Source of the DNA: Candidatus Saccharimonadota bacterium | GTDB taxonomy: Bacteria; Patescibacteriota; Gracilibacteria; UBA4473 | Length of the DNA stretch: 32,000 nucleotides | Direction: 5' to 3' | Assembly: GCA_965228485.1 (NCBI GenBank) | Contig: OZ245819.1 | Coordinates: forward strand, 810,001-842,000 | Part shown: one piece after another, positions 1-32,000 of the stretch | Layout of the letters: each line of letters opens with the position of its first letter | How positions within the stretch are numbered: position 1 is the first letter of the stretch | Notes under the pieces: model-generated | Database searches by the model: none | What the model was told of the DNA's origin: nothing | The model's input: the letters and a program-made list of their open reading frames with translations, nothing else | Translations under genes and position numbers: made by a program

Positions 1-212
<212 letters not shown>

Positions 213-269
213 TCAAAATATTTCTGATACCCTAAATAATCAGTGTCTGAAGTCAAATTTTATTGTTAT

Positions 270-1613
270 CTAAAACAAACTATCTATTTTCTCCGATAAA
301 ATTTTTGCTAGATCTGGAGCCAACATATCTTCGAGCCTTAACAAGAACTTCTGAGAAGCATCATTTACCGGCAATTCATCCACAGTATTTTTCAGCATAG
401 CAATCTGATCAATTTTAACAGGTTCATTCTGAATCTTCCGAAGTAAACCAATAACATAGTTATCGGCTAAGTACTGAATAATCTCTTCTTGATGAGGCTC
501 TCCTAGGCTGGCTAGATAATTGAGCAATACATAACGATCAAAAGCCTCAACTCCTGTATCTACTGGAGCAAAAGCCAAACTGTTTTTATTCTGAGATAAG
601 ACCATAAACACGGCCTCTAAAGCTTTCGTCTCCGTAAGCACATCTACACGATCCGTCTTAGCTGCTAATTGTTCATAAACTTCTCCAAGAAGGATTTGAT
701 CTAAGTTCTTCTTTGGTACAAAACTTAAATCTCTAGAAGATCCCAATACGGCGACAACGGATAAATAAGTTTTTTCTGCCGATAAGATATCTCTGTTTGC
801 TGCCACCCTTTCTCCGTGAGAAGATTTTTCTATTCCCGTAAGAACCTTGGTTCGAGTAATGGCTAGTTTCCCTAGGATTGATTCAATCTGAGCATTAGAA
901 AGACTAATTCCTTCAGGAATCTCCACCTCCCTTAAGCGAGTATCGCTCCGCAGTGTAATCACATCACCTTTTTCAGCAATCAGTTTTCCACTGTGAAGAT
1001 CTACCACCTGCACTGTTTTTTCTAAAGGATGTACCGTTGTTTCTCCCGTAGAAGAAACTACCACTTCCACTCCACTTCCTCTCTCTCCCATAATAGAAGC
1101 TCTCTCTGTTTTGATCTGAGTGACTCCAAGATTTTCTCCCTGAAGAGCGCCTCTAACAACAAATAATTCATCTCTAGCTTCTACCTTAAATTCTGTTCCT
1201 TCTTGAGCTTTAGAGATCAAGCTATCAGTCACCAAGATGGCATTTCCACGATGTCCAATCTTGACAATATCTCCAACACGAACCTCTAATTCATCTTTAA
1301 CCAAAAAACTTTCATTCCCACGAATGACTTCTACGACCCCACTATTGGACTTAATTGTCCCGGCCACCATCTGATTAGAAAGAAATGGAGCTTCGACAAT
1401 CCCTAAAAAAGACAGCCCTACAAAAGCCATCATTGAAAAAGCCGAAAAACGCATAATCCAGTGTCGCCAAGTAAGCCACTTTAAATGACCATGTTCCCGA
1501 CGATAAGCATCTACTACCTGCTCTCTAACCCGAACCTTCGTGGCAACTGTTGCCTCAGGTGCGTGGTATATATAGTACTTCTTGATTAATGATTTTAGGT
1601 CTTCAAAGCTCAT
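270..1613 (-). CDS. membrane-anchored protein with FecR-like domain (anti-sigma-like architecture), function unknown
   Basis: 447-aa ORF with a short cytoplasmic N-terminus and one TM helix (FSAFSMMAFVGLSFLGIV). A FecR-like stretch follows (GTIKSNSGVVEVIRGNESFLVKDELEVRVGDIVKIGHRGNAILV). The domain assignment is by eye only. Confidence 0.6.
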   Translation of the reverse strand: MSFEDLKSLIKKYYIYHAPEATVATKVRVREQVVDAYRREHGHLKWLTWRHWIMRFSAFSMMAFVGLSFLGIVEAPFLSNQMVAGTIKSNSGVVEVIRGNESFLVKDELEVRVGDIVKIGHRGNAILVTDSLISKAQEGTEFKVEARDELFVVRGALQGENLGVTQIKTERASIMGERGSGVEVVVSSTGETTVHPLEKTVQVVDLHSGKLIAEKGDVITLRSDTRLREVEIPEGISLSNAQIESILGKLAITRTKVLTGIEKSSHGERVAANRDILSAEKTYLSVVAVLGSSRDLSFVPKKNLDQILLGEVYEQLAAKTDRVDVLTETKALEAVFMVLSQNKNSLAFAPVDTGVEAFDRYVLLNYLASLGEPHQEEIIQYLADNYVIGLLRKIQNEPVKIDQIAMLKNTVDELPVNDASQKFLLRLEDMLAPDLAKILSEKIDSLF

Positions 1614-1648
1614 TTGCGCTGTAGAGAAACGCTAAGTGTAAATTTTTG

Positions 1649-2110
1649 TTACAACTTTTTCACTAAATCTTTTCCTTCTCCTAACCATTTAGTGAGAACA
1701 AAATCCAGAATCATCCCCCAGACAGCTCCTTCCACCATCAATAAAAACACCGGAGCTCCTGTAATTGCGACATAAGTGCCACTCATAAATTCAAAAGCTG
1801 TAGAAATATCATCATAAATTAAAAGCGCTAACACTAGATTTAAACCAGCTCCAACCAAGGCCCCTCGAAGTAGTGCTGGCATTGGCAAGCCTAAAATTGG
1901 ATGCTCTCTGTAAATACCCATGAAAGCAATAACCGCCCCAAACATAGTATACCAAAGCCAGATACCAAACCCTGTAAGCAGATTCATTTGAGGGCTCAGT
2001 GCTGGTAGGGAAAGGAACGCGATAGCTCCAATCAAAAAACCAAATATCTTCCCCCAAACAATTCTTTCTGTCAGTGATCTAACTGGCTTCTTCTTTTTAA
2101 TAAAAAACAT
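1649..2110 (-). CDS. small polytopic membrane protein, function unknown
   Basis: 153-aa ORF with about four hydrophobic helices. It is packed between neighbouring same-strand genes with gaps of 7 and 35 nt. No family recognised. Confidence 0.6.
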   Translation of the reverse strand: MFFIKKKKPVRSLTERIVWGKIFGFLIGAIAFLSLPALSPQMNLLTGFGIWLWYTMFGAVIAFMGIYREHPILGLPMPALLRGALVGAGLNLVLALLIYDDISTAFEFMSGTYVAITGAPVFLLMVEGAVWGMILDFVLTKWLGEGKDLVKKL

Positions 2111-2117
2111 CGTAAAA

Positions 2118-2738
2118 TTACTCGTTAATAGTGATGTCTAAAATGGTAACATCTTTCAATGGCTTGTCCATCAAATCAGTATCTACTTTAGCAATTTCAT
2201 CAACAATATCCATTCCCTCAACCACTTGTCCAAAAACTGTATGCATTCCATTTAGATGAGGTGTCCCTGGATTTGCGTGAACAATAAAAAACTGTGAACC
2301 ATTAGTATTTGGTCCTCTATTGGCCATAGACAGTGCTCCTCTAACATGAGTAAGCTCTGAAACAATTTCATCTTCAAATTCCTTCCCCCAAATACTCTGT
2401 CCACCAGTCCCATTTCTGTTTTCAAAATCCCCTCCCTGAACCATAAATCCATCAATCACTCGATGAAAAATCGTGTCATCATATTTGTCTTGCTCAATAA
2501 GTCCCAAAAAGTTTTCAACAGTTTTTGGAGTTTGTTCATCATATAGACGGATAACAAGGTCCCCCATGCTCGTTTTCATGGTTACTTCCGTCTGGTTTTG
2601 TTCTTTTTGAGTCATAGTTTCAGTTTGGTTATTAATAGTTTTATCGGAAGTATTGACGGCTACTTCAGGCTCATTTACTTCTTTCACGGTACAAGCGGTT
2701 AACACCACCAGTAATGACAGCCAAATTAATTTTTTCAT
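2118..2738 (-). CDS. peptidyl-prolyl cis-trans isomerase, cyclophilin type, predicted lipoprotein
   Basis: Cyclophilin motifs FHRVIDGFMVQGGDF, GTGGQSIWG, RGALSMANRGPNTNGSQFFI. The N-terminal signal peptide has a lipobox (LLVVLTAC). Confidence 0.9.
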   Translation of the reverse strand: MKKLIWLSLLVVLTACTVKEVNEPEVAVNTSDKTINNQTETMTQKEQNQTEVTMKTSMGDLVIRLYDEQTPKTVENFLGLIEQDKYDDTIFHRVIDGFMVQGGDFENRNGTGGQSIWGKEFEDEIVSELTHVRGALSMANRGPNTNGSQFFIVHANPGTPHLNGMHTVFGQVVEGMDIVDEIAKVDTDLMDKPLKDVTILDITINE

Positions 2739-2779
2739 CGGCGTCTATTTTTAAGAAAATCGAGGTTTAAGCAAGAAAT

Positions 2780-3214
2780 TTATTTCACAAGTTTGCTGGC
2801 AACAAACCCAGCTTGCTCCGCTTCCAATTTTGTATGAAAAAATCGACGATATCGAACTTCCGTTCCTCGCGCTGGATATGACCCACTGGGATAATATTTT
2901 GAGGTCTTAGCATTTCCGGTATAGGCAAACGAAGCGAGCTTTAAATCATCAGGAGTAGCAAACTGCCCAAGAGGCAAAACATGATCTCCATCCCCCTCAA
3001 CAAAATGCTCCCCCCAAATAATCCTAGCGGGTCCTGAAATAGAAAAATACAGCTGATCACCTTGTATTGATAAGAACTTTACTAACGATATTTCTTGGTA
3101 ATCATTAACTTCTAATAAATTTTCTTGGGAAGTATTTATAGAAATTCTTCCAACATAAAATGCCATAAGCACTACGACTAAAGTCCAAATCCCTTCAGAA
3201 ATTTTTTCAGACAT
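2780..3214 (-). CDS. membrane-anchored hypothetical protein
   Basis: 144-aa ORF with an N-terminal TM helix (IWTLVVVLMAFYVG). The C-terminal FHTKLEAEQAGFVASK resembles the short Ada-like/sunset-type C-terminal motif but lacks the cysteines. Product unknown. Confidence 0.55.
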   Translation of the reverse strand: MSEKISEGIWTLVVVLMAFYVGRISINTSQENLLEVNDYQEISLVKFLSIQGDQLYFSISGPARIIWGEHFVEGDGDHVLPLGQFATPDDLKLASFAYTGNAKTSKYYPSGSYPARGTEVRYRRFFHTKLEAEQAGFVASKLVK

Positions 3215-3345
3215 CTTTTTTAAAATGGACGAACATAATTCTCAACTCAAGAGTGACTTTTCATCCAATTTTCATTTCATTGCACCCTTAGTTGACTTTT
3301 TTACGTAATCACGCACAATCCACGGCGTTATTTTGGAAACAAAAA

Positions 3346-5109
3346 ATGCTAAGAACACATCATTGCGGACAACTCAGAAAAGACCATATTGGCGAAACGA
3401 TTACCCTTACTGGATGGGTAAATAACCGACGAGATCATGGAGGAATTATTTTTGTAGACCTTCGAGACACTCACGGAGTCACTCAAATTGTGCTTGATCC
3501 AAGCATCAATGAAAAAGCTCATACTGAAGCCGAAAATGTTCGTTCCGAATGGGTTTTACAGGCCACTGGGAAAGTACGATCAAGAGGAGACGGGCTCGAA
3601 AATCCAAAACTAGATACCGGAGATATTGAGGTAGCAATCCAAGAATTAAAAGTTCTCAATGCGGCTCAAACTCCACCATTTGAACTCGACCTAGAAAAGG
3701 AAGTTCGAGAAGACCTCCGGCTTGAATACCGGTATCTAGACCTTCGACGAACAAAAATGCAAAAGAACCTTCGTCTACGTCACGATATGGTGAAAGTTAT
3801 TCGTGACTATTTTGACCGTAAAGGATTCTTAGATATTGAAACTCCAATTATGGTAAAAGGAACCCCAGAAGGGTCACGAGAATACTTGGTTCCTTCAAGA
3901 CTTCATCGTGGTGAGTTCTATGTACTTCCACAATCACCTCAGCAACTGAAACAGTTGCTAATGTGTGGAGGAGTGGATAAGTATTTTCAGATTGCACGAT
4001 GTTTTCGAGATGAAGACCTGAGAGGAGATCGACAACCGGAATTCACGCAATTCGAAATCGAAATGTCTTTCTGCACTCAAGAAGATGTCATCAACGTGAT
4101 TGAAGATTGTTTTCACGATCTAAATGAAAAGTGTGCTACACACAAAAACTGGAAAAAATACCTGGTTGATGGGAAATTCCTCCGAATGACCTGGCAAGAA
4201 GCTATGGAAAAATACGGATCGGATAAACCTGACATGCGATTTGGTCTAGAGTTCACCGATATGACAAAAGAAAAATCAGATTGTGGATTTGGCGTATTCG
4301 AGGGGGCAGAGCGACTTTTTGCCATGAATGTTCCAAACGGGGGTGAACTCAGCCGAAAAGATATTGACGATCTTACAAACCTAGCTCGAAAACATGGAGC
4401 GGGAGGACTCGCCTGGGTAAGAGTCGGAGAGGATGCAGGACCAGTGATGAAAAACTCTAAACCAGAGTTTATTGAAATGCTCGTCAATAAAACAAACGCT
4501 CAAGATGGAGATCTTATTTTCTTTGGAGCTGGGCCATTCTTACAAGCCGTTGAACCACTTGGGCAGGTTCGTCTTGAATTAGGAGATAAAATGAACCTAA
4601 AAGATCCAAATGATTTTGCTTATCTTTGGGTTGTAGACTTCCCAATGTTCGAGAAAAAAGAGGACGGCTCTATGCAGGCCGCTCACCATCCGTTTACACG
4701 ACCAAATAATGAAGATCTTGAAAAATTGGACAGCAATCCAATGGAAGTGCGTTCTTATGCTTATGATGTTGTGCTTAATGGAGTAGAGCTTGGAGGAGGT
4801 TCAATCCGAATCCATGAACCAGAACTTCAAGAAAAAATGTTCGATGTTCTTGGGCTTACTAAAGAAGAAACCGAAATGAAGTTTGGGCATATTTTAAAGG
4901 CCTTTAAATATGGATGTCCGCCACATGGAGGGTGTGCTATGGGACTTGATCGAGTCGTTATGCTTTTTGCTGACGAACCAAATATTCGAGAAGTAATGGC
5001 TTTTCCAAAAAATCAATCAGCTCAAGATTTAATGCTCGGAGCGCCTTCTCCAATGCCAGAAAAAGAACTCAATGAGCAAAACATTCAAGTTTTACCTGAG
5101 GAAGATTAA
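3346..5109 (+). CDS. aspS: aspartate--tRNA ligase (bacterial type, with insertion domain)
   Basis: Class II AspRS motifs: GWV..RRDHGGIIFVDLRD, QSPQQLKQLLM, FRDEDLRGDRQPEFTQ, GGGSIRIH, GGCAMGLDR. The track ORF starts at TTG 3292. ATG 3346 (MLRTHHCGQL...) matches the usual N-terminus. Confidence 0.95.
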   Translation: MLRTHHCGQLRKDHIGETITLTGWVNNRRDHGGIIFVDLRDTHGVTQIVLDPSINEKAHTEAENVRSEWVLQATGKVRSRGDGLENPKLDTGDIEVAIQELKVLNAAQTPPFELDLEKEVREDLRLEYRYLDLRRTKMQKNLRLRHDMVKVIRDYFDRKGFLDIETPIMVKGTPEGSREYLVPSRLHRGEFYVLPQSPQQLKQLLMCGGVDKYFQIARCFRDEDLRGDRQPEFTQFEIEMSFCTQEDVINVIEDCFHDLNEKCATHKNWKKYLVDGKFLRMTWQEAMEKYGSDKPDMRFGLEFTDMTKEKSDCGFGVFEGAERLFAMNVPNGGELSRKDIDDLTNLARKHGAGGLAWVRVGEDAGPVMKNSKPEFIEMLVNKTNAQDGDLIFFGAGPFLQAVEPLGQVRLELGDKMNLKDPNDFAYLWVVDFPMFEKKEDGSMQAAHHPFTRPNNEDLEKLDSNPMEVRSYAYDVVLNGVELGGGSIRIHEPELQEKMFDVLGLTKEETEMKFGHILKAFKYGCPPHGGCAMGLDRVVMLFADEPNIREVMAFPKNQSAQDLMLGAPSPMPEKELNEQNIQVLPEED

Positions 5110-5157
5110 ACTCCCTTTCTAGACAAGATTAATATTTGTTGGTTATAATCCTCATTG

Positions 5158-5622
5158 ATGCTCGAACAATATCTAGCCTCTCCAAGAGAAAAGATTATCT
5201 ACCGTTTTGGAATTAGTCTTCGTTATGTGTTAACCGTAATATCTCTTTCGGCCATTTCTTTGGGAAGTTTTTCTTACTTCTTTCGAGAAAGTGATGTAGA
5301 TGTTTTCTTTCAAAGAGTCCCTCTTGTTTTACTAACAGTGATTGTTGTTGTATCTGTCGCGCGATTCTTAAGTACTCATTATTTTGTTACTGATCAAAAA
5401 ATCTACAAAAAAGTTGGGATTGGCTGGGCCAAGGTCACGAGTGCTAAACATACTGAAATTGATGATATGAAAGCACAGCAAGGATTTTTTGAGCGATTTG
5501 TATTTAATACCGGAACTCTTAAATTTAATACTCCAGGAAGCGCTGGATATGAAATCGTTCTGCCAAAAGTTGCTGCTCCATATGATATCAAAAGAAAAAT
5601 CTATGAAGCCTGGGAGAAATAA
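5158..5622 (+). CDS. bacterial PH-domain (YdbS/DUF304-like) membrane protein
   Basis: Two N-terminal TM helices, then YFVTDQKIYKKVGIGWAKVTSAKHTEIDDMKAQQGFFERFVFNTGTLKF, typical of bPH_2 proteins. TAGACA-18-TATAAT (5120-5149) ends 8 nt before ATG 5158. Confidence 0.7.
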   Translation: MLEQYLASPREKIIYRFGISLRYVLTVISLSAISLGSFSYFFRESDVDVFFQRVPLVLLTVIVVVSVARFLSTHYFVTDQKIYKKVGIGWAKVTSAKHTEIDDMKAQQGFFERFVFNTGTLKFNTPGSAGYEIVLPKVAAPYDIKRKIYEAWEK

Positions 5623-5636
5623 GTAGATTAAAATTA

Positions 5637-6308
5637 ATGAAGGTTATTGTTCCGCTTAATTTTTCAAGCACTTCTGAGCTCAAGACAGCATTACTAGAAC
5701 TCAACGAACAAGTAGATATGATTGAGATCTGGCTTGATCAGATTTTTCAAGAATTTCTACAAAATCCGATACTTGCTTTAGAAGTTCGAAAATGGATTTT
5801 AGAGGCTAAACAAAAGTTTGGGCTGGAAGTTTTAGCCGTCTGTAAGCAGACCTCAGAAAAGGGAAAATTTCCAGGAAACTCCCATCAAAGAGTGCAAATT
5901 CTCAATCAATTTTTACAGCTAGGAGGAGACTTTGTGGACGTAGATATAAACCAAAATTCTTCCCAAGACATATCCCACATTTCCAATGGCAAATGCTGGC
6001 TCAGTTTTCATGATTTTGAGGGAGCAAACATAGATACAATCAGAAATAAATATGAAGAAATGAAATCATTTTCTCCATTCCTATATAAGTTTGCAGTAAC
6101 TCCTAAAAACGAGAATGAGATAAAGTCTTTCGTCGCTTTTGCAAAAGACTTTCCCGAGCCTAGAACTATTTTTACCACCATGGGGTCATTGGGGTCACAA
6201 GGAAGATCTGAGCTCGTTAAACATACTTGGGGAGGATTCTTTGCTCTAAACGAGGAACTCAAAACGGCTTCAGGTCAGCCGACTCTTAATGATTTGAAGT
6301 CCTCATAA
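5637..6308 (+). CDS. aroD: 3-dehydroquinate dehydratase, type I
   Basis: Manual alignment to E. coli AroD. DMIEIWLDQ aligns with DILEWRVDH. SFHDF carries the catalytic His. YKFAVTP carries the Schiff-base Lys (E. coli PKIALMP). C-terminal TTMG..G..SR...ASGQPTLNDL also matches. Confidence 0.75.
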   Translation: MKVIVPLNFSSTSELKTALLELNEQVDMIEIWLDQIFQEFLQNPILALEVRKWILEAKQKFGLEVLAVCKQTSEKGKFPGNSHQRVQILNQFLQLGGDFVDVDINQNSSQDISHISNGKCWLSFHDFEGANIDTIRNKYEEMKSFSPFLYKFAVTPKNENEIKSFVAFAKDFPEPRTIFTTMGSLGSQGRSELVKHTWGGFFALNEELKTASGQPTLNDLKSS

Positions 6309-6331
6309 TTATTGATAATATTTAAAACATC

Positions 6332-7303
6332 ATGGGAAAAATAAAAAACGGCTTTCGTTGTATAAATCATTTTATTAAAAACAATTTTTTTACTGGTCTG
6401 GTGATCATTGCCTTGGCTTGGTATTTTTGGCCAGAAGGAAATACTCCAATTGCTTACAAAAGCTTTAACCAGGTTAGTAGATCAATGGGAATTCAAGAAG
6501 AATCTTTTACTGAAGTTGCTTCTTTGGACATGGATGATGGAATCTCTATGCGAAAAATGGCCAGCTCATATATACAACCCCCTGTAGCAAACGCTCAGTT
6601 TGAACCTGAAACCGAAGATCGAAAAATTGTGAAAAATGCAAGCCTTCAATTAGAAGTTGGAAACACCGAGGAGGCTAAAACGCTTTCCGAAGCGGAAGTA
6701 ACGGCTCTTAATGGATATATTACGAATCAAAATTCATGGGAGGTAAGGACTGGAACTCTCGCCTACAATATGACGATTCGAATCCCTTCAGAAAATCTAG
6801 AAAATCTCATAGAAAATCTAACCAACCTTGGGATTAAACGAGGGGAAAACTACTCAATCCGTGACATCACGGCACAATACATGGATACTGCGAACCAAAT
6901 CATCAACCTAGAAACTCGCCGTGAAAGACTTCGAAAACTCATGGAGTTCGAAACCGAAAGCTTAAGCGATGTTCTTCAGGTAGATCGGGAGCTAACAAAT
7001 GTACAAAATCAAATTGATAACCTCAAACGAACTCAGAAAGGTCGAGATATTGACGTAGCTTACTCAACTCTACAACTAAGTCTGAATCCTGAACCAGAGA
7101 TTGGAGACTTTAATAGTCCTGACTGGAATCTAGACCGATCATGGAGACAAAGTGTAAATGATTTTATTCATGATGCTCGAAGCATTGTCGATAAACTAAT
7201 TAAAGTTATTGTTTATACGCCTATCTGGCTTCCTGCAGTATTAATCTTTATGGGAATAAAAAAATGGAGAGCTAAACGAAAAACTCAAAAAAGCAAAAAA
7301 TAG
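6332..7303 (+). CDS. DUF4349-like membrane protein (N- and C-terminal TM helices, central coiled coil)
   Basis: 323-aa ORF with an N-terminal TM helix and the pattern IVKNASLQLEVGNTEEA...GYITNQN. A coiled coil follows (ANQIINLETRRERLRKLME...LTNVQNQIDNLKR), then a C-terminal TM helix plus a basic tail. Assignment is from memory of the family architecture. Confidence 0.6.
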   Translation: MGKIKNGFRCINHFIKNNFFTGLVIIALAWYFWPEGNTPIAYKSFNQVSRSMGIQEESFTEVASLDMDDGISMRKMASSYIQPPVANAQFEPETEDRKIVKNASLQLEVGNTEEAKTLSEAEVTALNGYITNQNSWEVRTGTLAYNMTIRIPSENLENLIENLTNLGIKRGENYSIRDITAQYMDTANQIINLETRRERLRKLMEFETESLSDVLQVDRELTNVQNQIDNLKRTQKGRDIDVAYSTLQLSLNPEPEIGDFNSPDWNLDRSWRQSVNDFIHDARSIVDKLIKVIVYTPIWLPAVLIFMGIKKWRAKRKTQKSKK

Positions 7304-7327
7304 TTTCTGATAATTACTCATAAGACT

Positions 7328-7369
7328 TTGTCTATTTTGCTGACATCGCCATAATCATGGCGATGTCAG
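7328..7369 (+). promoter_or_regulatory. putative trpC promoter overlapped by a perfect 13-bp inverted repeat covering both candidate start codons
   Basis: TTGTCT (7328-7333), 16-nt spacer, CATAAT (7350-7355). Inverted repeat: CTGACATCGCCAT (7340-7352), AATC loop, ATGGCGATGTCAG (7357-7369), followed by TTTT. The 3' arm contains ATG 7357 and ATG 7363. Confidence 0.5.
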
Positions 7370-8142
7370 TTTTAGAAAAAATTATTATCCAGAAACAAAA
7401 GGAAGTATCTGGCTTAGCCCAAAGCCTTAAGAATGCAAAGCCAATACAATCCAAAAGGTCTTTTATTGGGGCTATTAAAAAAAGTAAAAATCAGACACTC
7501 CCAAATTTTATTATGGAAATAAAAAAAGCTTCTCCATCAAAAGGAGCGATTGCACCAGAGGCCGATGTGGCCGAAATTGCAGAAACTTATGAAAATAATG
7601 GAGCGAGTGCTATTTCGGTATTAACCGACTTTGAGTTTTTTGATGGCTCTCTTGCTGACTTGAACAATGTCGTTCGGAACACCCAGGTTCCGATCCTAAG
7701 AAAAGATTTTATTATTGACCCATTGCAGATATTAGAAGCTCGACTCAGTGAAGCAAACGCCGTCTTACTCATGACCTCTATTTTAAAAACCAAAGAAAAA
7801 CTAACCACATTTCGAGAATACGCCGAAAGCCTTGGTATGGATGCTCTGGTAGAAACTCAAGATGAAGCAGAAATTCAAACGGCACTAGAAAGCGGAGCAA
7901 AAATTATTGGGGTTAATGCTCGTCATTTTTCAGATCTCTCAGTCGACATAAATCGGGTTCCACCATTACTCAAAAAAATTCCTAATGACATTGTAAAAGT
8001 CGCTGAATCGGGAATTAATAGTGCTTCAGATATACAAAAAGTAGCACCGTTTTGTGATGTTGTTCTAGTCGGGAGCTCTCTTATGAGCGAATCTGCTGAA
8101 TCAATTCCAGATAAAATAAAAGAACTGAGGAATGAAAATTAA
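7357..8142 (+). CDS. trpC: indole-3-glycerol phosphate synthase
   Basis: Motifs IMEIKKASPSKG, ISVLTD..FF.GS, PILRKDFIIDP.QI.EAR, ES(G)I. The start may instead be ATG 7363 (MSVLEKII...) if the mRNA is leaderless from the CATAAT box. Confidence 0.92.
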   Translation: MAMSVLEKIIIQKQKEVSGLAQSLKNAKPIQSKRSFIGAIKKSKNQTLPNFIMEIKKASPSKGAIAPEADVAEIAETYENNGASAISVLTDFEFFDGSLADLNNVVRNTQVPILRKDFIIDPLQILEARLSEANAVLLMTSILKTKEKLTTFREYAESLGMDALVETQDEAEIQTALESGAKIIGVNARHFSDLSVDINRVPPLLKKIPNDIVKVAESGINSASDIQKVAPFCDVVLVGSSLMSESAESIPDKIKELRNEN

Positions 8143-8746
8143 AATCTGTGGAATCAGAAACCAGGAAATGCTAGATGCCTGTGAAAATCTTCAGGTTGAC
8201 TTTATTGGTCTCAACTTTGTATCTACTTCTGAGCGAAGAATTTTAAATGACTTTATTCCTCAAACAAAACTTAAAAAAGTTGGGATCTTTCAAGATCAGG
8301 CTTTGCAAGAAATTAGTAAGTATTCACAGCAGTGGTCTCTAGATATTATTCAACTTCATGGGACAGAAACTCCAGAATTTCTTAAGCGATTAAAACTACT
8401 CAGTAATACCCCCATCTGGAAAGCATTCTCTATTGATAAGAATTTTGAAATCAACAAGTTGCAAGAGTATAGCAAAAACTGTGATTTGTTTTTATTTGAC
8501 GGGAAAACCCCAGGAAGTGGAACAAAAATATTAGACAACAAGGTTCTTTCTGACGCTATTTCTGAATCAAAAAAACTAGGCATCTTGGTTGGAATTGCCG
8601 GAGGAATTAATGATGCAAATATACACAAATTCAAAAAACAATTTCCCGAAGTCTATGTTTTAGACACCGCATCAGGCGTTGAAGAAAAGAATAATTTCAG
8701 CCACAAAAAACTTGAAAAACTTATCAAACAGTTTAGAAATGAATGA
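8132..8746 (+). CDS. trpF: phosphoribosylanthranilate isomerase
   Basis: MKIKICGI..., DFIGLNFV..S.R, IQLHG, LFDG...GSG, LDTASGVE. Overlaps the trpC stop by 11 nt. TGA stop. Confidence 0.9.
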   Translation: MKIKICGIRNQEMLDACENLQVDFIGLNFVSTSERRILNDFIPQTKLKKVGIFQDQALQEISKYSQQWSLDIIQLHGTETPEFLKRLKLLSNTPIWKAFSIDKNFEINKLQEYSKNCDLFLFDGKTPGSGTKILDNKVLSDAISESKKLGILVGIAGGINDANIHKFKKQFPEVYVLDTASGVEEKNNFSHKKLEKLIKQFRNE

Positions 8747-9368
8747 GAAAAAATATGTGTTTTGGGATTTTGATGGAGTTATTACTGACTCAACTACATT
8801 TGTTTTTAAATTTTGGAAACAAAGACTGGAAACAGCTGGATATGATTTCAAATTAGAAGATTATCAGGCCACCTTTGAAGCCAAGTTTCCATTCGACTAC
8901 CTCCGAGAAAAATATGGCAATCTAGGAGAAGATATTAAAGAAGAATACTCCACATATGAAAGTGAGAATTACGCCCTAAATGTTCCTCTTTTTAAAGATA
9001 TGAAACCGACTCTTATCACTATTGCTAATAATCGTGATTTTTTTGCGGTCTCTTCAAACCTGGCCAAAGTTTTAAAAGAAACCTTCGATAAACACCAATT
9101 AAAAGCTTACTTTTCTGACATTATTGGACGAGAATCAGACGGCTATAAAGATGAAAAAATTGATAAAATCATAAAACACTACAACATCGCAAAAAATGAT
9201 TGTGTTTTTATAGGAGACACTATTAGTGATATGAAACATGCCCAATCGGCTCAAATAGATCGAATTGCCGTCTCTTGGGGAGTGCACTCAAGAGAAAAAC
9301 TCGAAACAAGCCCTGCACAGATTATCTGTGATACCCCGGAAGAATTACGTAAACTATTCGTATCATGA
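8739..9368 (+). CDS. HAD-superfamily hydrolase (phosphoglycolate-phosphatase-like subfamily IA)
   Basis: DxDG nucleophile motif FWDFDGVITDS. C-terminal GDTISDMKHAQSA...AVSWG. Start taken at ATG 8739 (MNEKKYVFWDFDG), which overlaps the trpF stop by 8 nt. The track start 8679 lies inside trpF. Confidence 0.8.
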   Translation: MNEKKYVFWDFDGVITDSTTFVFKFWKQRLETAGYDFKLEDYQATFEAKFPFDYLREKYGNLGEDIKEEYSTYESENYALNVPLFKDMKPTLITIANNRDFFAVSSNLAKVLKETFDKHQLKAYFSDIIGRESDGYKDEKIDKIIKHYNIAKNDCVFIGDTISDMKHAQSAQIDRIAVSWGVHSREKLETSPAQIICDTPEELRKLFVS

Positions 9369-10123
9369 CCTTAAATACTTCAAATTTTGCTCTTATTACT
9401 GGCGCTTCTAGTGGCATTGGAAAAGCCGCTGCCAAACAGTATGCCGCTCTTGGAAAAAATCTCATTCTTGTAGCGAGAAGACAAGAGAGGCTTAAGACAC
9501 TCAAAAAAGAATTAGAAGGCAAAAACATCGAAGTAAAAATCTTTTCTGTAGATGTACAAAATTTAAACGCTATTGAGAAATTTTATGAAGATATTTCTGA
9601 TCTAGAAATTGATATTCTTGTAAACAATGCCGGACTTTCACGAGGGAAAGAGCCTTTTGACGAGTATGATTTTAATGACTGGGAAGAAATGATTGATACA
9701 AATATCAAAGGCTTTTTAAAAGTTGCACAACTGGCTATTCCTTTCCTTAAAAAAACCCGTGGACATATTGTAAACCTAAGCTCAACAGCCGGGCTAGAGG
9801 CCTATGAAGGTGGGAATGTCTATGGAGGAACCAAAAGCTTTGTTCAGATGATTTCAAAATCACTCAGAATCGATCTGCTTGGCACTGGAATACGAGTAAC
9901 AGACATTGCCCCAGGGGCCGTAAATACTGAATTTTCAACTATTCGCTTCCATGGAGATAAGCAAAAAGCTGATCAAGTTTATGAAGGTTTTCGGGAACTT
10001 ACCGCTGATGACATCGCAGATAATATAATCTATGCCACGACTCGTCCTCCGCACGTAAACATTGAACAAATCGTGGTTTACTCAACCGATCAAGCCAGCC
10101 CAAGAATTTTTAATAAGAGCTAA
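9365..10123 (+). CDS. short-chain dehydrogenase/reductase, YdfG-like (NADP-dependent 3-hydroxy acid / serine dehydrogenase family)
   Basis: TGASSGIGKA Rossmann motif, NNAG, catalytic S...YGGTKSF (YxxxK). Near-colinear with E. coli YdfG as recalled (RRQERL..L..EL, ILVNNAGL, DTN.KG, VTDI.PG...TEFS..RF.GD). ATGA overlap with the HAD gene stop. Confidence 0.85.
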   Translation: MTLNTSNFALITGASSGIGKAAAKQYAALGKNLILVARRQERLKTLKKELEGKNIEVKIFSVDVQNLNAIEKFYEDISDLEIDILVNNAGLSRGKEPFDEYDFNDWEEMIDTNIKGFLKVAQLAIPFLKKTRGHIVNLSSTAGLEAYEGGNVYGGTKSFVQMISKSLRIDLLGTGIRVTDIAPGAVNTEFSTIRFHGDKQKADQVYEGFRELTADDIADNIIYATTRPPHVNIEQIVVYSTDQASPRIFNKS

Positions 10124-10134
10124 AACAACAGCTT

Positions 10135-10163
10135 TTGACAAACACCAAAATAAGTATTATTAA
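10135..10163 (+). promoter_or_regulatory. sigma70-like promoter placed for a leaderless transcript of the 10170 ORF
   Basis: TTGACA (10135-10140), 17-nt spacer, TATTAA (10158-10163), then 6 nt to GTG 10170. Confidence 0.5.
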
Positions 10164-10169
10164 TGCTTT

Positions 10170-10679
10170 GTGGACAAACCAGAAAAATCGGACTTAGAGA
10201 AAAAATCAGCAGAAAAACTTGTAGAAAGTATTCTTGAACAAAAAGAGCAAGACTTGGCTTTATCAACAAGCCTCGCCATATCAGCAGCCATTGCGCTTGT
10301 GTCTGAAGAATTCATTGAGATTTTACAATCCAGACTCCAGAACATGAGCTTTCGAGTTACAAAAGAACAAAGACACACTGACCTTGAAAGCTACACGCTA
10401 ACATCGGAGCTCGGAGAAGTTGTAATAGAGATTGATATAGGCAACGGGGGAATACTCGATCCAACAGTTTATCTGGGAGGGAATAAAAAACATCCAAATC
10501 TTTCACTTATTTCTGGATCAATAAATAATAACGATAGAATCACACTGGACTTAGATAATAACGAAGAAGAGGAACAAACTGAAAGGTTCAAACAAATAAT
10601 ATTAGATTGGATTCAACAAAAAATAGAAGCCATTGGCACTTCTAAAATCGGAACCGCAACAACTCTCTCTTTGGATTAG
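10170..10679 (+). CDS. acidic hypothetical protein
   Basis: 169-aa ORF with a GTG start directly behind a consensus-like promoter. No family recognised. Its stop overlaps the convergent VanW gene stop by 4 nt. Confidence 0.5.
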   Translation: MDKPEKSDLEKKSAEKLVESILEQKEQDLALSTSLAISAAIALVSEEFIEILQSRLQNMSFRVTKEQRHTDLESYTLTSELGEVVIEIDIGNGGILDPTVYLGGNKKHPNLSLISGSINNNDRITLDLDNNEEEEQTERFKQIILDWIQQKIEAIGTSKIGTATTLSLD

Positions 10680-11596
10680 TAAACGGCTTTGTAGCTCGAA
10701 TAAATATCATCAACCAGGACTTCTTCCTCTTTCTTTACTATACGCTGCCAGCCCGTTACCAGATCTCCAGAGTACCGACTCCTTATATTGGTTCTTTTTA
10801 TAGACACCTCTCTCCCATCCTGAGTTCCGTACAAAGCCACTACAAGCTTATTTCCATCTATATAAGGTTTTACCAGCAAATCAGTGGTCATGTCATTGGT
10901 AAAAACGAGATCTTGAGCTCCCAAGTAAATAGTAGCATCAAGTCCATAAGGCAAATACTTATCATAAGCATAAGTATGAGCTCTCCTCTCATTAATGGGC
11001 AATCCGGCGTTAAGCGCCGCTCTATACACAGTCGTCGACAATTGGCAAACACCACCCCCTAAAGCATAGGTCCCTTCTCCGTTTAGCACGACTTTCTCTT
11101 TTACAAAACCGTCTTCGGGATTAACCGATTCCAGAATTTGATTAAAAGAAAATTTTTCTCCGGCAGGAATCACAATTCCATCGAACTTTTTCATCGCGGC
11201 TTTAATATTTTGTACTCGAGACCAACTAGAGCCAGAAAAGTCCGACACCCCCAAACTAACTACTTCTTTTATTCCGTAATGATTCAGTACTGGATCATTA
11301 ATCTTTTGATATAGCTGATCTTGTTGTGTTGGATCAAAGTGTCCGCCTAAAATGAGGTTTTCGTTAACATGAACTGCTCCCAAAACATTCGCATTGGGAA
11401 GAATGGTATTATCTTGATCTAATTCTGGTCTAATATCGACAATCGTTGGCTTTAGACGATGATCATAATCCACTAATAACTCATCACTATCCTGAGGTGA
11501 ATTATAGAGCGTAGTTTTTATAATTATAGGCTCAGTCTGTCCAACCGCTTGAACAGGCTCCCACCACTGCCATAAAAAAAACACAACTGTCCACAT
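10676..11596 (-). CDS. VanW-domain protein (paralog 1), secreted/membrane-anchored
   Basis: VanW core GGGVCQLSTTVYRAALNAGLPINERRAHTYAYDKYLPYGLDATIY. Hydrophobic N-terminus. Confidence 0.85.
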   Translation of the reverse strand: MWTVVFFLWQWWEPVQAVGQTEPIIIKTTLYNSPQDSDELLVDYDHRLKPTIVDIRPELDQDNTILPNANVLGAVHVNENLILGGHFDPTQQDQLYQKINDPVLNHYGIKEVVSLGVSDFSGSSWSRVQNIKAAMKKFDGIVIPAGEKFSFNQILESVNPEDGFVKEKVVLNGEGTYALGGGVCQLSTTVYRAALNAGLPINERRAHTYAYDKYLPYGLDATIYLGAQDLVFTNDMTTDLLVKPYIDGNKLVVALYGTQDGREVSIKRTNIRSRYSGDLVTGWQRIVKKEEEVLVDDIYSSYKAVY

Positions 11597-11650
11597 AGTT
11601 CTGTTCTAAAAATATTGCTTATTAAAGTCAATTTTGATTATTATTTTTAT

Positions 11651-11690
11651 TTGACGAACCTAAAACATTTTGTACTGTTGCACCAGTACA
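11651..11690 (+). promoter_or_regulatory. putative trpB promoter with overlapping 7-bp-arm palindrome (TrpR-operator-like)
   Basis: TTGACG (11651-11656), 16-nt spacer, TACTGT (11673-11678). Palindrome TGTACTG-TTGCAC-CAGTACA (11671-11690) covers the -10 box and the expected transcription start. trpB ATG is at 11703. Confidence 0.45.
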
Positions 11691-11702
11691 AGAACACGAA
11701 AA

Positions 11703-12875
11703 ATGATAGAAAATCAACAAGGACATTTTGGGAAATTTGGAGGCTGCTTTGCCCCAGAACTTCTTCAACCAGTACTAAAGAAGGTAGAAGAAAGCTTCGA
11801 ACATTTCAAAGAATCGTCTTCACTTCAAACAGAATTTGATTACCTATTAAAAACATTCGCAGGTCGTCCAACACCACTCTACCAAGCTCAGAACTTTGCC
11901 CCAAAAGGAGGAGCTCAGATATGGGTTAAAAGAGAAGACCTTCTTCATGGAGGAGCCCATAAAACAAACAATGTCATTGGGCAAGCGCTGCTTGCCCGTG
12001 AAATGGGAGCCAAATATCTCATTGCTGAAACTGGTGCTGGACAACATGGAATTGCTACTGCAATGGCAGGGGCTCATTTCAATCTTCCCGTAAAAGTTTT
12101 TATGGGAGCAAAAGATGTAGCTCGACAAAAAGTAAATGTTGAGCGTATGGAACTCCTTGGAGCGGAAGTGATTGCTATTGAAACAGGCTCTGCCTCACTT
12201 AAAGATGCTATAAACGAAGCCATGCGCTATTGGATTAGCAATGCTGATGGAACCTACTATATGTTTGGAACAGCCGCGGGTCCACACCCATTTCCTGAGC
12301 TCGTGGCGCGATTTCAACGAGTCATTGGAGATGAAGCCCGATCACAAATACTTAAACAAACTGGGACTCTTCCGAATGAGGTTCTGGCCTGTGTAGGAGG
12401 AGGGTCAAACGCTATTGGCATTTTTCAAGCTTTTTTAGAAGACGAGGTAAAACTAGTAGGCGTCGAACCTGCTGGAAACGGAGAAAAACATGGGCTCACT
12501 ATTGGAAGAGGAAAATTTGGATGCCTTCACGGAAGTCTCAGTAAAGTTAACTGCGATGAAAATGGACAGATTGAAGAAAGTCACTCAATCTCTGCTGGGC
12601 TGGATTATCCAGGAGTTTCTCCAATTCATGCCTATCTTGATGACATTCAAAGAGCCGAATATCAAGGTATTCATGATGATGAAGCGATTGAAGCACTGCT
12701 AAAATTCTCAAAATCAGAAGGAATTATTCCTGCTCTAGAATCTTCTCACGCACTAGCAGAAGCCTATAAGCGAGCAAAAAAAATGACCACTGATTATATT
12801 ATTCTGGTAAATCTTTCTGGTAGAGGAGACAAAGACTTACATACTGTATTTGATTATATGAATCTTCATGGATAA
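11703..12875 (+). CDS. trpB: tryptophan synthase beta chain
   Basis: GHFGKFGGCFAPELL, REDLLHGGAHKTNN, ETGAGQHG, GGGSNA(IG)F, SISAGLDYPGV. Start taken at ATG 11703. The track TTG 11670 lies inside the promoter palindrome. Confidence 0.95.
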   Translation: MIENQQGHFGKFGGCFAPELLQPVLKKVEESFEHFKESSSLQTEFDYLLKTFAGRPTPLYQAQNFAPKGGAQIWVKREDLLHGGAHKTNNVIGQALLAREMGAKYLIAETGAGQHGIATAMAGAHFNLPVKVFMGAKDVARQKVNVERMELLGAEVIAIETGSASLKDAINEAMRYWISNADGTYYMFGTAAGPHPFPELVARFQRVIGDEARSQILKQTGTLPNEVLACVGGGSNAIGIFQAFLEDEVKLVGVEPAGNGEKHGLTIGRGKFGCLHGSLSKVNCDENGQIEESHSISAGLDYPGVSPIHAYLDDIQRAEYQGIHDDEAIEALLKFSKSEGIIPALESSHALAEAYKRAKKMTTDYIILVNLSGRGDKDLHTVFDYMNLHG

Positions 12876-13341
12876 TTCTGCTTTTATTGCTGTAGCTGCA
12901 CCACTTATTTTCTGCCTTGCTTTCATAGGAATATGGGTAGGAATTTTAACCTTTGTTGGTCGTTTTAGTGGCTGGAACAAAATTTTTCAAGCTATGCCTC
13001 CAGCACCGCCAACAGCTCTTACAGATGGTGATCAAAAAACCTTTCGATCTGTTTCTGCGTCTATTGGGATGAGTAATTACAAGGGCTGCTTAACTGCAAA
13101 CACTAGTAGGCATGGTTTAACTTTAACTCTCTGGAAGATTTTTTCTTTTGGTCACCAGCAACCACTTTTTATTCCTTGGAATGAAATAAACACTTTAGAA
13201 CCACAAAAACTCTTGGGATTCGAGGTTGGGACCACCGTTAAGTTAAGAAATCCAAACCTTCCAAACCTAACATTCCAGAAAGCCATCTTTCAAAACAACC
13301 CCTATGTTCCAATGGAACTTCAGCAAAATCCGTCACTATAA
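12868..13341 (+). CDS. hypothetical membrane protein inserted between trpB and trpA
   Basis: 157-aa ORF. Its ATG overlaps the trpB stop (ATGGATAA, 8-nt overlap) and it ends 9 nt before trpA. N-terminal TM helix (FIAVAAPLIFCLAFIGIWVGILTFV). No family recognised. Confidence 0.6.
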   Translation: MDNSAFIAVAAPLIFCLAFIGIWVGILTFVGRFSGWNKIFQAMPPAPPTALTDGDQKTFRSVSASIGMSNYKGCLTANTSRHGLTLTLWKIFSFGHQQPLFIPWNEINTLEPQKLLGFEVGTTVKLRNPNLPNLTFQKAIFQNNPYVPMELQQNPSL

Positions 13342-13350
13342 AAAATAATT

Positions 13351-14133
13351 ATGAACCGCTACAACAATACTTTTCAAACACTAAAAACCGAAGATCGCAT
13401 TGCCTTTATTCCCTTCTGGATGATAGGAGATCCAACCCTTAACGATTCTCTGAATATTATTAAATCTCTCGGTGAATCAGCAGACATTTTAGAGCTTGGT
13501 ATGCCTTTCTCAGATCCACTTGCCGATGGACCGACTATTCAGGCGGCTGTAAATAGAAGCTTAGATTCTGGAACCAATACTCAAAAATGTTTTGAAATCA
13601 TAAAATCTGTTCGAGAAGAATTCCCCGATAAACCTATTGGATTACTGGTATATTTAAACCTTATTTTACAGTTTGGGATAGATAAATTTTTCTTATCCTG
13701 CCAAAACACAGGGGTTGACTCAGTCCTTATTCCAGAACTTCCTGTAGAAGAAATTGATCTCGTAAAAATCTCAGCAAAAAAGCATGAGATTGATCTCGTA
13801 TTTCTCCTCTCAACCAACACCCCACAAGAAAGACGTGAGAAAATATTCCAACACTCTGGAGGTTTTATTTATACCGTATCAAAACCCTCGATCACGGGCG
13901 CAAAATCTGAACTATCATCTGAAACTCTCGAGCTAGTTTCAAGCATAAAATCTACTACCAGTATCCCTTGTTGTGTCGGCTTTGGAATTTCAAGTTTTGA
14001 ACATATTAAAAAGCTAAAAAATGCTGGCGCCGATGGTGCCATTATTGGTTCTGAGCTTATAAACATTTATCAAGAAAAGGGGGCTGAAGCCCTGGATAAT
14101 TTTTGTAAAGAGTGCCAAGAGTCTACTACATAG
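13351..14133 (+). CDS. trpA: tryptophan synthase alpha chain
   Basis: ILELGMPFSDPLADGPTIQAA, LVYLN, IPELP.EE, GFIY.VS..GITG, GFGIS. Confidence 0.92.
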   Translation: MNRYNNTFQTLKTEDRIAFIPFWMIGDPTLNDSLNIIKSLGESADILELGMPFSDPLADGPTIQAAVNRSLDSGTNTQKCFEIIKSVREEFPDKPIGLLVYLNLILQFGIDKFFLSCQNTGVDSVLIPELPVEEIDLVKISAKKHEIDLVFLLSTNTPQERREKIFQHSGGFIYTVSKPSITGAKSELSSETLELVSSIKSTTSIPCCVGFGISSFEHIKKLKNAGADGAIIGSELINIYQEKGAEALDNFCKECQESTT

Positions 14134-14136
14134 ATT

Positions 14137-15114
14137 TTATTCTGATGCCACGGTAACGGGGCCACCACTTTGATAGTGAGAAATAAATACTTCTTCCTGC
14201 GATGCTGCTCCTTGTGATACACGTCTGGTCCAATGTGTCGTTAAACGTCCATCATAACCTGCCCAATGTTTTGTTTTTTCTAGTTTTACCTGGCGACCAT
14301 CTTTTGTCCCATAAAAGACTGTAAATAATTTGTTATCCCTCAACACAAACTTCATCAGAATATCCCCCGGAGTGTCATTTTTAAATTTCAAATCCTGTTT
14401 ACCAATATAGACCGTAGCATCCAATCCATGTGGAGCATATTTTGTAATAGCTTGAGAGTGATTTCGACGTTCTAATATAGGCATTCCAGCATTTAGTGCT
14501 GCCCGAAACACATTGGTAGAAGCCTGACAAATCCCTCCTCCAAGACCCCATTGATCTTTCCCATTTACAATAACTCTTTCATATTTGAATCCTCCCTCTT
14601 TGGTCACATCATCTAAGATAGCATTAAAAGAAAATTCTCTCCCTTGAGGGATAATATAGCCATCAAATTTTTCTAGTGTGGCCTCAATATTTTTGATTCT
14701 ATTCGGACTCGATCCTGCAAAATCACTGACTCCAACACTGATGACTTCTTTAATTCCACGGCTCACCAAAAAAGGTTCTGTTAGCTCCTGATCAAGAACA
14801 AAATTTCTTTGTGGATCAAAAGCCCATCTATCTACTAAATTATCATAATCAACAGCCCGATTTAATAATGCTGCCGAAACATCGATTCCTCGGTAACGCT
14901 CAAATAGCCCCTCCTGAATAACTGGTGAATTTGAAGATTGTTTGGCATCAAGACGATTTCGCTCTTGTAGTTGTGCTCTAATATGAGAAGAAATGTCCAC
15001 TACAGATTCTTTAACTACTAAATCTTCTGAAGACTGAACATCCACCACTTCTGCAGGCACAGAAAATGTTAGATTTACCCCAATAGCAGAAGCCAAAAGA
15101 AATCCTGAAGACAT
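14137..15114 (-). CDS. VanW-domain protein (paralog 2), secreted/membrane-anchored
   Basis: VanW core GGGICQASTNVFRAALNAGMPILERRNHSQAITKYAPHGLDATVY. The C-terminal two thirds look roughly half identical to the 10676-11596 product by eye. Confidence 0.85.
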   Translation of the reverse strand: MSSGFLLASAIGVNLTFSVPAEVVDVQSSEDLVVKESVVDISSHIRAQLQERNRLDAKQSSNSPVIQEGLFERYRGIDVSAALLNRAVDYDNLVDRWAFDPQRNFVLDQELTEPFLVSRGIKEVISVGVSDFAGSSPNRIKNIEATLEKFDGYIIPQGREFSFNAILDDVTKEGGFKYERVIVNGKDQWGLGGGICQASTNVFRAALNAGMPILERRNHSQAITKYAPHGLDATVYIGKQDLKFKNDTPGDILMKFVLRDNKLFTVFYGTKDGRQVKLEKTKHWAGYDGRLTTHWTRRVSQGAASQEEVFISHYQSGGPVTVASE

Positions 15115-15120
15115 CCCATT

Positions 15121-15149
15121 ATTATAACAAAAAAAAGCCTTTCAGTAAA
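15121..15149 (-). promoter_or_regulatory. promoter for leaderless VanW paralog 2 mRNA
   Basis: Minus strand: TTTACT (15149-15144), 17-nt spacer, TATAAT (15126-15121), then 6 nt (AATGGG) to ATG 15114. Confidence 0.5.
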
Positions 15150-15175
15150 GGGCAAAATTGATATGATAAAAGTGA

Positions 15176-15850
15176 ATGATTGCTTGTTTTTTTGATTTCG
15201 ATTCAACCGTTGTAACAAAAGAATCTCTGGATGAAGTAATCAATGTTGCGCTTGCAAACCATCCCGAACAATCTCATTTTTCAGCCGAGGTTGAAAGGCT
15301 GACAAACCTAGGAATGGAAGGGAAAATACCTTTTACGCAATCGGTTGATGAGCGGCTTAAATTTTGTCCAGTAGAACAACATCATTTTGAGTATATCGGA
15401 ACACATTTCCTCTCACATATCACTCCTGGATTCGAAACAATGATCAAAACTCTACAACAGAAAGACTGCGAAGTTTTTATTGTTAGTGGAGGATTTCTCC
15501 CAAGTATATATCCTGTAGCAGAAAAATTAAATATTCCACGTCATCAAGTTTATGCCAACGAACCACTCTTTGGCAATGATGGGAACTGTCTTGGAGCCAA
15601 TAAGGACAATCTTCTTTGGACAAACGAGGGAAAAAGCCCCGTAATAGAATATCTAAAAGAGAAGCATCAAATCAAAACTAGTATTTTAGTGGGAGACGGA
15701 AACAATGATTTTCGTGCTTTTGAAAGAGGTTCTGTAGATCATTTTATTGGATTTGGTGGGAATGTCGTAAGAGAAAGCGTCAAAGCTAATGCCCCTATTT
15801 TTACTCACTCAACAGAAGAACTTGAAGCGCAATTAAACCAGATTATTTAA
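15176..15850 (+). CDS. serB: phosphoserine phosphatase (HAD family, SerB-like)
   Basis: DFDST nucleophile motif (FFDFDSTVV), SGGF, GDGNND. Located directly upstream of serA-serC. Confidence 0.75.
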   Translation: MIACFFDFDSTVVTKESLDEVINVALANHPEQSHFSAEVERLTNLGMEGKIPFTQSVDERLKFCPVEQHHFEYIGTHFLSHITPGFETMIKTLQQKDCEVFIVSGGFLPSIYPVAEKLNIPRHQVYANEPLFGNDGNCLGANKDNLLWTNEGKSPVIEYLKEKHQIKTSILVGDGNNDFRAFERGSVDHFIGFGGNVVRESVKANAPIFTHSTEELEAQLNQII

Positions 15851-15872
15851 CATAAAAAAAGCCGTTGATCCC

Positions 15873-15901
15873 TTGAATTTACTTGGACAAGGGAATATGA
15901 T
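15873..15901 (+). promoter_or_regulatory. putative promoter of the serA-serC leader
   Basis: TTGAAT (15873-15878), 17-nt spacer, TATGAT (15896-15901). The uORF ATG follows 10 nt later. Confidence 0.5.
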
Positions 15902-15911
15902 ATCGGTGTAA

Positions 15912-15953
15912 ATGATACACCGCCCAAGAGGAAAAGGTCGGAAGGAAATCTAA
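15912..15953 (+). CDS. 13-codon upstream ORF in the serA leader (MIHRPRGKGRKEI)
   Basis: ATG ATA CAC CGC CCA AGA GGA AAA GGT CGG AAG GAA ATC TAA. It has a same-length homolog in the glyA leader (MALRPSGKGRKEV). Within the conserved codons the two differ only at synonymous third positions. Confidence 0.55.
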   Translation: MIHRPRGKGRKEI

Positions 15954-15977
15954 GAAAAAACCGTCAAAAGAACTTTT

Positions 15978-16006
15978 ACGGATCGCTGCTCATGCGCCGT
16001 TTTTTT
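15978..16006 (+). terminator. intrinsic terminator of the serA leader, competing with an upstream antiterminator hairpin
   Basis: Terminator: ACGG-at-CGC-tgctcat-GCG-CCGT followed by T6. The ACGG can alternatively pair in CCGTCAAAAG/CTTTTACGG (15961-15981). The terminator ends 21 nt before the serA ATG. Confidence 0.5.
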
Positions 16007-16027
16007 GTTATTAATTTTCTTAAAAAT

Positions 16028-17257
16028 ATGAACAACTCCATCGATAAATCAAAGCTTAAAATCCTTCTTCTTGAAGGCGTTAGTCCAAAATCTCTAAATT
16101 ACTTTAAAGACAATGGCTATGAAAATATTGAATACATCAAGACCGCTCTTCCAGAGTCTGAGCTCATTGAAAAAATAAAAGATGTACACTTCATAGGAAT
16201 TCGCTCTCGAACCCAGCTCACAAAAAATGTTTTTGAAGCGGCAGAAAAACTAACCGCCGTGGGATGTTTTTGTATTGGGACGAACCAGGTTGACCTTGAA
16301 GCAGCAAAAATGAAAGGAGTCCCTGTTTTTAACGCTCCATTTGCAAATACGAGAAGTGTAGCAGAACTTACTATTGCTTCAACTATCCACCTTATGAGGG
16401 GTATTCCTGCTAAAAATATTGCCGCGCACAGAGGAGAGTGGCTTAAAAGTGCCGAAAATTCTTTTGAAGTAAGAGGAAAGAAGCTCGGAATTATTGGATA
16501 CGGAAATATAGGTTCTCAGTTAAGCGTACTTGCTTCAGGACTGGGAATGCACGTTTACTACTATGATGTTGAAAATAAACTTCCTCACGGAAATGCTCGT
16601 TCTACGAGCGATCTCAAAACCTTGCTAGGCATGTCTGATGTTGTCACTGTTCACGTTCCAGAAACTCCTCAAACAAAGAATATGATTAACAAAGAAGCTT
16701 TGAGCCAGATGAAACCTGGGAGCTTCTTGATCAATTATGCTCGAGGAACCGTTGTAGATATTGATGCCCTTAAAGAATCACTCGAAAACAAACATTTACT
16801 TGGAGCCGCTCTAGACGTATTCCCAAAGGAGCCAAAGTCAAAAGATGAAGAATTCGAATCTCCATTAAGAGGACTTGATAATGTACTTATTTCTCCACAT
16901 GTGGGAGGGAGTACTCAAGAAGCACAAGAAAATATTGGAACGGAAGTAGCCGAAAAACTTGTTCGATACTCTGATAACGGATCCACCGCTTGGGCGGTAA
17001 ACTTTCCAGAAGCAAACCTTCCAACCCATGACGGAAGCCATCGAATTCTCAATATTCACCAAAACATCCCAGGAATGATGAGTCAGATAAACCAAATCTT
17101 TGCAGAAAGCGGAACGAATATCGTCGGGCAGTTTTTACAAACTGATCCTGAAGTTGGTTACGTCGTAATCGATATTGATACCCAAAATGATCCTCATCAA
17201 TTCAAAGAAAAGTTAAGCACCATTGAAGGTAGCATTCGTACTCGTGTTCTCCATTAA
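16028..17257 (+). CDS. serA: D-3-phosphoglycerate dehydrogenase (long, E. coli-type with C-terminal ACT domain)
   Basis: Colinear with E. coli SerA as recalled (HFIGIRSRTQLT, AVGCFCIGTNQVDL, VPVFNAPFANTRSVAEL, GKKLGIIGYGNIGSQL, PHVGGSTQEAQENIG, YSDNGST..AVNFPE). Start taken at ATG 16028 (MNNSIDKSKLKILLLEG). The track ATG 15992 lies in the terminator loop. Confidence 0.95.
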   Translation: MNNSIDKSKLKILLLEGVSPKSLNYFKDNGYENIEYIKTALPESELIEKIKDVHFIGIRSRTQLTKNVFEAAEKLTAVGCFCIGTNQVDLEAAKMKGVPVFNAPFANTRSVAELTIASTIHLMRGIPAKNIAAHRGEWLKSAENSFEVRGKKLGIIGYGNIGSQLSVLASGLGMHVYYYDVENKLPHGNARSTSDLKTLLGMSDVVTVHVPETPQTKNMINKEALSQMKPGSFLINYARGTVVDIDALKESLENKHLLGAALDVFPKEPKSKDEEFESPLRGLDNVLISPHVGGSTQEAQENIGTEVAEKLVRYSDNGSTAWAVNFPEANLPTHDGSHRILNIHQNIPGMMSQINQIFAESGTNIVGQFLQTDPEVGYVVIDIDTQNDPHQFKEKLSTIEGSIRTRVLH

Positions 17258-17258
17258 A

Positions 17259-18332
17259 ATGTTTGATATCACCTTTAATCCCGGCCCATCACAAATATCA
17301 AAAGCGACAAAAAAAGATATTCAAGATGCTGTAGACCAAAGGATTCTAGAAATTTCTCACCGAAGTCCTCAGTTTTCTGAGATTTCAACTCAGGCTGTTA
17401 TTGGTCTACGAAAACTCCTCGATATTCCTGAAGACTATCATATATTTTACTTAGATTCTGCCAGTCAAGCCTGGCATTCAATCTTGAGCAATACCGTTGT
17501 GAAAAACTCTTTTCACTTTATTAATGGAGCCTTTTCTGAAAAGTTTTATAAAGCCGCTCAAGTGCTTAATAAATCTCCAAACCATCAAACCGTTTCTTGG
17601 GGGGAACAAAATGATTTTGAGACTGATATCCCAGTAAACACAGAGCTTATTACCGCTTGCTACAATGAAACGAGCACTGGAGTCATGATGAATGCTAAAC
17701 AACTTGAAGCCCTAAGAAAAAATAACCCAGACCCGCTTATTACCATTGATATTACCTCTTGTGCAGGGGCTATGAACGTAGATATATCACAGGCAGATTG
17801 TTGGTATTTTTCGGTTCAGAAATGCTTTGGACTTCCGGCTGGACTGGGGATTCTAATTGTCTCACCAAAAGCCTATGAAAGATCTATAAATTTAAAAAAC
17901 GAAGAAAAAAACTCAGCCGGTATTTGGCAATGGGAAAAACTCAACAAGCCTATGGTAGAAAAAAATCATCAAACTCCCCAAACCCCAAATGTGCTGAATA
18001 TCTACCTCCTTGCAAAACAATGTGAACGATGGAATAACTCTGGAGGTTTGGATCAAATAATCCAAGAAACTAAGACGAAGAAGCAAATGATTGAATCCTG
18101 GACTCAAGATTCTGACTTTAATTTTTTCGTATCCAGTGAAGATTTCCGATCAGACACGGTTTTAACCATCACGGGTTTGCCTGAAAAAGTGGCTGAAATA
18201 CACGAAAAATGTATGCAGAACAATATTGTGATGGGAAAAGGTTACGGAACAACCAAAGCAAATGTATTTAGAATTGCGAACTTCCCAGCGGTAACGGAGG
18301 AAGATCTCGAAAGGTTCTTTTCAATTATTTAA
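17259..18332 (+). CDS. serC: phosphoserine aminotransferase (class V aminotransferase)
   Basis: FNPGPSQISK N-terminus, ISHRS..F, NETSTG, SVQKCFG (PLP lysine context), RIANFPA. Starts 1 nt after the serA stop (ATG 17259). Confidence 0.85.
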   Translation: MFDITFNPGPSQISKATKKDIQDAVDQRILEISHRSPQFSEISTQAVIGLRKLLDIPEDYHIFYLDSASQAWHSILSNTVVKNSFHFINGAFSEKFYKAAQVLNKSPNHQTVSWGEQNDFETDIPVNTELITACYNETSTGVMMNAKQLEALRKNNPDPLITIDITSCAGAMNVDISQADCWYFSVQKCFGLPAGLGILIVSPKAYERSINLKNEEKNSAGIWQWEKLNKPMVEKNHQTPQTPNVLNIYLLAKQCERWNNSGGLDQIIQETKTKKQMIESWTQDSDFNFFVSSEDFRSDTVLTITGLPEKVAEIHEKCMQNNIVMGKGYGTTKANVFRIANFPAVTEEDLERFFSII

Positions 18333-18340
18333 ATTTTATG

Positions 18341-18378
18341 AAAAAAGCTTAGGGTCTTGTGGGTTCCCTAAGCTTTTT
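18341..18378. terminator. bidirectional intrinsic terminator between convergent serC and efp
   Basis: AAAAA-AGCTTAGGG (18346-18354), 11-nt loop, CCCTAAGCT (18366-18374), then TTTT. An A-run on one side and a T-run on the other allow function in both directions. Confidence 0.75.
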
Positions 18379-18427
18379 GAATTCACTTGTTAAAGGGTTT
18401 TCCTAGGGGAAAGTATTTCCCCTGGGC

Positions 18428-18988
18428 TTACTTAGCTCGTTCTACATACTCTCCAGAAAGAGAATTGATAATCACTTTATCTCCTTGATTGATAAACGGT
18501 GGAACTTTTAAAACATAACCACTCGCAATCTTTGCGTCTTTTGTTACGTTCCCGGCGGTATTTCCTTTGACTCCTGGTTCTGTTTCAACAATTTCAACCG
18601 TTAATTTTGGCTGTAATTGAACATTGATTGGATTTCCGTTGAAATATTGAACATCAACATCCATTCCATCTACCAAGAAATAAGCTGTATCTCCTAATTG
18701 CTCCTTGGAAAAAGTCATTTGTTCGTAACTTTCGTTGTCCATAAATTCATACTCCTCCCCAGTAGCGTAAAGAAACTGAGCTTTTTTGTAATTTACTTCC
18801 GCTGGTTCAATTTTTTCTGCTCCAGAAAAAGTTCTTTCCATGGTAGATCCTGTCAGAAGGTTTTTGAGCTTTGTTTTCATATTCCCTCCTTGTCGAGCCG
18901 TTTTACTAAATTGATTCCAGGTAACCACATAAGGTTGCCCATCAATCTGAATATTTCGTCCAACTTTTAAATCTGTAATTCCAAGCAT
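18428..18988 (-). CDS. efp: translation elongation factor P (arginine at the loop tip)
   Basis: Colinear with EF-P (KVGRNI..DG.PY.V, KLKNLLTG, ETEPGVKGNTAG, SGEYVERAK). The beta3-beta4 loop reads FSKTARQGG with Arg32 where E. coli has Lys34. Confidence 0.92.
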   Translation of the reverse strand: MLGITDLKVGRNIQIDGQPYVVTWNQFSKTARQGGNMKTKLKNLLTGSTMERTFSGAEKIEPAEVNYKKAQFLYATGEEYEFMDNESYEQMTFSKEQLGDTAYFLVDGMDVDVQYFNGNPINVQLQPKLTVEIVETEPGVKGNTAGNVTKDAKIASGYVLKVPPFINQGDKVIINSLSGEYVERAK

Positions 18989-19041
18989 GTTTTGAATTTA
19001 AAAAAATAGTCGCCTCTATTGTCGGTTTTTTTTTAAGAAAC

Positions 19042-19908
19042 TCAAGTCGAAGCCGTCGAGGCAAGATCTATCTTAACACCAATACTATCAAGGATTTTTA
19101 AAATCTCCTCTGGGTCTTCCGCTTTAGACAAATCTACCAATACTTGAACCGAAAGCCTTTGGGCCAAAAAAGCTATAACTTCGTAAATTTGCTCTTCAAG
19201 ATGTCCATCAAAAGATAACTCTAAAGAATCATCAAAACTCCAAGATTGATCTAAAAATTCTTTTTCTTGATCTGAAGATAGGCTAAAGGACAATCGTCCT
19301 TCAAGCGCTAAAGACTCCAAGCAAGAACCAAAAAGCTCATACTCAAATTCCAAGCTCTCTAAGGCGGAATCAATAACTTCTTCAACTATTTCATAAACTA
19401 CTGAATCACTTACTTTCACCACAAGCCTTACCTTTTCACGAACGACATCACTTAACTTCGAAGCAAAGTTTAAACCTTCTCTTGTTACAGCCTCAACTTC
19501 AATGTCTGAATTCTCAGGATGAGTTTCCACAATAGAAGCAATCTGACGTTCGGCCATAAAACGAGCTAAACCCTTTTTTCTATATTCTGGAGCAACAATA
19601 AAGAGTCCTAGATCTCCATCTTTAGCCTCTTGCTGCATCTGTCCGCTCATTGCCACTATTTTATATTCGGCGTTCCTAATAACCGTGATATTCTCAAGAC
19701 TCTCAAACCGCTGTCCTGCAGTACCTCCAAAGATTCTCATCTCTGGGTCATTTGGAATTTTATTTCCCCAATTATCGTGATAAAAATCGCTTAACTCGTA
19801 ATAATCTTCCTCAATAAATTGAATCTGGTGGACAGAATCAGCCTGATCAACGAAAAAATTTTCGCCACTAATTTCTACTGCTTCGAATCCATCATGAACT
19901 TCAACCAT
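19042..19908 (-). CDS. hypothetical protein with GNAT-like acetyltransferase core and acidic C-terminal half
   Basis: 288-aa ORF. LGLFIVAPEYRKKGLARFMAERQI resembles GNAT motif A (R/Q-x-x-G-x-G/A). The C-terminal half is highly acidic. It lies 53 nt upstream of efp on the same strand. Confidence 0.55.
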   Translation of the reverse strand: MVEVHDGFEAVEISGENFFVDQADSVHQIQFIEEDYYELSDFYHDNWGNKIPNDPEMRIFGGTAGQRFESLENITVIRNAEYKIVAMSGQMQQEAKDGDLGLFIVAPEYRKKGLARFMAERQIASIVETHPENSDIEVEAVTREGLNFASKLSDVVREKVRLVVKVSDSVVYEIVEEVIDSALESLEFEYELFGSCLESLALEGRLSFSLSSDQEKEFLDQSWSFDDSLELSFDGHLEEQIYEVIAFLAQRLSVQVLVDLSKAEDPEEILKILDSIGVKIDLASTAST

Positions 19909-19983
19909 CTCCCGATTATACCAAAAAAACCAAGCGGAGAAAAGGGATTGCCAATAACCTATTTTTTTTTATGCTTCCCCTTG

Positions 19984-20448
19984 ATGACAGAATCCACGCC
20001 ACTAGCCAAACAAATTGAAGCTCTAGAATCTCAAGTAGAGGGGCTTCAAAATGATCTAGAAACAGCCAGAGAGCAACAGATGAGAGCCTTAGCAGATCTA
20101 CAAAATGTTCAACGTCGAGAAGCCGAGCAAAAAGCCAAATGGGCTGAACTTTCTGTAGGAGAGTTTATCAGAAAGCTTCTGCCTTCATTCTTGGAACTTT
20201 CCCTCGGAGGAGAACATTCTGAAGATGAGGCGGTAAAATCGGTTATTGCCAAATTCTTTGAAACACTCAAAAAGGAAGAACTTGTCCGAATCGAACCAAG
20301 CCCAGGAGAAGCCGTTGACCCAGAAAAACACGAAGTACTACTCGCGGCTGAATCTGAAACTCCAGGTGTGGTACAATGTCTTGAGCCAGGATGGATTTAT
20401 AAAGAAACCGTTATCATTCCTGCGAAAATATCGGCTACTCAAAACTAA
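19984..20448 (+). CDS. grpE: nucleotide exchange factor GrpE (short form)
   Basis: Coiled-coil N-terminus with ALADLQNVQRREAEQ, then LLPSFLELSL and EAVDPEKHEVLL...GWIYKETVIIPAKI (GrpE pattern G..FDP..HeA....GY......RpA.V). Start taken at ATG 19984. The track start 19819 overlaps the divergent upstream gene. Confidence 0.8.
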   Translation: MTESTPLAKQIEALESQVEGLQNDLETAREQQMRALADLQNVQRREAEQKAKWAELSVGEFIRKLLPSFLELSLGGEHSEDEAVKSVIAKFFETLKKEELVRIEPSPGEAVDPEKHEVLLAAESETPGVVQCLEPGWIYKETVIIPAKISATQN

Positions 20449-20462
20449 TCACTTCTAATATT

Positions 20463-20555
20463 ATGAAAGCTTCTAAACAAACTAAGTTCCGAATCCTTGC
20501 TGCTGTGATCCTTTTGATCTTTGTAGCGAGCTCAATTGCGATGTTTATGGTCTAA
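20463..20555 (+). CDS. possible 30-aa hydrophobic small protein
   Basis: Below the ORF-track cut-off. ATG 14 nt after the grpE stop. Product MKASKQTKFRILAAVILLIFVASSIAMFMV: basic N-terminus plus one TM-length hydrophobic stretch. Confidence 0.3.
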   Translation: MKASKQTKFRILAAVILLIFVASSIAMFMV

Positions 20556-20559
20556 AGGA

Positions 20560-20587
20560 TTGTCTAAACATTTTTTTTTGCTATACC
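20560..20587 (+). promoter_or_regulatory. promoter placed for leaderless mnmA mRNA
   Basis: TTGTCT (20560-20565), 16-nt spacer, TATACC (20582-20587), then 6 nt to ATG 20594. Confidence 0.45.
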
Positions 20588-20593
20588 CAAAAC

Positions 20594-21673
20594 ATGTGTA
20601 AAAAACGCGTGGTAGTTGGTCTGTCTGGAGGTGTTGACTCATCTGTCACTGCCAAGATCCTTGTAGACGAAGGTTATGAGGTTATTGGCGTTTTTATGAA
20701 AAACTGGGATGACAAGGATGACCCTCATTGCCCAGCTGCGGTTGATGCGATAGACGCTCGTAATATAGCTAATCATTTGGGCATTCGGTTTTATACTTTT
20801 AATTTCTCGAAAGAATATTGGGACGATGTTTTTGATTATTTTTTAGAACAACATCGAAAATTCAGAACTCCAAACCCCGATATTCTGTGTAATAAATACA
20901 TCAAGTTTAAACAGTTTCTAAACGCCGCTGAAGAACTTGGCGCAGACTTTATTGCCACAGGGCATTACGCGAAAAACACATTTAATGAAACGACTCAAAA
21001 ATTTGAACTCCAGGTTCCAATCGACCACAACAAGGACCAGACTTACTTTCTCTACACACTCGGACAAGCACAACTGGCAAAAACTCTTTTCCCTTTGGCT
21101 GATATCCCCAAACCCAAGATTCGAGAAATGGCGCTAGAAGCTGGCTTCCCTAATGCCAAAAAGAAAGATTCAACAGGAATTTGCTTTGTTGGAGAACGGG
21201 ATTATATGGAGTTTTTGAAAAAATATCTTCATCAAGAACCAGGAAATATTGTGACCGAAAAAGGAGATATAATCGGTAAACATATTGGACTCAGTTTCTA
21301 CACGATCGGGCAACGAAAAAATCTAAATATTGGAGGGGTGAAAGGGTACAAAGAAGCCCCTTGGTTTGTCCTGGAAAAAGACATTGAAAGAAACGAAATT
21401 ATCGCCTGCCAAGACGACGACAATCCTCGACTTTTTCATCAAAATTTAGTGGCGGAAAAACTTCACTGGGTCGCTGGAGATACTCCTGAAGAAACACAAT
21501 TAACGGCCAAAATCCGTTACCGACAAGATTTCCAAGACTGTGAAATCAAGGTTAAAAATGATACCGTTGAAGTTTTCTTCCCTGAACCACAAAGAGCCAT
21601 TACTCCAGGACAGTCAATTGTGTTCTATGACAAAGATAAAAAAGTTTGTTTAGGTGGGGGAGAGATTATCTAG
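20594..21673 (+). CDS. mnmA: tRNA 2-thiouridine(34) synthase
   Basis: PP-loop VVGLSGGVDSSV, TPNPDILCN..IKF, ATGHYA, KDQTYFL, DSTGICF. Confidence 0.93.
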   Translation: MCKKRVVVGLSGGVDSSVTAKILVDEGYEVIGVFMKNWDDKDDPHCPAAVDAIDARNIANHLGIRFYTFNFSKEYWDDVFDYFLEQHRKFRTPNPDILCNKYIKFKQFLNAAEELGADFIATGHYAKNTFNETTQKFELQVPIDHNKDQTYFLYTLGQAQLAKTLFPLADIPKPKIREMALEAGFPNAKKKDSTGICFVGERDYMEFLKKYLHQEPGNIVTEKGDIIGKHIGLSFYTIGQRKNLNIGGVKGYKEAPWFVLEKDIERNEIIACQDDDNPRLFHQNLVAEKLHWVAGDTPEETQLTAKIRYRQDFQDCEIKVKNDTVEVFFPEPQRAITPGQSIVFYDKDKKVCLGGGEII

Positions 21674-22158
21674 CTAGTAATTTCTGCAACCCTTCCAGTT
21701 GTTTCGGCCGTTTGTTTGGCTTTCCATTCCTCATAGACTGCCTCCATTCTTTCGAGCTTTTCAGCTAAGGCTTTCTCAATTTGCTCAAGCGTTGGGAAAA
21801 CGCCTTCTTTTGTTGTCTCCGCTGATTTTGTAGTCACTTCCGCCAAAAGCGCCTCTATATCCCCTGAAGCATTCTCTAGAGTTCCTTCTTTAGAATCATC
21901 CGTAATTTTACATTTCTCTTCCCCAATAAAAATAGTCCAAACTCTTGCTACCTCTTTTCCCACATCTACTCGTGGATCATTAAAACCAATATGTGTCAGA
22001 TTCCCTAATTTTCGTTCTTTAGTCCGCTTTAGCAGGATGGAAAGTTTACTCGCTAAACGATTCTGAACATCTCCCTCCTCTCTTATTCGATCTGAACCGT
22101 CAACGTTATAAATACGTCTAGAGTTTTCTTCTGCTAAAAAGTGGTTTAAAAATTTCAT
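21670..22158 (-). CDS. hypothetical protein
   Basis: 162-aa ORF. Its stop overlaps the convergent mnmA stop (CTAG). TTGACT-16-TAATTA-like promoter upstream. No family recognised. Confidence 0.5.
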   Translation of the reverse strand: MKFLNHFLAEENSRRIYNVDGSDRIREEGDVQNRLASKLSILLKRTKERKLGNLTHIGFNDPRVDVGKEVARVWTIFIGEEKCKITDDSKEGTLENASGDIEALLAEVTTKSAETTKEGVFPTLEQIEKALAEKLERMEAVYEEWKAKQTAETTGRVAEITS

Positions 22159-22285
22159 GTCTTTGTAAATAAGCCTGCTAAAAACTTAATTAACACAAAA
22201 AAAAACAAAGTCAAAAGAATTCTAATTTGAAACCCTTGTGCCTACCACAAAAAAACAACTTGGACTAAATTGATCCAGTAACAGG

Positions 22286-22315
22286 AAAAGCCCAAAACGT
22301 CTGTTTTGGGCTTTT
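22286..22315 (-). terminator. intrinsic terminator downstream of glyA
   Basis: Plus strand: AAAA-GCCCAAAAC (22290-22298), GTCT loop, GTTTTGGGC (22303-22311), TTTT. On the minus strand the hairpin is followed by TTTTCCTGTT, 19 nt after the glyA stop. Confidence 0.75.
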
Positions 22316-22333
22316 CTCTCTTTGACATAAATT

Positions 22334-23611
22334 TTAAACAAAACTATCCGGAATTGGGAAGTCGTGGGCTAATTGTCTCACTTCTTCTCGAATCTTATCT
22401 TTCACGGCTTGATCATCTCGATTATTCATCGCTTCGACCATAAGTTCTGCAACTCGAGCACATTGTTCTTCTTTGAACCCCCGAGTGGTAATCGCTGGGG
22501 TTCCAAATCGAATTCCAGATGGGTCGAACATGGTTCGTGTTTCTCCTGCAATTGAATTTTTGTTCAGGGTAATTCCCACTTCATCCAGTACGTCTTCAGC
22601 TTCTTGACCAGTTACTCCAATTGATCCGTAAACATCCGCCAATAGAAGATGATTATCAGTTCCTCCTCCTATAAGACGAATTCCTGCCTCTAGGAATACT
22701 TTTTCCATGGCTTTGGCATTCTTTAGAATTTGTTGTGCATATTCCTGAAAGGCTGGAGTGAGCGCTTCTCCAAAGGCAACCGCACGAGCGGCTACTGCGT
22801 GCATGTGTGGACCTCCTTGGAGTCCTGGAAAGATTGATTTATCAATTTTCTTCGCTAGTTCTTCGTCTTCTCGAACGAGGATTAGGCCTCCTCGAGGTCC
22901 TCGAAGTGTTTTGTGAGTTGTGGTAGTGATAATATCAAATCCGTAATCAAAAGGATTTTTAACCACTTTCCCAGCAATAAGCCCAGCAATGTGAGCCATA
23001 TCGGCCATAGTGTAAGCGCCTACTTCTTTCGCAATATCAACGAATTTTTGGTAATCCAATTCTCGAGAGTAAGCTGAGAATCCAGCTAGGATAAGTTTTG
23101 GTTTTTCTCGAAGGGCTACTTCTCTCATTTCTTCGTAATCAATTTCTCCTGTATCTGGATTTTTCATTCCGTAACGAACAAAGTTAAATGACTTTGTCAC
23201 GTGTGTTACGGGATGGCCATGAGTTAGATGTCCTCCGTGTGAAAGATCCATCCCAAGAACCGTATCTCCAGGCTCTAGAATTCCATAGTAAACTCCAATA
23301 TTGGCCGGAGCTCCAGAATGTGGCTGAACATTTGCGTATTTTGCTCCGAAAAGCTTACACGCTCTTTCTATAGCGATATCTTCGATCGTGTCGGTGAACT
23401 GTTGTCCTCCGTAGTATCTTTTTCCTGGGTATCCTTCTGAGTATTTATTGGTAAAACAACTTCCTAAAGCTTCATGACAAGCTTTTGAGATATAATTTTC
23501 TGAAGGCACCAATTCCAAACCATTAGCTTCTCGTGCTTCCTCTCCTCGGATAGCATCAGCCATTTGTGGATCTTGGGCTTCAATGAACGGAATCGATTGT
23601 GGACTAGACAT
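22334..23611 (-). CDS. glyA: serine hydroxymethyltransferase
   Basis: LELVPSENY, YSEGYPGKRYYGG, NVQPHSG..AN, TTTTHKTLRGPRGG (PLP lysine), GGPHMH. Confidence 0.96.
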   Translation of the reverse strand: MSSPQSIPFIEAQDPQMADAIRGEEAREANGLELVPSENYISKACHEALGSCFTNKYSEGYPGKRYYGGQQFTDTIEDIAIERACKLFGAKYANVQPHSGAPANIGVYYGILEPGDTVLGMDLSHGGHLTHGHPVTHVTKSFNFVRYGMKNPDTGEIDYEEMREVALREKPKLILAGFSAYSRELDYQKFVDIAKEVGAYTMADMAHIAGLIAGKVVKNPFDYGFDIITTTTHKTLRGPRGGLILVREDEELAKKIDKSIFPGLQGGPHMHAVAARAVAFGEALTPAFQEYAQQILKNAKAMEKVFLEAGIRLIGGGTDNHLLLADVYGSIGVTGQEAEDVLDEVGITLNKNSIAGETRTMFDPSGIRFGTPAITTRGFKEEQCARVAELMVEAMNNRDDQAVKDKIREEVRQLAHDFPIPDSFV

Positions 23612-23652
23612 TGTAGTTTTGGTTAAAAGGTTGGTTAAATAATTTTAAAAGT

Positions 23653-23681
23653 AAAAAACAGCGACAAATTTCTGCGCTGTT
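23653..23681 (-). terminator. intrinsic terminator inside the glyA leader (or terminator of the upstream metA-like gene)
   Basis: Minus strand: AACAGCG (23681-23675), 11-nt loop, CGCTGTT (23663-23657), TTTT. It ends 41 nt before the glyA ATG. Confidence 0.6.
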
Positions 23682-23702
23682 CTTCATAAGTGTTTCCCAA
23701 AA

Positions 23703-23771
23703 CTAAACCTCTTTTCGCCCTTTCCCGGAAGGACGTAAAGCCATACTGTTCTGAGATATTTTGTGGGTCAT
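23703..23771 (-). CDS. upstream ORF in the glyA leader (MTHKISQNSMALRPSGKGRKEV; 13-codon version from ATG 23744)
   Basis: The first ATG is 11 nt after the TATCTT -10 box. The C-terminal 13 codons (ATG GCT TTA CGT CCT TCC GGG AAA GGG CGA AAA GAG GTT TAG) parallel the serA-leader uORF codon for codon. Confidence 0.55.
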   Translation of the reverse strand: MTHKISQNSMALRPSGKGRKEV

Positions 23772-23782
23772 TGGGTACTCAA

Positions 23783-23811
23783 AAGATAATAAATAACCAA
23801 ATTGAAGTCAA
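23783..23811 (-). promoter_or_regulatory. putative promoter of the glyA leader
   Basis: Minus strand: TTGACT (23811-23806), 17-nt spacer, TATCTT (23788-23783). It starts 3 nt after the metA-like stop codon. Confidence 0.45.
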
Positions 23812-23814
23812 TAC

Positions 23815-24885
23815 TTAAGCCGCCAAAGAAAGTAGTGGATTTTCTGGGTCTACTCCTTTCATATATTTTTCATGACGCCCCTTCCCAGTGATCTTCAACA
23901 GGCCTGCTAACCACCGCTGAATAAGCTCATTCCCGGCTCCCTTCCAAGTAACCATTAAGTGTGGAGATATTTTAGCATAAAGCTCTTTTCGCTTTTCTTT
24001 GTCTAAAACATTCGCTGGATCAGACTGAAAGAGTGTTAAAAGTGTTTTCCCCTCAGCGGTTAAATAAGTAGGAAAGGGTGGTTTTGAATCCCCATTTTCA
24101 ATATGTCTCCCCAAGTCTCTCAAATATTCCATTAGTAAATCCATTGCTGAATACTCTGAGTGAGTTTGCAGCCCTAGAAACTTCATTTGTGGATCAACAG
24201 CCGCTCCAACCGATTCTCGAGTCCAGTTAATAGCATGGTTTAACACAATCCAATCCGGATGCCCCTCCAAATCTTTTCTTTCGACGTCTCCCCAGCGTGC
24301 GTGTACGGCTGTATGGTGAGTATCGGCATCTCTTACCAAAAAGTGATCACGACTTTCTAACGGAACTAAATGGTCATGAACTCCAATATTTTTTACATCG
24401 TGAAGAGTTCTATCAATCCCATGCTGCGTCTTTAGGAGGATATGAAAAGCCAAACAAGCAAACAGTCCTGTTGTTATATCTCCTTTTTCAATTTCTTGTA
24501 CTAAATCCTTAAAAGCGGGAACAAATGGTAGCGCCTCTAAATTTGGAACCTCTAGATCTCCCCCCGTAAAAACCATAGCATCTAAGCCGTCTTTGAGAAC
24601 AGAATCAATATCACGAGAAAATCTAGATAAATGCTCTAAAACTTCAGGTTTTGATCTCTCCATCCCGGGAATATTTACTGGATGCAGATAAACTTGTATT
24701 GATGGATCTGCCCAATTTAAATACCTTGCCCAAGTTCTAAATGTTTCAAAATAAGCAGAATCGGGCATATTGTTCCACAAGCCTATGTGTAATTCTCTGA
24801 TTTCTCTTTTTGAGGCTAACTCTAGATCTTCAATTCCTCGAATATCTTCTAAAACTGGATCGCCTAAATGATTTACTATTCCCAT
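23815..24885 (-). CDS. divergent MetA/HTS-family homoserine O-acyltransferase-like protein
   Basis: Manual alignment to E. coli and B. subtilis MetA. IRELHIGLWNNMP aligns with IRP.K...LNLMP. AMVFTGGDLE aligns with GLI.TGAP. LFACLAF carries the catalytic Cys (E. coli FVCWA). HARW aligns with HSRY. THSEY aligns with GHPEY, keeping His and Glu. About 50 extra C-terminal residues. Confidence 0.7.
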   Translation of the reverse strand: MGIVNHLGDPVLEDIRGIEDLELASKREIRELHIGLWNNMPDSAYFETFRTWARYLNWADPSIQVYLHPVNIPGMERSKPEVLEHLSRFSRDIDSVLKDGLDAMVFTGGDLEVPNLEALPFVPAFKDLVQEIEKGDITTGLFACLAFHILLKTQHGIDRTLHDVKNIGVHDHLVPLESRDHFLVRDADTHHTAVHARWGDVERKDLEGHPDWIVLNHAINWTRESVGAAVDPQMKFLGLQTHSEYSAMDLLMEYLRDLGRHIENGDSKPPFPTYLTAEGKTLLTLFQSDPANVLDKEKRKELYAKISPHLMVTWKGAGNELIQRWLAGLLKITGKGRHEKYMKGVDPENPLLSLAA

Positions 24886-24935
24886 TTTTTCTTCTTTTAA
24901 GTGTTTTTAAAAAATAATCAAAACAAAAGTCAAAA

Positions 24936-25622
24936 CTAAGGACTTAGCAATGTTTCTTTATTTCTTCCAAGATCAAAGGCTACTTTTGAAATCTCTAGTA
25001 GTCGATCTTCGGTAAAAAAATGAGGCTGAAAAGCTTCAGCATCGATAATCCCAATAACCTCCCCCTCTTCATCAAAAATGGGGAGACAAAACTCGCTTTG
25101 AACCTGCACATCACAAGTGTAGTAAGGCCCTTCATATTGTTCAACACTTTGTACTACAACCGCCTTACCAGAAAGTCCTACAGTAGAATTATTTGACCCT
25201 TTAGCAAACTCCTTATTTAGAGGAAACTCTCCTCGACTAAATCGACCGTAATAAGCTTCTTTCAGCAAAATTGTCTCCCCTTCTAAATTCGTTGTTTTAC
25301 GGTAGATACCAAGCCAATCAACGCCTGTAAGTTCTTGTAGGTGGGTTACAATTCGATTAAGCCTATAAAGCCTTAGCGTATTATCGTGTTTGGACAGATC
25401 AGCCTCTTCTAAACCAAGTGTTTTTTCAAGGCAATAAGGCTCTTGTGCCTTCAAACCGCATCCTGCACCAGGAACAATCTCTGGGACAGAATAATGATAA
25501 AGTTGATTAATTTCTTCTTCAGAAAAATGCCCTACAGACTCCTGCAATGAGGTAGCAACAAACTTATTAAGGCTTTTTTTCACTGACAACTCTAAACCGA
25601 TAGCCGATAGATAATGATCCAT
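24936..25622 (-). CDS. GAF-domain protein of the free methionine-(R)-sulfoxide reductase (fRMsr/YebR) type, with N-terminal extension
   Basis: The C-terminal ~150 aa align by eye with E. coli YebR. VDWLGIY aligns with INWAGFY. YYTCDVQVQSEFCLPI aligns with HIACDAASNSEIVLPL. VIGIIDAEAF...FTEDR aligns with IIGVLDIDS...FTDED. About 70 extra N-terminal residues. Confidence 0.65.
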   Translation of the reverse strand: MDHYLSAIGLELSVKKSLNKFVATSLQESVGHFSEEEINQLYHYSVPEIVPGAGCGLKAQEPYCLEKTLGLEEADLSKHDNTLRLYRLNRIVTHLQELTGVDWLGIYRKTTNLEGETILLKEAYYGRFSRGEFPLNKEFAKGSNNSTVGLSGKAVVVQSVEQYEGPYYTCDVQVQSEFCLPIFDEEGEVIGIIDAEAFQPHFFTEDRLLEISKVAFDLGRNKETLLSP

Positions 25623-25628
25623 AATTTA

Positions 25629-26768
25629 TTAAGTTATTTGAGATAATATTTTTTGAGAAAACTCTCCCTGGAATAAATTCACCCCATCCCTTGGAGTAAT
25701 CGCTATCCCATTGTAAAAAATTCTTCCATTCCCAATTAATAAGGGAGAAAAGCTTTCATTAGTATCCACTGGATCTTGGGGAACCCGGCCTCCATTAACA
25801 TTAAAAATAGGAATGGTCTTTGGTTTATAGCCGGTCGCCTGAATAATTACATCCGCCGCATCTAGAACTTCTGAAATTTCTTCAACCTCACCGCCATAAC
25901 CCAAGAATCTACTGTCTTCATCTTCTCCCGATTCTATTTTCTCATATCGGTCTTTTGCGTCCCCCCTTACTCCCTCAAACCTATGCACTTTTCCAGCATC
26001 AACATCTTCTTTTTTGTGAGCATAACTTGCATCTTTTGCTGCCGCTTCACTTGAATAATACAATTTAAAGTCATTTCGATGACAAAGCGTAATAGGATCC
26101 AAAACTCCCGCAGCACGGATATTATCAATACAAGAGAAGGCACTATGAGCCCCTCCAATGACCACAATATTTTTGCCTTCGACTCGCTCCTGAATTTCTT
26201 CACCAGAAAGACGTAAAAAATCATCAGAAAATACACGTTTATGGTCATTTTCTCGCAAGTTTAAAGGTTCTTGCTCGGCGCCAATCGAAAGAATCACATT
26301 TTTAGACACTACTATAGGCTCTCCGTCTGAGTCATAGGATACAACCTCTCCATCTTTATTAATTCGAAGGGCGCTAGCCTGAGCATCAATGATTGAGCTA
26401 TTAGAATTCTGTGAAGACTTAAGAATCCCGGACAAAGCCCTCCCCACCTCAGCCTCAAACCGTGCCATCGTTTTCAAGCAAATGATATCACCCCCTGTTT
26501 TACGAATTTCAGTGAGAAGATTACTTTTCCCCTCTAACTGATCTAAAACTGCTGCAGGAACGGTTTCCAAAAAATCTGAAGCTGCAGAATTAGACCGAAT
26601 TGAGTAACTTAATTTTCCCGATCCAAGATTTCTTTCAGGGCCAATCAATGCCAATCCTTTCTCCAATAGGGCCTCATACGAGAATCCGCCTTGCGATAAA
26701 GCTTTTAAAGGAATTCCTATGCCCGATGGACCGTTGCCGATTATCTGTGTTTCAAGTCTATCTACCAT
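25629..26768 (-). CDS. two-dinucleotide-binding-domain flavoprotein (FMO / N-hydroxylating monooxygenase / YpdA-like)
   Basis: N-terminal GxGxxG (IIGNGPSGIG). Second nucleotide motif VVIGGAHSAFS. C-terminal ATGY motif (IIQATGYKP), typical of class B flavoprotein monooxygenases and related reductases. No CxxC pair. Confidence 0.65.
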   Translation of the reverse strand: MVDRLETQIIGNGPSGIGIPLKALSQGGFSYEALLEKGLALIGPERNLGSGKLSYSIRSNSAASDFLETVPAAVLDQLEGKSNLLTEIRKTGGDIICLKTMARFEAEVGRALSGILKSSQNSNSSIIDAQASALRINKDGEVVSYDSDGEPIVVSKNVILSIGAEQEPLNLRENDHKRVFSDDFLRLSGEEIQERVEGKNIVVIGGAHSAFSCIDNIRAAGVLDPITLCHRNDFKLYYSSEAAAKDASYAHKKEDVDAGKVHRFEGVRGDAKDRYEKIESGEDEDSRFLGYGGEVEEISEVLDAADVIIQATGYKPKTIPIFNVNGGRVPQDPVDTNESFSPLLIGNGRIFYNGIAITPRDGVNLFQGEFSQKILSQIT

Positions 26769-26781
26769 ATTTTTAAGTATT

Positions 26782-26807
26782 AAAAAACCCGCCGAAGTAG
26801 GCGGGTT
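26782..26807 (-). terminator. intrinsic terminator (segments 3:4) of the Met leader attenuator
   Basis: Minus strand: AACCCGCC (26807-26800), TACTTC loop, GGCGGGTT (26793-26786), TTTT. It ends 13 nt before ATG 26768. No upstream gene on this strand could use it. Confidence 0.75.
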
Positions 26808-26833
26808 GGTACTTAGTTTCTTTTAATTTCTCA

Positions 26834-26890
26834 CTATGCACTAATCCGACCACTTCTCTTCAGAGAAGTCATCATCATAGTCATAGCCAT
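26834..26890 (-). CDS. Met-rich leader peptide MAMTMMMTSLKRSGRISA
   Basis: ATG GCT ATG ACT ATG ATG ATG ACT TCT CTG AAG AGA AGT GGT CGG ATT AGT GCA TAG. Five AUG among the first seven codons. Codons 8-15 contain attenuator segments 1 and 2. Confidence 0.7.
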   Translation of the reverse strand: MAMTMMMTSLKRSGRISA

Positions 26891-26911
26891 GCTTAAATTT
26901 TGCACGGATTC

Positions 26912-26940
26912 AAAGTAATCTGAGTTTCCTTTTATGTCAA
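26912..26940 (-). promoter_or_regulatory. promoter of the Met leader
   Basis: Minus strand: TTGACA (26940-26935), 17-nt spacer, TACTTT (26917-26912), then 21 nt to the leader-peptide ATG. Confidence 0.5.
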
Positions 26941-26959
26941 ATTTATTAAAATAAAAACA

Positions 26960-27562
26960 ATGTCAAAGCGCGTTAGAACCCACACCAACCCACTCTCAAT
27001 TCTGAAAGAAATCCATTTTGAGGGATTTGGTAATGACAAACCTCTATTTGTAGATGTAGGCGCTTTCAAGGGAGAATTTATGGATGAACTATCTACAAAA
27101 TTTCCAGATCACAATTATATCTGTTTTGAACTCCGAATCCCTATAGCCAATGCCCTGAAAGAAAAATTCAAAGACCGAGATAACTTTGTAGTCTTCGATG
27201 GGGATGCGGGAAGAAACTTTCGAAATATCGTAGAACCCTGTATCGCACAAGGCGCTAAAATCCAAAACATTTTTGTAAACTTTCCAGACCCTTGGTTCAA
27301 AGATAAACACAAAAAGCGGAGATTCATCACCGTTAAGTTTTTGAACGAAGTCGCCAAATGGCTCCCCAAAGAAACAGCCTTTATTTTTCAAACAGATCAA
27401 AAATTTGTTTTTGATGAAACCCTCGAATATCTAAAAGAAACGCCCTATACCAATATTGAGTATTTTGAAGATTCCGCCTACGAAATCCCAACCGATTGGG
27501 AAAAAGTAAAATTAGCTCAAGGGGATCAAATTTGGAGAATGAAATTTTCTCAAAAAGCCTAA
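26960..27562 (+). CDS. trmB: tRNA (guanine46-N7)-methyltransferase
   Basis: Hallmark FPDPWFKDKHKKRR, plus the SAM-binding VDVGAFKGEF region. TAAAAT (26947-26952) ends 7 nt before the ATG. Confidence 0.88.
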   Translation: MSKRVRTHTNPLSILKEIHFEGFGNDKPLFVDVGAFKGEFMDELSTKFPDHNYICFELRIPIANALKEKFKDRDNFVVFDGDAGRNFRNIVEPCIAQGAKIQNIFVNFPDPWFKDKHKKRRFITVKFLNEVAKWLPKETAFIFQTDQKFVFDETLEYLKETPYTNIEYFEDSAYEIPTDWEKVKLAQGDQIWRMKFSQKA

Positions 27563-27957
27563 CGCAACATCGGCAAACTTCCTACTAGTGAATTAACCGT
27601 CTTGGTTTCTCCCATGACTCCAACCCCAAGAACCGTAAGGTCTTTGAGTTTTTTACCTTTCACAGATTCAGCGTATTCTTCATAGCTGGTAGTACATTGA
27701 GCTTCTTTGGTAAAGGGAATAAGTTTTAGTCCTAGTTCCTGAGCCTTGTAGCACAAAGATTCTAAAGAGACCTCTTTGGGTTTAAGAATAAGGATAGGAA
27801 TCTTGGTGATAGGCAAAAACTCAGCATCAGCTCCCTCAATTTTAGGTCCCACTAGTTCAGACTCTCCTGAAAAAATTCCAGAGCTAATACAGGCCACAGC
27901 ATTGGCTAAAAGCCCAGTTGGCAAAGAGGTATCGAGAACGATGGCAGATTTGTTCAT
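27559..27957 (-). CDS. DUF2000-like protein
   Basis: 132-aa ORF. KSAIVLDTSLPTGLLANAVACISSGI ... IPILILK ... YEEYAESV ... LGVGVMG.TK.VN.L.GSL.ML fits the DUF2000 pattern as I recall it. Its stop overlaps the trmB stop (CTAA). Confidence 0.55.
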   Translation of the reverse strand: MNKSAIVLDTSLPTGLLANAVACISSGIFSGESELVGPKIEGADAEFLPITKIPILILKPKEVSLESLCYKAQELGLKLIPFTKEAQCTTSYEEYAESVKGKKLKDLTVLGVGVMGETKTVNSLVGSLPMLR

Positions 27958-28025
27958 TTTAATTTGTTAAGAAATTAACAGACATGTTATAATTAGTACA
28001 AATGTTATAACCCGTCATAAATCTG

Positions 28026-28643
28026 ATGTCAAAAAATATTTCAACACTACTCCAAAAATACCCGCTCATTACAACCTATGCCAATGCTGGGTTAGTGAAC
28101 CTCAATGCCTTGGCCAGACTAATTCAACCAAATACTAAAAGCGTTTCCATTGAAGCCCTGGGGATGGAGCTCAGACGATATCTAGCAAAACAGGAAAAAA
28201 CTAATATCCCAAAAGCTGACTTTTCGTCCTACGATTTAGAGGTGATAAGTCGTAGCAACATAAAAGAACTTGTCTTTGATAAAACTATTACAAACCGAAA
28301 ATACTGCTTGAAACTAGCCACTGAGCTCCTAGAAAGTAAACACTTTTTTTCTCTGGTAGAGGGAGAAAAAGAAATAACCATTATCACTGATGCTGATGGT
28401 AAAATTGTGGAGAGGTCAAAACCAGCCAATTTGCACCAAACTGAAAAGTTAGGTTTTATTTCTATAAACTTTCCTTTTGAACTTAGGTTCAAACCTGGAA
28501 TATACAGTGTACTGACATCTGCCTTAGCCGAGGAACACATTTCTATCCAGTCTTTCCACACTATAGGGGGAGAAATTATCATCCTCGTTCACGAACAAGA
28601 CCTCATCAAAACCCAAGAGATCTTTCAGGCTTTTTTCAATTAA
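28026..28643 (+). CDS. hypothetical protein with C-terminal ACT-like domain (possible amino-acid-binding regulator)
   Basis: 205-aa ORF. The C-terminal FISINFPFELRFKPGIYSVLTSALAEEHISIQSFHTIGGEIIILVHEQD looks like an ACT fold (beta-alpha-beta-beta-alpha-beta). The N-terminal region could be helix-turn-helix-like (GLVNLNALARLIQ). Weak, by eye. Confidence 0.45.
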   Translation: MSKNISTLLQKYPLITTYANAGLVNLNALARLIQPNTKSVSIEALGMELRRYLAKQEKTNIPKADFSSYDLEVISRSNIKELVFDKTITNRKYCLKLATELLESKHFFSLVEGEKEITIITDADGKIVERSKPANLHQTEKLGFISINFPFELRFKPGIYSVLTSALAEEHISIQSFHTIGGEIIILVHEQDLIKTQEIFQAFFN

Positions 28644-28644
28644 T

Positions 28645-28673
28645 AAAAAAGGGTGAAGAAAATTCACCCTTTT
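28645..28673. terminator. bidirectional intrinsic terminator between the ACT-domain gene and rny
   Basis: AAAAAA-GGGTGAA (28651-28657), GAAAA loop, TTCACCC (28663-28669), TTTT. Confidence 0.8.
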
Positions 28674-28693
28674 CCCTAAAGTTTACTTTTAAG

Positions 28694-30235
28694 CTATCGA
28701 GCCACTCCTTCGAATCTCGAGTCTCGAATGACAACCACTTTTACCTGTCCTGGGTACTGCATTCCATTCTCAATTTTCTGAGCAATCTCGAGGGCTAGCT
28801 TTTCTGATTCAACATCATTCACTTCTTGTGCATCGACAAAGACTCTTACTTCTCTCCCTGCTTGAATAGCGAATACTTTTTGAACCCCTGGGAATGCTCC
28901 CGCGATAGCTTCCAATTCTTTTAATCTCTTGATGTATTTTTCCAATGTCTCTCTTCGGGCTCCTGGTCGTGAAGCCGAAATAGCATCTGCAGCTTGCAAG
29001 ATTCTGGCTTCAAGAGATTCGTATGGGAAGTCTTCGTGATGAGATTTCATCGCTGTAACTACTGGCTCCTCGATCCCAAATTTTTGAAGAATCTCCATTC
29101 CAATAACCGCATGTCCTCCTTCCACTTCATGAGAAACCGCTTTCCCAATATCATGAAGAAGTCCTGCTTTTTTAAGCATCTCGGCATCAGCTCCCGGCAA
29201 ATAGTTGGCAATTCCTTCAGCCAAATAAGCCACTTCAATCGAATGCTGAAGGACATTTTGACCATAAGAACTTCTAAATCGTAATTTCCCTACAAGTTTT
29301 AAAATAGCCTCCGGTAAACCGGTTACTCCTAATTCGTAAGCGGCTTTTTGTCCTAGTTCAACGAGTAATTTCTCTGCTTTTTCTTCCGCTTTCTGAACGG
29401 CTTCTTCAATCTTTGATGGATGAATTCGCCCATCCTTAATCAAACTTTCAAGTGCCATTTTGGCAATAAATCTTCGGAAAGTATCAAATGAAGAGAGAGT
29501 GATCGTTCCTGGAGTATCATCAACAATGAGATCTATTCCTGTTAGCATTTCGAAGGCATTAATGTTACGTCCTTCTCTCCCAATAATCTTCCCTTTAATA
29601 TCGTCTGAATCAATCTTTACAACGGTCACGGTTGATTCAGAAGTTACCGTTGATGCAAATCGTTGAATTGACTGAACCACAATATTTGAAGCTTCTTCAT
29701 CTGCTGCCTTCTCCATGGTCTCTACACGACGACGCATAGTATCGGCTAGCTCGGTTTCACATTGCTGCTCAACACGCTCTAGAAGCTCTTGTTTAGCCTC
29801 GTCTTGAGAAAGTTTCCCGATTCTTTCTAGAACTTCATTTTGTTCTGAAAGCTTTTTGTTTAACTCTTTTTTCTCTCCATCCAAATCTCGAACTGATTGT
29901 TCATATTCTTCTCGAGCCTTCTCCATTTTATCGGCTTTTTGCTCAAGGTGTTCTTCTTTCTTTAATAACCGTTCGTCGACTTGTTCTTGCTGTCGCTGAA
30001 GACGCTCTCTCATTTGAGTTTCTTCTCGCTTTGCATTCTGTCTAAGATCTTCAACGTATTTTTTCCCTTCGTCCAAAATACGATCAGCCTCTAGTTTAGC
30101 ATTTTCACGAATACGACCAGCTTCAGCCTTAGCGTTTTCCTCAAGAAGTTGCGCTCTCGGTCGAACAAATAGGTAGGACAGAATTGCCCCCAGGGCTACG
30201 CCCGCCAATGGCAAAATAATATACAGGATTTCCAT
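28694..30235 (-). CDS. rny: ribonuclease Y
   Basis: N-terminal TM helix, long charged coiled coil, KH domain (IIGREGRNI), HD domain (LLHDIGKA...HHE). Confidence 0.95.
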   Translation of the reverse strand: MEILYIILPLAGVALGAILSYLFVRPRAQLLEENAKAEAGRIRENAKLEADRILDEGKKYVEDLRQNAKREETQMRERLQRQQEQVDERLLKKEEHLEQKADKMEKAREEYEQSVRDLDGEKKELNKKLSEQNEVLERIGKLSQDEAKQELLERVEQQCETELADTMRRRVETMEKAADEEASNIVVQSIQRFASTVTSESTVTVVKIDSDDIKGKIIGREGRNINAFEMLTGIDLIVDDTPGTITLSSFDTFRRFIAKMALESLIKDGRIHPSKIEEAVQKAEEKAEKLLVELGQKAAYELGVTGLPEAILKLVGKLRFRSSYGQNVLQHSIEVAYLAEGIANYLPGADAEMLKKAGLLHDIGKAVSHEVEGGHAVIGMEILQKFGIEEPVVTAMKSHHEDFPYESLEARILQAADAISASRPGARRETLEKYIKRLKELEAIAGAFPGVQKVFAIQAGREVRVFVDAQEVNDVESEKLALEIAQKIENGMQYPGQVKVVVIRDSRFEGVAR

Positions 30236-30446
30236 AACTAAAATAATAAAAAGATAACGAGACGACTCGGGTCAAATGAGCGACGTCCATTGTAATTTTT
30301 TCTTCGATAATTAAAGCCTCACGTCTGCACCGTTCAACAAGAACCAGCCACAGCTGGTAAAGGTACAAAACAAATCGCTTCCAATATAGAATCATCTCAA
30401 ATCCCAGCCTACAAAAGCGCTAAAAAAAGTCAATGGACAGCCCTCT

Positions 30447-30863
30447 CTACTTATGACATCGACGACAAGTTCCCAAAAAGCCAAGGTGAACTTTTTTTAA
30501 TAAGAAGTCTTTTTCTCTTGCCAATTGATTTGCAATGGCATCGTGATAATCCAAAAATATCTCTTCAGCATAACCACAAGTATCACAAATAAGAAAGTGA
30601 TGCGATTCTTCGGTATTGTGAGGATCTGTACAGAGCTTCCACTTCCCTTGAAACTCATGAACTAAACGAACCTCTTGTAGTTTTTCTAACACTCGGTAAA
30701 TCGTTGTCACATCAAACCTATCATCAAGAACCTTTGCAATCTCATACGCAGATAAAAACACTTCCGAAGAGCTGAGAACCTTAAAAGTTTCACGTACAGC
30801 CAAGGTTAATCGCCAGGCTCGTTCTTTAAATCGAGTTTTTAATTCCGAAGATAAATCTACCAT
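30447..30863 (-). CDS. Fur-family metalloregulator (Fur/Zur/PerR type not resolvable)
   Basis: Winged-helix ITTIYRVLEKLQEVRLVHEF. HHFLICDTCG and C-terminal CRRCH give the two CxxC pairs of the structural Zn site. Confidence 0.85.
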   Translation of the reverse strand: MVDLSSELKTRFKERAWRLTLAVRETFKVLSSSEVFLSAYEIAKVLDDRFDVTTIYRVLEKLQEVRLVHEFQGKWKLCTDPHNTEESHHFLICDTCGYAEEIFLDYHDAIANQLAREKDFLLKKVHLGFLGTCRRCHK

Positions 30864-30866
30864 TTT

Positions 30867-31685
30867 TTATGTTACAAGTTTGATAAAATATTCTGGCTCC
30901 ACCAGCAAGAAGGCTCCAATAATGATAAGAATAATTCCTCCAATTAAGTTTGCTGTCTGGGTTATTTTTGGACTAAAAACTGTCAGCGAAAGAGTTTTGA
31001 TCGCGATAGTAAAGACGATCAAGTCATCAAGAATATAAGCAAAATCATAAATCAATAGCGCCGTAATTTTTTGCCACCATCCCAAATCCAAAGCAATAAG
31101 AGTAGAGGTAAATACCGTTGGAATAGCAAAAGAGCATAACAACTCAAAAGCATTGACCGAAAAAGCCAAAATAACCATTCCAAGGAGTAAAAAATAAATA
31201 TTTTCACGTTTTAAAATATCGGTGAGTTGTTGGTGAAATTTCTTTTTGCTCTCTATATCCCTAACCTCACATTCTATTCCCTTGCTTTTATAGTTTTTAA
31301 CCGCAAAGAATCCAGCCACTATAGCGATAATTCCAATCGCCATAAAAGCCCACTGCATGGCACTTGTTGCAATAAAACTTGTAAGCCACTGAAACCCTAT
31401 TAAATACGTAAAAAGAGCTGCTAGGTACAAGATTCCAGAACTAGCAATAAAAACTCCCCCAATAAGCCATCGACGACGAGAGTCTTCCATTGTCAGCAAA
31501 AAACCAAGCAATATAAACAGAGTCCACATAGCACAGGGATTAAACCCATCTACCAAGCCCAAAAGAAAACTCATAACGGGCCAAGAGTAATCCAATAACG
31601 GAGCCCACCAATGCCCAGCAGCTTGCTCACTCGCAAAAGCTACCCCTCCAAAAAGAAGACTTCCTAATATTAAAAAATATTTCAT
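30867..31685 (-). CDS. DsbD/CcdA-like polytopic membrane protein
   Basis: Signal-like MKYFLILGSLLFGGVAFA and the conserved LVDGFNPCAMW motif in the first TM segment, with about 6 TM helices. Start taken at ATG 31685. The alternative ATG 31703 would overlap the upstream gene by 17 nt. Confidence 0.65.
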   Translation of the reverse strand: MKYFLILGSLLFGGVAFASEQAAGHWWAPLLDYSWPVMSFLLGLVDGFNPCAMWTLFILLGFLLTMEDSRRRWLIGGVFIASSGILYLAALFTYLIGFQWLTSFIATSAMQWAFMAIGIIAIVAGFFAVKNYKSKGIECEVRDIESKKKFHQQLTDILKRENIYFLLLGMVILAFSVNAFELLCSFAIPTVFTSTLIALDLGWWQKITALLIYDFAYILDDLIVFTIAIKTLSLTVFSPKITQTANLIGGIILIIIGAFLLVEPEYFIKLVT

Positions 31686-31686
31686 T

Positions 31687-32000
31687 TTATTTTCTTCCAA
31701 CAAACAGAGCTCCCCCGATAAGTAAGGCCGCCCCTAAAATAATAAAAACTATCTTCGAACTCATTCCTTTTGGCTCTTCCGTCGTTTCTACTACAACATT
31801 TTCGTCAACTTCTAAAGGCGGTCCATACCGAGCCTCCAGTAAAGTTAAAATTTGGTCAGGAACAAAACCAACAACAACCTCGTCACCAATAATATTCGTA
31901 GGAACGCCCGATGGAGACATGTCTAACGCCTGCATTCTTTCTGTCCAAATTTTTTGATTTGCTACATCATGCCAAACCTCATATTCGTTAATCTGAATAT
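31687..32000 (-). CDS. glutaredoxin/thioredoxin-fold protein with C-terminal membrane anchor (5' end outside the window)
   Basis: The reading frame stays open to position 32000 (…IQINEYEVWHDVANQKIWTERMQALDMSPSGVPTNIIGDEVVVGF…). GVPT.IIGDEVVVGF is the Grx-like C-terminal pattern. C-terminal TM helix IVFIILGAALLIGGALFV. Confidence 0.6.
   Translation of the reverse strand, partial: IQINEYEVWHDVANQKIWTERMQALDMSPSGVPTNIIGDEVVVGFVPDQILTLLEARYGPPLEVDENVVVETTEEPKGMSSKIVFIILGAALLIGGALFVGRK

Follow-up and report, generated by a model that had tools for sequence, protein, structure and literature searches.

Why should two transcription units of serine and glycine metabolism, lying on opposite strands of the same genome, each begin with a short open reading frame that closes on the same kind of basic peptide and is followed by an intrinsic terminator? 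The window, which here means the whole 32,000-nucleotide stretch of DNA that was analysed, holds two such leaders, one before serA and one before glyA. Gene regulation in the Candidate Phyla Radiation is, to our knowledge, almost unknown, with few recognisable regulators. The nascent peptides that we know to serve as regulatory ribosome sensors number only a handful, and all come from cultivated model bacteria. The locus raises the questions of what is conserved in these leaders, peptide or RNA, and of how so small a reading frame could act on the genes behind it.

Two leaders in the window

The leader on the forward strand precedes serA and serC. Its promoter, upstream open reading frame (uORF) and terminator were all found where a preliminary description of this DNA had placed them.

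15873..15901, + strand: predicted sigma-70-type promoter of the serA-serC leader (-35 TTGAAT 15873-15878, 17-nt spacer, -10 TATGAT 15896-15901)
15912..15953, + strand: uORF-1, 13 codons plus TAA (15951-15953), encoding MIHRPRGKGRKEI
15921..15953, + strand: conserved core of uORF-1, codons R-P-R-G-K-G-R-K-E-I plus stop
15961..15970 and 15973..15981, + strand: leader segments CCGTCAAAAG and CTTTTACGG
15961..15981, + strand: alternative hairpin CCGUCAAAAG/CUUUUACGG, specific to the serA leader
15978..16006, + strand: intrinsic terminator, stem ACGG-AU-CGC / GCG-CCGU (15978-16000), then a U-run (16001-16006)
16028..17257, + strand: serA (D-3-phosphoglycerate dehydrogenase), the putatively regulated gene, ATG at 16028; NF008759, 654 bits
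17259..18332, + strand: serC (phosphoserine aminotransferase), co-transcribed with serA

Ten nucleotides separate the end of the -10 box from the uORF ATG, an arrangement common to most members of the family described below, and the transcript probably carries about 4 nt of 5' leader. The second leader lies on the reverse strand ahead of glyA.

23783..23811, - strand: predicted promoter of the glyA leader (-35 TTGACT 23811-23806, -10 TATCTT 23788-23783)
23703..23771, - strand: uORF-2, most probable form, 22 codons plus TAG (23705-23703), encoding MTHKISQNSMALRPSGKGRKEV
23744..23703, - strand: 13-codon version of uORF-2 as first described, from the internal ATG at 23744, encoding MALRPSGKGRKEV
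23703..23735, - strand: conserved core of uORF-2, codons R-P-S-G-K-G-R-K-E-V plus stop
23695..23756, - strand: subfamily-specific helix around the core, UCUCAGAAC (23756-23748) pairing with GUUUUGGGA (23703-23695)
23652..23686, - strand: intrinsic terminator, stem GAACAGCG.../...CGCUGUUU, A:U extension, then a U-run (23658-23653)
23614..23622, - strand: CCAAAACUA, 5-13 nt upstream of the glyA start
22334..23611, - strand: glyA (serine hydroxymethyltransferase), the putatively regulated gene; NF000586, 563 bits

The reading frame at 23744-23703 was confirmed. Its real start is most probably the in-frame ATG at 23771, upstream of the ATG at 23744, because the former lies 11 nt past the -10 box TATCTT and opens an N-terminus, MTH(K/I), that is common to six orthologous glyA leaders. 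The two uORFs, first reported as equally long, therefore differ in length, with 13 codons in uORF-1 and 22 in uORF-2. Inside the eight codons that they share, all differences are synonymous third-position changes, as had been noticed at the outset. The core CGNCCNNNNGGNAAAGGNCGNAANGA, written in codon-degenerate form, has exactly two matches in the 32-kb window, even when three mismatches are allowed, against 0.09 in shuffled sequence.

Searches against known families returned nothing that resembles these leaders. Rfam gave no match at the gathering threshold over the whole window, and matches at E ≤ 10 in both leaders stayed at chance level. Four uORF peptides searched against Pfam and NCBIfam met no family at E ≤ 10 apart from one chance match to BH4 (E 0.21, below the family cut-off), and a profile of the motif found no match at E ≤ 10 in a collection of 5.8 billion proteins. 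The papers searched likewise contained nothing on the string GKGRKE or the motif, on glyA leader peptides, or on leader and arrest peptides of Patescibacteria. With Rfam, Pfam, NCBIfam and this literature silent, the original view that these leaders fall outside the described riboswitch, T-box and leader-peptide families is upheld.

Conservation of the encoded peptide

The analysis recovered 41 non-redundant leaders of this type, all of them from the uncultured, ultra-small bacteria of the Candidate Phyla Radiation (Ca. Altimarinota/Gracilibacteria and Ca. Peribacteria). The downstream gene is glyA in 26 and a serB/serA/serC(-folA-dcd) operon in 10; the others stand before a folA-dcd operon, a gene for a Vut_1 transporter or genes for small proteins of unknown function. 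Several copies occur per genome, each before a different gene of one pathway. These contexts support the initial proposal of a short reading frame, with a terminator behind it, that serine and glycine transcription units have in common. UGA encodes glycine in some Gracilibacteria. Such a code was rejected here, as TGA is used as a stop and standard-code reading frames cover 0.83-0.97 of the sequence in the 17 loci checked, with three exceptions in coverage (0.79, 0.62, and one 1.1-kb contig too short for scoring).

The motif, R-[P]-x-G-K-G-R-K-E-[I/V/L], is followed at once by the stop codon in 41 of 41 leaders, an apparent invariance that is inflated by the use of peptide-derived patterns to find the majority of them. 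The only amino-acid changes are proline to histidine in locus L089 and proline to arginine in the second copy of L006. A motif-independent sample was formed from SerA and GlyA homologues picked by protein identity. Six of its nine loci carry the uORF (L001, L002, L086, L087, L089 and L090), and GKGRKE[IV]-stop is invariant among them; the three without it are one Paceibacterota genome and two loci with other gene neighbourhoods. Scans with single positions left free gave the same picture. When the residue before proline was free in a genome scan, arginine stood there in all 26 true matches and in one of nine chance matches, which lie in other phyla and outside this gene context. A metagenome scan that left the last residue free showed only V, I or L at that place in matches upstream of glyA or serA, and P, K, E, S, G, A, D, H, W, C or a second stop codon in matches elsewhere.

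Variation at the codon level was assessed in the 36 non-redundant leaders that pattern searches had retrieved. Codon positions 1 and 2 carry 2.0 bits of information, against 0.1-0.5 bits for four-fold wobble positions. Proline and glycine use all four of their codons, Arg1 is CGN in 32 leaders and AGR in 4, with the same counts for Arg7, and the uORF ends on TAA (13), TAG (17) or TGA (6). A second in-frame stop follows within two codons in 10 of the 36, compared with 2 and 4 in the other two frames, an excess that fits a stop with slow release. Read-through of the stop, carrying the ribosome into the terminator, was rejected given these tandem stops and a post-stop frame that is not preferentially open. 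The claim that the conserved object is the encoded peptide, and not the RNA sequence, is borne out by the retention of motif and stop in 41 leaders with mostly synonymous variation. The element is very probably a translated, peptide-selected, cis-regulatory leader ORF.

Proposed arrest at the stop codon and its alternatives

The reading preferred here, which takes up the sensor or arrest mode called conceivable in the preliminary description and to which a probability of roughly 0.55 is assigned for the whole mechanism, is that the uORFs encode a new ribosome-acting, arrest-type leader peptide controlling a serine/glycine/one-carbon regulon. The uORF would be translated from the extreme 5' end of its transcript, and the decapeptide would act in cis as a nascent chain within the ribosome. 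Once the stop codon occupies the A site, its residues would lie across both the peptidyl-transferase centre and the upper part of the exit tunnel, where the chain would slow or block peptide release, as a termination-arrest peptide of the TnaC, SpeFL or PepNL type. The dwell of the ribosome at the stop would then set how much transcription or translation reaches the serine/glycine/one-carbon genes past the intrinsic terminator. From the sequence pattern we infer that ribosomes stall at the uORF stop, and the stall may be modulated by a metabolite or by the state of the cell. The gene contexts suggest a serine, glycine or folate one-carbon signal, and the output would be read-through of the terminator.

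A pause could also arise earlier in the frame, at "hungry" codons. Two invariant glycine codons, together with a frequent serine at position x, would sense charged tRNA-Gly or tRNA-Ser; upon starvation the ribosome would pause there, the leader would fold differently and the terminator would be read through, as in the trp, his and thr leaders. The regulated genes do produce serine and glycine, and the leaders, each a short ORF with a terminator, are arranged in the classical way. As few as two regulatory codons can be enough, as they are in the E. coli trp leader, and position x is serine in 17 of the 36 leaders, including most of those before serA or serB operons. In the other 19, however, it is valine, isoleucine, threonine or arginine, there are no tandem or enriched codons beyond two for glycine with a lysine between them, and these vary over all four GGN. 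Codon sensing needs neither the abutting stop nor R, P, K, R, K, E and I/V/L, all of which are conserved like the glycine codons, and no antiterminator is detectable that forms with a ribosome at the glycine codons. Attenuation of this kind is unlikely.

The part of the peptide before the motif ranges from 2 to 22 residues, giving uORFs of 12 to 32 codons (the peptide of a 12-codon uORF is MKRPTGKGRKEV). The motif also terminates two full-length proteins in frame: in L073 it stands behind the Pfam FAD-oxidase_C domain of a 482-aa enzyme, and in L006 it ends an F420-ligase-family protein. Neither fusion has a promoter of its own. Judged by sequence, the N-terminal part appears irrelevant to the motif. 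The two fusions and the strongly basic character of the motif would also suit a peptide that functions after its release, or a C-terminal tag, with genes that merely adjoin their partners; a basic mini-protein binding RNA or a pathway enzyme, a degron and a targeting tail are examples. Free peptides of 12-13 residues with an unconstrained N-terminal part are, however, unlikely to be stable effectors. The constant order of promoter, uORF, terminator and gene, with a conserved offset from stop to terminator, indicates action in cis, and the repeated copies within a genome, one before each of several genes of the pathway, count against a released product as well. A role after release is thus rather improbable.

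Promoter-like sequences stand close to the uORF start. A match of at least 9/12, with the -10 box ending 6-12 nt before the ATG, is present in 21 of 36 leaders, compared with 0.8% of random anchors, and the uORFs are by promoter prediction leaderless or nearly so. Initiation itself might then be decisive: a leaderless uORF would need formyl-Met-tRNA, so its translation would report one-carbon status, and the conserved tail would merely keep the ribosome in place. The formyl group of formyl-Met-tRNA comes from serine through SHMT and the folate one-carbon pool, and the regulon of serA/C/B, glyA, folA and dcd feeds this pool. Yet ordinary genes of that genome seem leaderless too and are likewise devoid of Shine-Dalgarno sequences, which leaves nothing special about the uORF on this count. 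Ribosomes that arrive at the motif in the two fusions have started translation elsewhere, and the link to the terminator is missing for this explanation too, which makes it a very improbable one.

The RNA of the uORF can fold, and a hairpin in the same register had been described for both copies. It is present in both, because Arg-Pro (CGNCC) and Gly-Arg (GGNCG) codons pair automatically. A function for it is unsupported: its one free pair forms in 16 of the 36 leaders, where chance alone would give 13.8, no covariation is seen, and AGR arginine codons break the stem uncompensated. The comparison of frame and hairpin in relatives, suggested from the beginning, thus favours the peptide. General RNA structure across the uORF was rejected, with a mean folding z of -0.36 and only 3 of 36 leaders below -2. 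Some glyA leaders (window, L001, L031) do form a significant long hairpin that encloses the core, with z down to -7.4; the UCUCAGAAC/GUUUUGGGA helix of the window has a covarying equivalent in L001 and is not general in the family. A structured RNA element, whether riboswitch, protein site or sRNA site, that is readable as an ORF by accident is scarcely credible: such pairing segments and hairpins are what it would predict, but Rfam matches do not exceed chance, the enclosing helix has no room in 12-codon uORFs, and three-nucleotide periodicity, CGN/AGR switching, an in-frame ATG and the use of any of three stops are unexpected for an RNA motif.

In the arrest-type reading, the ribosome held at the stop codon would have to act on the terminator behind it. 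A strict finder detected a hairpin with a U-run in 24 of 36 leaders. In 19 of these 24 the stem begins at +20 to +29, counted from the stop (median +24), and both window leaders belong to this majority class, with the stem about 24 nt downstream (+21 in the glyA leader). In L089, L073 and L006 the hairpin starts at the stop or within 5 nt of it; a parked ribosome would therefore prevent its formation, and a stall would mean ON. Predicted terminator probability in L089 accordingly falls from 0.94 in free RNA to 0.00 with a ribosome at the stop. For the stem some 24 nt downstream in most leaders, direct occlusion by a ribosome at the stop is impossible.

Folding of the majority class with a masked ribosome footprint revealed no systematic shift in terminator formation; mean sequestration of the 5' arm is 0.51 in free RNA, 0.50 with the ribosome at the stop and 0.45 with the ribosome at the glycine codons. 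Predictions for single leaders conflict. A stall is predicted to favour termination in L086, in L027 and in the window serA leader, whose terminator probability rises from 0.06 in free RNA to 0.51 once a ribosome sits at the stop, and to have the opposite effect in L017, L032 and L089. The antiterminator first proposed for the serA leader, CCGUCAAAAG/CUUUUACGG, is indeed predicted there as an alternative fold, and it holds for that leader only: no counterpart exists in L001, L087 and most other leaders. A trp-like antiterminator was rejected, given the lack of a systematic effect in footprint-constrained folding and duplexes between the uORF and the 5' arm of the terminator that are no better than those of shuffled sequences; complementarity of uORF and terminator does not exceed chance in these duplex tests (mean z +0.30 and -0.01).

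Another output that was considered is a duplex joining the stop region to the start region of the downstream gene. In the window glyA leader, CCAAAACUA is a perfect 9-nt complement of UAGUUUUGG (23705-23697, the uORF-2 stop codon and the six bases that follow it), and the duplex has a dG of -11.4 (p=0.012 against shuffles). The corresponding duplex reaches p<0.002 in L001 and is weaker in the window serA leader and in serB-type leaders. As a general output such pairing was rejected, being significant in few leaders only, the two of the window among them, with a family mean z of -0.14.

The geometry of coupled transcription and translation was also considered. A ribosome at the stop and an RNA polymerase at a terminator ending at about +55 are separated by a spacer of 14-17 codons, which is that of the long-range coupling state TTC-LC, in which intrinsic termination is not suppressed (10.1101/2024.07.20.604413). 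The physical link from stall to terminator is therefore missing. The conserved offset of about 24 nt without an antiterminator makes the signal of the terminating ribosome to RNA polymerase a puzzle.

A narrower version of the arrest-type reading is possible though doubtful, namely that the decapeptide and the ribosomal exit tunnel together form a binding site for a serine, glycine or folate one-carbon metabolite. The strongly basic chain would point to a ligand of negative charge, for example a folate or a phosphorylated intermediate.

Comparison with known ribosome-based regulation

An arrest-type decapeptide would add a sequence-unrelated and very compact member to the nascent-peptide sensors, with ten residues being enough. 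The ribosome-directed regulon would join serine synthesis, SHMT, DHFR and dCTP deaminase, and hence the supply of glycine, thymidylate and formyl-methionine. Were a metabolite indeed bound, the pathway would gain its first ribosome-nascent-chain sensor, which would also be the first described in the Candidate Phyla Radiation. It would stand in for the ZTP, THF and glycine riboswitches or T-boxes used elsewhere, and would be portable, from a 12-residue uORF to the tail of a 480-residue enzyme. Since the motif is short, portable and abuts the stop, the element is directly testable.

The closest parallels are TnaC, SpeFL and PepNL, all three of them short peptides encoded by uORFs, which keep release factors from acting at the stop codon (PMC8450073; 10.1101/604074; PMC11890864). 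In TnaC, the ribosome stalled at the stop decides transcription into the operon (PMC8450073, PMC8429421), and the uORF is likewise short with conserved residues at a fixed distance from the stop. TnaC bears no sequence similarity to the decapeptide. It has 24 residues with spaced key positions and a Pro-UGA end, whereas the motif here is a contiguous decapeptide that ends on Ile, Val or Leu before any of three stops. TnaC acts via Rho, the stalled ribosome hiding a Rho entry site as it does with SpeFL, and induces a catabolic operon, in contrast to the intrinsic terminator behind the uORF and the biosynthetic genes found here. SpeFL senses ornithine, and metabolite-dependent arrest at the stop by its nascent chain controls a downstream metabolic gene (10.1101/604074). 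It differs in its 34 residues, separate sensor and effector domains, Rho dependence and occurrence in Gammaproteobacteria, and it too is dissimilar to the decapeptide. PepNL, the 14-residue leader of E. coli pepN, keeps the GGQ loop of the release factor out of the catalytic centre (PMC11890864) and is comparable in size, as a very short peptide able to arrest at a stop. Its N-terminus must fold back, unlike the freely variable N-terminal part here, and its arrest is relieved by UGA read-through, which the enriched tandem stops and the use of three stop codons disfavour in the present leaders.

The classical attenuators (trpL, hisL, thrL, pheL) have the same succession of promoter, short leader ORF, intrinsic terminator and biosynthetic genes. 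The leaders described here differ from them in a conserved peptide sequence, in the lack of a regulatory-codon run and of a conserved antiterminator, and in an ORF that ends about 24 nt ahead of the terminator stem. In the mycobacterial "Cys ribulon", polycysteine leaderless sORFs are the first cistron at several loci of one pathway, which puts a whole regulon under control of the ribosome, and stalling opens the RNA duplex in which the downstream start is concealed (10.1101/834739). The Cys ribulon has no terminator and senses through a run of Cys codons, where the present uORFs have a conserved peptide and no codon tract. A duplex of that kind, UAGUUUUGG/CCAAAACUA, occurs in the window glyA leader and is not general in the family. 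The two systems are alike in a predicted sORF start at or next to the transcription start, and in the placement of the same kind of sORF at several loci of one pathway.

The serA and glyA leaders and their surroundings

Two genes of the window, serA and glyA, are each preceded by an open reading frame (uORF) whose product ends in R-P-x-G-K-G-R-K-E-[I/V], followed by a stop codon. The features involved are as follows, with gene identities taken from NCBIfam.

15176-15850, +, serB-like HAD phosphatase gene
15873-15901, +, promoter-like TTGAAT-17-TATGAT between the serB-like gene and serA
15912-15953, +, serA-leader uORF, ATG ATA CAC CGC CCA AGA GGA AAA GGT CGG AAG GAA ATC TAA, encoding MIHRPRGKGRKEI; its ATG is 10 bases past the promoter-like pair
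15978-16006, +, serA-leader hairpin and U-run
16028-17257, +, serA, with serC next
to 23703, -, glyA-leader uORF, between metA and glyA, ending ...CGT CCT TCC GGG AAA GGG CGA AAA GAG GTT TAG, with the same ten-residue ending as in the serA leader
23686-23652, -, strong glyA-leader hairpin and U-run, 3' of the uORF
23611-22334, -, glyA

The codon-degenerate core has exactly two matches in the window, even at three mismatches, against 0.09 expected. Rfam gave nothing at curated thresholds for the whole window and merely chance-level matches at E<=10 for both leaders. The uORF pair put forward in the preliminary description is therefore real and not due to chance. The SerA nearest to that of the window (79% identity) is encoded in a syntenic region of OZ246423.1, a chromosome of 1.33 Mb that is labelled Candidatus Altimarinota.

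The genetic code is standard, with table 11 ORFs covering 91% of the window and TGA used as a stop. Most ordinary window genes have no Shine-Dalgarno sequence, and at several the start codon lies 6-8 nt past a -10 box, which suggests that this genome commonly, perhaps as a rule, expresses its genes from leaderless transcripts. The genes 14137-15114 (-), 15176-15850 (+), 19042-19908 (-), and 5155-5622 (+) lack a Shine-Dalgarno sequence, have A/U-rich upstream regions, and carry a TATAAT-like box at a distance of 6-8 nt from the start codon. The hairpin GCCTTTCAGTAAAGGGC, set between an A-run and a T-run, occupies 15131-15160 in the intergenic region of the divergent VanW-domain and serB-like genes; it resembles a bidirectional terminator, at a site where promoters are expected.

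A leader family with a conserved peptide

When one genome per species was searched with the pattern CCNNNNGGNAARGGNMGNAARGARRTNTRR, 35 loci came back, nine of which are expected chance matches in unrelated phyla. The other 26 are in genomes labelled Ca. Peribacteria, Ca. Gracilibacteria, Ca. Altimarinota, or unclassified ("bacterium"), which NCBI taxonomy assigns to the Patescibacteria group and Peregrinibacteriota. All 26 have an in-frame ATG upstream, and in all of them Arg precedes Pro, at a position unconstrained by the pattern. A metagenome scan with the last residue left free returned 47 loci, in which V, I, or L closed the motif in every match ahead of glyA or a ser operon; the other matches, none of them so placed, had a different last residue or a second stop codon. 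Removal of duplicates left 36 leaders, on which most statistics rest. Look-ups that did not use the motif, or re-scanning the fetched loci in six frames, added five (L086, L087, L089, L090, and a second copy in L006), giving 41.

The uORF precedes glyA in 26 of the 41 leaders and serB/serA/serC operons in 10, some running on into folA and dcd and some with thyA ahead. One leader precedes an unknown gene followed by folA-dcd, one a Vut_1 family transporter gene, and three small proteins without Pfam matches, an EamA transporter lying next to one of these, downstream. Jointly, these genes serve the supply of glycine and 5,10-methylene-tetrahydrofolate and the running of the thymidylate cycle. 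In two genomes (L016, JAIPGI010000001.1, ~850-1210, and the locus of P0163), a 23S rRNA intervening-sequence protein gene (PF05635) is inserted between uORF and glyA, which puts glyA ~450 nt from its leader. A Logan contig (L088, SRR33677549, 3480-4000) encodes a SerA 75% identical to that of the window, among genes that do not look CPR-like (response regulator, PMT glycosyltransferases, PKD-domain protein) and without a uORF in the 500-nt upstream region, which suggests horizontal transfer of a gammaproteobacterial-type serA, the leader being clade-specific.

Across the 36 leaders, codon positions 1 and 2 of the motif carry 2.0 bits of information, four-fold wobble positions 0.1-0.5, and two-fold wobble positions 1.2-1.5. 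Both conserved arginines are encoded by CGN in 32 leaders and AGR in 4, all four codons are in use for Pro and Gly, and the stop is TAA (13), TAG (17), or TGA (6). With wobble nearly free, CGN and AGR interchanged, and three stops in use, the conserved object is clearly the encoded peptide, as had been suggested. The same-register hairpin of the preliminary description is not supported as a functional element. Its pairing, CGNCC/GGNCG, consists of bases that the Arg-Pro and Gly-Arg codons fix; its sole free pair forms in 16/36 leaders against 13.8 expected from column composition, and AGR codons break two pairs, uncompensated. The uORF plus 20 nt folds on average no better than shuffles in the 36 leaders (mean z -0.36), a significant enclosing helix being confined to one glyA subfamily that includes the window's leader, and an RNA motif in place of a peptide is essentially excluded.

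Since retrieval by pattern exaggerates invariance, leaders were also sampled through SerA and GlyA homologues. The uORF is present in six of these nine motif-independent loci, which upholds the conservation in relatives that the preliminary description had named as a check; the three without it are one Paceibacterota genome and two loci with unrelated neighbourhoods. In this set GKGRKE[IV]-stop is constant, variation within its six invariant codons is limited to five third-position columns and one first-position column with a synonymous change, and two leaders are minimal 12-codon uORFs, MKRPTGKGRKEV and MKRPSGKGRKEI. Upstream of glyA, Pro is replaced by His in L089 (...RHVGKGRKEV; GCA_054034935.1, JBPLPR010000005.1, ~1395-1450) and by Arg in L006 (...PPRRIGKGRKEV; - strand, 67-117). 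Judged by these natural variants, the Pro is non-essential and pattern searches underestimate the size of the family.

Leader layout and the reach of the ribosome

A -35/-10 pair ending 6-12 nt before the first in-frame ATG reaches at least 9/12 matches in 21/36 leaders, compared with 0.8% of random anchors; given this spacing, the uORF is the predicted first element of the transcript, behind a leader of 0-5 nt. The promoter criterion puts the start of the window's glyA uORF at 23771 (22 codons), and its MTH(K/I) start is common to five other glyA leaders. uORFs span 12-32 codons, with an unconstrained N-terminal part and a stop codon always directly 3' of the I/V/L codon. Two loci without a separate promoter carry the motif in frame at the end of the upstream enzyme: an FAD-linked oxidase with serA downstream (L073, metagenome contig Ga0307932_1000974, +, ~3877-3909), 482 residues long with a Pfam domain reaching to residue 469, which leaves the tail MVSRPSGKGRKEV, and the C-terminus of an F420-ligase-family protein with a Vut_1 transporter downstream (L006, CAZYIR010000091.1, -).

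A second in-frame stop occurs within two codons in 10/36 leaders, against 2/36 and 4/36 in the other frames, and immediately after the first in 6/36 (examples of back-up stops are L004, L011, L016, L028, L064, and L068). The terminator stem, located by a strict finder, starts at +20 to +29 after the stop in 19/24 leaders (median +24), and the stems are unrelated in sequence despite this common offset. In L089 the terminator hairpin overlaps the stop codon, and visual inspection shows a short hairpin starting no more than 5 nt from it in L006 and L073. A UUUUAAC(U/C) box lies 3' of the terminator and 5-25 nt before the start of the regulated gene in L001, L002, L013, L032, L037, L011, L028, and L044, and in the window at 23640-23620 (-). 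Leaders of the serB type also have a conserved box after the stop with which it pairs, CGAAAAAGUUA with UAACUUUUU. The UUUUAAC(U/C) box may serve the clade as a start-region signal.

The antiterminator proposed for the serA leader survives as a prediction for that leader, where terminator probability rises from 0.06 free to 0.51 with a ribosome at the stop, but it has no counterpart in the orthologous L001 leader or in most others. Footprint masking in 24 leaders left sequestration of the terminator 5' arm unchanged (0.51 free, 0.50 at the stop, 0.45 at the Gly codons), and uORF segments have no complementarity to that arm beyond chance. Direct occlusion is possible only in the three leaders with a hairpin at or just after the stop (L089, L006, L073); for L089, a ribosome placed on the stop codon lowers the predicted terminator probability from 0.94 to 0.00. 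A directly coupled complex, with a spacer of 8-10 codons, suppresses intrinsic termination, whereas a long-range complex (at least 12 codons) does not (10.1101/2020.03.01.972380; 10.1101/2024.07.20.604413). In the +24 class, ~14-17 codons separate a ribosome on the uORF stop from RNAP that has reached the last base of the U-run; because this exceeds the directly coupled range, the terminator would be just out of reach of the terminating ribosome. Such geometry accounts for the conserved offset, not for regulation. Stop read-through as a general solution is excluded by the back-up stops.

In both window leaders, L001, and serB-type leaders, the stop codon and the bases next to it on the 3' side can pair with the segment immediately 5' of the downstream start. 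In the window's glyA leader, UAGUUUUGG (23705-23697) is complementary to CCAAAACUA (23622-23614; p=0.012). A parked ribosome may unmask the downstream start where such pairing exists; it is not general across leaders (mean z -0.14).

Proposed arrest at termination and known leader peptides

Because the ten contiguous residues end exactly at the stop, while the preceding residues and the type of stop or release factor are immaterial, the nascent decapeptide probably acts within the ribosome at the termination step. Judged by established ribosome structure, ten residues behind a stop codon in the A site would extend from the catalytic centre roughly as far as the tunnel constriction. Release at the uORF stop would be slow, with which the enrichment of back-up stops agrees, and the dwell time would set expression of the genes behind the terminator. 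By this reasoning, the uORF probably encodes a termination-arrest leader peptide with dwell-time control. That the element is both coding and cis-regulatory is well supported; the arrest itself is a reasoned inference, as are the direction of the effect, its signal, and the step that couples ribosome and terminator.

Hungry-codon attenuation through the two Gly codons is possible, but it leaves the other conserved residues and the stop position unexplained, and the alternative structure it needs is absent. A sensor of formyl-methionine or leaderless initiation is attractive in that it suits a one-carbon regulon, but ordinary genes that look leaderless and the two in-frame fusions make it less likely. 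Products of only 12 residues and the fixed cis layout speak against a released peptide or C-terminal tag.

Four uORF peptides compared with Pfam and NCBIfam match no model, the motif string was not found in the literature searched, and neither Patescibacterial leader or arrest peptides nor leader peptides ahead of SHMT genes turned up there in any relevant form. Together with the Rfam result, these searches agree with the initial failure to match the leaders to any known class, and the element is outside every described leader-peptide family. It represents a new clade-specific family with unusual geometry and a new regulon. The termination arrest proposed here is the mode of TnaC, SpeFL, and PepNL, whose nascent chains act at termination (PMC8450073; 10.1101/604074; PMC11890864), 14 residues being sufficient in PepNL (PMC11890864). 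Start unmasking by a parked ribosome, conceivable in the leaders with stop-region pairing, has its likeness in mycobacterial leaderless Cys sORFs (10.1101/834739), and the layout of the element is like that of a classical attenuator.

Follow-up and report, generated by a model that had tools for sequence, protein, structure and literature searches.

The leader motif RPxGKGRKE(I/V), followed by terminator-like hairpins upstream of glyA and serine operons, looks like an undescribed peptide-based switch

The glyA leader lies on the minus strand of the window (the whole 32,000-nucleotide stretch of DNA that was analysed), between a metA-like ORF with its stop codon at 23817-23815 and the glyA gene (22334..23611, minus strand), whose product matches NF000586 (serine hydroxymethyltransferase) with 563 bits against a cutoff of 335 and which is the proposed regulated gene. 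Three nucleotides past the metA-like stop, a sigma-70-like promoter (23783..23811, minus strand) is present as given in the preliminary description, with TTGACT at 23811-23806, a spacing of 17 nt and TATCTT at 23788-23783; it matched 9 of 12 positions in the promoter scan. The short upstream open reading frame (uORF) called there was likewise confirmed (23703..23771, minus strand): it starts with the ATG at 23771, encodes MTHKISQNSMALRPSGKGRKEV in 22 codons and ends with TAG at 23705-23703. Its conserved core, defined from 35 distinct copies, consists of the codons R-P-S-G-K-G-R-K-E-V and the stop (23703..23735, minus strand). With 11 nt between the end of the -10 hexamer and the ATG, the uORF would be nearly leaderless. 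A spacer (23687..23702, minus strand), constrained in length and unconserved in sequence, separates the uORF stop from an intrinsic-terminator-like hairpin followed by a U-run, located by RNAfold at 23652..23686 (minus strand), with the previously described core AACAGCG-N11-CGCUGUU-UUUU at 23681-23653. The consensus terminator scan missed this hairpin for no reason other than its loop limit of 8 nt. The U-run ends 41 nt upstream of the glyA ATG at 23611, and the promoter scan returned no usable separate glyA promoter past the terminator, the -10 hexamer of the sole candidate overlapping the ATG. RNAfold gives the complete leader an energy of -37.7 kcal/mol (z = -2.98 versus shuffles).

Before serA, the same motif occurs in a second uORF, as had been claimed; this copy is on the plus strand and also has a terminator. 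Here, a promoter-like sequence, TTGAAT-17-TATGAT (15873..15901, plus strand), is located within the in-frame remnant of a lost upstream gene (15846..15911, plus strand). The remnant, which ends in AVDPLNLLGQGNMISV and a stop, represents the 3'-terminal part of a GlcD-like FAD oxidase gene, shows 14/18 identity to the C-terminus of P0124, and occupies the position at which the gene is intact in L192 and L201-L204. The second uORF (15912..15953, plus strand) encodes MIHRPRGKGRKEI in 13 codons plus TAA, and a terminator-like hairpin, ACGG-AU-CGC…GCG-CCGU followed by U7 (15978..16006, plus strand), begins 24 nt past its stop. The genes proposed to be under this copy (16028..18332, plus strand) are serA (16028-17257) and a serC-like aminotransferase gene (17259-18332); the gap of 21 nt between the terminator and serA is too short to hold a promoter. 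Folding of the serA leader gave no advantage over shuffles (z = 0.0). The two uORFs are counterparts, as first noticed, but the 13 codons then regarded as shared reduce to the last 10 codons and the stop, the shortest homologues having 12 codons. The degenerate 33-nt pattern CGNCCNNNNGGNAARGGNCGNAARGARRTNTAR matched twice in the window, versus 0.00 times in 100 dinucleotide shuffles.

A search of 185,579 genomes with the degenerate motif yielded 111 loci, 21 of which have the stop exactly one I/V codon past the motif and an in-frame ATG. All 21 are labelled Gracilibacteria, Peribacteria, Altimarinota or unclassified MAGs, and the downstream genes include glyA (13 loci), serB-serA(-serC) (3) and serA-serC (1); one further motif locus belongs to an operon with DHFR-like and dcd genes. 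About 88 of the 111 pattern matches, located within long ORFs (among them XerC/D-type recombinases) of phyla that are unrelated and for the most part GC-rich, were dismissed as chance, as were L037 and L055, which have the right stop distance but neither an ATG nor a matching gene context. In total, 35 distinct copies were gathered from Gracilibacteria-, Peribacteria- and Altimarinota-labelled MAGs, which stem from groundwater and lake samples, all copies lying 5' of glyA or of serB/serA/serC(-DHFR-dcd) operons. Sampling that did not depend on the motif gave the same picture: the uORF was present in 9 of 9 metagenomic loci with a GlyA more than 75% identical to that of the window, and in ser operons reached through homologues of SerB and of the oxidase. 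Each genome carries two or three separately encoded copies, each directly 5' of a pathway gene. The uORF and hairpin precede glyA or a ser operon in every in-clade relative examined, and the uORF is absent from the out-of-clade GlyA/SerB homologue loci (L121-L191, L194, L196, L198 and L200). Judged from these comparisons, the unit of uORF and terminator is a real, clade-wide element. Genetic code 25 was rejected for this clade, since no in-frame TGA occurs in glyA, serA or serB at any locus and TGA closes three of the uORFs.

The conservation of the uORF is at the level of the peptide, which ends in the invariant C-terminal sequence RPxGKGRKE(I/V) and then the stop. Variability over the 33 nt follows a strict 3-nt periodicity, with a mean entropy among the 35 copies of 0.13 bit at codon positions 1 and 2 and 1.42 bit at position 3; the values for the 16 copies obtained by gene homology only are 0.17 and 1.35 bit, respectively. 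CGN, AGA and AGG all occur as codons of the first Arg, which is replaced by Lys in some copies. The second is CGN in 36 of 36 copies (35 without L055), with 39% of the window's Arg codons being AGR, which hints at an additional constraint at the nucleotide level. The stop invariably lies exactly one I/V/L codon past the Glu, and may be TAG (19), TAA (14) or TGA (3), a tally that includes the rejected TAA match L055. All 27 (+5) leaders have an in-frame ATG, and the uORFs are 12-26 codons long and carry the motif at their C-terminus in every case. Ser occupies position x in 13 of 32 copies and is missing from the shortest uORFs, of 12 codons. The N-terminal parts vary in both length and sequence and contain no Asp or Glu among 285 residues; the uORFs of the closest relatives (L030, L083, L112 and L114) also have 22 codons and start with MTH. 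The motif is kept while GlyA falls to about 70% identity and synonymous sites saturate. In three loci (L192, L201 and L202), it forms the C-terminal tail of an enzyme of 477-482 aa, again with the residues kept and the synonymous sites saturated, which is how an arrest motif would behave. No clear terminator was found at these three fused copies; since the motif is retained there, the function of the peptide cannot depend wholly on a terminator.

The promoter and the terminator recur together with the uORF. A promoter-like site with at least 9 of 12 matches lies 4-12 nt (mostly 9) 5' of the uORF ATG in 19 of 27 leaders, compared with 2.7% of shuffles. A hairpin with a U-tract was found in 24 of 27 leaders; the energy of hairpin plus U-tract averages -8.6 kcal/mol over the 27 leaders versus -1.8 in shuffles, and 17 of them outscore all 30 shuffles. 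In 20 of 24 leaders, the hairpin begins 18-28 nt past the stop (mean 23.3, sd 2.7). The spacers contain UUUU in 17 of 30 cases versus 6.3±2.0 in mononucleotide shuffles, a comparison that ignores the kinship of the leaders. In E. coli, terminator efficiency increases with the distance between stop and terminator: it is about 0 at about 8 bp and reaches about 0.9 past 30 bp, and an intrinsic terminator at about 18-28 nt from a ribosome-occupied stop codon still loses part of its effect (PMC4824070). By this yardstick, which is that of E. coli and may not transfer to these organisms, the spacing of 18-28 nt would represent the far edge of ribosome influence. The presence of promoter, shared uORF and intrinsic terminator in relatives strongly supports the original view that the glyA leader is an attenuation region and not a plain operon junction.

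The specific RNA pairings proposed in the preliminary description, on the other hand, found no support as general features. The 7-bp hairpin within the uORF, CGUCCUU-CCGGGA-AAGGGCG (23735-23716), is indeed part of the minimum free energy fold, but its variable pairs occur at chance frequency among relatives (13 of 35 versus 11.9 expected, and 12 of 35 versus 10.9), no covariation was detected among the 35 copies, and four of the pairs are fixed by the Arg-Pro…Gly-Arg codons; it was rejected as a conserved feature. AGAACAG does occur twice in the glyA leader, yet this duplication is missing in the closest relatives, as is the helix of CCCACAAAA with UUUUGGG that was suggested to close the uORF. 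A conserved antiterminator was sought by comparing own with permuted pairings of the motif or the spacer with the terminator 5' arm and 3' arm (for the motif, 3' arm plus U-tract), and none of these gave a signal, the duplex between spacer and 5' arm having -2.8 kcal/mol for own and -3.2 for permuted partners. Leaders folded without the terminator 3' arm revealed no consistent partner of the 5' arm, and RNAalifold found no consensus structure for the seven ser-operon leaders, whose hairpins vary in sequence and length and are out of register in the alignment. The absence of a known riboswitch or T-box, previously judged by eye, is borne out by Rfam, which had no match at gathering score in the whole window and, in a permissive search of both leaders (E up to 10), solely matches far below the gathering threshold.

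From the observed anatomy, conservation pattern, gene association and terminators, we infer translation of the uORF, ribosome arrest, the coupling of this arrest to termination, and an effector. A sigma-70-type promoter would start a transcript with the nearly leaderless uORF as its first feature, and the uORF would be translated. Its last ten residues and the adjoining stop are under strong selection at the amino-acid level, and the nascent C-terminal peptide may slow or arrest the ribosome at or beside the stop, as TnaC and SpeFL do. The distance from the held ribosome to the terminator hairpin downstream would be about 23 nt, within the range of partial suppression, so that the dwell time of the ribosome at the stop would set the read-through into glyA; the second copy would act likewise on serA-serC. 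This scheme would need no antiterminator hairpin. Presumably, the status of serine, glycine or one-carbon metabolism serves as the signal; the association with glyA, serB/A/C, DHFR-like and dcd genes suggests serine, glycine or folate. In a pure coupling model a stall would lead to read-through, and biosynthetic genes would then need a stronger stall when their product is scarce, for which we offer no mechanism. We hold with moderate confidence that the glyA leader is a leader-peptide attenuator in which the peptide itself is the sensor. A wider and more tentative proposal, possible rather than probable, is that the motif defines a new family of metabolite-responsive arrest peptides that report serine, glycine or one-carbon status inside the ribosome and set the expression of glyA and of ser/folate/dTMP operons purely by dwell at a stop about 23 nt before a terminator, with no antiterminator RNA and also when fused to an enzyme.

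Part of the evidence could be accommodated by codon-starvation attenuation, in which the Gly codons of G-K-G and the frequent Ser at x would sense tRNA charging, a stall favouring an antiterminator and a ribosome at the stop favouring the terminator. The two Gly codons are found at distances of 5 and 7 codons from the stop, much like the trpL Trp codons, and the regulated genes have glycine and serine as their products. In addition, CCGUCAAAAG in the serA leader (8-17 nt past the stop) could form a helix with CUUUUACGG, part of which belongs to the terminator 5' arm; a ribosome at the uORF stop would partly cover this option, and a similar CCGC/GCGG option exists in L120. We nevertheless consider codon starvation rather unlikely, with an antiterminator that is not conserved in the permutation comparisons, with Ser at x in a minority of copies and missing from the 12-codon uORFs, and with invariant R, P, K, R, K, E and I/V residues and a fixed stop position that codon sensing does not require. 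Were there no antiterminator, moreover, a ribosome stalled at Gly would be about 38 nt away from the hairpin and leave termination unrelieved, an effect of the wrong sign. Control might also be exerted on translation in the manner of SecM or ErmC, if a paused ribosome melted a helix between a stop-proximal segment and a pre-start segment and thereby freed glyA or serA, the terminator being secondary. Such helices can be drawn in the glyA leader (UAGUUUUGG with CCAAAACUA, ending 2 nt before the AUG, -11.2 kcal/mol), in the serA leader (UAAGAAAA with UUUUCUUA) and in the ser-operon leaders of relatives (GAAAAAGUUA with UAACUUUUUU), and such an arrangement could also serve the fused copies, which have no clear terminator. 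The pairing is marginal, however (own -5.1 versus permuted -4.5 kcal/mol, p = 0.047), the A/U-rich segments pair easily by chance, and most glyA leaders, including those of the closest relatives, pair weakly (-0.5 to -4 kcal/mol), which makes translational control unlikely in our estimation.

Conservation at the peptide level would be explained equally well by a released peptide, that is, a trans-acting micro-protein or short linear motif that binds a serine-pathway enzyme or RNA, with the hairpin ending a small unit and glyA expressed by leak-through; the oxidase encoded beside serA, with the motif as its C-terminal tail under purifying selection, points in the same direction. A product of 12 residues would nonetheless be exceptionally small for a factor acting in trans, the N-terminal parts differ between copies, and the two or three copies per genome, placed directly 5' of pathway genes at a constrained distance from a terminator, argue for action in cis, so a role in trans seems improbable. 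The direct succession of oxidase remnant and uORF in the serA leader might also suggest that no regulation takes place, the uORF being a relic of the 3' end of an upstream gene and the hairpin a constitutive terminator of the upstream unit. We find this very improbable: the copies before glyA and the serB operons have no oxidase remnant, the motif has outlasted the divergence of GlyA and the saturation of synonymous sites, and neither the 21 nt before serA nor the region past the glyA hairpin provides a promoter. Least credible, with hardly any probability left to it, is the idea that the apparent ORF is really an RNA or DNA element, be it a riboswitch, a protein-binding site or an operator. 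The inverted repeat CGNCC…GGNCG, the constant CGN codon of the second Arg and the z-score of the glyA leader would suit such an element, but a 3-nt periodicity over 33 nt, three different stop codons at one fixed position, an in-frame ATG in all leaders, a first Arg that is CGN, AGR or even Lys, the lack of covariation and of Rfam matches, and a serA leader no more stable than shuffles all speak against it.

Of the systems already known, the regulatory arrest peptides TnaC (tna operon) and SpeFL (speF operon) of Enterobacteria are alike in having a short leader ORF with conserved C-terminal residues up to the stop, in that transcription of the operon behind it would be governed by stalling at termination, and in selection on the peptide and not on an RNA fold. 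They share no sequence similarity with the present motif, which has about 10 conserved residues in uORFs of down to 12 codons. In TnaC and SpeFL a Rho site is masked by the ribosome and the genes are catabolic, whereas here an intrinsic terminator (hairpin plus U-tract) lies 18-28 nt away, the genes are biosynthetic (serine, glycine, one-carbon), and both arrest and ligand are proposed from sequence. The trpL, hisL, thrL, leuL and Bacteroid-trp leaders have the layout of the present ones, in which a promoter and a short uORF are followed by an intrinsic terminator and biosynthetic genes; two copies serve two operons of one pathway in our case. Leaders of the trpL/hisL type have a run of regulatory codons; the present motif has two Gly codons split by Lys and, in 13 of 32 copies, Ser at position x. 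They also have mutually exclusive antiterminator and terminator, for which no conserved alternative was found here; nor do they need the invariant decapeptide and stop position, both of which are present here. The pyrBI/pyrE (E. coli) and ampC attenuators are similar in that read-through would depend on the closeness of ribosome and RNA polymerase at an intrinsic terminator without an antiterminator; the U-runs seen here before the terminator in 17 of 30 spacers may be a further likeness. Their ORFs end within or a few nucleotides before the hairpin, while the stop here is about 23 nt upstream, and they sense UTP-dependent polymerase pausing or ribosome abundance, while the conserved feature here is a peptide. 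SecM, MifM and VemP offer a parallel to the fused copies (L192, L201 and L202), where the motif closes a full-length protein whose gene directly precedes the regulated one, in the way that SecM lies before secA; the three known proteins are force-sensing monitors of secretion or insertion that act on translation through an RBS-sequestering hairpin, and nothing of that kind is seen here. On balance, we judge the RPxGKGRKE(I/V) system to be a new variant of leader-peptide attenuation, which looks like a switch, not previously described, for serine, glycine and one-carbon genes.

Literature searches on leader peptides of Gracilibacteria, on glyA or serA leader peptides and on arrest peptides linked to serine or glycine retrieved nothing relevant, and the peptide is unlike any known arrest peptide and had no match in a PDB sequence search. 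To our knowledge, very few nascent peptides that sense the state of the cell are known, and none for serine, glycine or one-carbon metabolism. Patescibacteria-type organisms are genome-reduced and uncultivated, with few transcription factors and mostly leaderless mRNAs, and the proposed mechanism, if true, would show how they regulate one of their few retained biosynthetic pathways. Moreover, it would give a natural example of a terminator governed solely by the position of the ribosome, a principle so far documented mainly in engineered constructs and the pyr operons. With 10-12 residues, 35 natural variants and clearly defined invariant positions, the motif is amenable to direct testing in vitro.

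The features that the preliminary description had assigned to the glyA leader were all recovered on the minus strand. A metA-like ORF (23815–24885) ends 3 nt before the promoter TTGACT-17-TATCTT (23811–23783; 9/12 matches in the promoter scan), and the ATG of a 22-codon uORF (MTHKISQNSMALRPSGKGRKEV and a stop; 23771, ending at 23703) lies 11 nt past the -10 hexamer. The leader fold (-37.7 kcal/mol, z = -2.98) bore out the proposed structures, with both a 7-bp hairpin within the uORF (23735–23716) and a terminator-like hairpin followed by U6 (23686–23652, core 23681–23653) present in the MFE structure; the U-run is separated from the glyA ATG by 41 nt. The glyA product scored 563 bits against NF000586 (cutoff 335). 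The upstream neighbor is only MetA-like (185 bits; homoserine O-succinyltransferase cutoff, 358), and a distant homologue of it (26% identity) also lies 5' of the glyA leader at L083, a closely related locus in another genome. Consistent with the judgment that no known riboswitch or T-box is involved, no Rfam match at gathering score was found anywhere in the window, and permissive Rfam scans of both leaders returned only matches far under the gathering threshold.

A six-frame peptide search confirmed exactly one other copy of the C-terminal motif, RPxGKGRKE(I/V) plus stop, in the window, and a 33-nt degenerate pattern covering motif and stop had two matches in the window and none in 100 shuffles. 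This second uORF (MIHRPRGKGRKEI and a stop; plus strand, 15912–15953) is followed, 24 nt on, by a hairpin with U7 (15978–16006), and then by serA (start 16028) and a serC-like gene (start 17259), all on the plus strand. Directly before it, in frame, lies the 3'-end remnant of a GlcD-like FAD oxidase gene (15846–15911, plus strand; ending in AVDPLNLLGQGNMISV and a stop), which comprises the last ~20 codons of the lost gene, is identical at 14/18 residues to the end of the oxidase protein P0124 and contains the serA-leader promoter.

A scan of 185,579 genomes, one per species, with the pattern CGNCCNNNNGGNAARGGNCGNAARGAR yielded 111 loci, 21 of which had a stop exactly one codon after the motif, Ile or Val as that codon, and an in-frame ATG 13–26 codons before the stop. 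The hosts of all 21 were metagenome-assembled genomes labelled Candidatus Gracilibacteria, Peribacteria, Altimarinota, or unclassified. The other matches fall within long ORFs of phyla that are unrelated and for the most part GC-rich, and were rejected as chance occurrences. Among them are tyrosine recombinases of the XerC/D type, also from unrelated phyla (L017, L026, L062, L063, L071, L082, L109, and L110), which carry an internal conserved RPxGKGRKE(R) and thus represent false positives for the nucleotide pattern. Two genomes harbored two loci each (L029 and L030; L047 and L083), paralleling the two copies in the window. The genes 3' of the motif were glyA in 13 loci, serB-serA(-serC) in three, and serA-serC in L095, as for the second copy in the window; in one further locus, the operon carried dcd and a DHFR-like gene. 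Because the genome scan had imposed the motif, two samples chosen by gene homology were added. Among metagenomic GlyA relatives, the uORF was present in all nine loci with >75% GlyA identity and absent from more distant GlyA loci of other lineages. The relatives of the SerB-like protein and the oxidase revealed the operon [uORF-terminator]-orfX-serB-(GlcD-like oxidase)-serA-serC-DHFR-like-dcd, often with thyA 5' of it. The uORF is therefore kept in relatives, as the comparative search had been meant to establish, and the downstream genes define a regulon of serine/glycine synthesis and the folate/thymidylate cycle. In six loci (L021, L029, L192, L197, L199, and L201), the first gene of the serB-serA-serC-DHFR-dcd operon, immediately past the uORF and its terminator, is a conserved ORF of 95–136 aa without a Pfam match.

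Three loci (L192, L201, and L202) have no free-standing uORF for the motif, which there makes up the ten C-terminal residues of a 477–482 aa GlcD-like FAD oxidase (P0121–P0123; motif at 6090–6122, 2927–2959, and 2550–2582, respectively) encoded between serB and serA. The tails, GNLISKPSGKGRKEV, GNMVSRPSGKGRKEV, and GNMVPKPSGKGRKEI, each followed by a stop, differ at nearly all synonymous sites and keep their residues, while the enzymes are only 66–69% identical, which argues that peptide selection persists in the fused setting. In these loci serA starts 41–46 nt past the stop, and no significant structure was found in the oxidase-serA spacer (z = -0.56, +1.76, and -0.34). At L203, the oxidase ends in GNMISA, and 1 nt on a 12-codon uORF starts, followed by a terminator. 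Gene position and a published report (PMC9504171) indicate that the oxidase is probably a D-2-hydroxyglutarate dehydrogenase partnering SerA.

A sigma-70-like site (at least 9/12) ends 4–12 nt, mostly 9 nt, before the uORF ATG in 19 of 27 leaders, compared with 2.7% of shuffles, so the transcript is nearly leaderless and the uORF is what comes first in it. Many genes of the window have a TATAAT-like hexamer ending 6–7 nt before the start (for example at 15114 and 19908 on the minus strand and 5155 on the plus strand) and no Shine-Dalgarno sequence, suggesting that leaderless mRNAs are widespread in this organism. A hairpin with a U-rich tail was found in 24/27 leaders, the remaining three having hairpins with poorer U-tracts. 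Its mean energy was -8.6 kcal/mol versus -1.8 in shuffles, with 17/27 beating all 30 shuffles, and its sequence varies between lineages. The distance from stop to hairpin is 18–28 nt in 20/24 leaders (mean 23.3, sd 2.7), with spacer sequences that are not conserved. Among the spacers of 30 leaders, 17 have U-runs of at least four (6.3±2.0 in shuffles), often preceded by an A-run beginning at the uORF stop codon; these may mark a site of polymerase pausing or form a small A:U hairpin. Past the terminator, serA follows after 21 nt, too short for a promoter, and the sole candidate promoter of glyA has a -10 hexamer overlapping the ATG; expression of both genes therefore requires read-through.

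Among 35 distinct copies, the nine fixed codons had a mean entropy of 0.13 bit at positions 1 and 2 versus 1.42 bit at position 3, and the 16 copies found without the motif gave 0.17 versus 1.35 bit. In tallies of 36 that include one rejected match (L055, TAA), the first Arg codon is CGN in 32, AGA/AGG in two, and replaced by Lys in two, and the stop, constant in position, is TAG in 19, TAA in 14, and TGA in three. The final sense codon always encodes I, V, or L; the motif is C-terminal in every uORF, whose length ranges from 12 to 26 codons (the shortest being MKRPAGKGRKEV and MKRPTGKGRKEI, each with a stop); and Asp and Glu are absent from all 285 residues of the variable N-terminal parts. 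These properties would be left unexplained by an RNA or DNA motif. The uORF hairpin, previously listed as a feature in its own right, loses that standing, since four of its pairs follow automatically from the Arg-Pro…Gly-Arg codons (CGNCC/GGNCG) and its variable pairs form no more often than chance predicts (13/35 versus 11.9 expected, 12/35 versus 10.9, and 10/35 versus 10.0). The second Arg is always CGN, against a 39% share of AGR among the window's Arg codons, a residual hint of nucleotide-level constraint. The conserved object is thus very probably a translated peptide; a purely RNA or DNA element is barely credible, and an inert relic followed by a constitutive terminator is highly improbable.

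General to the leaders are the invariant C-terminal decapeptide, the fixed stop codon, and the restricted spacing between that stop and an intrinsic terminator. Termination-arrest peptides, TnaC and SpeFL among them, are characterized by conservation of the peptide all the way to the stop codon. In E. coli, intrinsic terminator efficiency is near 0 when the upstream stop lies ~8 bp away and climbs to about 0.9 at >30 bp, with values of 0.12 or 0.8, depending on sequence, at 17–18 bp (PMC4824070); by analogy, the 18–28 nt spacing lies within the ribosome-sensitive zone measured there. Taken together, these features would be best explained by stop-codon occupancy tuning read-through: the nascent peptide would prolong the stay of the ribosome at the uORF stop codon, and this occupancy would set how often polymerase passes the terminator. 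We regard the full chain, from nascent-peptide dwell to read-through, as evenly balanced, and the more limited proposal, a translated leader peptide that acts in cis together with a terminator, as likely. The attenuation proposed in the preliminary description holds to that extent; its specific RNA pairings (the repeated AGAACAG and the helix of CCCACAAAA with UUUUGGG) are not general features, being absent from the nearest relatives. The arrest model predicts read-through upon stalling, a sign that fits biosynthetic genes poorly, and its terminator coupling has a weak point in the fused copies, which keep the peptide without a convincing terminator. A peptide acting in trans, as a micropeptide or a protein tail, is improbable.

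Sensing of Gly or Ser codons in the classical manner, by way of an antiterminator that escaped detection, is unlikely. The serA leader of the window offers a plausible antiterminator, CCGUCAAAAG/CUUUUACGG, and L120 a similar one, but the option is not general among leaders. Duplex energies of own versus permuted partners showed no gain for the motif with the 5' arm, the motif with the 3' arm and U-tract, or the spacer with the 5' arm, and leaders folded without the terminator 3' arm revealed no consistent 5'-arm partner. A translational switch, in which the uORF stop codon and the few bases after it would base-pair with the stretch leading up to the main AUG, is unlikely as well. Candidate pairings are UAGUUUUGG/CCAAAACUA in the glyA leader (about 23705–23697 with 23622–23614, minus strand), UAAGAAAA/UUUUCUUA in the serA leader (15951–15958 with about 16016–16023, plus strand), and GAAAAAGUUA/UAACUUUUUU in the ser-operon leaders of relatives; however, the own-versus-permuted comparison was marginal (p = 0.047).

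In its proposed action, the uORF-terminator element resembles a leader-peptide attenuator. It has no clear regulatory codon run of the classical kind, with two Gly codons separated by Lys, and no conserved terminator/antiterminator alternative was found. Of the properties of arrest peptides, the one that sequence analysis can assess, conservation of the peptide as far as a stop at a fixed position, is present. The output of TnaC and SpeFL is Rho, in contrast to the intrinsic terminator here. A metabolite-responsive arrest peptide acting via ribosome position alone is a tentative possibility. No description of the element was found in the full-text literature, and no similar entry in Rfam or PDB.

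In this clade TGA, which closes some uORFs, does act as a stop, as shown by the lack of any in-frame TGA in the glyA, serA, and serB genes. Among the 35 called genes of the window, three end in TGA, two of them in ATGA-type overlaps (at 8746 and 9368), and the standard code appears to be in use in this organism, in contrast to the code-25 Gracilibacteria.

Follow-up and report, generated by a model that had tools for sequence, protein, structure and literature searches.

Which step of methionine metabolism is served by an operon that opens with a methionine-rich leader and encodes a flavoprotein, a GAF protein resembling free methionine-R-sulfoxide reductase (fRMsr) and a MetA-like acyltransferase is the question raised by this locus of a Candidatus Saccharimonadota bacterium, which we analysed within a stretch of 32,000 nucleotides (the window). 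The three ORFs, the Met-rich leader and the terminator proved real and all lie on the minus strand (Table 1). The flavoprotein and GAF genes are separated by exactly 6 nt and the GAF and MetA-like genes by exactly 50 nt, in agreement with an earlier sequence-only reading of this DNA that had placed the three genes on one strand with these gaps. Two of the 34 long ORFs stop at TGA and the coding density with translation table 11 is 89%, which indicates that the ORF calls are sound. The operon is flanked by glyA and trmB and, as had been stated before, none of metB, metY, metC, metE or metH adjoins it; metY, metB, metZ, metE and metH were likewise not found within the 32-kb window. The 191-nt region between trmB and the operon has a near-identical counterpart at another locus, L001.

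Table 1 Features of the operon and of its upstream region in the window.
Feature	Position	Strand	Description
Divergent intergenic region, trmB (+) / operon (-)	26769..26959	.	191 nt; promoter(s), leader and terminator inside
Leader-peptide ORF, MAMTMMMTSLKRSGRISA then stop	26890..26834	-	18 codons; read directly from the sequence
Intrinsic terminator, AACCCGCC-loop-GGCGGGTT then U run	26780..26807	-	Terminator scan and MFE fold
Flavoprotein ORF	26768..25629	-	379 aa; two dinucleotide-binding domains; unnamed NMO-like family
'Long' fRMsr-like GAF protein ORF	25622..24936	-	228 aa
Divergent MetA-type homoserine O-acyltransferase ORF	24885..23815	-	356 aa; lineage-specific operon addition

Five of the 18 codons of the leader ORF MAMTMMMTSLKRSGRISA are AUG, three of them consecutive, and the predicted fold of the leader region is much more stable than that of shuffled sequence (z = -5.2). 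The intrinsic terminator forms part of the minimum-free-energy (MFE) fold of this region, with a stem of eight pairs, six of them G-C (26807..26786), followed by a U run, and it ends 17 nt ahead of the flavoprotein ATG. With the codons masked that a ribosome stalled at Met codons 6-7 would cover, the MFE structure changed to an antiterminator that sequesters the 5' arm of the terminator. An ORF with regulatory codons, a terminator before the first gene and, in silico, a stall-dependent antiterminator are thus all present, and the leader is a Met-codon attenuator, as the designation of the operon as Met-attenuated had anticipated. When methionine is plentiful, the ribosome would clear the AUG-rich leader and the terminator would form; when Met-tRNA is scarce, the ribosome would stall on the AUG run, the antiterminator would form and the operon would be transcribed. 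The leader has in common with trpL, hisL, pheL, thrL and ilvL a short ORF in which codons of the regulated amino acid follow one another, a terminator and an antiterminator, and differs from them in its AUG regulatory codons, in belonging to the Patescibacteria group and in being sometimes tandem. No Rfam leader family matched the window leader at its gathering score, the resemblance to Trp_leader being weak and sub-threshold (27.3 bits against a cut-off of 41, E 0.013). The literature searched contained no description of Met-codon attenuators, which would be a further type of attenuator responding to an amino acid, in bacteria about whose regulation very little is known.

A Met-rich leader and terminator precede the flavoprotein-GAF pair at 11 distinct loci, the window included, in genomes and metagenomes of the Patescibacteria group, with one or two Met-codon leader peptides per locus (tandem in L002, L169, L010 and L001). 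One further flavoprotein-GAF locus is a contig fragment without the upstream DNA on which a leader could be judged. In L011, the place of the Met leader is taken by a SAM-I riboswitch scoring above the Rfam gathering score, which suggests that the Met leader is functionally interchangeable with regulation of the SAM-I (S-box) type on the same operon. That a cassette induced by methionine starvation is under two independent types of sensor, one for Met-tRNA and one for SAM, points strongly to a step that is missing. Similar leaders also precede an operon with core MetE (L014) and a pair formed by the GAF gene and fRMsr (L006), and about 14 of the 26 Met-run matches in 1.1 Mb fall within a few kb upstream of these operons. 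By simple MFE folding, the antiterminator was obtained only in a subset of the leaders, which we count against the explanation favoured below.

The flavoprotein, GAF and MetA-like genes had been regarded as a trio, and a survey of gene neighbourhoods had been named beforehand as the test to refute it. This survey found the MetA-like gene beside the flavoprotein-GAF pair only in the window, and the conserved unit is the regulator, the flavoprotein and the long GAF protein. The flavoprotein gene immediately precedes the GAF gene in the window and in L001/L009, L002, L003, L005, L008, L010, L011, L015, L169, L170 and L171, the intergenic distance varying between -4 and about 35 nt. The MetA-like gene is missing from L001, whose cassette DNA is 97% identical to that of the window, and from 11 or more further loci, among them the syntenic L003 (trmB-cassette-glyA). 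The block of identity shared with L001 stops within the 3'-terminal part of the GAF gene, which points to a different history of the downstream part. Although the genes share a strand, the terminator scan predicted no terminator in the 50-nt gap, and a single pathway of three enzymes, acting for example on an acylated acceptor, could be imagined, these comparisons make such a pathway extremely improbable. The impression that the module is undescribed is supported by our results.

The adjacency of the two remaining genes could also be incidental within a Met regulon, with thioredoxin recycling the GAF protein and the flavoprotein having an unrelated job in methionine supply. Many long-GAF genes do occur without the flavoprotein and beside many different neighbours, and the GAF family has candidate resolving cysteines of its own. 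We nevertheless consider such independence quite unlikely, given that at least 12 loci preserve the gene order, with the genes closely spaced or overlapping, while flavoprotein identity falls to 23%, and that close flavoprotein homologues (E<1e-30) adjoin the GAF gene wherever the context was available.

The flavoprotein motifs listed in the sequence-only reading were all found, GNGPSG at residue 11, GGAHSA at 205 and ATGY at 311, within a fuller set comprising GNGPSG, SNS, GGAHSA, RFxGxRGDAK, IIQATGY and DGVN. Pfam searches returned Pyr_redox_2 (E 7.5e-9) and a weak Lys_Orn_oxgnase match; PF13434 remained below threshold (15.1 bits against a cut-off of 21.3), with some relatives reaching E 1e-5. 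The family, which numbers about 550 clusters at 50% identity (551 representatives at E<=1e-3), is matched by no NCBIfam model and by generic Pfam models only. In PDB searches with a 128-sequence profile, the best matches were MbtG (2e-8), KtzI (7e-7) and PvdA (9e-7), putrescine N-hydroxylase and SidA being also among the best, and TrxR and FNR matched at 2e-7 over shorter stretches. The structure model had a pLDDT of 44. Regarding the fingerprints of N-hydroxylating monooxygenases (NMOs), namely FAD GxGxxG/N, NADPH GxGxxG/A and D-x3-(L/F)ATGY-x4-P, the first is present as GNGPSG, GGAHSA is a variant of the second and DVIIQATGYKPKTIP carries Q for L/F in the third, similar motifs being found in TrxR-type proteins.

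By profile, the closest solved relatives appear to be class B NMOs (PvdA 3s5w, SidA 4b63, MbtG 9nns, KtzI 4tlx and putrescine N-hydroxylase 7us3), which are O2-dependent amine N-hydroxylases. The flavoprotein has in common with them two dinucleotide-binding domains, an N-terminal GxGxxG, a second motif of the GGxxSA type and D-x4-ATGY. Unlike them, it scores below the PF13434 threshold, has invariants of its own (SNS, H208, RFxGxRGDAK and DGVN), lacks a siderophore context, has a GAF thiol enzyme as partner and is under Met/SAM control. Reductases of the YpdA type had also been named as members of the flavoprotein's family, and the flavoprotein does belong to the same superfamily as YpdA/Bdr and the TrxR-type disulfide reductases, with partial profile matches to TrxR and TrxR-type FNR. 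However, alignments A2, A4 and A6 contained no invariant or near-invariant Cys, and Cys97, Cys213 and Cys229 of the window protein are unconserved in L003. Since the family has no conserved Cys, neither CxxC nor the single Cys of YpdA, the thiol chemistry that defines YpdA and TrxR is absent, and a YpdA assignment is not supported. Together with the NMO relatives, this means that the accompanying idea of the flavoprotein as electron donor to the GAF protein is neither shown nor favoured by the chemistry.

The aminotransferase contexts of the wider flavoprotein family speak for an oxygenase and against a role as electron donor. Members of this family are fused to a DegT aminotransferase or a UDP-GlcNAc 2-epimerase or have aminotransferase neighbours, and the aminotransferase-linked relatives lie in biosynthetic-looking clusters. 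In a two-step oxygenase pathway, the class B flavoprotein would N- or S-oxygenate a Met-related precursor and the GAF protein would process the product to methionine or homocysteine, for example by trapping a sulfenate or sulfoxide intermediate or by reducing it, the substrate thus not being pre-formed Met sulfoxide. Besides these contexts, the five NMO profile matches, the NMO-like D-x4-ATGY signature with the GGxHSA second nucleotide-binding motif, the lack of a conserved Cys and the remodelled pocket loops of the GAF protein, described below, would all suit such a pathway. We consider it unlikely, as the NMO E-values are marginal (1e-8 to 1e-6) and interleaved with those of TrxR and FNR, PF13434 is under threshold, long-GAF genes often occur without the flavoprotein and the proposal comes with no candidate substrate or precedent chemistry. 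Moreover, Patescibacteria are mostly anaerobic fermenters, in which an O2-dependent step is less expected.

The GAF protein (Pfam GAF, E 1.6e-9) is, judged by its sequence, a member of a family of ~230 aa related to fRMsr, in line with the type proposed for it earlier. Its best PDB sequence match was yeast fRMsr (E 4e-5), and its AF2 model (pLDDT 94.7) retrieved fRMsr structures at all of Foldseek ranks 1-8 (1f5m, 3mmh, 4mmn, 4mn7 and 3ksf; E 5e-10 to 2e-8). The closest GAF fold is that of fRMsr/MsrC (E. coli YebR 1vhm, yeast Ykl069w 1f5m, N. meningitidis 3mmh and S. aureus 3ksf), single-domain proteins of ~160-180 aa, whereas the long GAF protein has 228 aa, with a conserved N-terminal extension of 85 aa (P47, C55, Y63), and is only ~20% identical to them. 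Cys170 (YYTCD) aligns with the catalytic Cys of the fRMsr motif HIACD (Cys118 in E. coli and N. meningitidis), and at least 90% of 40 family members retain it. The claim that the usual resolving cysteines are missing stands in that both are lost, Arg130 and Asn144 occupying the positions of E. coli Cys84 and Cys94, but other conserved cysteines exist, as the family alignment showed the gain of an invariant Cys55 and a near-invariant Cys179. The resolving-Cys loops are replaced across the family by an invariant S129-R130, an FPL insertion and SNNS143-146, which suggests an altered substrate. The fRMsr pocket reportedly consists of Trp62, Tyr66, Glu125, Asp141 and Asp143 (Lin 2007; Gruez 2010), and in the GAF protein W103, Y107, E177 and D194 are conserved, with E196 in place of the second Asp. 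Type II fRMsr, represented by the Thermoplasma acidophilum enzyme (4mmn), also has no canonical intramolecular resolving Cys (PMC6211008).

The long GAF family occupies at least 341 loci in species-representative genomes of Patescibacteria, Halobacterium, Rheinheimera, Burkholderiales and some eukaryotes, and its significance lies in a gene context that consistently points to methionine metabolism. This link extends to unrelated lineages: its genes adjoin a Cys/Met PLP enzyme in 19 betaproteobacterial loci, and other neighbours include homocysteine S-methyltransferase (HMT), split MetE, core MetE and metK. Unlike those of fRMsr, genes of the long GAF family accompany Met-synthesis genes and, in Patescibacteria, the flavoprotein gene. 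In L004 and L006, it shares an operon with a canonical fRMsr, which in L004 has all three Cys, indicating that the long GAF protein does not simply duplicate Met-R-sulfoxide reduction. Ligand sensing is the typical function of GAF domains, and partners as non-homologous as the flavoprotein, MetE, HMT, a CGS-like PLP enzyme, a TyrB-like transaminase and fRMsr would be compatible with a non-enzymatic subunit that binds Met, Met sulfoxide or homocysteine and regulates, or serves as adaptor to, a co-encoded Met enzyme. The retention of three conserved cysteines, including the one at the fRMsr catalytic position, and closest structures that are enzymatic fRMsr and not sensor GAFs make this role very doubtful.

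The likeliest role of the Met-tRNA-attenuated flavoprotein and long GAF cassette, which we put forward tentatively, is the salvage of S-oxidised methionine, through which its products would raise methionine supply. The GAF protein would bind free S-oxidised methionine, most simply methionine sulfoxide, and Cys170 would reduce it, with Cys55 and/or Cys179 standing in for the lost resolving cysteines of fRMsr. The conserved gene order and the translational coupling suggest that the flavoprotein acts in the GAF pathway, either as a redox partner linked to NAD(P)H or as the enzyme of an oxygenation step. It counts against salvage as the explanation that reduction of a sulfoxide at the very atom that an oxygenase had oxidised would be a futile sequence. 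Among the precedents for the proposed role, a flavin domain is fused to MsrB in archaea (PMC6211008), and a MetJ regulon includes msrA (PMC4239095).

A broader form of the salvage proposal, conceivable but somewhat unlikely, is that of an unrecognised system of the Patescibacteria group composed of a Met-codon attenuator, a new fRMsr branch and a dedicated flavoprotein. The leaders would then represent a class of Met-codon attenuators not described before, which can trade places with SAM-I riboswitches. The new branch would reduce, for example, free Met-S-sulfoxide or another S-oxidised Met derivative, a chemistry beyond that of canonical fRMsr that would explain the presence of the long GAF protein beside canonical fRMsr in some operons. 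The cysteine-free flavoprotein would be either a thioredoxin-independent NAD(P)H reductant of the protein sulfenate or disulfide in trans, or a partner oxygenase; reduction of a partner's sulfenate or disulfide by a flavoprotein without a cysteine of its own would, if true, be new redox enzymology. The fRMsr-like GAF family, the unnamed flavoprotein family and the Met-codon leader attenuators are three testable objects, with a bearing on how episymbionts of reduced genome acquire methionine.

In the window genome alone, a MetA-like gene has been added downstream of the cassette, so that de novo methionine synthesis would be co-induced with salvage. The MetA-like protein matched HTS/MetA (PF04204) over residues 22-326 (E 2.5e-35, 122.4 bits against a cut-off of 27) and missed the NCBIfam equivalog cut-offs (NF003776, 185 against 358; TIGR01001, 89 against 495; NF047918, 81 against 460). 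A metagenome scan found no relative of it. It shares with MetA of E. coli (7cbe/6mtg), B. cereus (2vdj) and T. maritima (2h2w) a full-length HTS domain and the Cys-His-Glu triad, Cys144 (FACLA) and His242 and Glu244 (THSEY) aligning with Cys142, His235 and Glu237 of the E. coli enzyme, so that its earlier placement in the MetA family is borne out. In contrast to classical MetA, it is ~50 aa longer and far under the equivalog scores. The lysine of the MPxK motif is replaced (NNMPDS), and a Glu aligns with Gly111 of E. coli MetA, a substitution that reportedly (Zubieta et al. 2008) predicts acetyl specificity. By these residues, the protein is a catalytically intact, probably acetyl-specific homoserine O-acyltransferase, whose control by methionine fits the committed step of methionine synthesis.

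When the ORFs, gaps and leader were recomputed, all features described by the sequence-only reading were present on the minus strand, with gaps of 6 and 50 nt between the three ORFs. Each operon protein is a member of a known superfamily, none attains the cut-off of any NCBIfam model, and we found no description of either the long-GAF family or its flavoprotein partner. An alternative genetic code for the window was rejected, table 11 being the correct one. The window also carries a set of trp and ser genes that exceeds the usual expectation for a Patescibacteria-group genome of ~1.3 Mb.

Coordinates of the features in the window and in loci surveyed from other genomes and metagenomes (L numbers; L001/L009 is the closest relative)
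Feature	Location	Strand	Remarks
Leader ORF	window 26890..26834	-	MAMTMMMTSLKRSGRISA; 5' of flavoprotein gene
Strong intrinsic terminator	window 26807..26786 plus U run	-	ends 17 nt 5' of first ATG
Flavoprotein ORF	window 26768..25629	-	379 aa; Pfam generic Pyr_redox_2 and weak L-Lys/Orn oxygenase match
GAF ORF	window 25622..24936	-	228 aa; Pfam GAF domain
MetA-like ORF	window 24885..23815	-	356 aa; Pfam HTS/MetA domain
Small ORF	window 23703..23771	-	22-23 codons, peptide MTHKISQNSMALRPSGKGRKEV*; directly 5' of glyA
Counterparts of small ORF	L001 9880..9960; L003 6720..6800
Terminator-like hairpin and U run	window about 23655..23681	-	after small ORF
High-identity block	window 25011..26787; L001 7982..9758		flavoprotein and most of GAF
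trp and ser genes	window 7357..14133 and 15992..18332		trpC, trpB, trpA, probably trpF, serA, serC
Leader, terminator and methyltransferase gene	L001 7098..7990
Tandem leader-terminator units	L002 7330..7617; L169 4720..5000; L010 6330..6550
SAM-I riboswitch	L011 6439..6540
SAM-I riboswitches	L013 584..688 and 4390..4478 (-)
Long-GAF operon	L004 2867..7222; L006 2497..7222		MTHFR_2-like, split MetE, long GAF, canonical fRMsr

The flavoprotein-GAF pair is tightly linked and conserved. The flavoprotein gene lies directly 5' of the GAF gene in the window and in L001/L009, L002, L003, L005, L008, L010 (labelled Peribacteraceae), L011, L015 (labelled Peribacteria), L169, L170 and L171, with spacing from a 4-nt overlap to ~35 nt and flavoprotein identity down to 23%. 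The three-gene unit proposed from the sequence, which included the MetA-like gene, proved not to be conserved. In the closest relative, a 'Candidatus Altimarinota' MAG of the Patescibacteria group with a 1.33-Mb chromosome, the order is trmB, cassette (the flavoprotein-GAF pair), glyA, at the same position as in the window and without the MetA-like gene; in the third syntenic genome, L003, the leader, flavoprotein (36% identical) and GAF likewise lie between trmB and glyA, and MetA is again missing. Among 88 long-GAF loci no MetA-like homologue was detected outside the window, and a fixed trio of flavoprotein, GAF and MetA-like proteins, contiguous as the three genes are in the window, is very improbable.

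Sequence similarity along the region is mosaic. Between the window and the Altimarinota MAG, nucleotide identity is ~100% in the leader, 97% across the high-identity block and 88% from rny through trmB, and only 72-75% in glyA, mnmA, serA/C and efp, with the breakpoint of the block within the final ~25 GAF codons. These values suggest that the cassette may have been exchanged recently, by recombination or transfer, between two fairly distant lineages, and the MetA-like gene looks either native to the window's own background or separately inserted.

Regulation is the strongest functional evidence for the role of the cassette. The window leader folds far more stably than shuffled controls (z = -5.2); with a ribosome footprint on Met codons 6-7 the minimum free energy (MFE) fold is an antiterminator sequestering the 5' arm of the terminator, and with the ribosome at the leader stop codon the terminator is kept, so that in silico the leader behaves as a predicted Met-tRNA-sensing attenuator. 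An Rfam scan of the window returned no riboswitch or T-box, the sole resemblance of the leader region being a sub-threshold one to the Trp operon leader. One or two short AUG-run ORFs, each with a GC-rich hairpin and U run behind it, occur at every flavoprotein-GAF locus with upstream DNA, bar L011, and encode peptides such as MMMFMQM, SMMMAMMM, TMMNMMM, FMMNMMSMMM and MEMMMNMMM; our simple MFE model predicts an antiterminator for the window and for part, not all, of the other leaders. When 1.1 Mb was scanned blindly for short ORFs rich in Met, ~14 of the 26 matches lay within the few kb 5' of long-GAF or flavoprotein-GAF operons. Similar Met leaders precede an operon of core-MetE, methyltransferase and GAF genes (L014), a GAF and fRMsr (free Met-R-sulfoxide reductase) pair, where the leader sits between the MetE and GAF genes (L006), and a lone GAF gene (L071). 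At L011 a SAM-I riboswitch above the Rfam gathering score replaces the Met leader directly 5' of the flavoprotein-GAF pair, and at L013 SAM-I riboswitches precede metK and an operon of an unknown gene, a homocysteine S-methyltransferase (HMT) gene and GAF. Sensor swapping occurs at orthologous operons of candidate-phyla genomes. No description of Met-codon attenuators was found in the literature searched.

Three loci (L002, L169 and L010) carry two unlike Met leader-terminator units in tandem before one flavoprotein-GAF pair. At L001 a gene for a 206-aa HemK/PrmC-like SAM-dependent methyltransferase comes after a window-type leader and terminator and is thereby placed under Met-leader control, and a second, different Met leader (MFSLRELMMYMMTEMSVSVVAVNLRC) with its terminator lies between that gene and the flavoprotein gene; the ~770-nt difference looks like a deletion in the window or an insertion in the relative.

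The long-GAF family (~230 aa) comprised 92 clusters in a word-index search and 341 loci in species-representative genomes. Its alignment shows invariant or near-invariant P47, C55, Y63, W103, Y107, K121, S129-R130, F133-P134-L135, S143/N145/S146, C170-D171, S176-E177, C179 and G191-IIDAE196. The top sequence match among solved structures was yeast fRMsr (E 4e-5), and with the confident AF2 model (pLDDT 94.7) fRMsr structures, including the type II Thermoplasma enzyme, matched first. Cys170 aligns with the cysteine of the fRMsr 'HIACD' motif, whereas the two usual resolving cysteines are replaced by Arg130 and Asn144, an absence already noted from the sequence; two other conserved cysteines had been overlooked, namely Cys55, in a loop of the N-terminal extension that is modelled with lower confidence, and Cys179, two residues after pocket Glu177 on the same strand and probably facing the pocket. 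The protein is of fRMsr ancestry and has retained the catalytic Cys and the amino-acid pocket, whose residues are identified from the alignments and from those reportedly given by Lin 2007 and Gruez 2010. A non-catalytic, ligand-binding role is quite improbable. Type II fRMsr functions without an intramolecular resolving Cys, and one MsrB of archaea carries a fused flavin-binding domain (review, PMC6211008).

The common denominator of long-GAF neighbourhoods is methionine. In L004 and L006, where Meth_synt_1 and Meth_synt_2 are separate genes, the long GAF is succeeded by an fRMsr of the canonical type, with all three Cys (3ksf, E 3e-40), and redundancy is therefore unlikely. The long GAF adjoins a cystathionine-gamma-synthase/Met-gamma-lyase-like PLP enzyme, with overlapping genes, at 19 betaproteobacterial loci, an aromatic (TyrB-type) transaminase at 33 Rheinheimera/Arsukibacterium loci, and elsewhere split MetE with an MTHFR-like gene or convergent metK. 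In Halobacterium spp. (L017, L022, L024) the protein reaches ~343 aa, ~110 aa more than the bacterial forms.

For the flavoprotein, a word-index search gave only 2-3 matches even with a 26-sequence profile; exhaustive HMMER searching yielded 551 cluster representatives at E<=1e-3 and only 12 at E<=1e-30. Close homologues are GAF-linked wherever context is readable. Conserved motifs are GxGPAG, SNS, ATGA, GG(S/A)HSAFS, RFxGxRGDAK, IQAxGY and DGVN, and an NCBIfam scan of 103 members retrieved no named family. The best solved-structure matches of a 128-sequence profile were N-hydroxylating monooxygenases (NMOs), namely MbtG (2e-8), KtzI, PvdA, putrescine N-hydroxylase and SidA, interleaved with shorter matches to thioredoxin reductase and TrxR-type FNR; the AF2 model, from four input sequences, reached pLDDT 44. 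The ancestry appears NMO-like, and the evidence favours descent from an amine or thioether oxygenase. A siderophore NMO was rejected for its sub-threshold score and the absence of such partner genes, and a YpdA/TrxR-type disulfide reductase, an option raised from the sequence, because the family alignments show no conserved cysteine.

Distant members from the HMMER search are fused to a DegT-type sugar aminotransferase or UDP-GlcNAc 2-epimerase (P0135, P0213, P0232). Scanning metagenomes with family alignment A6 recovered mainly distant members in unrelated contexts (L089-L168), with neighbours such as aminotransferases, NRPS-like genes, Cys/Met PLP enzymes, or Aminotran_5 with a DAO/GCV_T dehydrogenase and creatinase. 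The family is probably a large group of amine oxygenases without a curated model. A GAF neighbour was present at only 1 of 80 such loci.

Methionine salvage has a little less than an even chance of being the role of the cassette. The GAF protein would reductively return free S-oxidised methionine to methionine, and the flavoprotein would act within the same pathway, either as reductant or as oxygenase. The former, the original proposal, is chemically awkward without Cys; the latter is supported by its relatives but would be futile on the sulfur of the GAF substrate itself. A two-step oxygenase pathway starting from a different precursor is unlikely, and two co-regulated yet functionally independent genes are a little less likely still. 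Met-regulated salvage is already a known kind of system, and a more unusual one is somewhat unlikely.

The MetA-like gene is an add-on of the window's lineage, and a metagenome scan detected no relatives. As no terminator is predicted between it and the GAF gene, it is probably co-transcribed with the cassette. The protein has a full-length HTS domain and a triad aligned with that of E. coli MetA (Cys144, His242, Glu244), but is ~50 aa longer than classical MetA and scores far below the equivalog thresholds. A Glu at the position of E. coli Gly111, as here, is said, in 2008 work of Zubieta et al., to go with acetyl-CoA use, which the protein may share. In de novo Met synthesis it stands for the committed step, which fits the methionine theme.

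A small ORF upstream of glyA gave no Rfam match. Three genomes share its C-terminus, RPSGKGRKEV, and the codon changes within it are all synonymous (CGA/CGT, AAA/AAG, GAG/GAA, GTT/GTC), pointing to a small protein that is translated or to a glyA leader peptide.

Follow-up and report, generated by a model that had tools for sequence, protein, structure and literature searches.

Leader-peptide attenuation is a textbook mechanism, and its list of known specificities has a gap at methionine, an amino acid for which SAM riboswitches, T-boxes and repressors are regarded as the usual sensors. Leader attenuators for Trp, Cys and branched-chain amino acids have been described in actinobacteria, in a study that expressly reported methionine operons to lack a conserved upstream RNA element (PMC1262725), and a His leader of hisS/hisZ has been described in Bacilli (PMC2965389). 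These leaders show that attenuation of this kind has emerged more than once, in distant phyla and from unrelated sequences, and no methionine case is reported in either study. An earlier note on the DNA analysed here had held that a methionine leader peptide was not an established class. In agreement with this, no such attenuator was found in the literature searched by full text (subscription-only papers fell outside this scope), and a methionine leader is not among the families modelled in Rfam.

The window, by which we mean the whole 32,000-nt stretch of DNA analysed, carries on its minus strand an element whose sequence makes it very likely to be a ribosome-mediated leader-peptide transcription attenuator with AUG as the regulatory codon, which would be a new amino-acid specificity. 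Like the trpL, hisL, pheL, leuL, thrL and ilvL leaders, it places a short ORF rich in cognate codons behind a promoter-like site and allows 1:2, 2:3 and 3:4 pairings that exclude one another; as in the classical attenuators, an intrinsic terminator lies right before the first gene, and transcription would terminate by default if the leader were not translated. Its helix energies are of the same order as those of the trp attenuator. It differs from the classical leaders in its regulatory codon, in the absence of sequence homology to the Rfam leader families and in its host, a Patescibacteria/CPR lineage without Shine-Dalgarno sites. Furthermore, its units are often arranged in tandem or joined with a riboswitch, and the amino acid presumably sensed is also the initiator residue. 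The SAM riboswitches (S-box/SAM-I and SAM-I/IV) and the Met T-boxes likewise control methionine genes through transcription termination, but they sense through an RNA aptamer for SAM or through the binding of uncharged tRNA, whereas the sensor of the methionine leader would be the translating ribosome.

The promoter-like site that the earlier note placed before the ORF is present at 26912..26940, with TTGACA (26940-26935), a 17-nt spacer and TACTTT (26917-26912). Its -10 hexamer is weak, agreeing with TATAAT in just 3 of 6 bases, and for this reason the site is missing from the list of the sigma-70 scan. Transcription is predicted to start near 26905, some 15 nt 5' of the leader ORF. By eye, the arrangement TTGAC(A/G/C/T)-16/17-TAnnnT was found at the equivalent place before the leaders of L002, L007, L008, L009, L011, L022, L051, L053 and L054.

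The leader ORF (26834..26890) opens with ATG at 26890, closes with TAG at 26836-26834 and contains 18 codons plus the stop, specifying the peptide MAMTMMMTSLKRSGRISA. Its sequence is as quoted earlier: AUG occupies codons 1, 3, 5, 6 and 7, that is, five of the first seven, in a regulatory cluster at 26870..26890 that ends in a run of three consecutive AUGs (26878-26870). No Shine-Dalgarno sequence precedes the ORF, nor any of the 28 long genes of the window. When the gap was shuffled 2000 times by dinucleotides, five in-frame AUGs within seven codons never arose, and the leader is the sole site in the 32-kb window, both strands considered, with at least four. The fold of the leader has a z-score of -4.9, none of 200 shuffles being equally stable. 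An alternative code with UGA read as Gly was considered, since the nearest genome bears the label Ca. Altimarinota, and was rejected as unsupported. There is no internal in-frame TGA in the genes of the window, where two in-gene TGAs sit 2-3 codons before TAA or TAG; leaders ending in TGA terminate where their TAA-ended homologs do, and the window leader ends in TAG under either code.

Segment 1 (26863..26887) and segment 2 (26833..26858) form the 5' and 3' arms of a leader hairpin. Their core, ACUUCUC (26869-26863), which follows the last AUG with 0 nt in between, paired with GAGAAGU (26858-26852), is perfect (-8.2 kcal/mol), as had been claimed. The extent given for this pairing did not hold, the core being the tip of a 21-bp hairpin that spans nearly the whole ORF (26887-26863 with 26858-26833; -25.2 kcal/mol). 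The AUG run belongs to the 5' arm of this hairpin, and codons 2-7 are buried in it, so that, if it folds early, it could hinder translation of the leader. Within segment 2, the antiterminator 5' strand GAAGUGGUCGG (26856-26846) overlaps GAGAAGU and can pair with segment 3, CCGCCUACUUC (26794..26804), which covers most of the terminator 5' arm plus the loop. The 9 Watson-Crick pairs, one G.U pair and one mismatch reported for this 2:3 helix were confirmed, at -10.8 kcal/mol. The 3:4 structure, for its part, was recovered by a terminator scan at 26782..26807 as AACCCGCC-UACUUC-GGCGGGUU-UUUU, an intrinsic terminator with 8 pairs (6 of them G-C), a loop of 6 nt, a T-run and a helix energy of -14.9 kcal/mol. 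It ends 13 nt before the ATG (26768) of the first gene.

To model the switch, an equilibrium partition-function scan with a ribosome mask was applied to every unit. In the window, the probability of the terminator was 0.96 without a ribosome, fell to 0.45, 0.21 and 0.19 with the ribosome at codons 5, 6 and 7, respectively, and was again 0.96 from codon 9 onwards. The dip was thus confined to ribosomes with the A-site on codons 5-7(8). The 2:3 helix is far from negligible, constituting the minimum-energy fold with the ribosome on codon 6 or 7. The same helix was the minimum-energy fold (-19.3 kcal/mol) in a co-transcriptional snapshot in which the ribosome occupied codon 7 and segment 4 had not yet been made. 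Once the full terminator was present, with the ribosome still on codon 7, the terminator state was slightly favoured (-20.6 versus about -19.3 kcal/mol), and therefore the decision between terminator and antiterminator would be kinetic. Every sequence-level prediction of the trpL/hisL geometry that could be tested, by ribosome-masked folding and in the relatives described below, holds.

From this anatomy we infer that the ORF is translated, that ribosomes stall on it and that the outcome responds to methionine. With Met-tRNA(Met) plentiful, the ribosome would traverse the AUG cluster to the UAG, and segment 2 would be covered or paired again with segment 1; with segment 2 unavailable, 3:4 would form and RNA polymerase would halt at 26782, 13 nt short of the first gene. 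With Met-tRNA(Met) scarce, the ribosome would stall with codons 5-7 in the A-site, and its footprint would melt the hairpin that directly adjoins the AUG run. Once released, GAAGUGGUCGG would pair with CCGCCUACUUC before the 3' arm of the terminator exists, and the polymerase would read into the operon. Without any ribosome, the 21-bp leader hairpin would sequester segment 2 and termination would occur by default. The genes under this control would supply methionine, through an fRMsr-like GAF protein (converting free Met sulfoxide to Met) with its conserved flavoprotein partner and a MetA-like homoserine acyltransferase.

The first gene (25629..26768, minus strand) encodes a 379-aa FAD/NAD(P)H flavoprotein with a class-B monooxygenase (amino-acid N-hydroxylase-like) fold. 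It matches Pfam Pyr_redox_2, its relatives match Lys_Orn_oxgnase and Pyr_redox_3, and its AF2 model (pLDDT 88.5) gave SidA, PvdA, EtcB, DfoA and KtzI as top Foldseek matches, with TM values of about 0.6. The previous assignment as a disulfide reductase had to be abandoned in favour of a class-B monooxygenase-like protein. A thioredoxin-reductase-like partner was likewise considered and rejected, the protein having no CxxC and its fold and Pfam signals being those of class-B monooxygenases. The tie of the flavoprotein to methionine is drawn from its gene context.

The second gene (24936..25622, minus strand) encodes a 228-aa GAF protein, a long fRMsr-like form whose four significant PDB sequence matches (E<=0.012) are all fRMsr (1f5m, 3ksf, 3ksg and 3mmh). 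Residues W103, Y107, C170, E177, D194 and E196 are invariant in four orthologs, and some members of the family are named 'L-methionine (R)-S-oxide reductase' in their source records. As in fRMsr, the protein has a GAF fold in which the pocket Trp/Tyr, the catalytic Cys (xCD motif) and the Glu and Asp all align. It differs from canonical fRMsr (yeast YKL069W, 1f5m; S. aureus, 3ksf; N. meningitidis, 3mmh) in an N-terminus some 65 residues longer and in the absence of both resolving cysteines, other invariant cysteines (C55 and C179) being present. Unlike fRMsr, it has an N-hydroxylase-like flavoprotein as its partner at 11 of the 12 loci examined, the exception being L052. Among known proteins, fRMsr comes nearest to the product of the regulated GAF gene, which is a candidate fRMsr-like enzyme.

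Fifty nucleotides downstream lies the third gene (23815..24885, minus strand), which encodes a 356-aa homolog of MetA-like homoserine O-acyltransferases (Pfam HTS, 2.5e-35). The NCBIfam MetA models match it below their cut-off, and its Cys/His/Glu triad aligns with that of E. coli MetA (7cbe). It is probably co-transcribed with the flavoprotein-GAF pair. The gene accompanies the module in two genomes and is absent from a 97%-identical relative (L001), and in L022 a MetA-like homolog lies directly behind a Met leader of the window type (type A). Its description as MetA-like was correct, but within the module it is an accessory gene whose position varies. The identical leader of L001 stands before a gene for a HemK/PrmC-like SAM-dependent methyltransferase, an odd target for induction under methionine scarcity.

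The gene neighbourhoods of the relatives agree with the proposal that the operon is methionine related, as do the fRMsr-like GAF protein and the conserved MetA catalytic triad. Orthologs of the long GAF protein adjoin MsrA in L053 and lie within an MTHFR-MetE operon behind an S-box (40.1 bits, E=6e-8) in L052. The L054 locus has a SAM-I/IV riboswitch (43.3 bits, cut-off 41.1) in tandem with one Met leader, and behind the two lies the flavoprotein-GAF pair. In these related lineages, genes orthologous to the GAF and flavoprotein genes are thus under SAM riboswitches.

A word-indexed protein search with the flavoprotein returned only 2 relatives; finding more loci required an exhaustive search and the GAF protein as an additional query. 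A first metagenome scan with peptide patterns of the flavoprotein gave no relatives, and one with the 19-nt core of a second subtype of the element (type B, see below) matched exactly at 38 sites; 37 of them lay in GC-rich coding sequence and were due to chance, and only that of L022 was real. Distant flavoprotein relatives from Proteobacteria (L005 and L006) lie in sugar-modification clusters without leaders and were uninformative for the element.

In total, 17 distinct units composed of a Met-run short ORF, a hairpin and a terminator were found in 12 Patescibacteria genomes (Ca. Altimarinota and Peribacteraceae), all 17 upstream of the same module of N-hydroxylase-like flavoprotein plus long fRMsr-like GAF protein. 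The arrangement recorded for the window, an AUG-run ORF and a terminator in the gap upstream of this module, was found in 12 of the 12 genomes that carry it, across which flavoprotein identity drops to 22-31%; none of these 12 keeps the hairpins without the ORF or without the AUG run. The leader peptides include homologs of that of the window (MAMAMMMLLQKGSRISV in L022 and MQKFEMSYIMMMPLTEGSRISI in L008) and diverge as far as MAMTMMMTSLKRSGRISA, MHNLMMMFMQMTEMKVSVVAVNIRR, MEMMMNMMMPVFRLCVCCD and MIFPGKLAGTMMSMMTPLRGGDCC. The sole feature common to all of them is the AUG cluster, with 3-6 AUGs per seven codons in 17/17 units, which for most gaps was matched by none of 2000 shuffles. In about 105 kb, both strands included, there was one other site with at least four AUGs in seven codons, located within coding sequence. 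In every unit the AUGs share a single frame in an ORF whose first codon is ATG and whose stop lies ahead of the terminator, and the hairpin starts 0-4 nt past the last clustered AUG, within the footprint of a stalled ribosome. Some loci contain tandem units with differing peptides.

Per-sequence folding gave terminators of -10 to -15 kcal/mol in 15 of the 17 units; it was used for the terminator stems because MAFFT offsets their 3' arms by one column between homologs, and the column-wise covariation analysis of these stems was consequently dropped. In the switch model, a codon-aligned dip in terminator probability like that of the window was obtained for L022_A, L002_A1, L007_A1, L054 and L051_1, and in L004_B, L008_B, L009_B and L022_B the probability went from above 0.9 to about 0 under the ribosome mask. 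The units L008_A, L011_C and L053 showed no Met-aligned switch in this equilibrium model, and L002_A2, L007_A2, L001_B and L051_2 were antiterminated by default. Methionine starvation could also lower fMet-tRNA, so that initiation on the leader itself might fail; in the window, failed initiation would lead to termination just when read-through is needed. The units antiterminated by default may be an answer to this block of leader initiation.

Given that methionine and SAM genes are usually riboswitch controlled, that SAM riboswitches do control orthologous operons and that the AUG run sits inside a long, stable hairpin, the element might instead be a translation-independent RNA switch. The AUGAUGAUG tract would then be a structural element or bind a ligand or protein, and a metabolite such as SAM, or an RNA-binding protein, would decide the outcome. 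We consider this very unlikely. In the window, no Rfam family, riboswitches included, reached its gathering threshold, and relaxing the search yielded only sub-threshold matches. Of these, Trp_leader (RF00513) scored 27.3 bits (E=0.0019) over 26779-26880 against a cut-off of 41, and therefore indicates at most a weak resemblance; Phe_leader scored 19.9 against 55. No SAM aptamer or T-box was matched in 26600-27100 even at E<=10, in a search that works on these genomes, since it detected the SAM aptamers of L054 and L052. Moreover, a translation-independent switch would not account for in-frame AUGs within ATG-opened ORFs in all 17 units, nor for a pairing partner of the AUG run that varies by subtype while codon identity stays constant. 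In L054, the leader stands alongside a SAM-I/IV aptamer and does not replace one.

The antiterminator helices were compared within subtypes, in samples of 3-5 sequences each. The type-B antiterminator comprises 31 pairs, with 95.5% of cells paired and 4 pairs compensatory, while slid controls reached at most 54%; against shuffles, it was equalled in 0/500 cases for four of five measures and in 11/500 for the fifth. Five genomes whose flavoproteins have only about 25-97% identity to that of the window carry its 19-nt core, GUUUCGGUGGUCGCGGUGA, without a single difference even at wobble positions, and therefore the constraint acts on the RNA. In type A, the window type, 89.7% of the cells of the 2:3 helix were paired in three homologs, compared with at most 52% in slid controls, and two compensatory pairs (G-C<->A-U swaps) relative to L022 keep the complementarity; with three sequences, the shuffle control was not significant (113/500). 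The stretch GUCGGAUUAGU in segment 2 is invariant in the three type-A homologs.

These data bear on a reading in which the products of the short ORFs are themselves functional, as Met-rich micropeptides that serve, for instance, as sacrificial antioxidants, as substrates or partners of the sulfoxide-reductase module or as RiPP precursors, and a leaky terminator sets the ratio of peptide to enzyme. The conserved position of the ORFs and their proximity to redox enzymes of predicted Met sulfoxide action would fit it, and RiPP operons are known in which a leaky terminator comes after a short precursor gene. However, across subtypes the peptides have only the Met cluster in common, and the invariant stretch of type B is kept at synonymous positions and pairs with the terminator arm, which points to selection at the RNA rather than the peptide level. 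In addition, fRMsr enzymes act on free Met sulfoxide and not on peptides, tandem copies with differing peptides are hard to explain as products, and RiPP maturation enzymes are absent nearby. A peptide product is, in our judgement, highly improbable.

An equally small chance is given to a leader attenuator that senses something other than methionine, namely general translation stress, a ribosome-targeting compound (as in ermC or bmrB) or nascent-peptide arrest, the Met run being incidental or an arrest motif. Drug-sensing leaders have the same architecture (PMC4191407 and PMC4335068), and the few units without a Met-aligned switch in the model would be compatible with such a role. Against it stand the AUG cluster as the sole conserved feature of the peptides, downstream genes that are methionine related and not resistance genes, and the targets that the element has in common with SAM riboswitches. 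Finally, a chance ORF beside an ordinary terminator, although short ORFs and hairpins are frequent in AT-rich intergenic DNA, has next to no probability and is refuted by the comparative data, with the AUG cluster reached in 0/2000 shuffles, the fold z-score of -4.9 and the arrangement found in 12 genomes.

Methionine-sensing leader attenuation is thus the preferred reading, and it probably constitutes an unrecognised class that is widespread in Patescibacteria of the Gracilibacteria/Peribacteria type, often in tandem and, in L054, in series with a SAM-I/IV riboswitch, and that controls an uncharacterised methionine-salvage module. The serial arrangement suggests that riboswitch and leader read distinct signals, SAM and Met-tRNA charging, and a SAM riboswitch in tandem with a Met leader would represent a two-input design in which SAM and methionine are read separately. 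The regulon marks the flavoprotein and long-GAF pair as methionine related and deserving of biochemistry. To our knowledge, few regulatory RNAs have been described in the candidate phyla radiation (CPR), for which the literature searched yielded nothing relevant, and these elements are candidate regulatory RNAs in bacteria with tiny genomes and a presumed dependence on hosts for amino acids. If the proposal is true, ribosome stalling would be able to report the charging of Met-tRNA too, which raises the question of how a sensor copes when the amino acid that it senses also initiates its own translation.

A promoter-like site on the minus strand (TTGACA, 26940-35; 17-nt spacer; TACTTT, 26917-12) is followed, about 21 nt past TACTTT, by the ATG of a short ORF encoding MAMTMMMTSLKRSGRISA (26890-26834; ATG GCT ATG ACT ATG ATG ATG ACT TCT CTG AAG AGA AGT GGT CGG ATT AGT GCA TAG), and then by the terminator AACCCGCC-UACUUC-GGCGGGUU-UUUU (26807-26782), with 13 nt between its end and ATG 26768. 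The sequence, promoter, ORF and terminator described for 26940-26782 in the earlier note, which had proposed a methionine-codon attenuator here, matched the minus strand exactly. The terminator was the best-ranked match in a pattern scan (8 pairs, 6 of them G-C), while the promoter-like site was absent from the scan list because TACTTT agrees with TATAAT at just three of six positions.

The alternative pairings that had been named were also borne out: ACUUCUC with GAGAAGU (1:2) pairs perfectly (-8.2 kcal/mol), GAAGUGGUCGG with CCGCCUACUUC (2:3) forms nine Watson-Crick pairs, one G.U and one mismatch (-10.8 kcal/mol), and the terminator (3:4) has an energy of -14.9 kcal/mol. The extent given for 1:2 had to be revised, the 7-nt pairing being the mere tip of a 21-bp hairpin (26887-26863 with 26858-26833, -25.2 kcal/mol) that covers almost all of the leader ORF and holds the AUG run within its 5' arm. 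The leader region was more stable than shuffled sequence (z = -4.9; 0 of 200 shuffles), and five in-frame AUGs in seven codons were attained by none of 2,000 dinucleotide shuffles of the gap. When both strands of the 32-kb window were scanned, this was the only AUG-cluster site.

Four minus-strand genes lie downstream, encoding a 379-amino-acid (aa) flavoprotein (Pyr_redox_2), a 228-aa GAF protein, a 356-aa HTS/MetA-like protein (a homoserine O-acyltransferase homolog) and, past a 200-nt gap, SHMT (glyA); upstream of the leader is the divergent trmB. Among the 28 long genes of the window, none carries a Shine-Dalgarno-like core between positions -18 and -4, and the regions 5' of their start codons are A/U-rich, so that a leader ORF devoid of such a core is normal here. 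The genetic code was checked because the nearest genome, a 1.33-Mb chromosome, is a MAG (Patescibacteria group) assigned to "Candidatus Altimarinota," and UGA=Gly is associated with that phylum. Internal in-frame TGAs were absent from the window genes, TAA and TAG were the dominant stops, and the in-gene TGAs of two genes (8664-9374, plus strand; 19033-19968, minus strand) lie 2 to 3 codons ahead of TAA/TAG. The standard code is thus the simplest reading and UGA=Gly was not adopted; the leader stops at TAG regardless.

Since the flavoprotein was rare by word-indexed search, related loci in other Patescibacteria were reached by exhaustive search and, chiefly, through the conserved GAF partner. 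In all genomes found with the flavoprotein-GAF pair, the pair was preceded by a gap containing a Met-run short ORF and a terminator, giving a total of 17 distinct units in 12 genomes. Locus L002 (flavoprotein 60% identical) carries tandem units, MKFVSAQSMQMMMTLLRRSS and MAMRIMMTTSKWRMGYM; L004 (41%) has an upstream terminator that is cut off, followed by MYLQKMMMAMMRTEMKVSVVAVSLY; and L011, L053 and L054 carry MEMMMNMMMPVFRLCVCCD, MNFNTTTISNQTSMMMDMMMLARRGLCIV and MFKKALNNMSAMMMQTTQREVSS, respectively. Two units each precede the pair in L007, L008 and L051 (a Peribacteraceae MAG, GC 0.54), and one does in L009. In L022, MAMAMMMLLQKGSRISV lies immediately 5' of a MetA-like gene, which thus has its own leader upstream of the flavoprotein; a type-B leader, the flavoprotein (25% identical) and a short GAF gene follow.

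Across subtypes, the AUG cluster was the sole common feature of the leader peptides. The hairpin began 0 to 4 nt past the last clustered AUG in all 17 units, and the terminator ranged from -10 to -15 kcal/mol in 15 of them. Relatives with the hairpins kept and the ORF or its AUG run lost, which by the earlier note would refute its proposal, were sought among the 12 genomes, and none was found. Thr codons (ACN) were very often present after or interleaved with the Met run across the 17 units (MAMTMMMT, IMMTT, MMMT, MMRTEM, MMSMMT, MMMQTT), for example at window codons 4 and 8, L002 5489-5542 and L054 2456-2527; they may simply provide the "AC" opening the first hairpin or mirror the homoserine branch point common to Thr and Met.

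Gene content varied within the regulated unit. L001 (5031-8031) and the window (23815-26959) differ by whole-gene indels despite 97%-identical flavoproteins. The leader of L001, identical to that of the window, precedes an extra HemK/PrmC-like methyltransferase gene, followed by a second leader, MFSLRELMMYMMTEMSVSVVAVNLRC, with a decayed terminator ahead of the flavoprotein, and the MetA-like gene is absent; the opposite holds in the window, where the MetA-like gene is present and the methyltransferase and second leader are missing. In L002 (5618-6756) a frameshift within an A-rich run leaves the flavoprotein gene as two ORFs of 127 and 251 aa; with a contig coverage of only 6.7x, this is probably due to misassembly and not to decay into a pseudogene.

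The leader ORF, hairpin and terminator of the window would allow ribosome-mediated attenuation of the classical kind, with AUG as the regulatory codon. Stalling on codons 5 to 7 would melt the hairpin beginning at the next nucleotide, GAAGUGGUCGG would then pair with the 5' arm and loop of the terminator, and transcription would go on; a ribosome at UAG, or none, would permit termination. For each unit, the probability of the terminator stem in the ensemble was calculated codon by codon, masking a ribosome footprint that ran from -15 to +10 or +13 nt relative to the A-site. For the window it was 0.96 in the absence of a ribosome, fell to 0.45, 0.21 and 0.19 at codons 5, 6 and 7, and was again 0.96 from codon 9 to the stop. 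L022_A, L002_A1, L007_A1 and L054 behaved in the same way, and the type-B units of L004, L008, L009 and L022 fell from >0.9 to approximately 0 when the A-site lay in the latter half of the clustered Met codons. No Met-aligned switch was seen in this model in L008_A, L011_C and L053. Four units were antiterminated by default: L002_A2, L007_A2 and L051_2, all second units of tandem pairs, and L001_B, whose terminator is decayed. In a co-transcriptional snapshot with the ribosome at codon 7, before segment 4 is made, the 2:3 pairing on which the earlier note relied was the minimum-energy fold (-19.3 kcal/mol, including inner helices); without a ribosome, segment 2 was held by the leader hairpin and the terminator formed. 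Once the full terminator was made, with the ribosome on codon 7, the two states lay at most ∼1.3 kcal/mol apart, so the outcome would be kinetically decided.

The type-B consensus fold was the antiterminator, with 31 pairs, 4 of them compensatory, and 95.5% of cells paired; none of 500 shuffles equaled it on four of five measures (11 of 500 did for pairs changed on both sides), and slid controls reached at most 54%. Its core, GUUUCGGUGGUCGCGGUGA, was unchanged in five genomes, wobble positions included, so the constraint lies at the RNA level. In L022, the 2:3 helix of the window type stays paired at 10 of 11 positions, owing to two double changes between G-C and A-U and three one-sided changes that yield G.U or A-U. 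The helix is weaker in L008, and with three sequences its shuffle control was nonsignificant.

Genes of the presumed regulated unit have links to methionine. The four significant solved-structure sequence matches of the window GAF protein (E ≤ 0.012; 1f5m, 3ksf, 3ksg and 3mmh) each come from a free methionine-(R)-sulfoxide reductase (fRMsr); its pocket Trp/Tyr (VDWLGIY), catalytic Cys (TCD), Glu and Asp line up with their fRMsr counterparts and do not vary among four orthologs, and the two resolving cysteines of fRMsr are absent. The family has >1,000 members and is named L-methionine (R)-S-oxide reductase by some sources. The alignment of the MetA-like protein to Escherichia coli MetA spans the Cys/His/Glu triad, and msrA adjoins the pair in L053. 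The confident flavoprotein model (pLDDT 88.5) best matched the amino-acid N-hydroxylating monooxygenases SidA, PvdA, EtcB, DfoA and KtzI (TM ∼0.6), a fold with which the weak Lys_Orn_oxgnase and Pyr_redox_3 matches of its relatives are consistent. At L052 (701-5222), MTHFR, split MetE (Meth_synt_1 plus Meth_synt_2), a long GAF gene and a short GAF gene of canonical size form an operon behind an S-box-like element (40.1 bits against a cutoff of 44.4; E = 6e-8), and no Met leader is present. At L054 (2313-2590), a SAM-I/IV riboswitch (43.3 bits against 41.1) is followed directly by the MFKKALNNMSAMMMQTTQREVSS ORF, its terminator and the flavoprotein-GAF pair, an order suggestive of a tandem with two inputs, SAM and Met-tRNA.

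Other neighbors were recorded. A type II CRISPR-Cas locus (a 1,038-aa HNH/RuvC Cas9-like protein, Cas1 in two pieces and Cas2) lies just downstream of the GAF gene in L007 (4451-8806), with a tRNA gene in between. In two distant lineages (L051, 4733-5428; L054, 4721-5404), the GAF gene is directly followed by one for a free-standing B3_4-domain protein, to which NCBIfam assigned no family; the PheRS beta subunit has a domain of the B3_4 family.

Upstream of glyA is a second leader, of another kind. A 22-codon minus-strand ORF (MTH...RPSGKGRKEV-stop; window 23703-23771) is in frame in five of five genomes (besides the window, L001 7889-7957, L008 5721-5789, L009 5719-5787 and L022 1433-1501). 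The last ten residues are the same in all five although their codons differ synonymously, so selection acts on the peptide. The sequence of the terminator-like stem that follows (near window 23650) varies among genomes, and at 7 of the 16 consensus pairs, mostly in that stem, both partners have changed in one or more genomes. There was no Rfam match; the element is a candidate arrest-peptide-type attenuator or small protein.

An Rfam search of the window gap detected no SAM aptamer or T-box, and no curated leader family claimed the element (best score, Trp_leader, 27.3 bits against a cutoff of 41). By its anatomy, pairings and conservation, it shows those defining features of the trpL/hisL class that can be tested on sequence. 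No methionine leader-peptide attenuator was found in the full-text literature, mostly outside subscription journals, and it is therefore likely, though not proven, that none has been reported before. One study states that it found no conserved RNA element ahead of the methionine operons of Actinobacteria (PMC1262725), and another discusses leader peptides only for amino acids other than methionine (PMC2965389).

We infer that the leader is translated, that ribosomes stall on it and that the element responds to methionine. Methionine starvation also depletes initiator Met-tRNA, and therefore a unit that terminates by default, such as that of the window, would shut off if initiation failed; speculatively, the default-antiterminated second units of tandems might compensate for this. 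Taken together, the comparative evidence and the thermodynamic modeling strongly support the earlier interpretation, and the window element is probably a ribosome-mediated attenuator with Met codons. Within this known type of regulator, what would be new is the specificity for methionine and the occurrence in CPR bacteria, often as tandem units or together with a SAM riboswitch.
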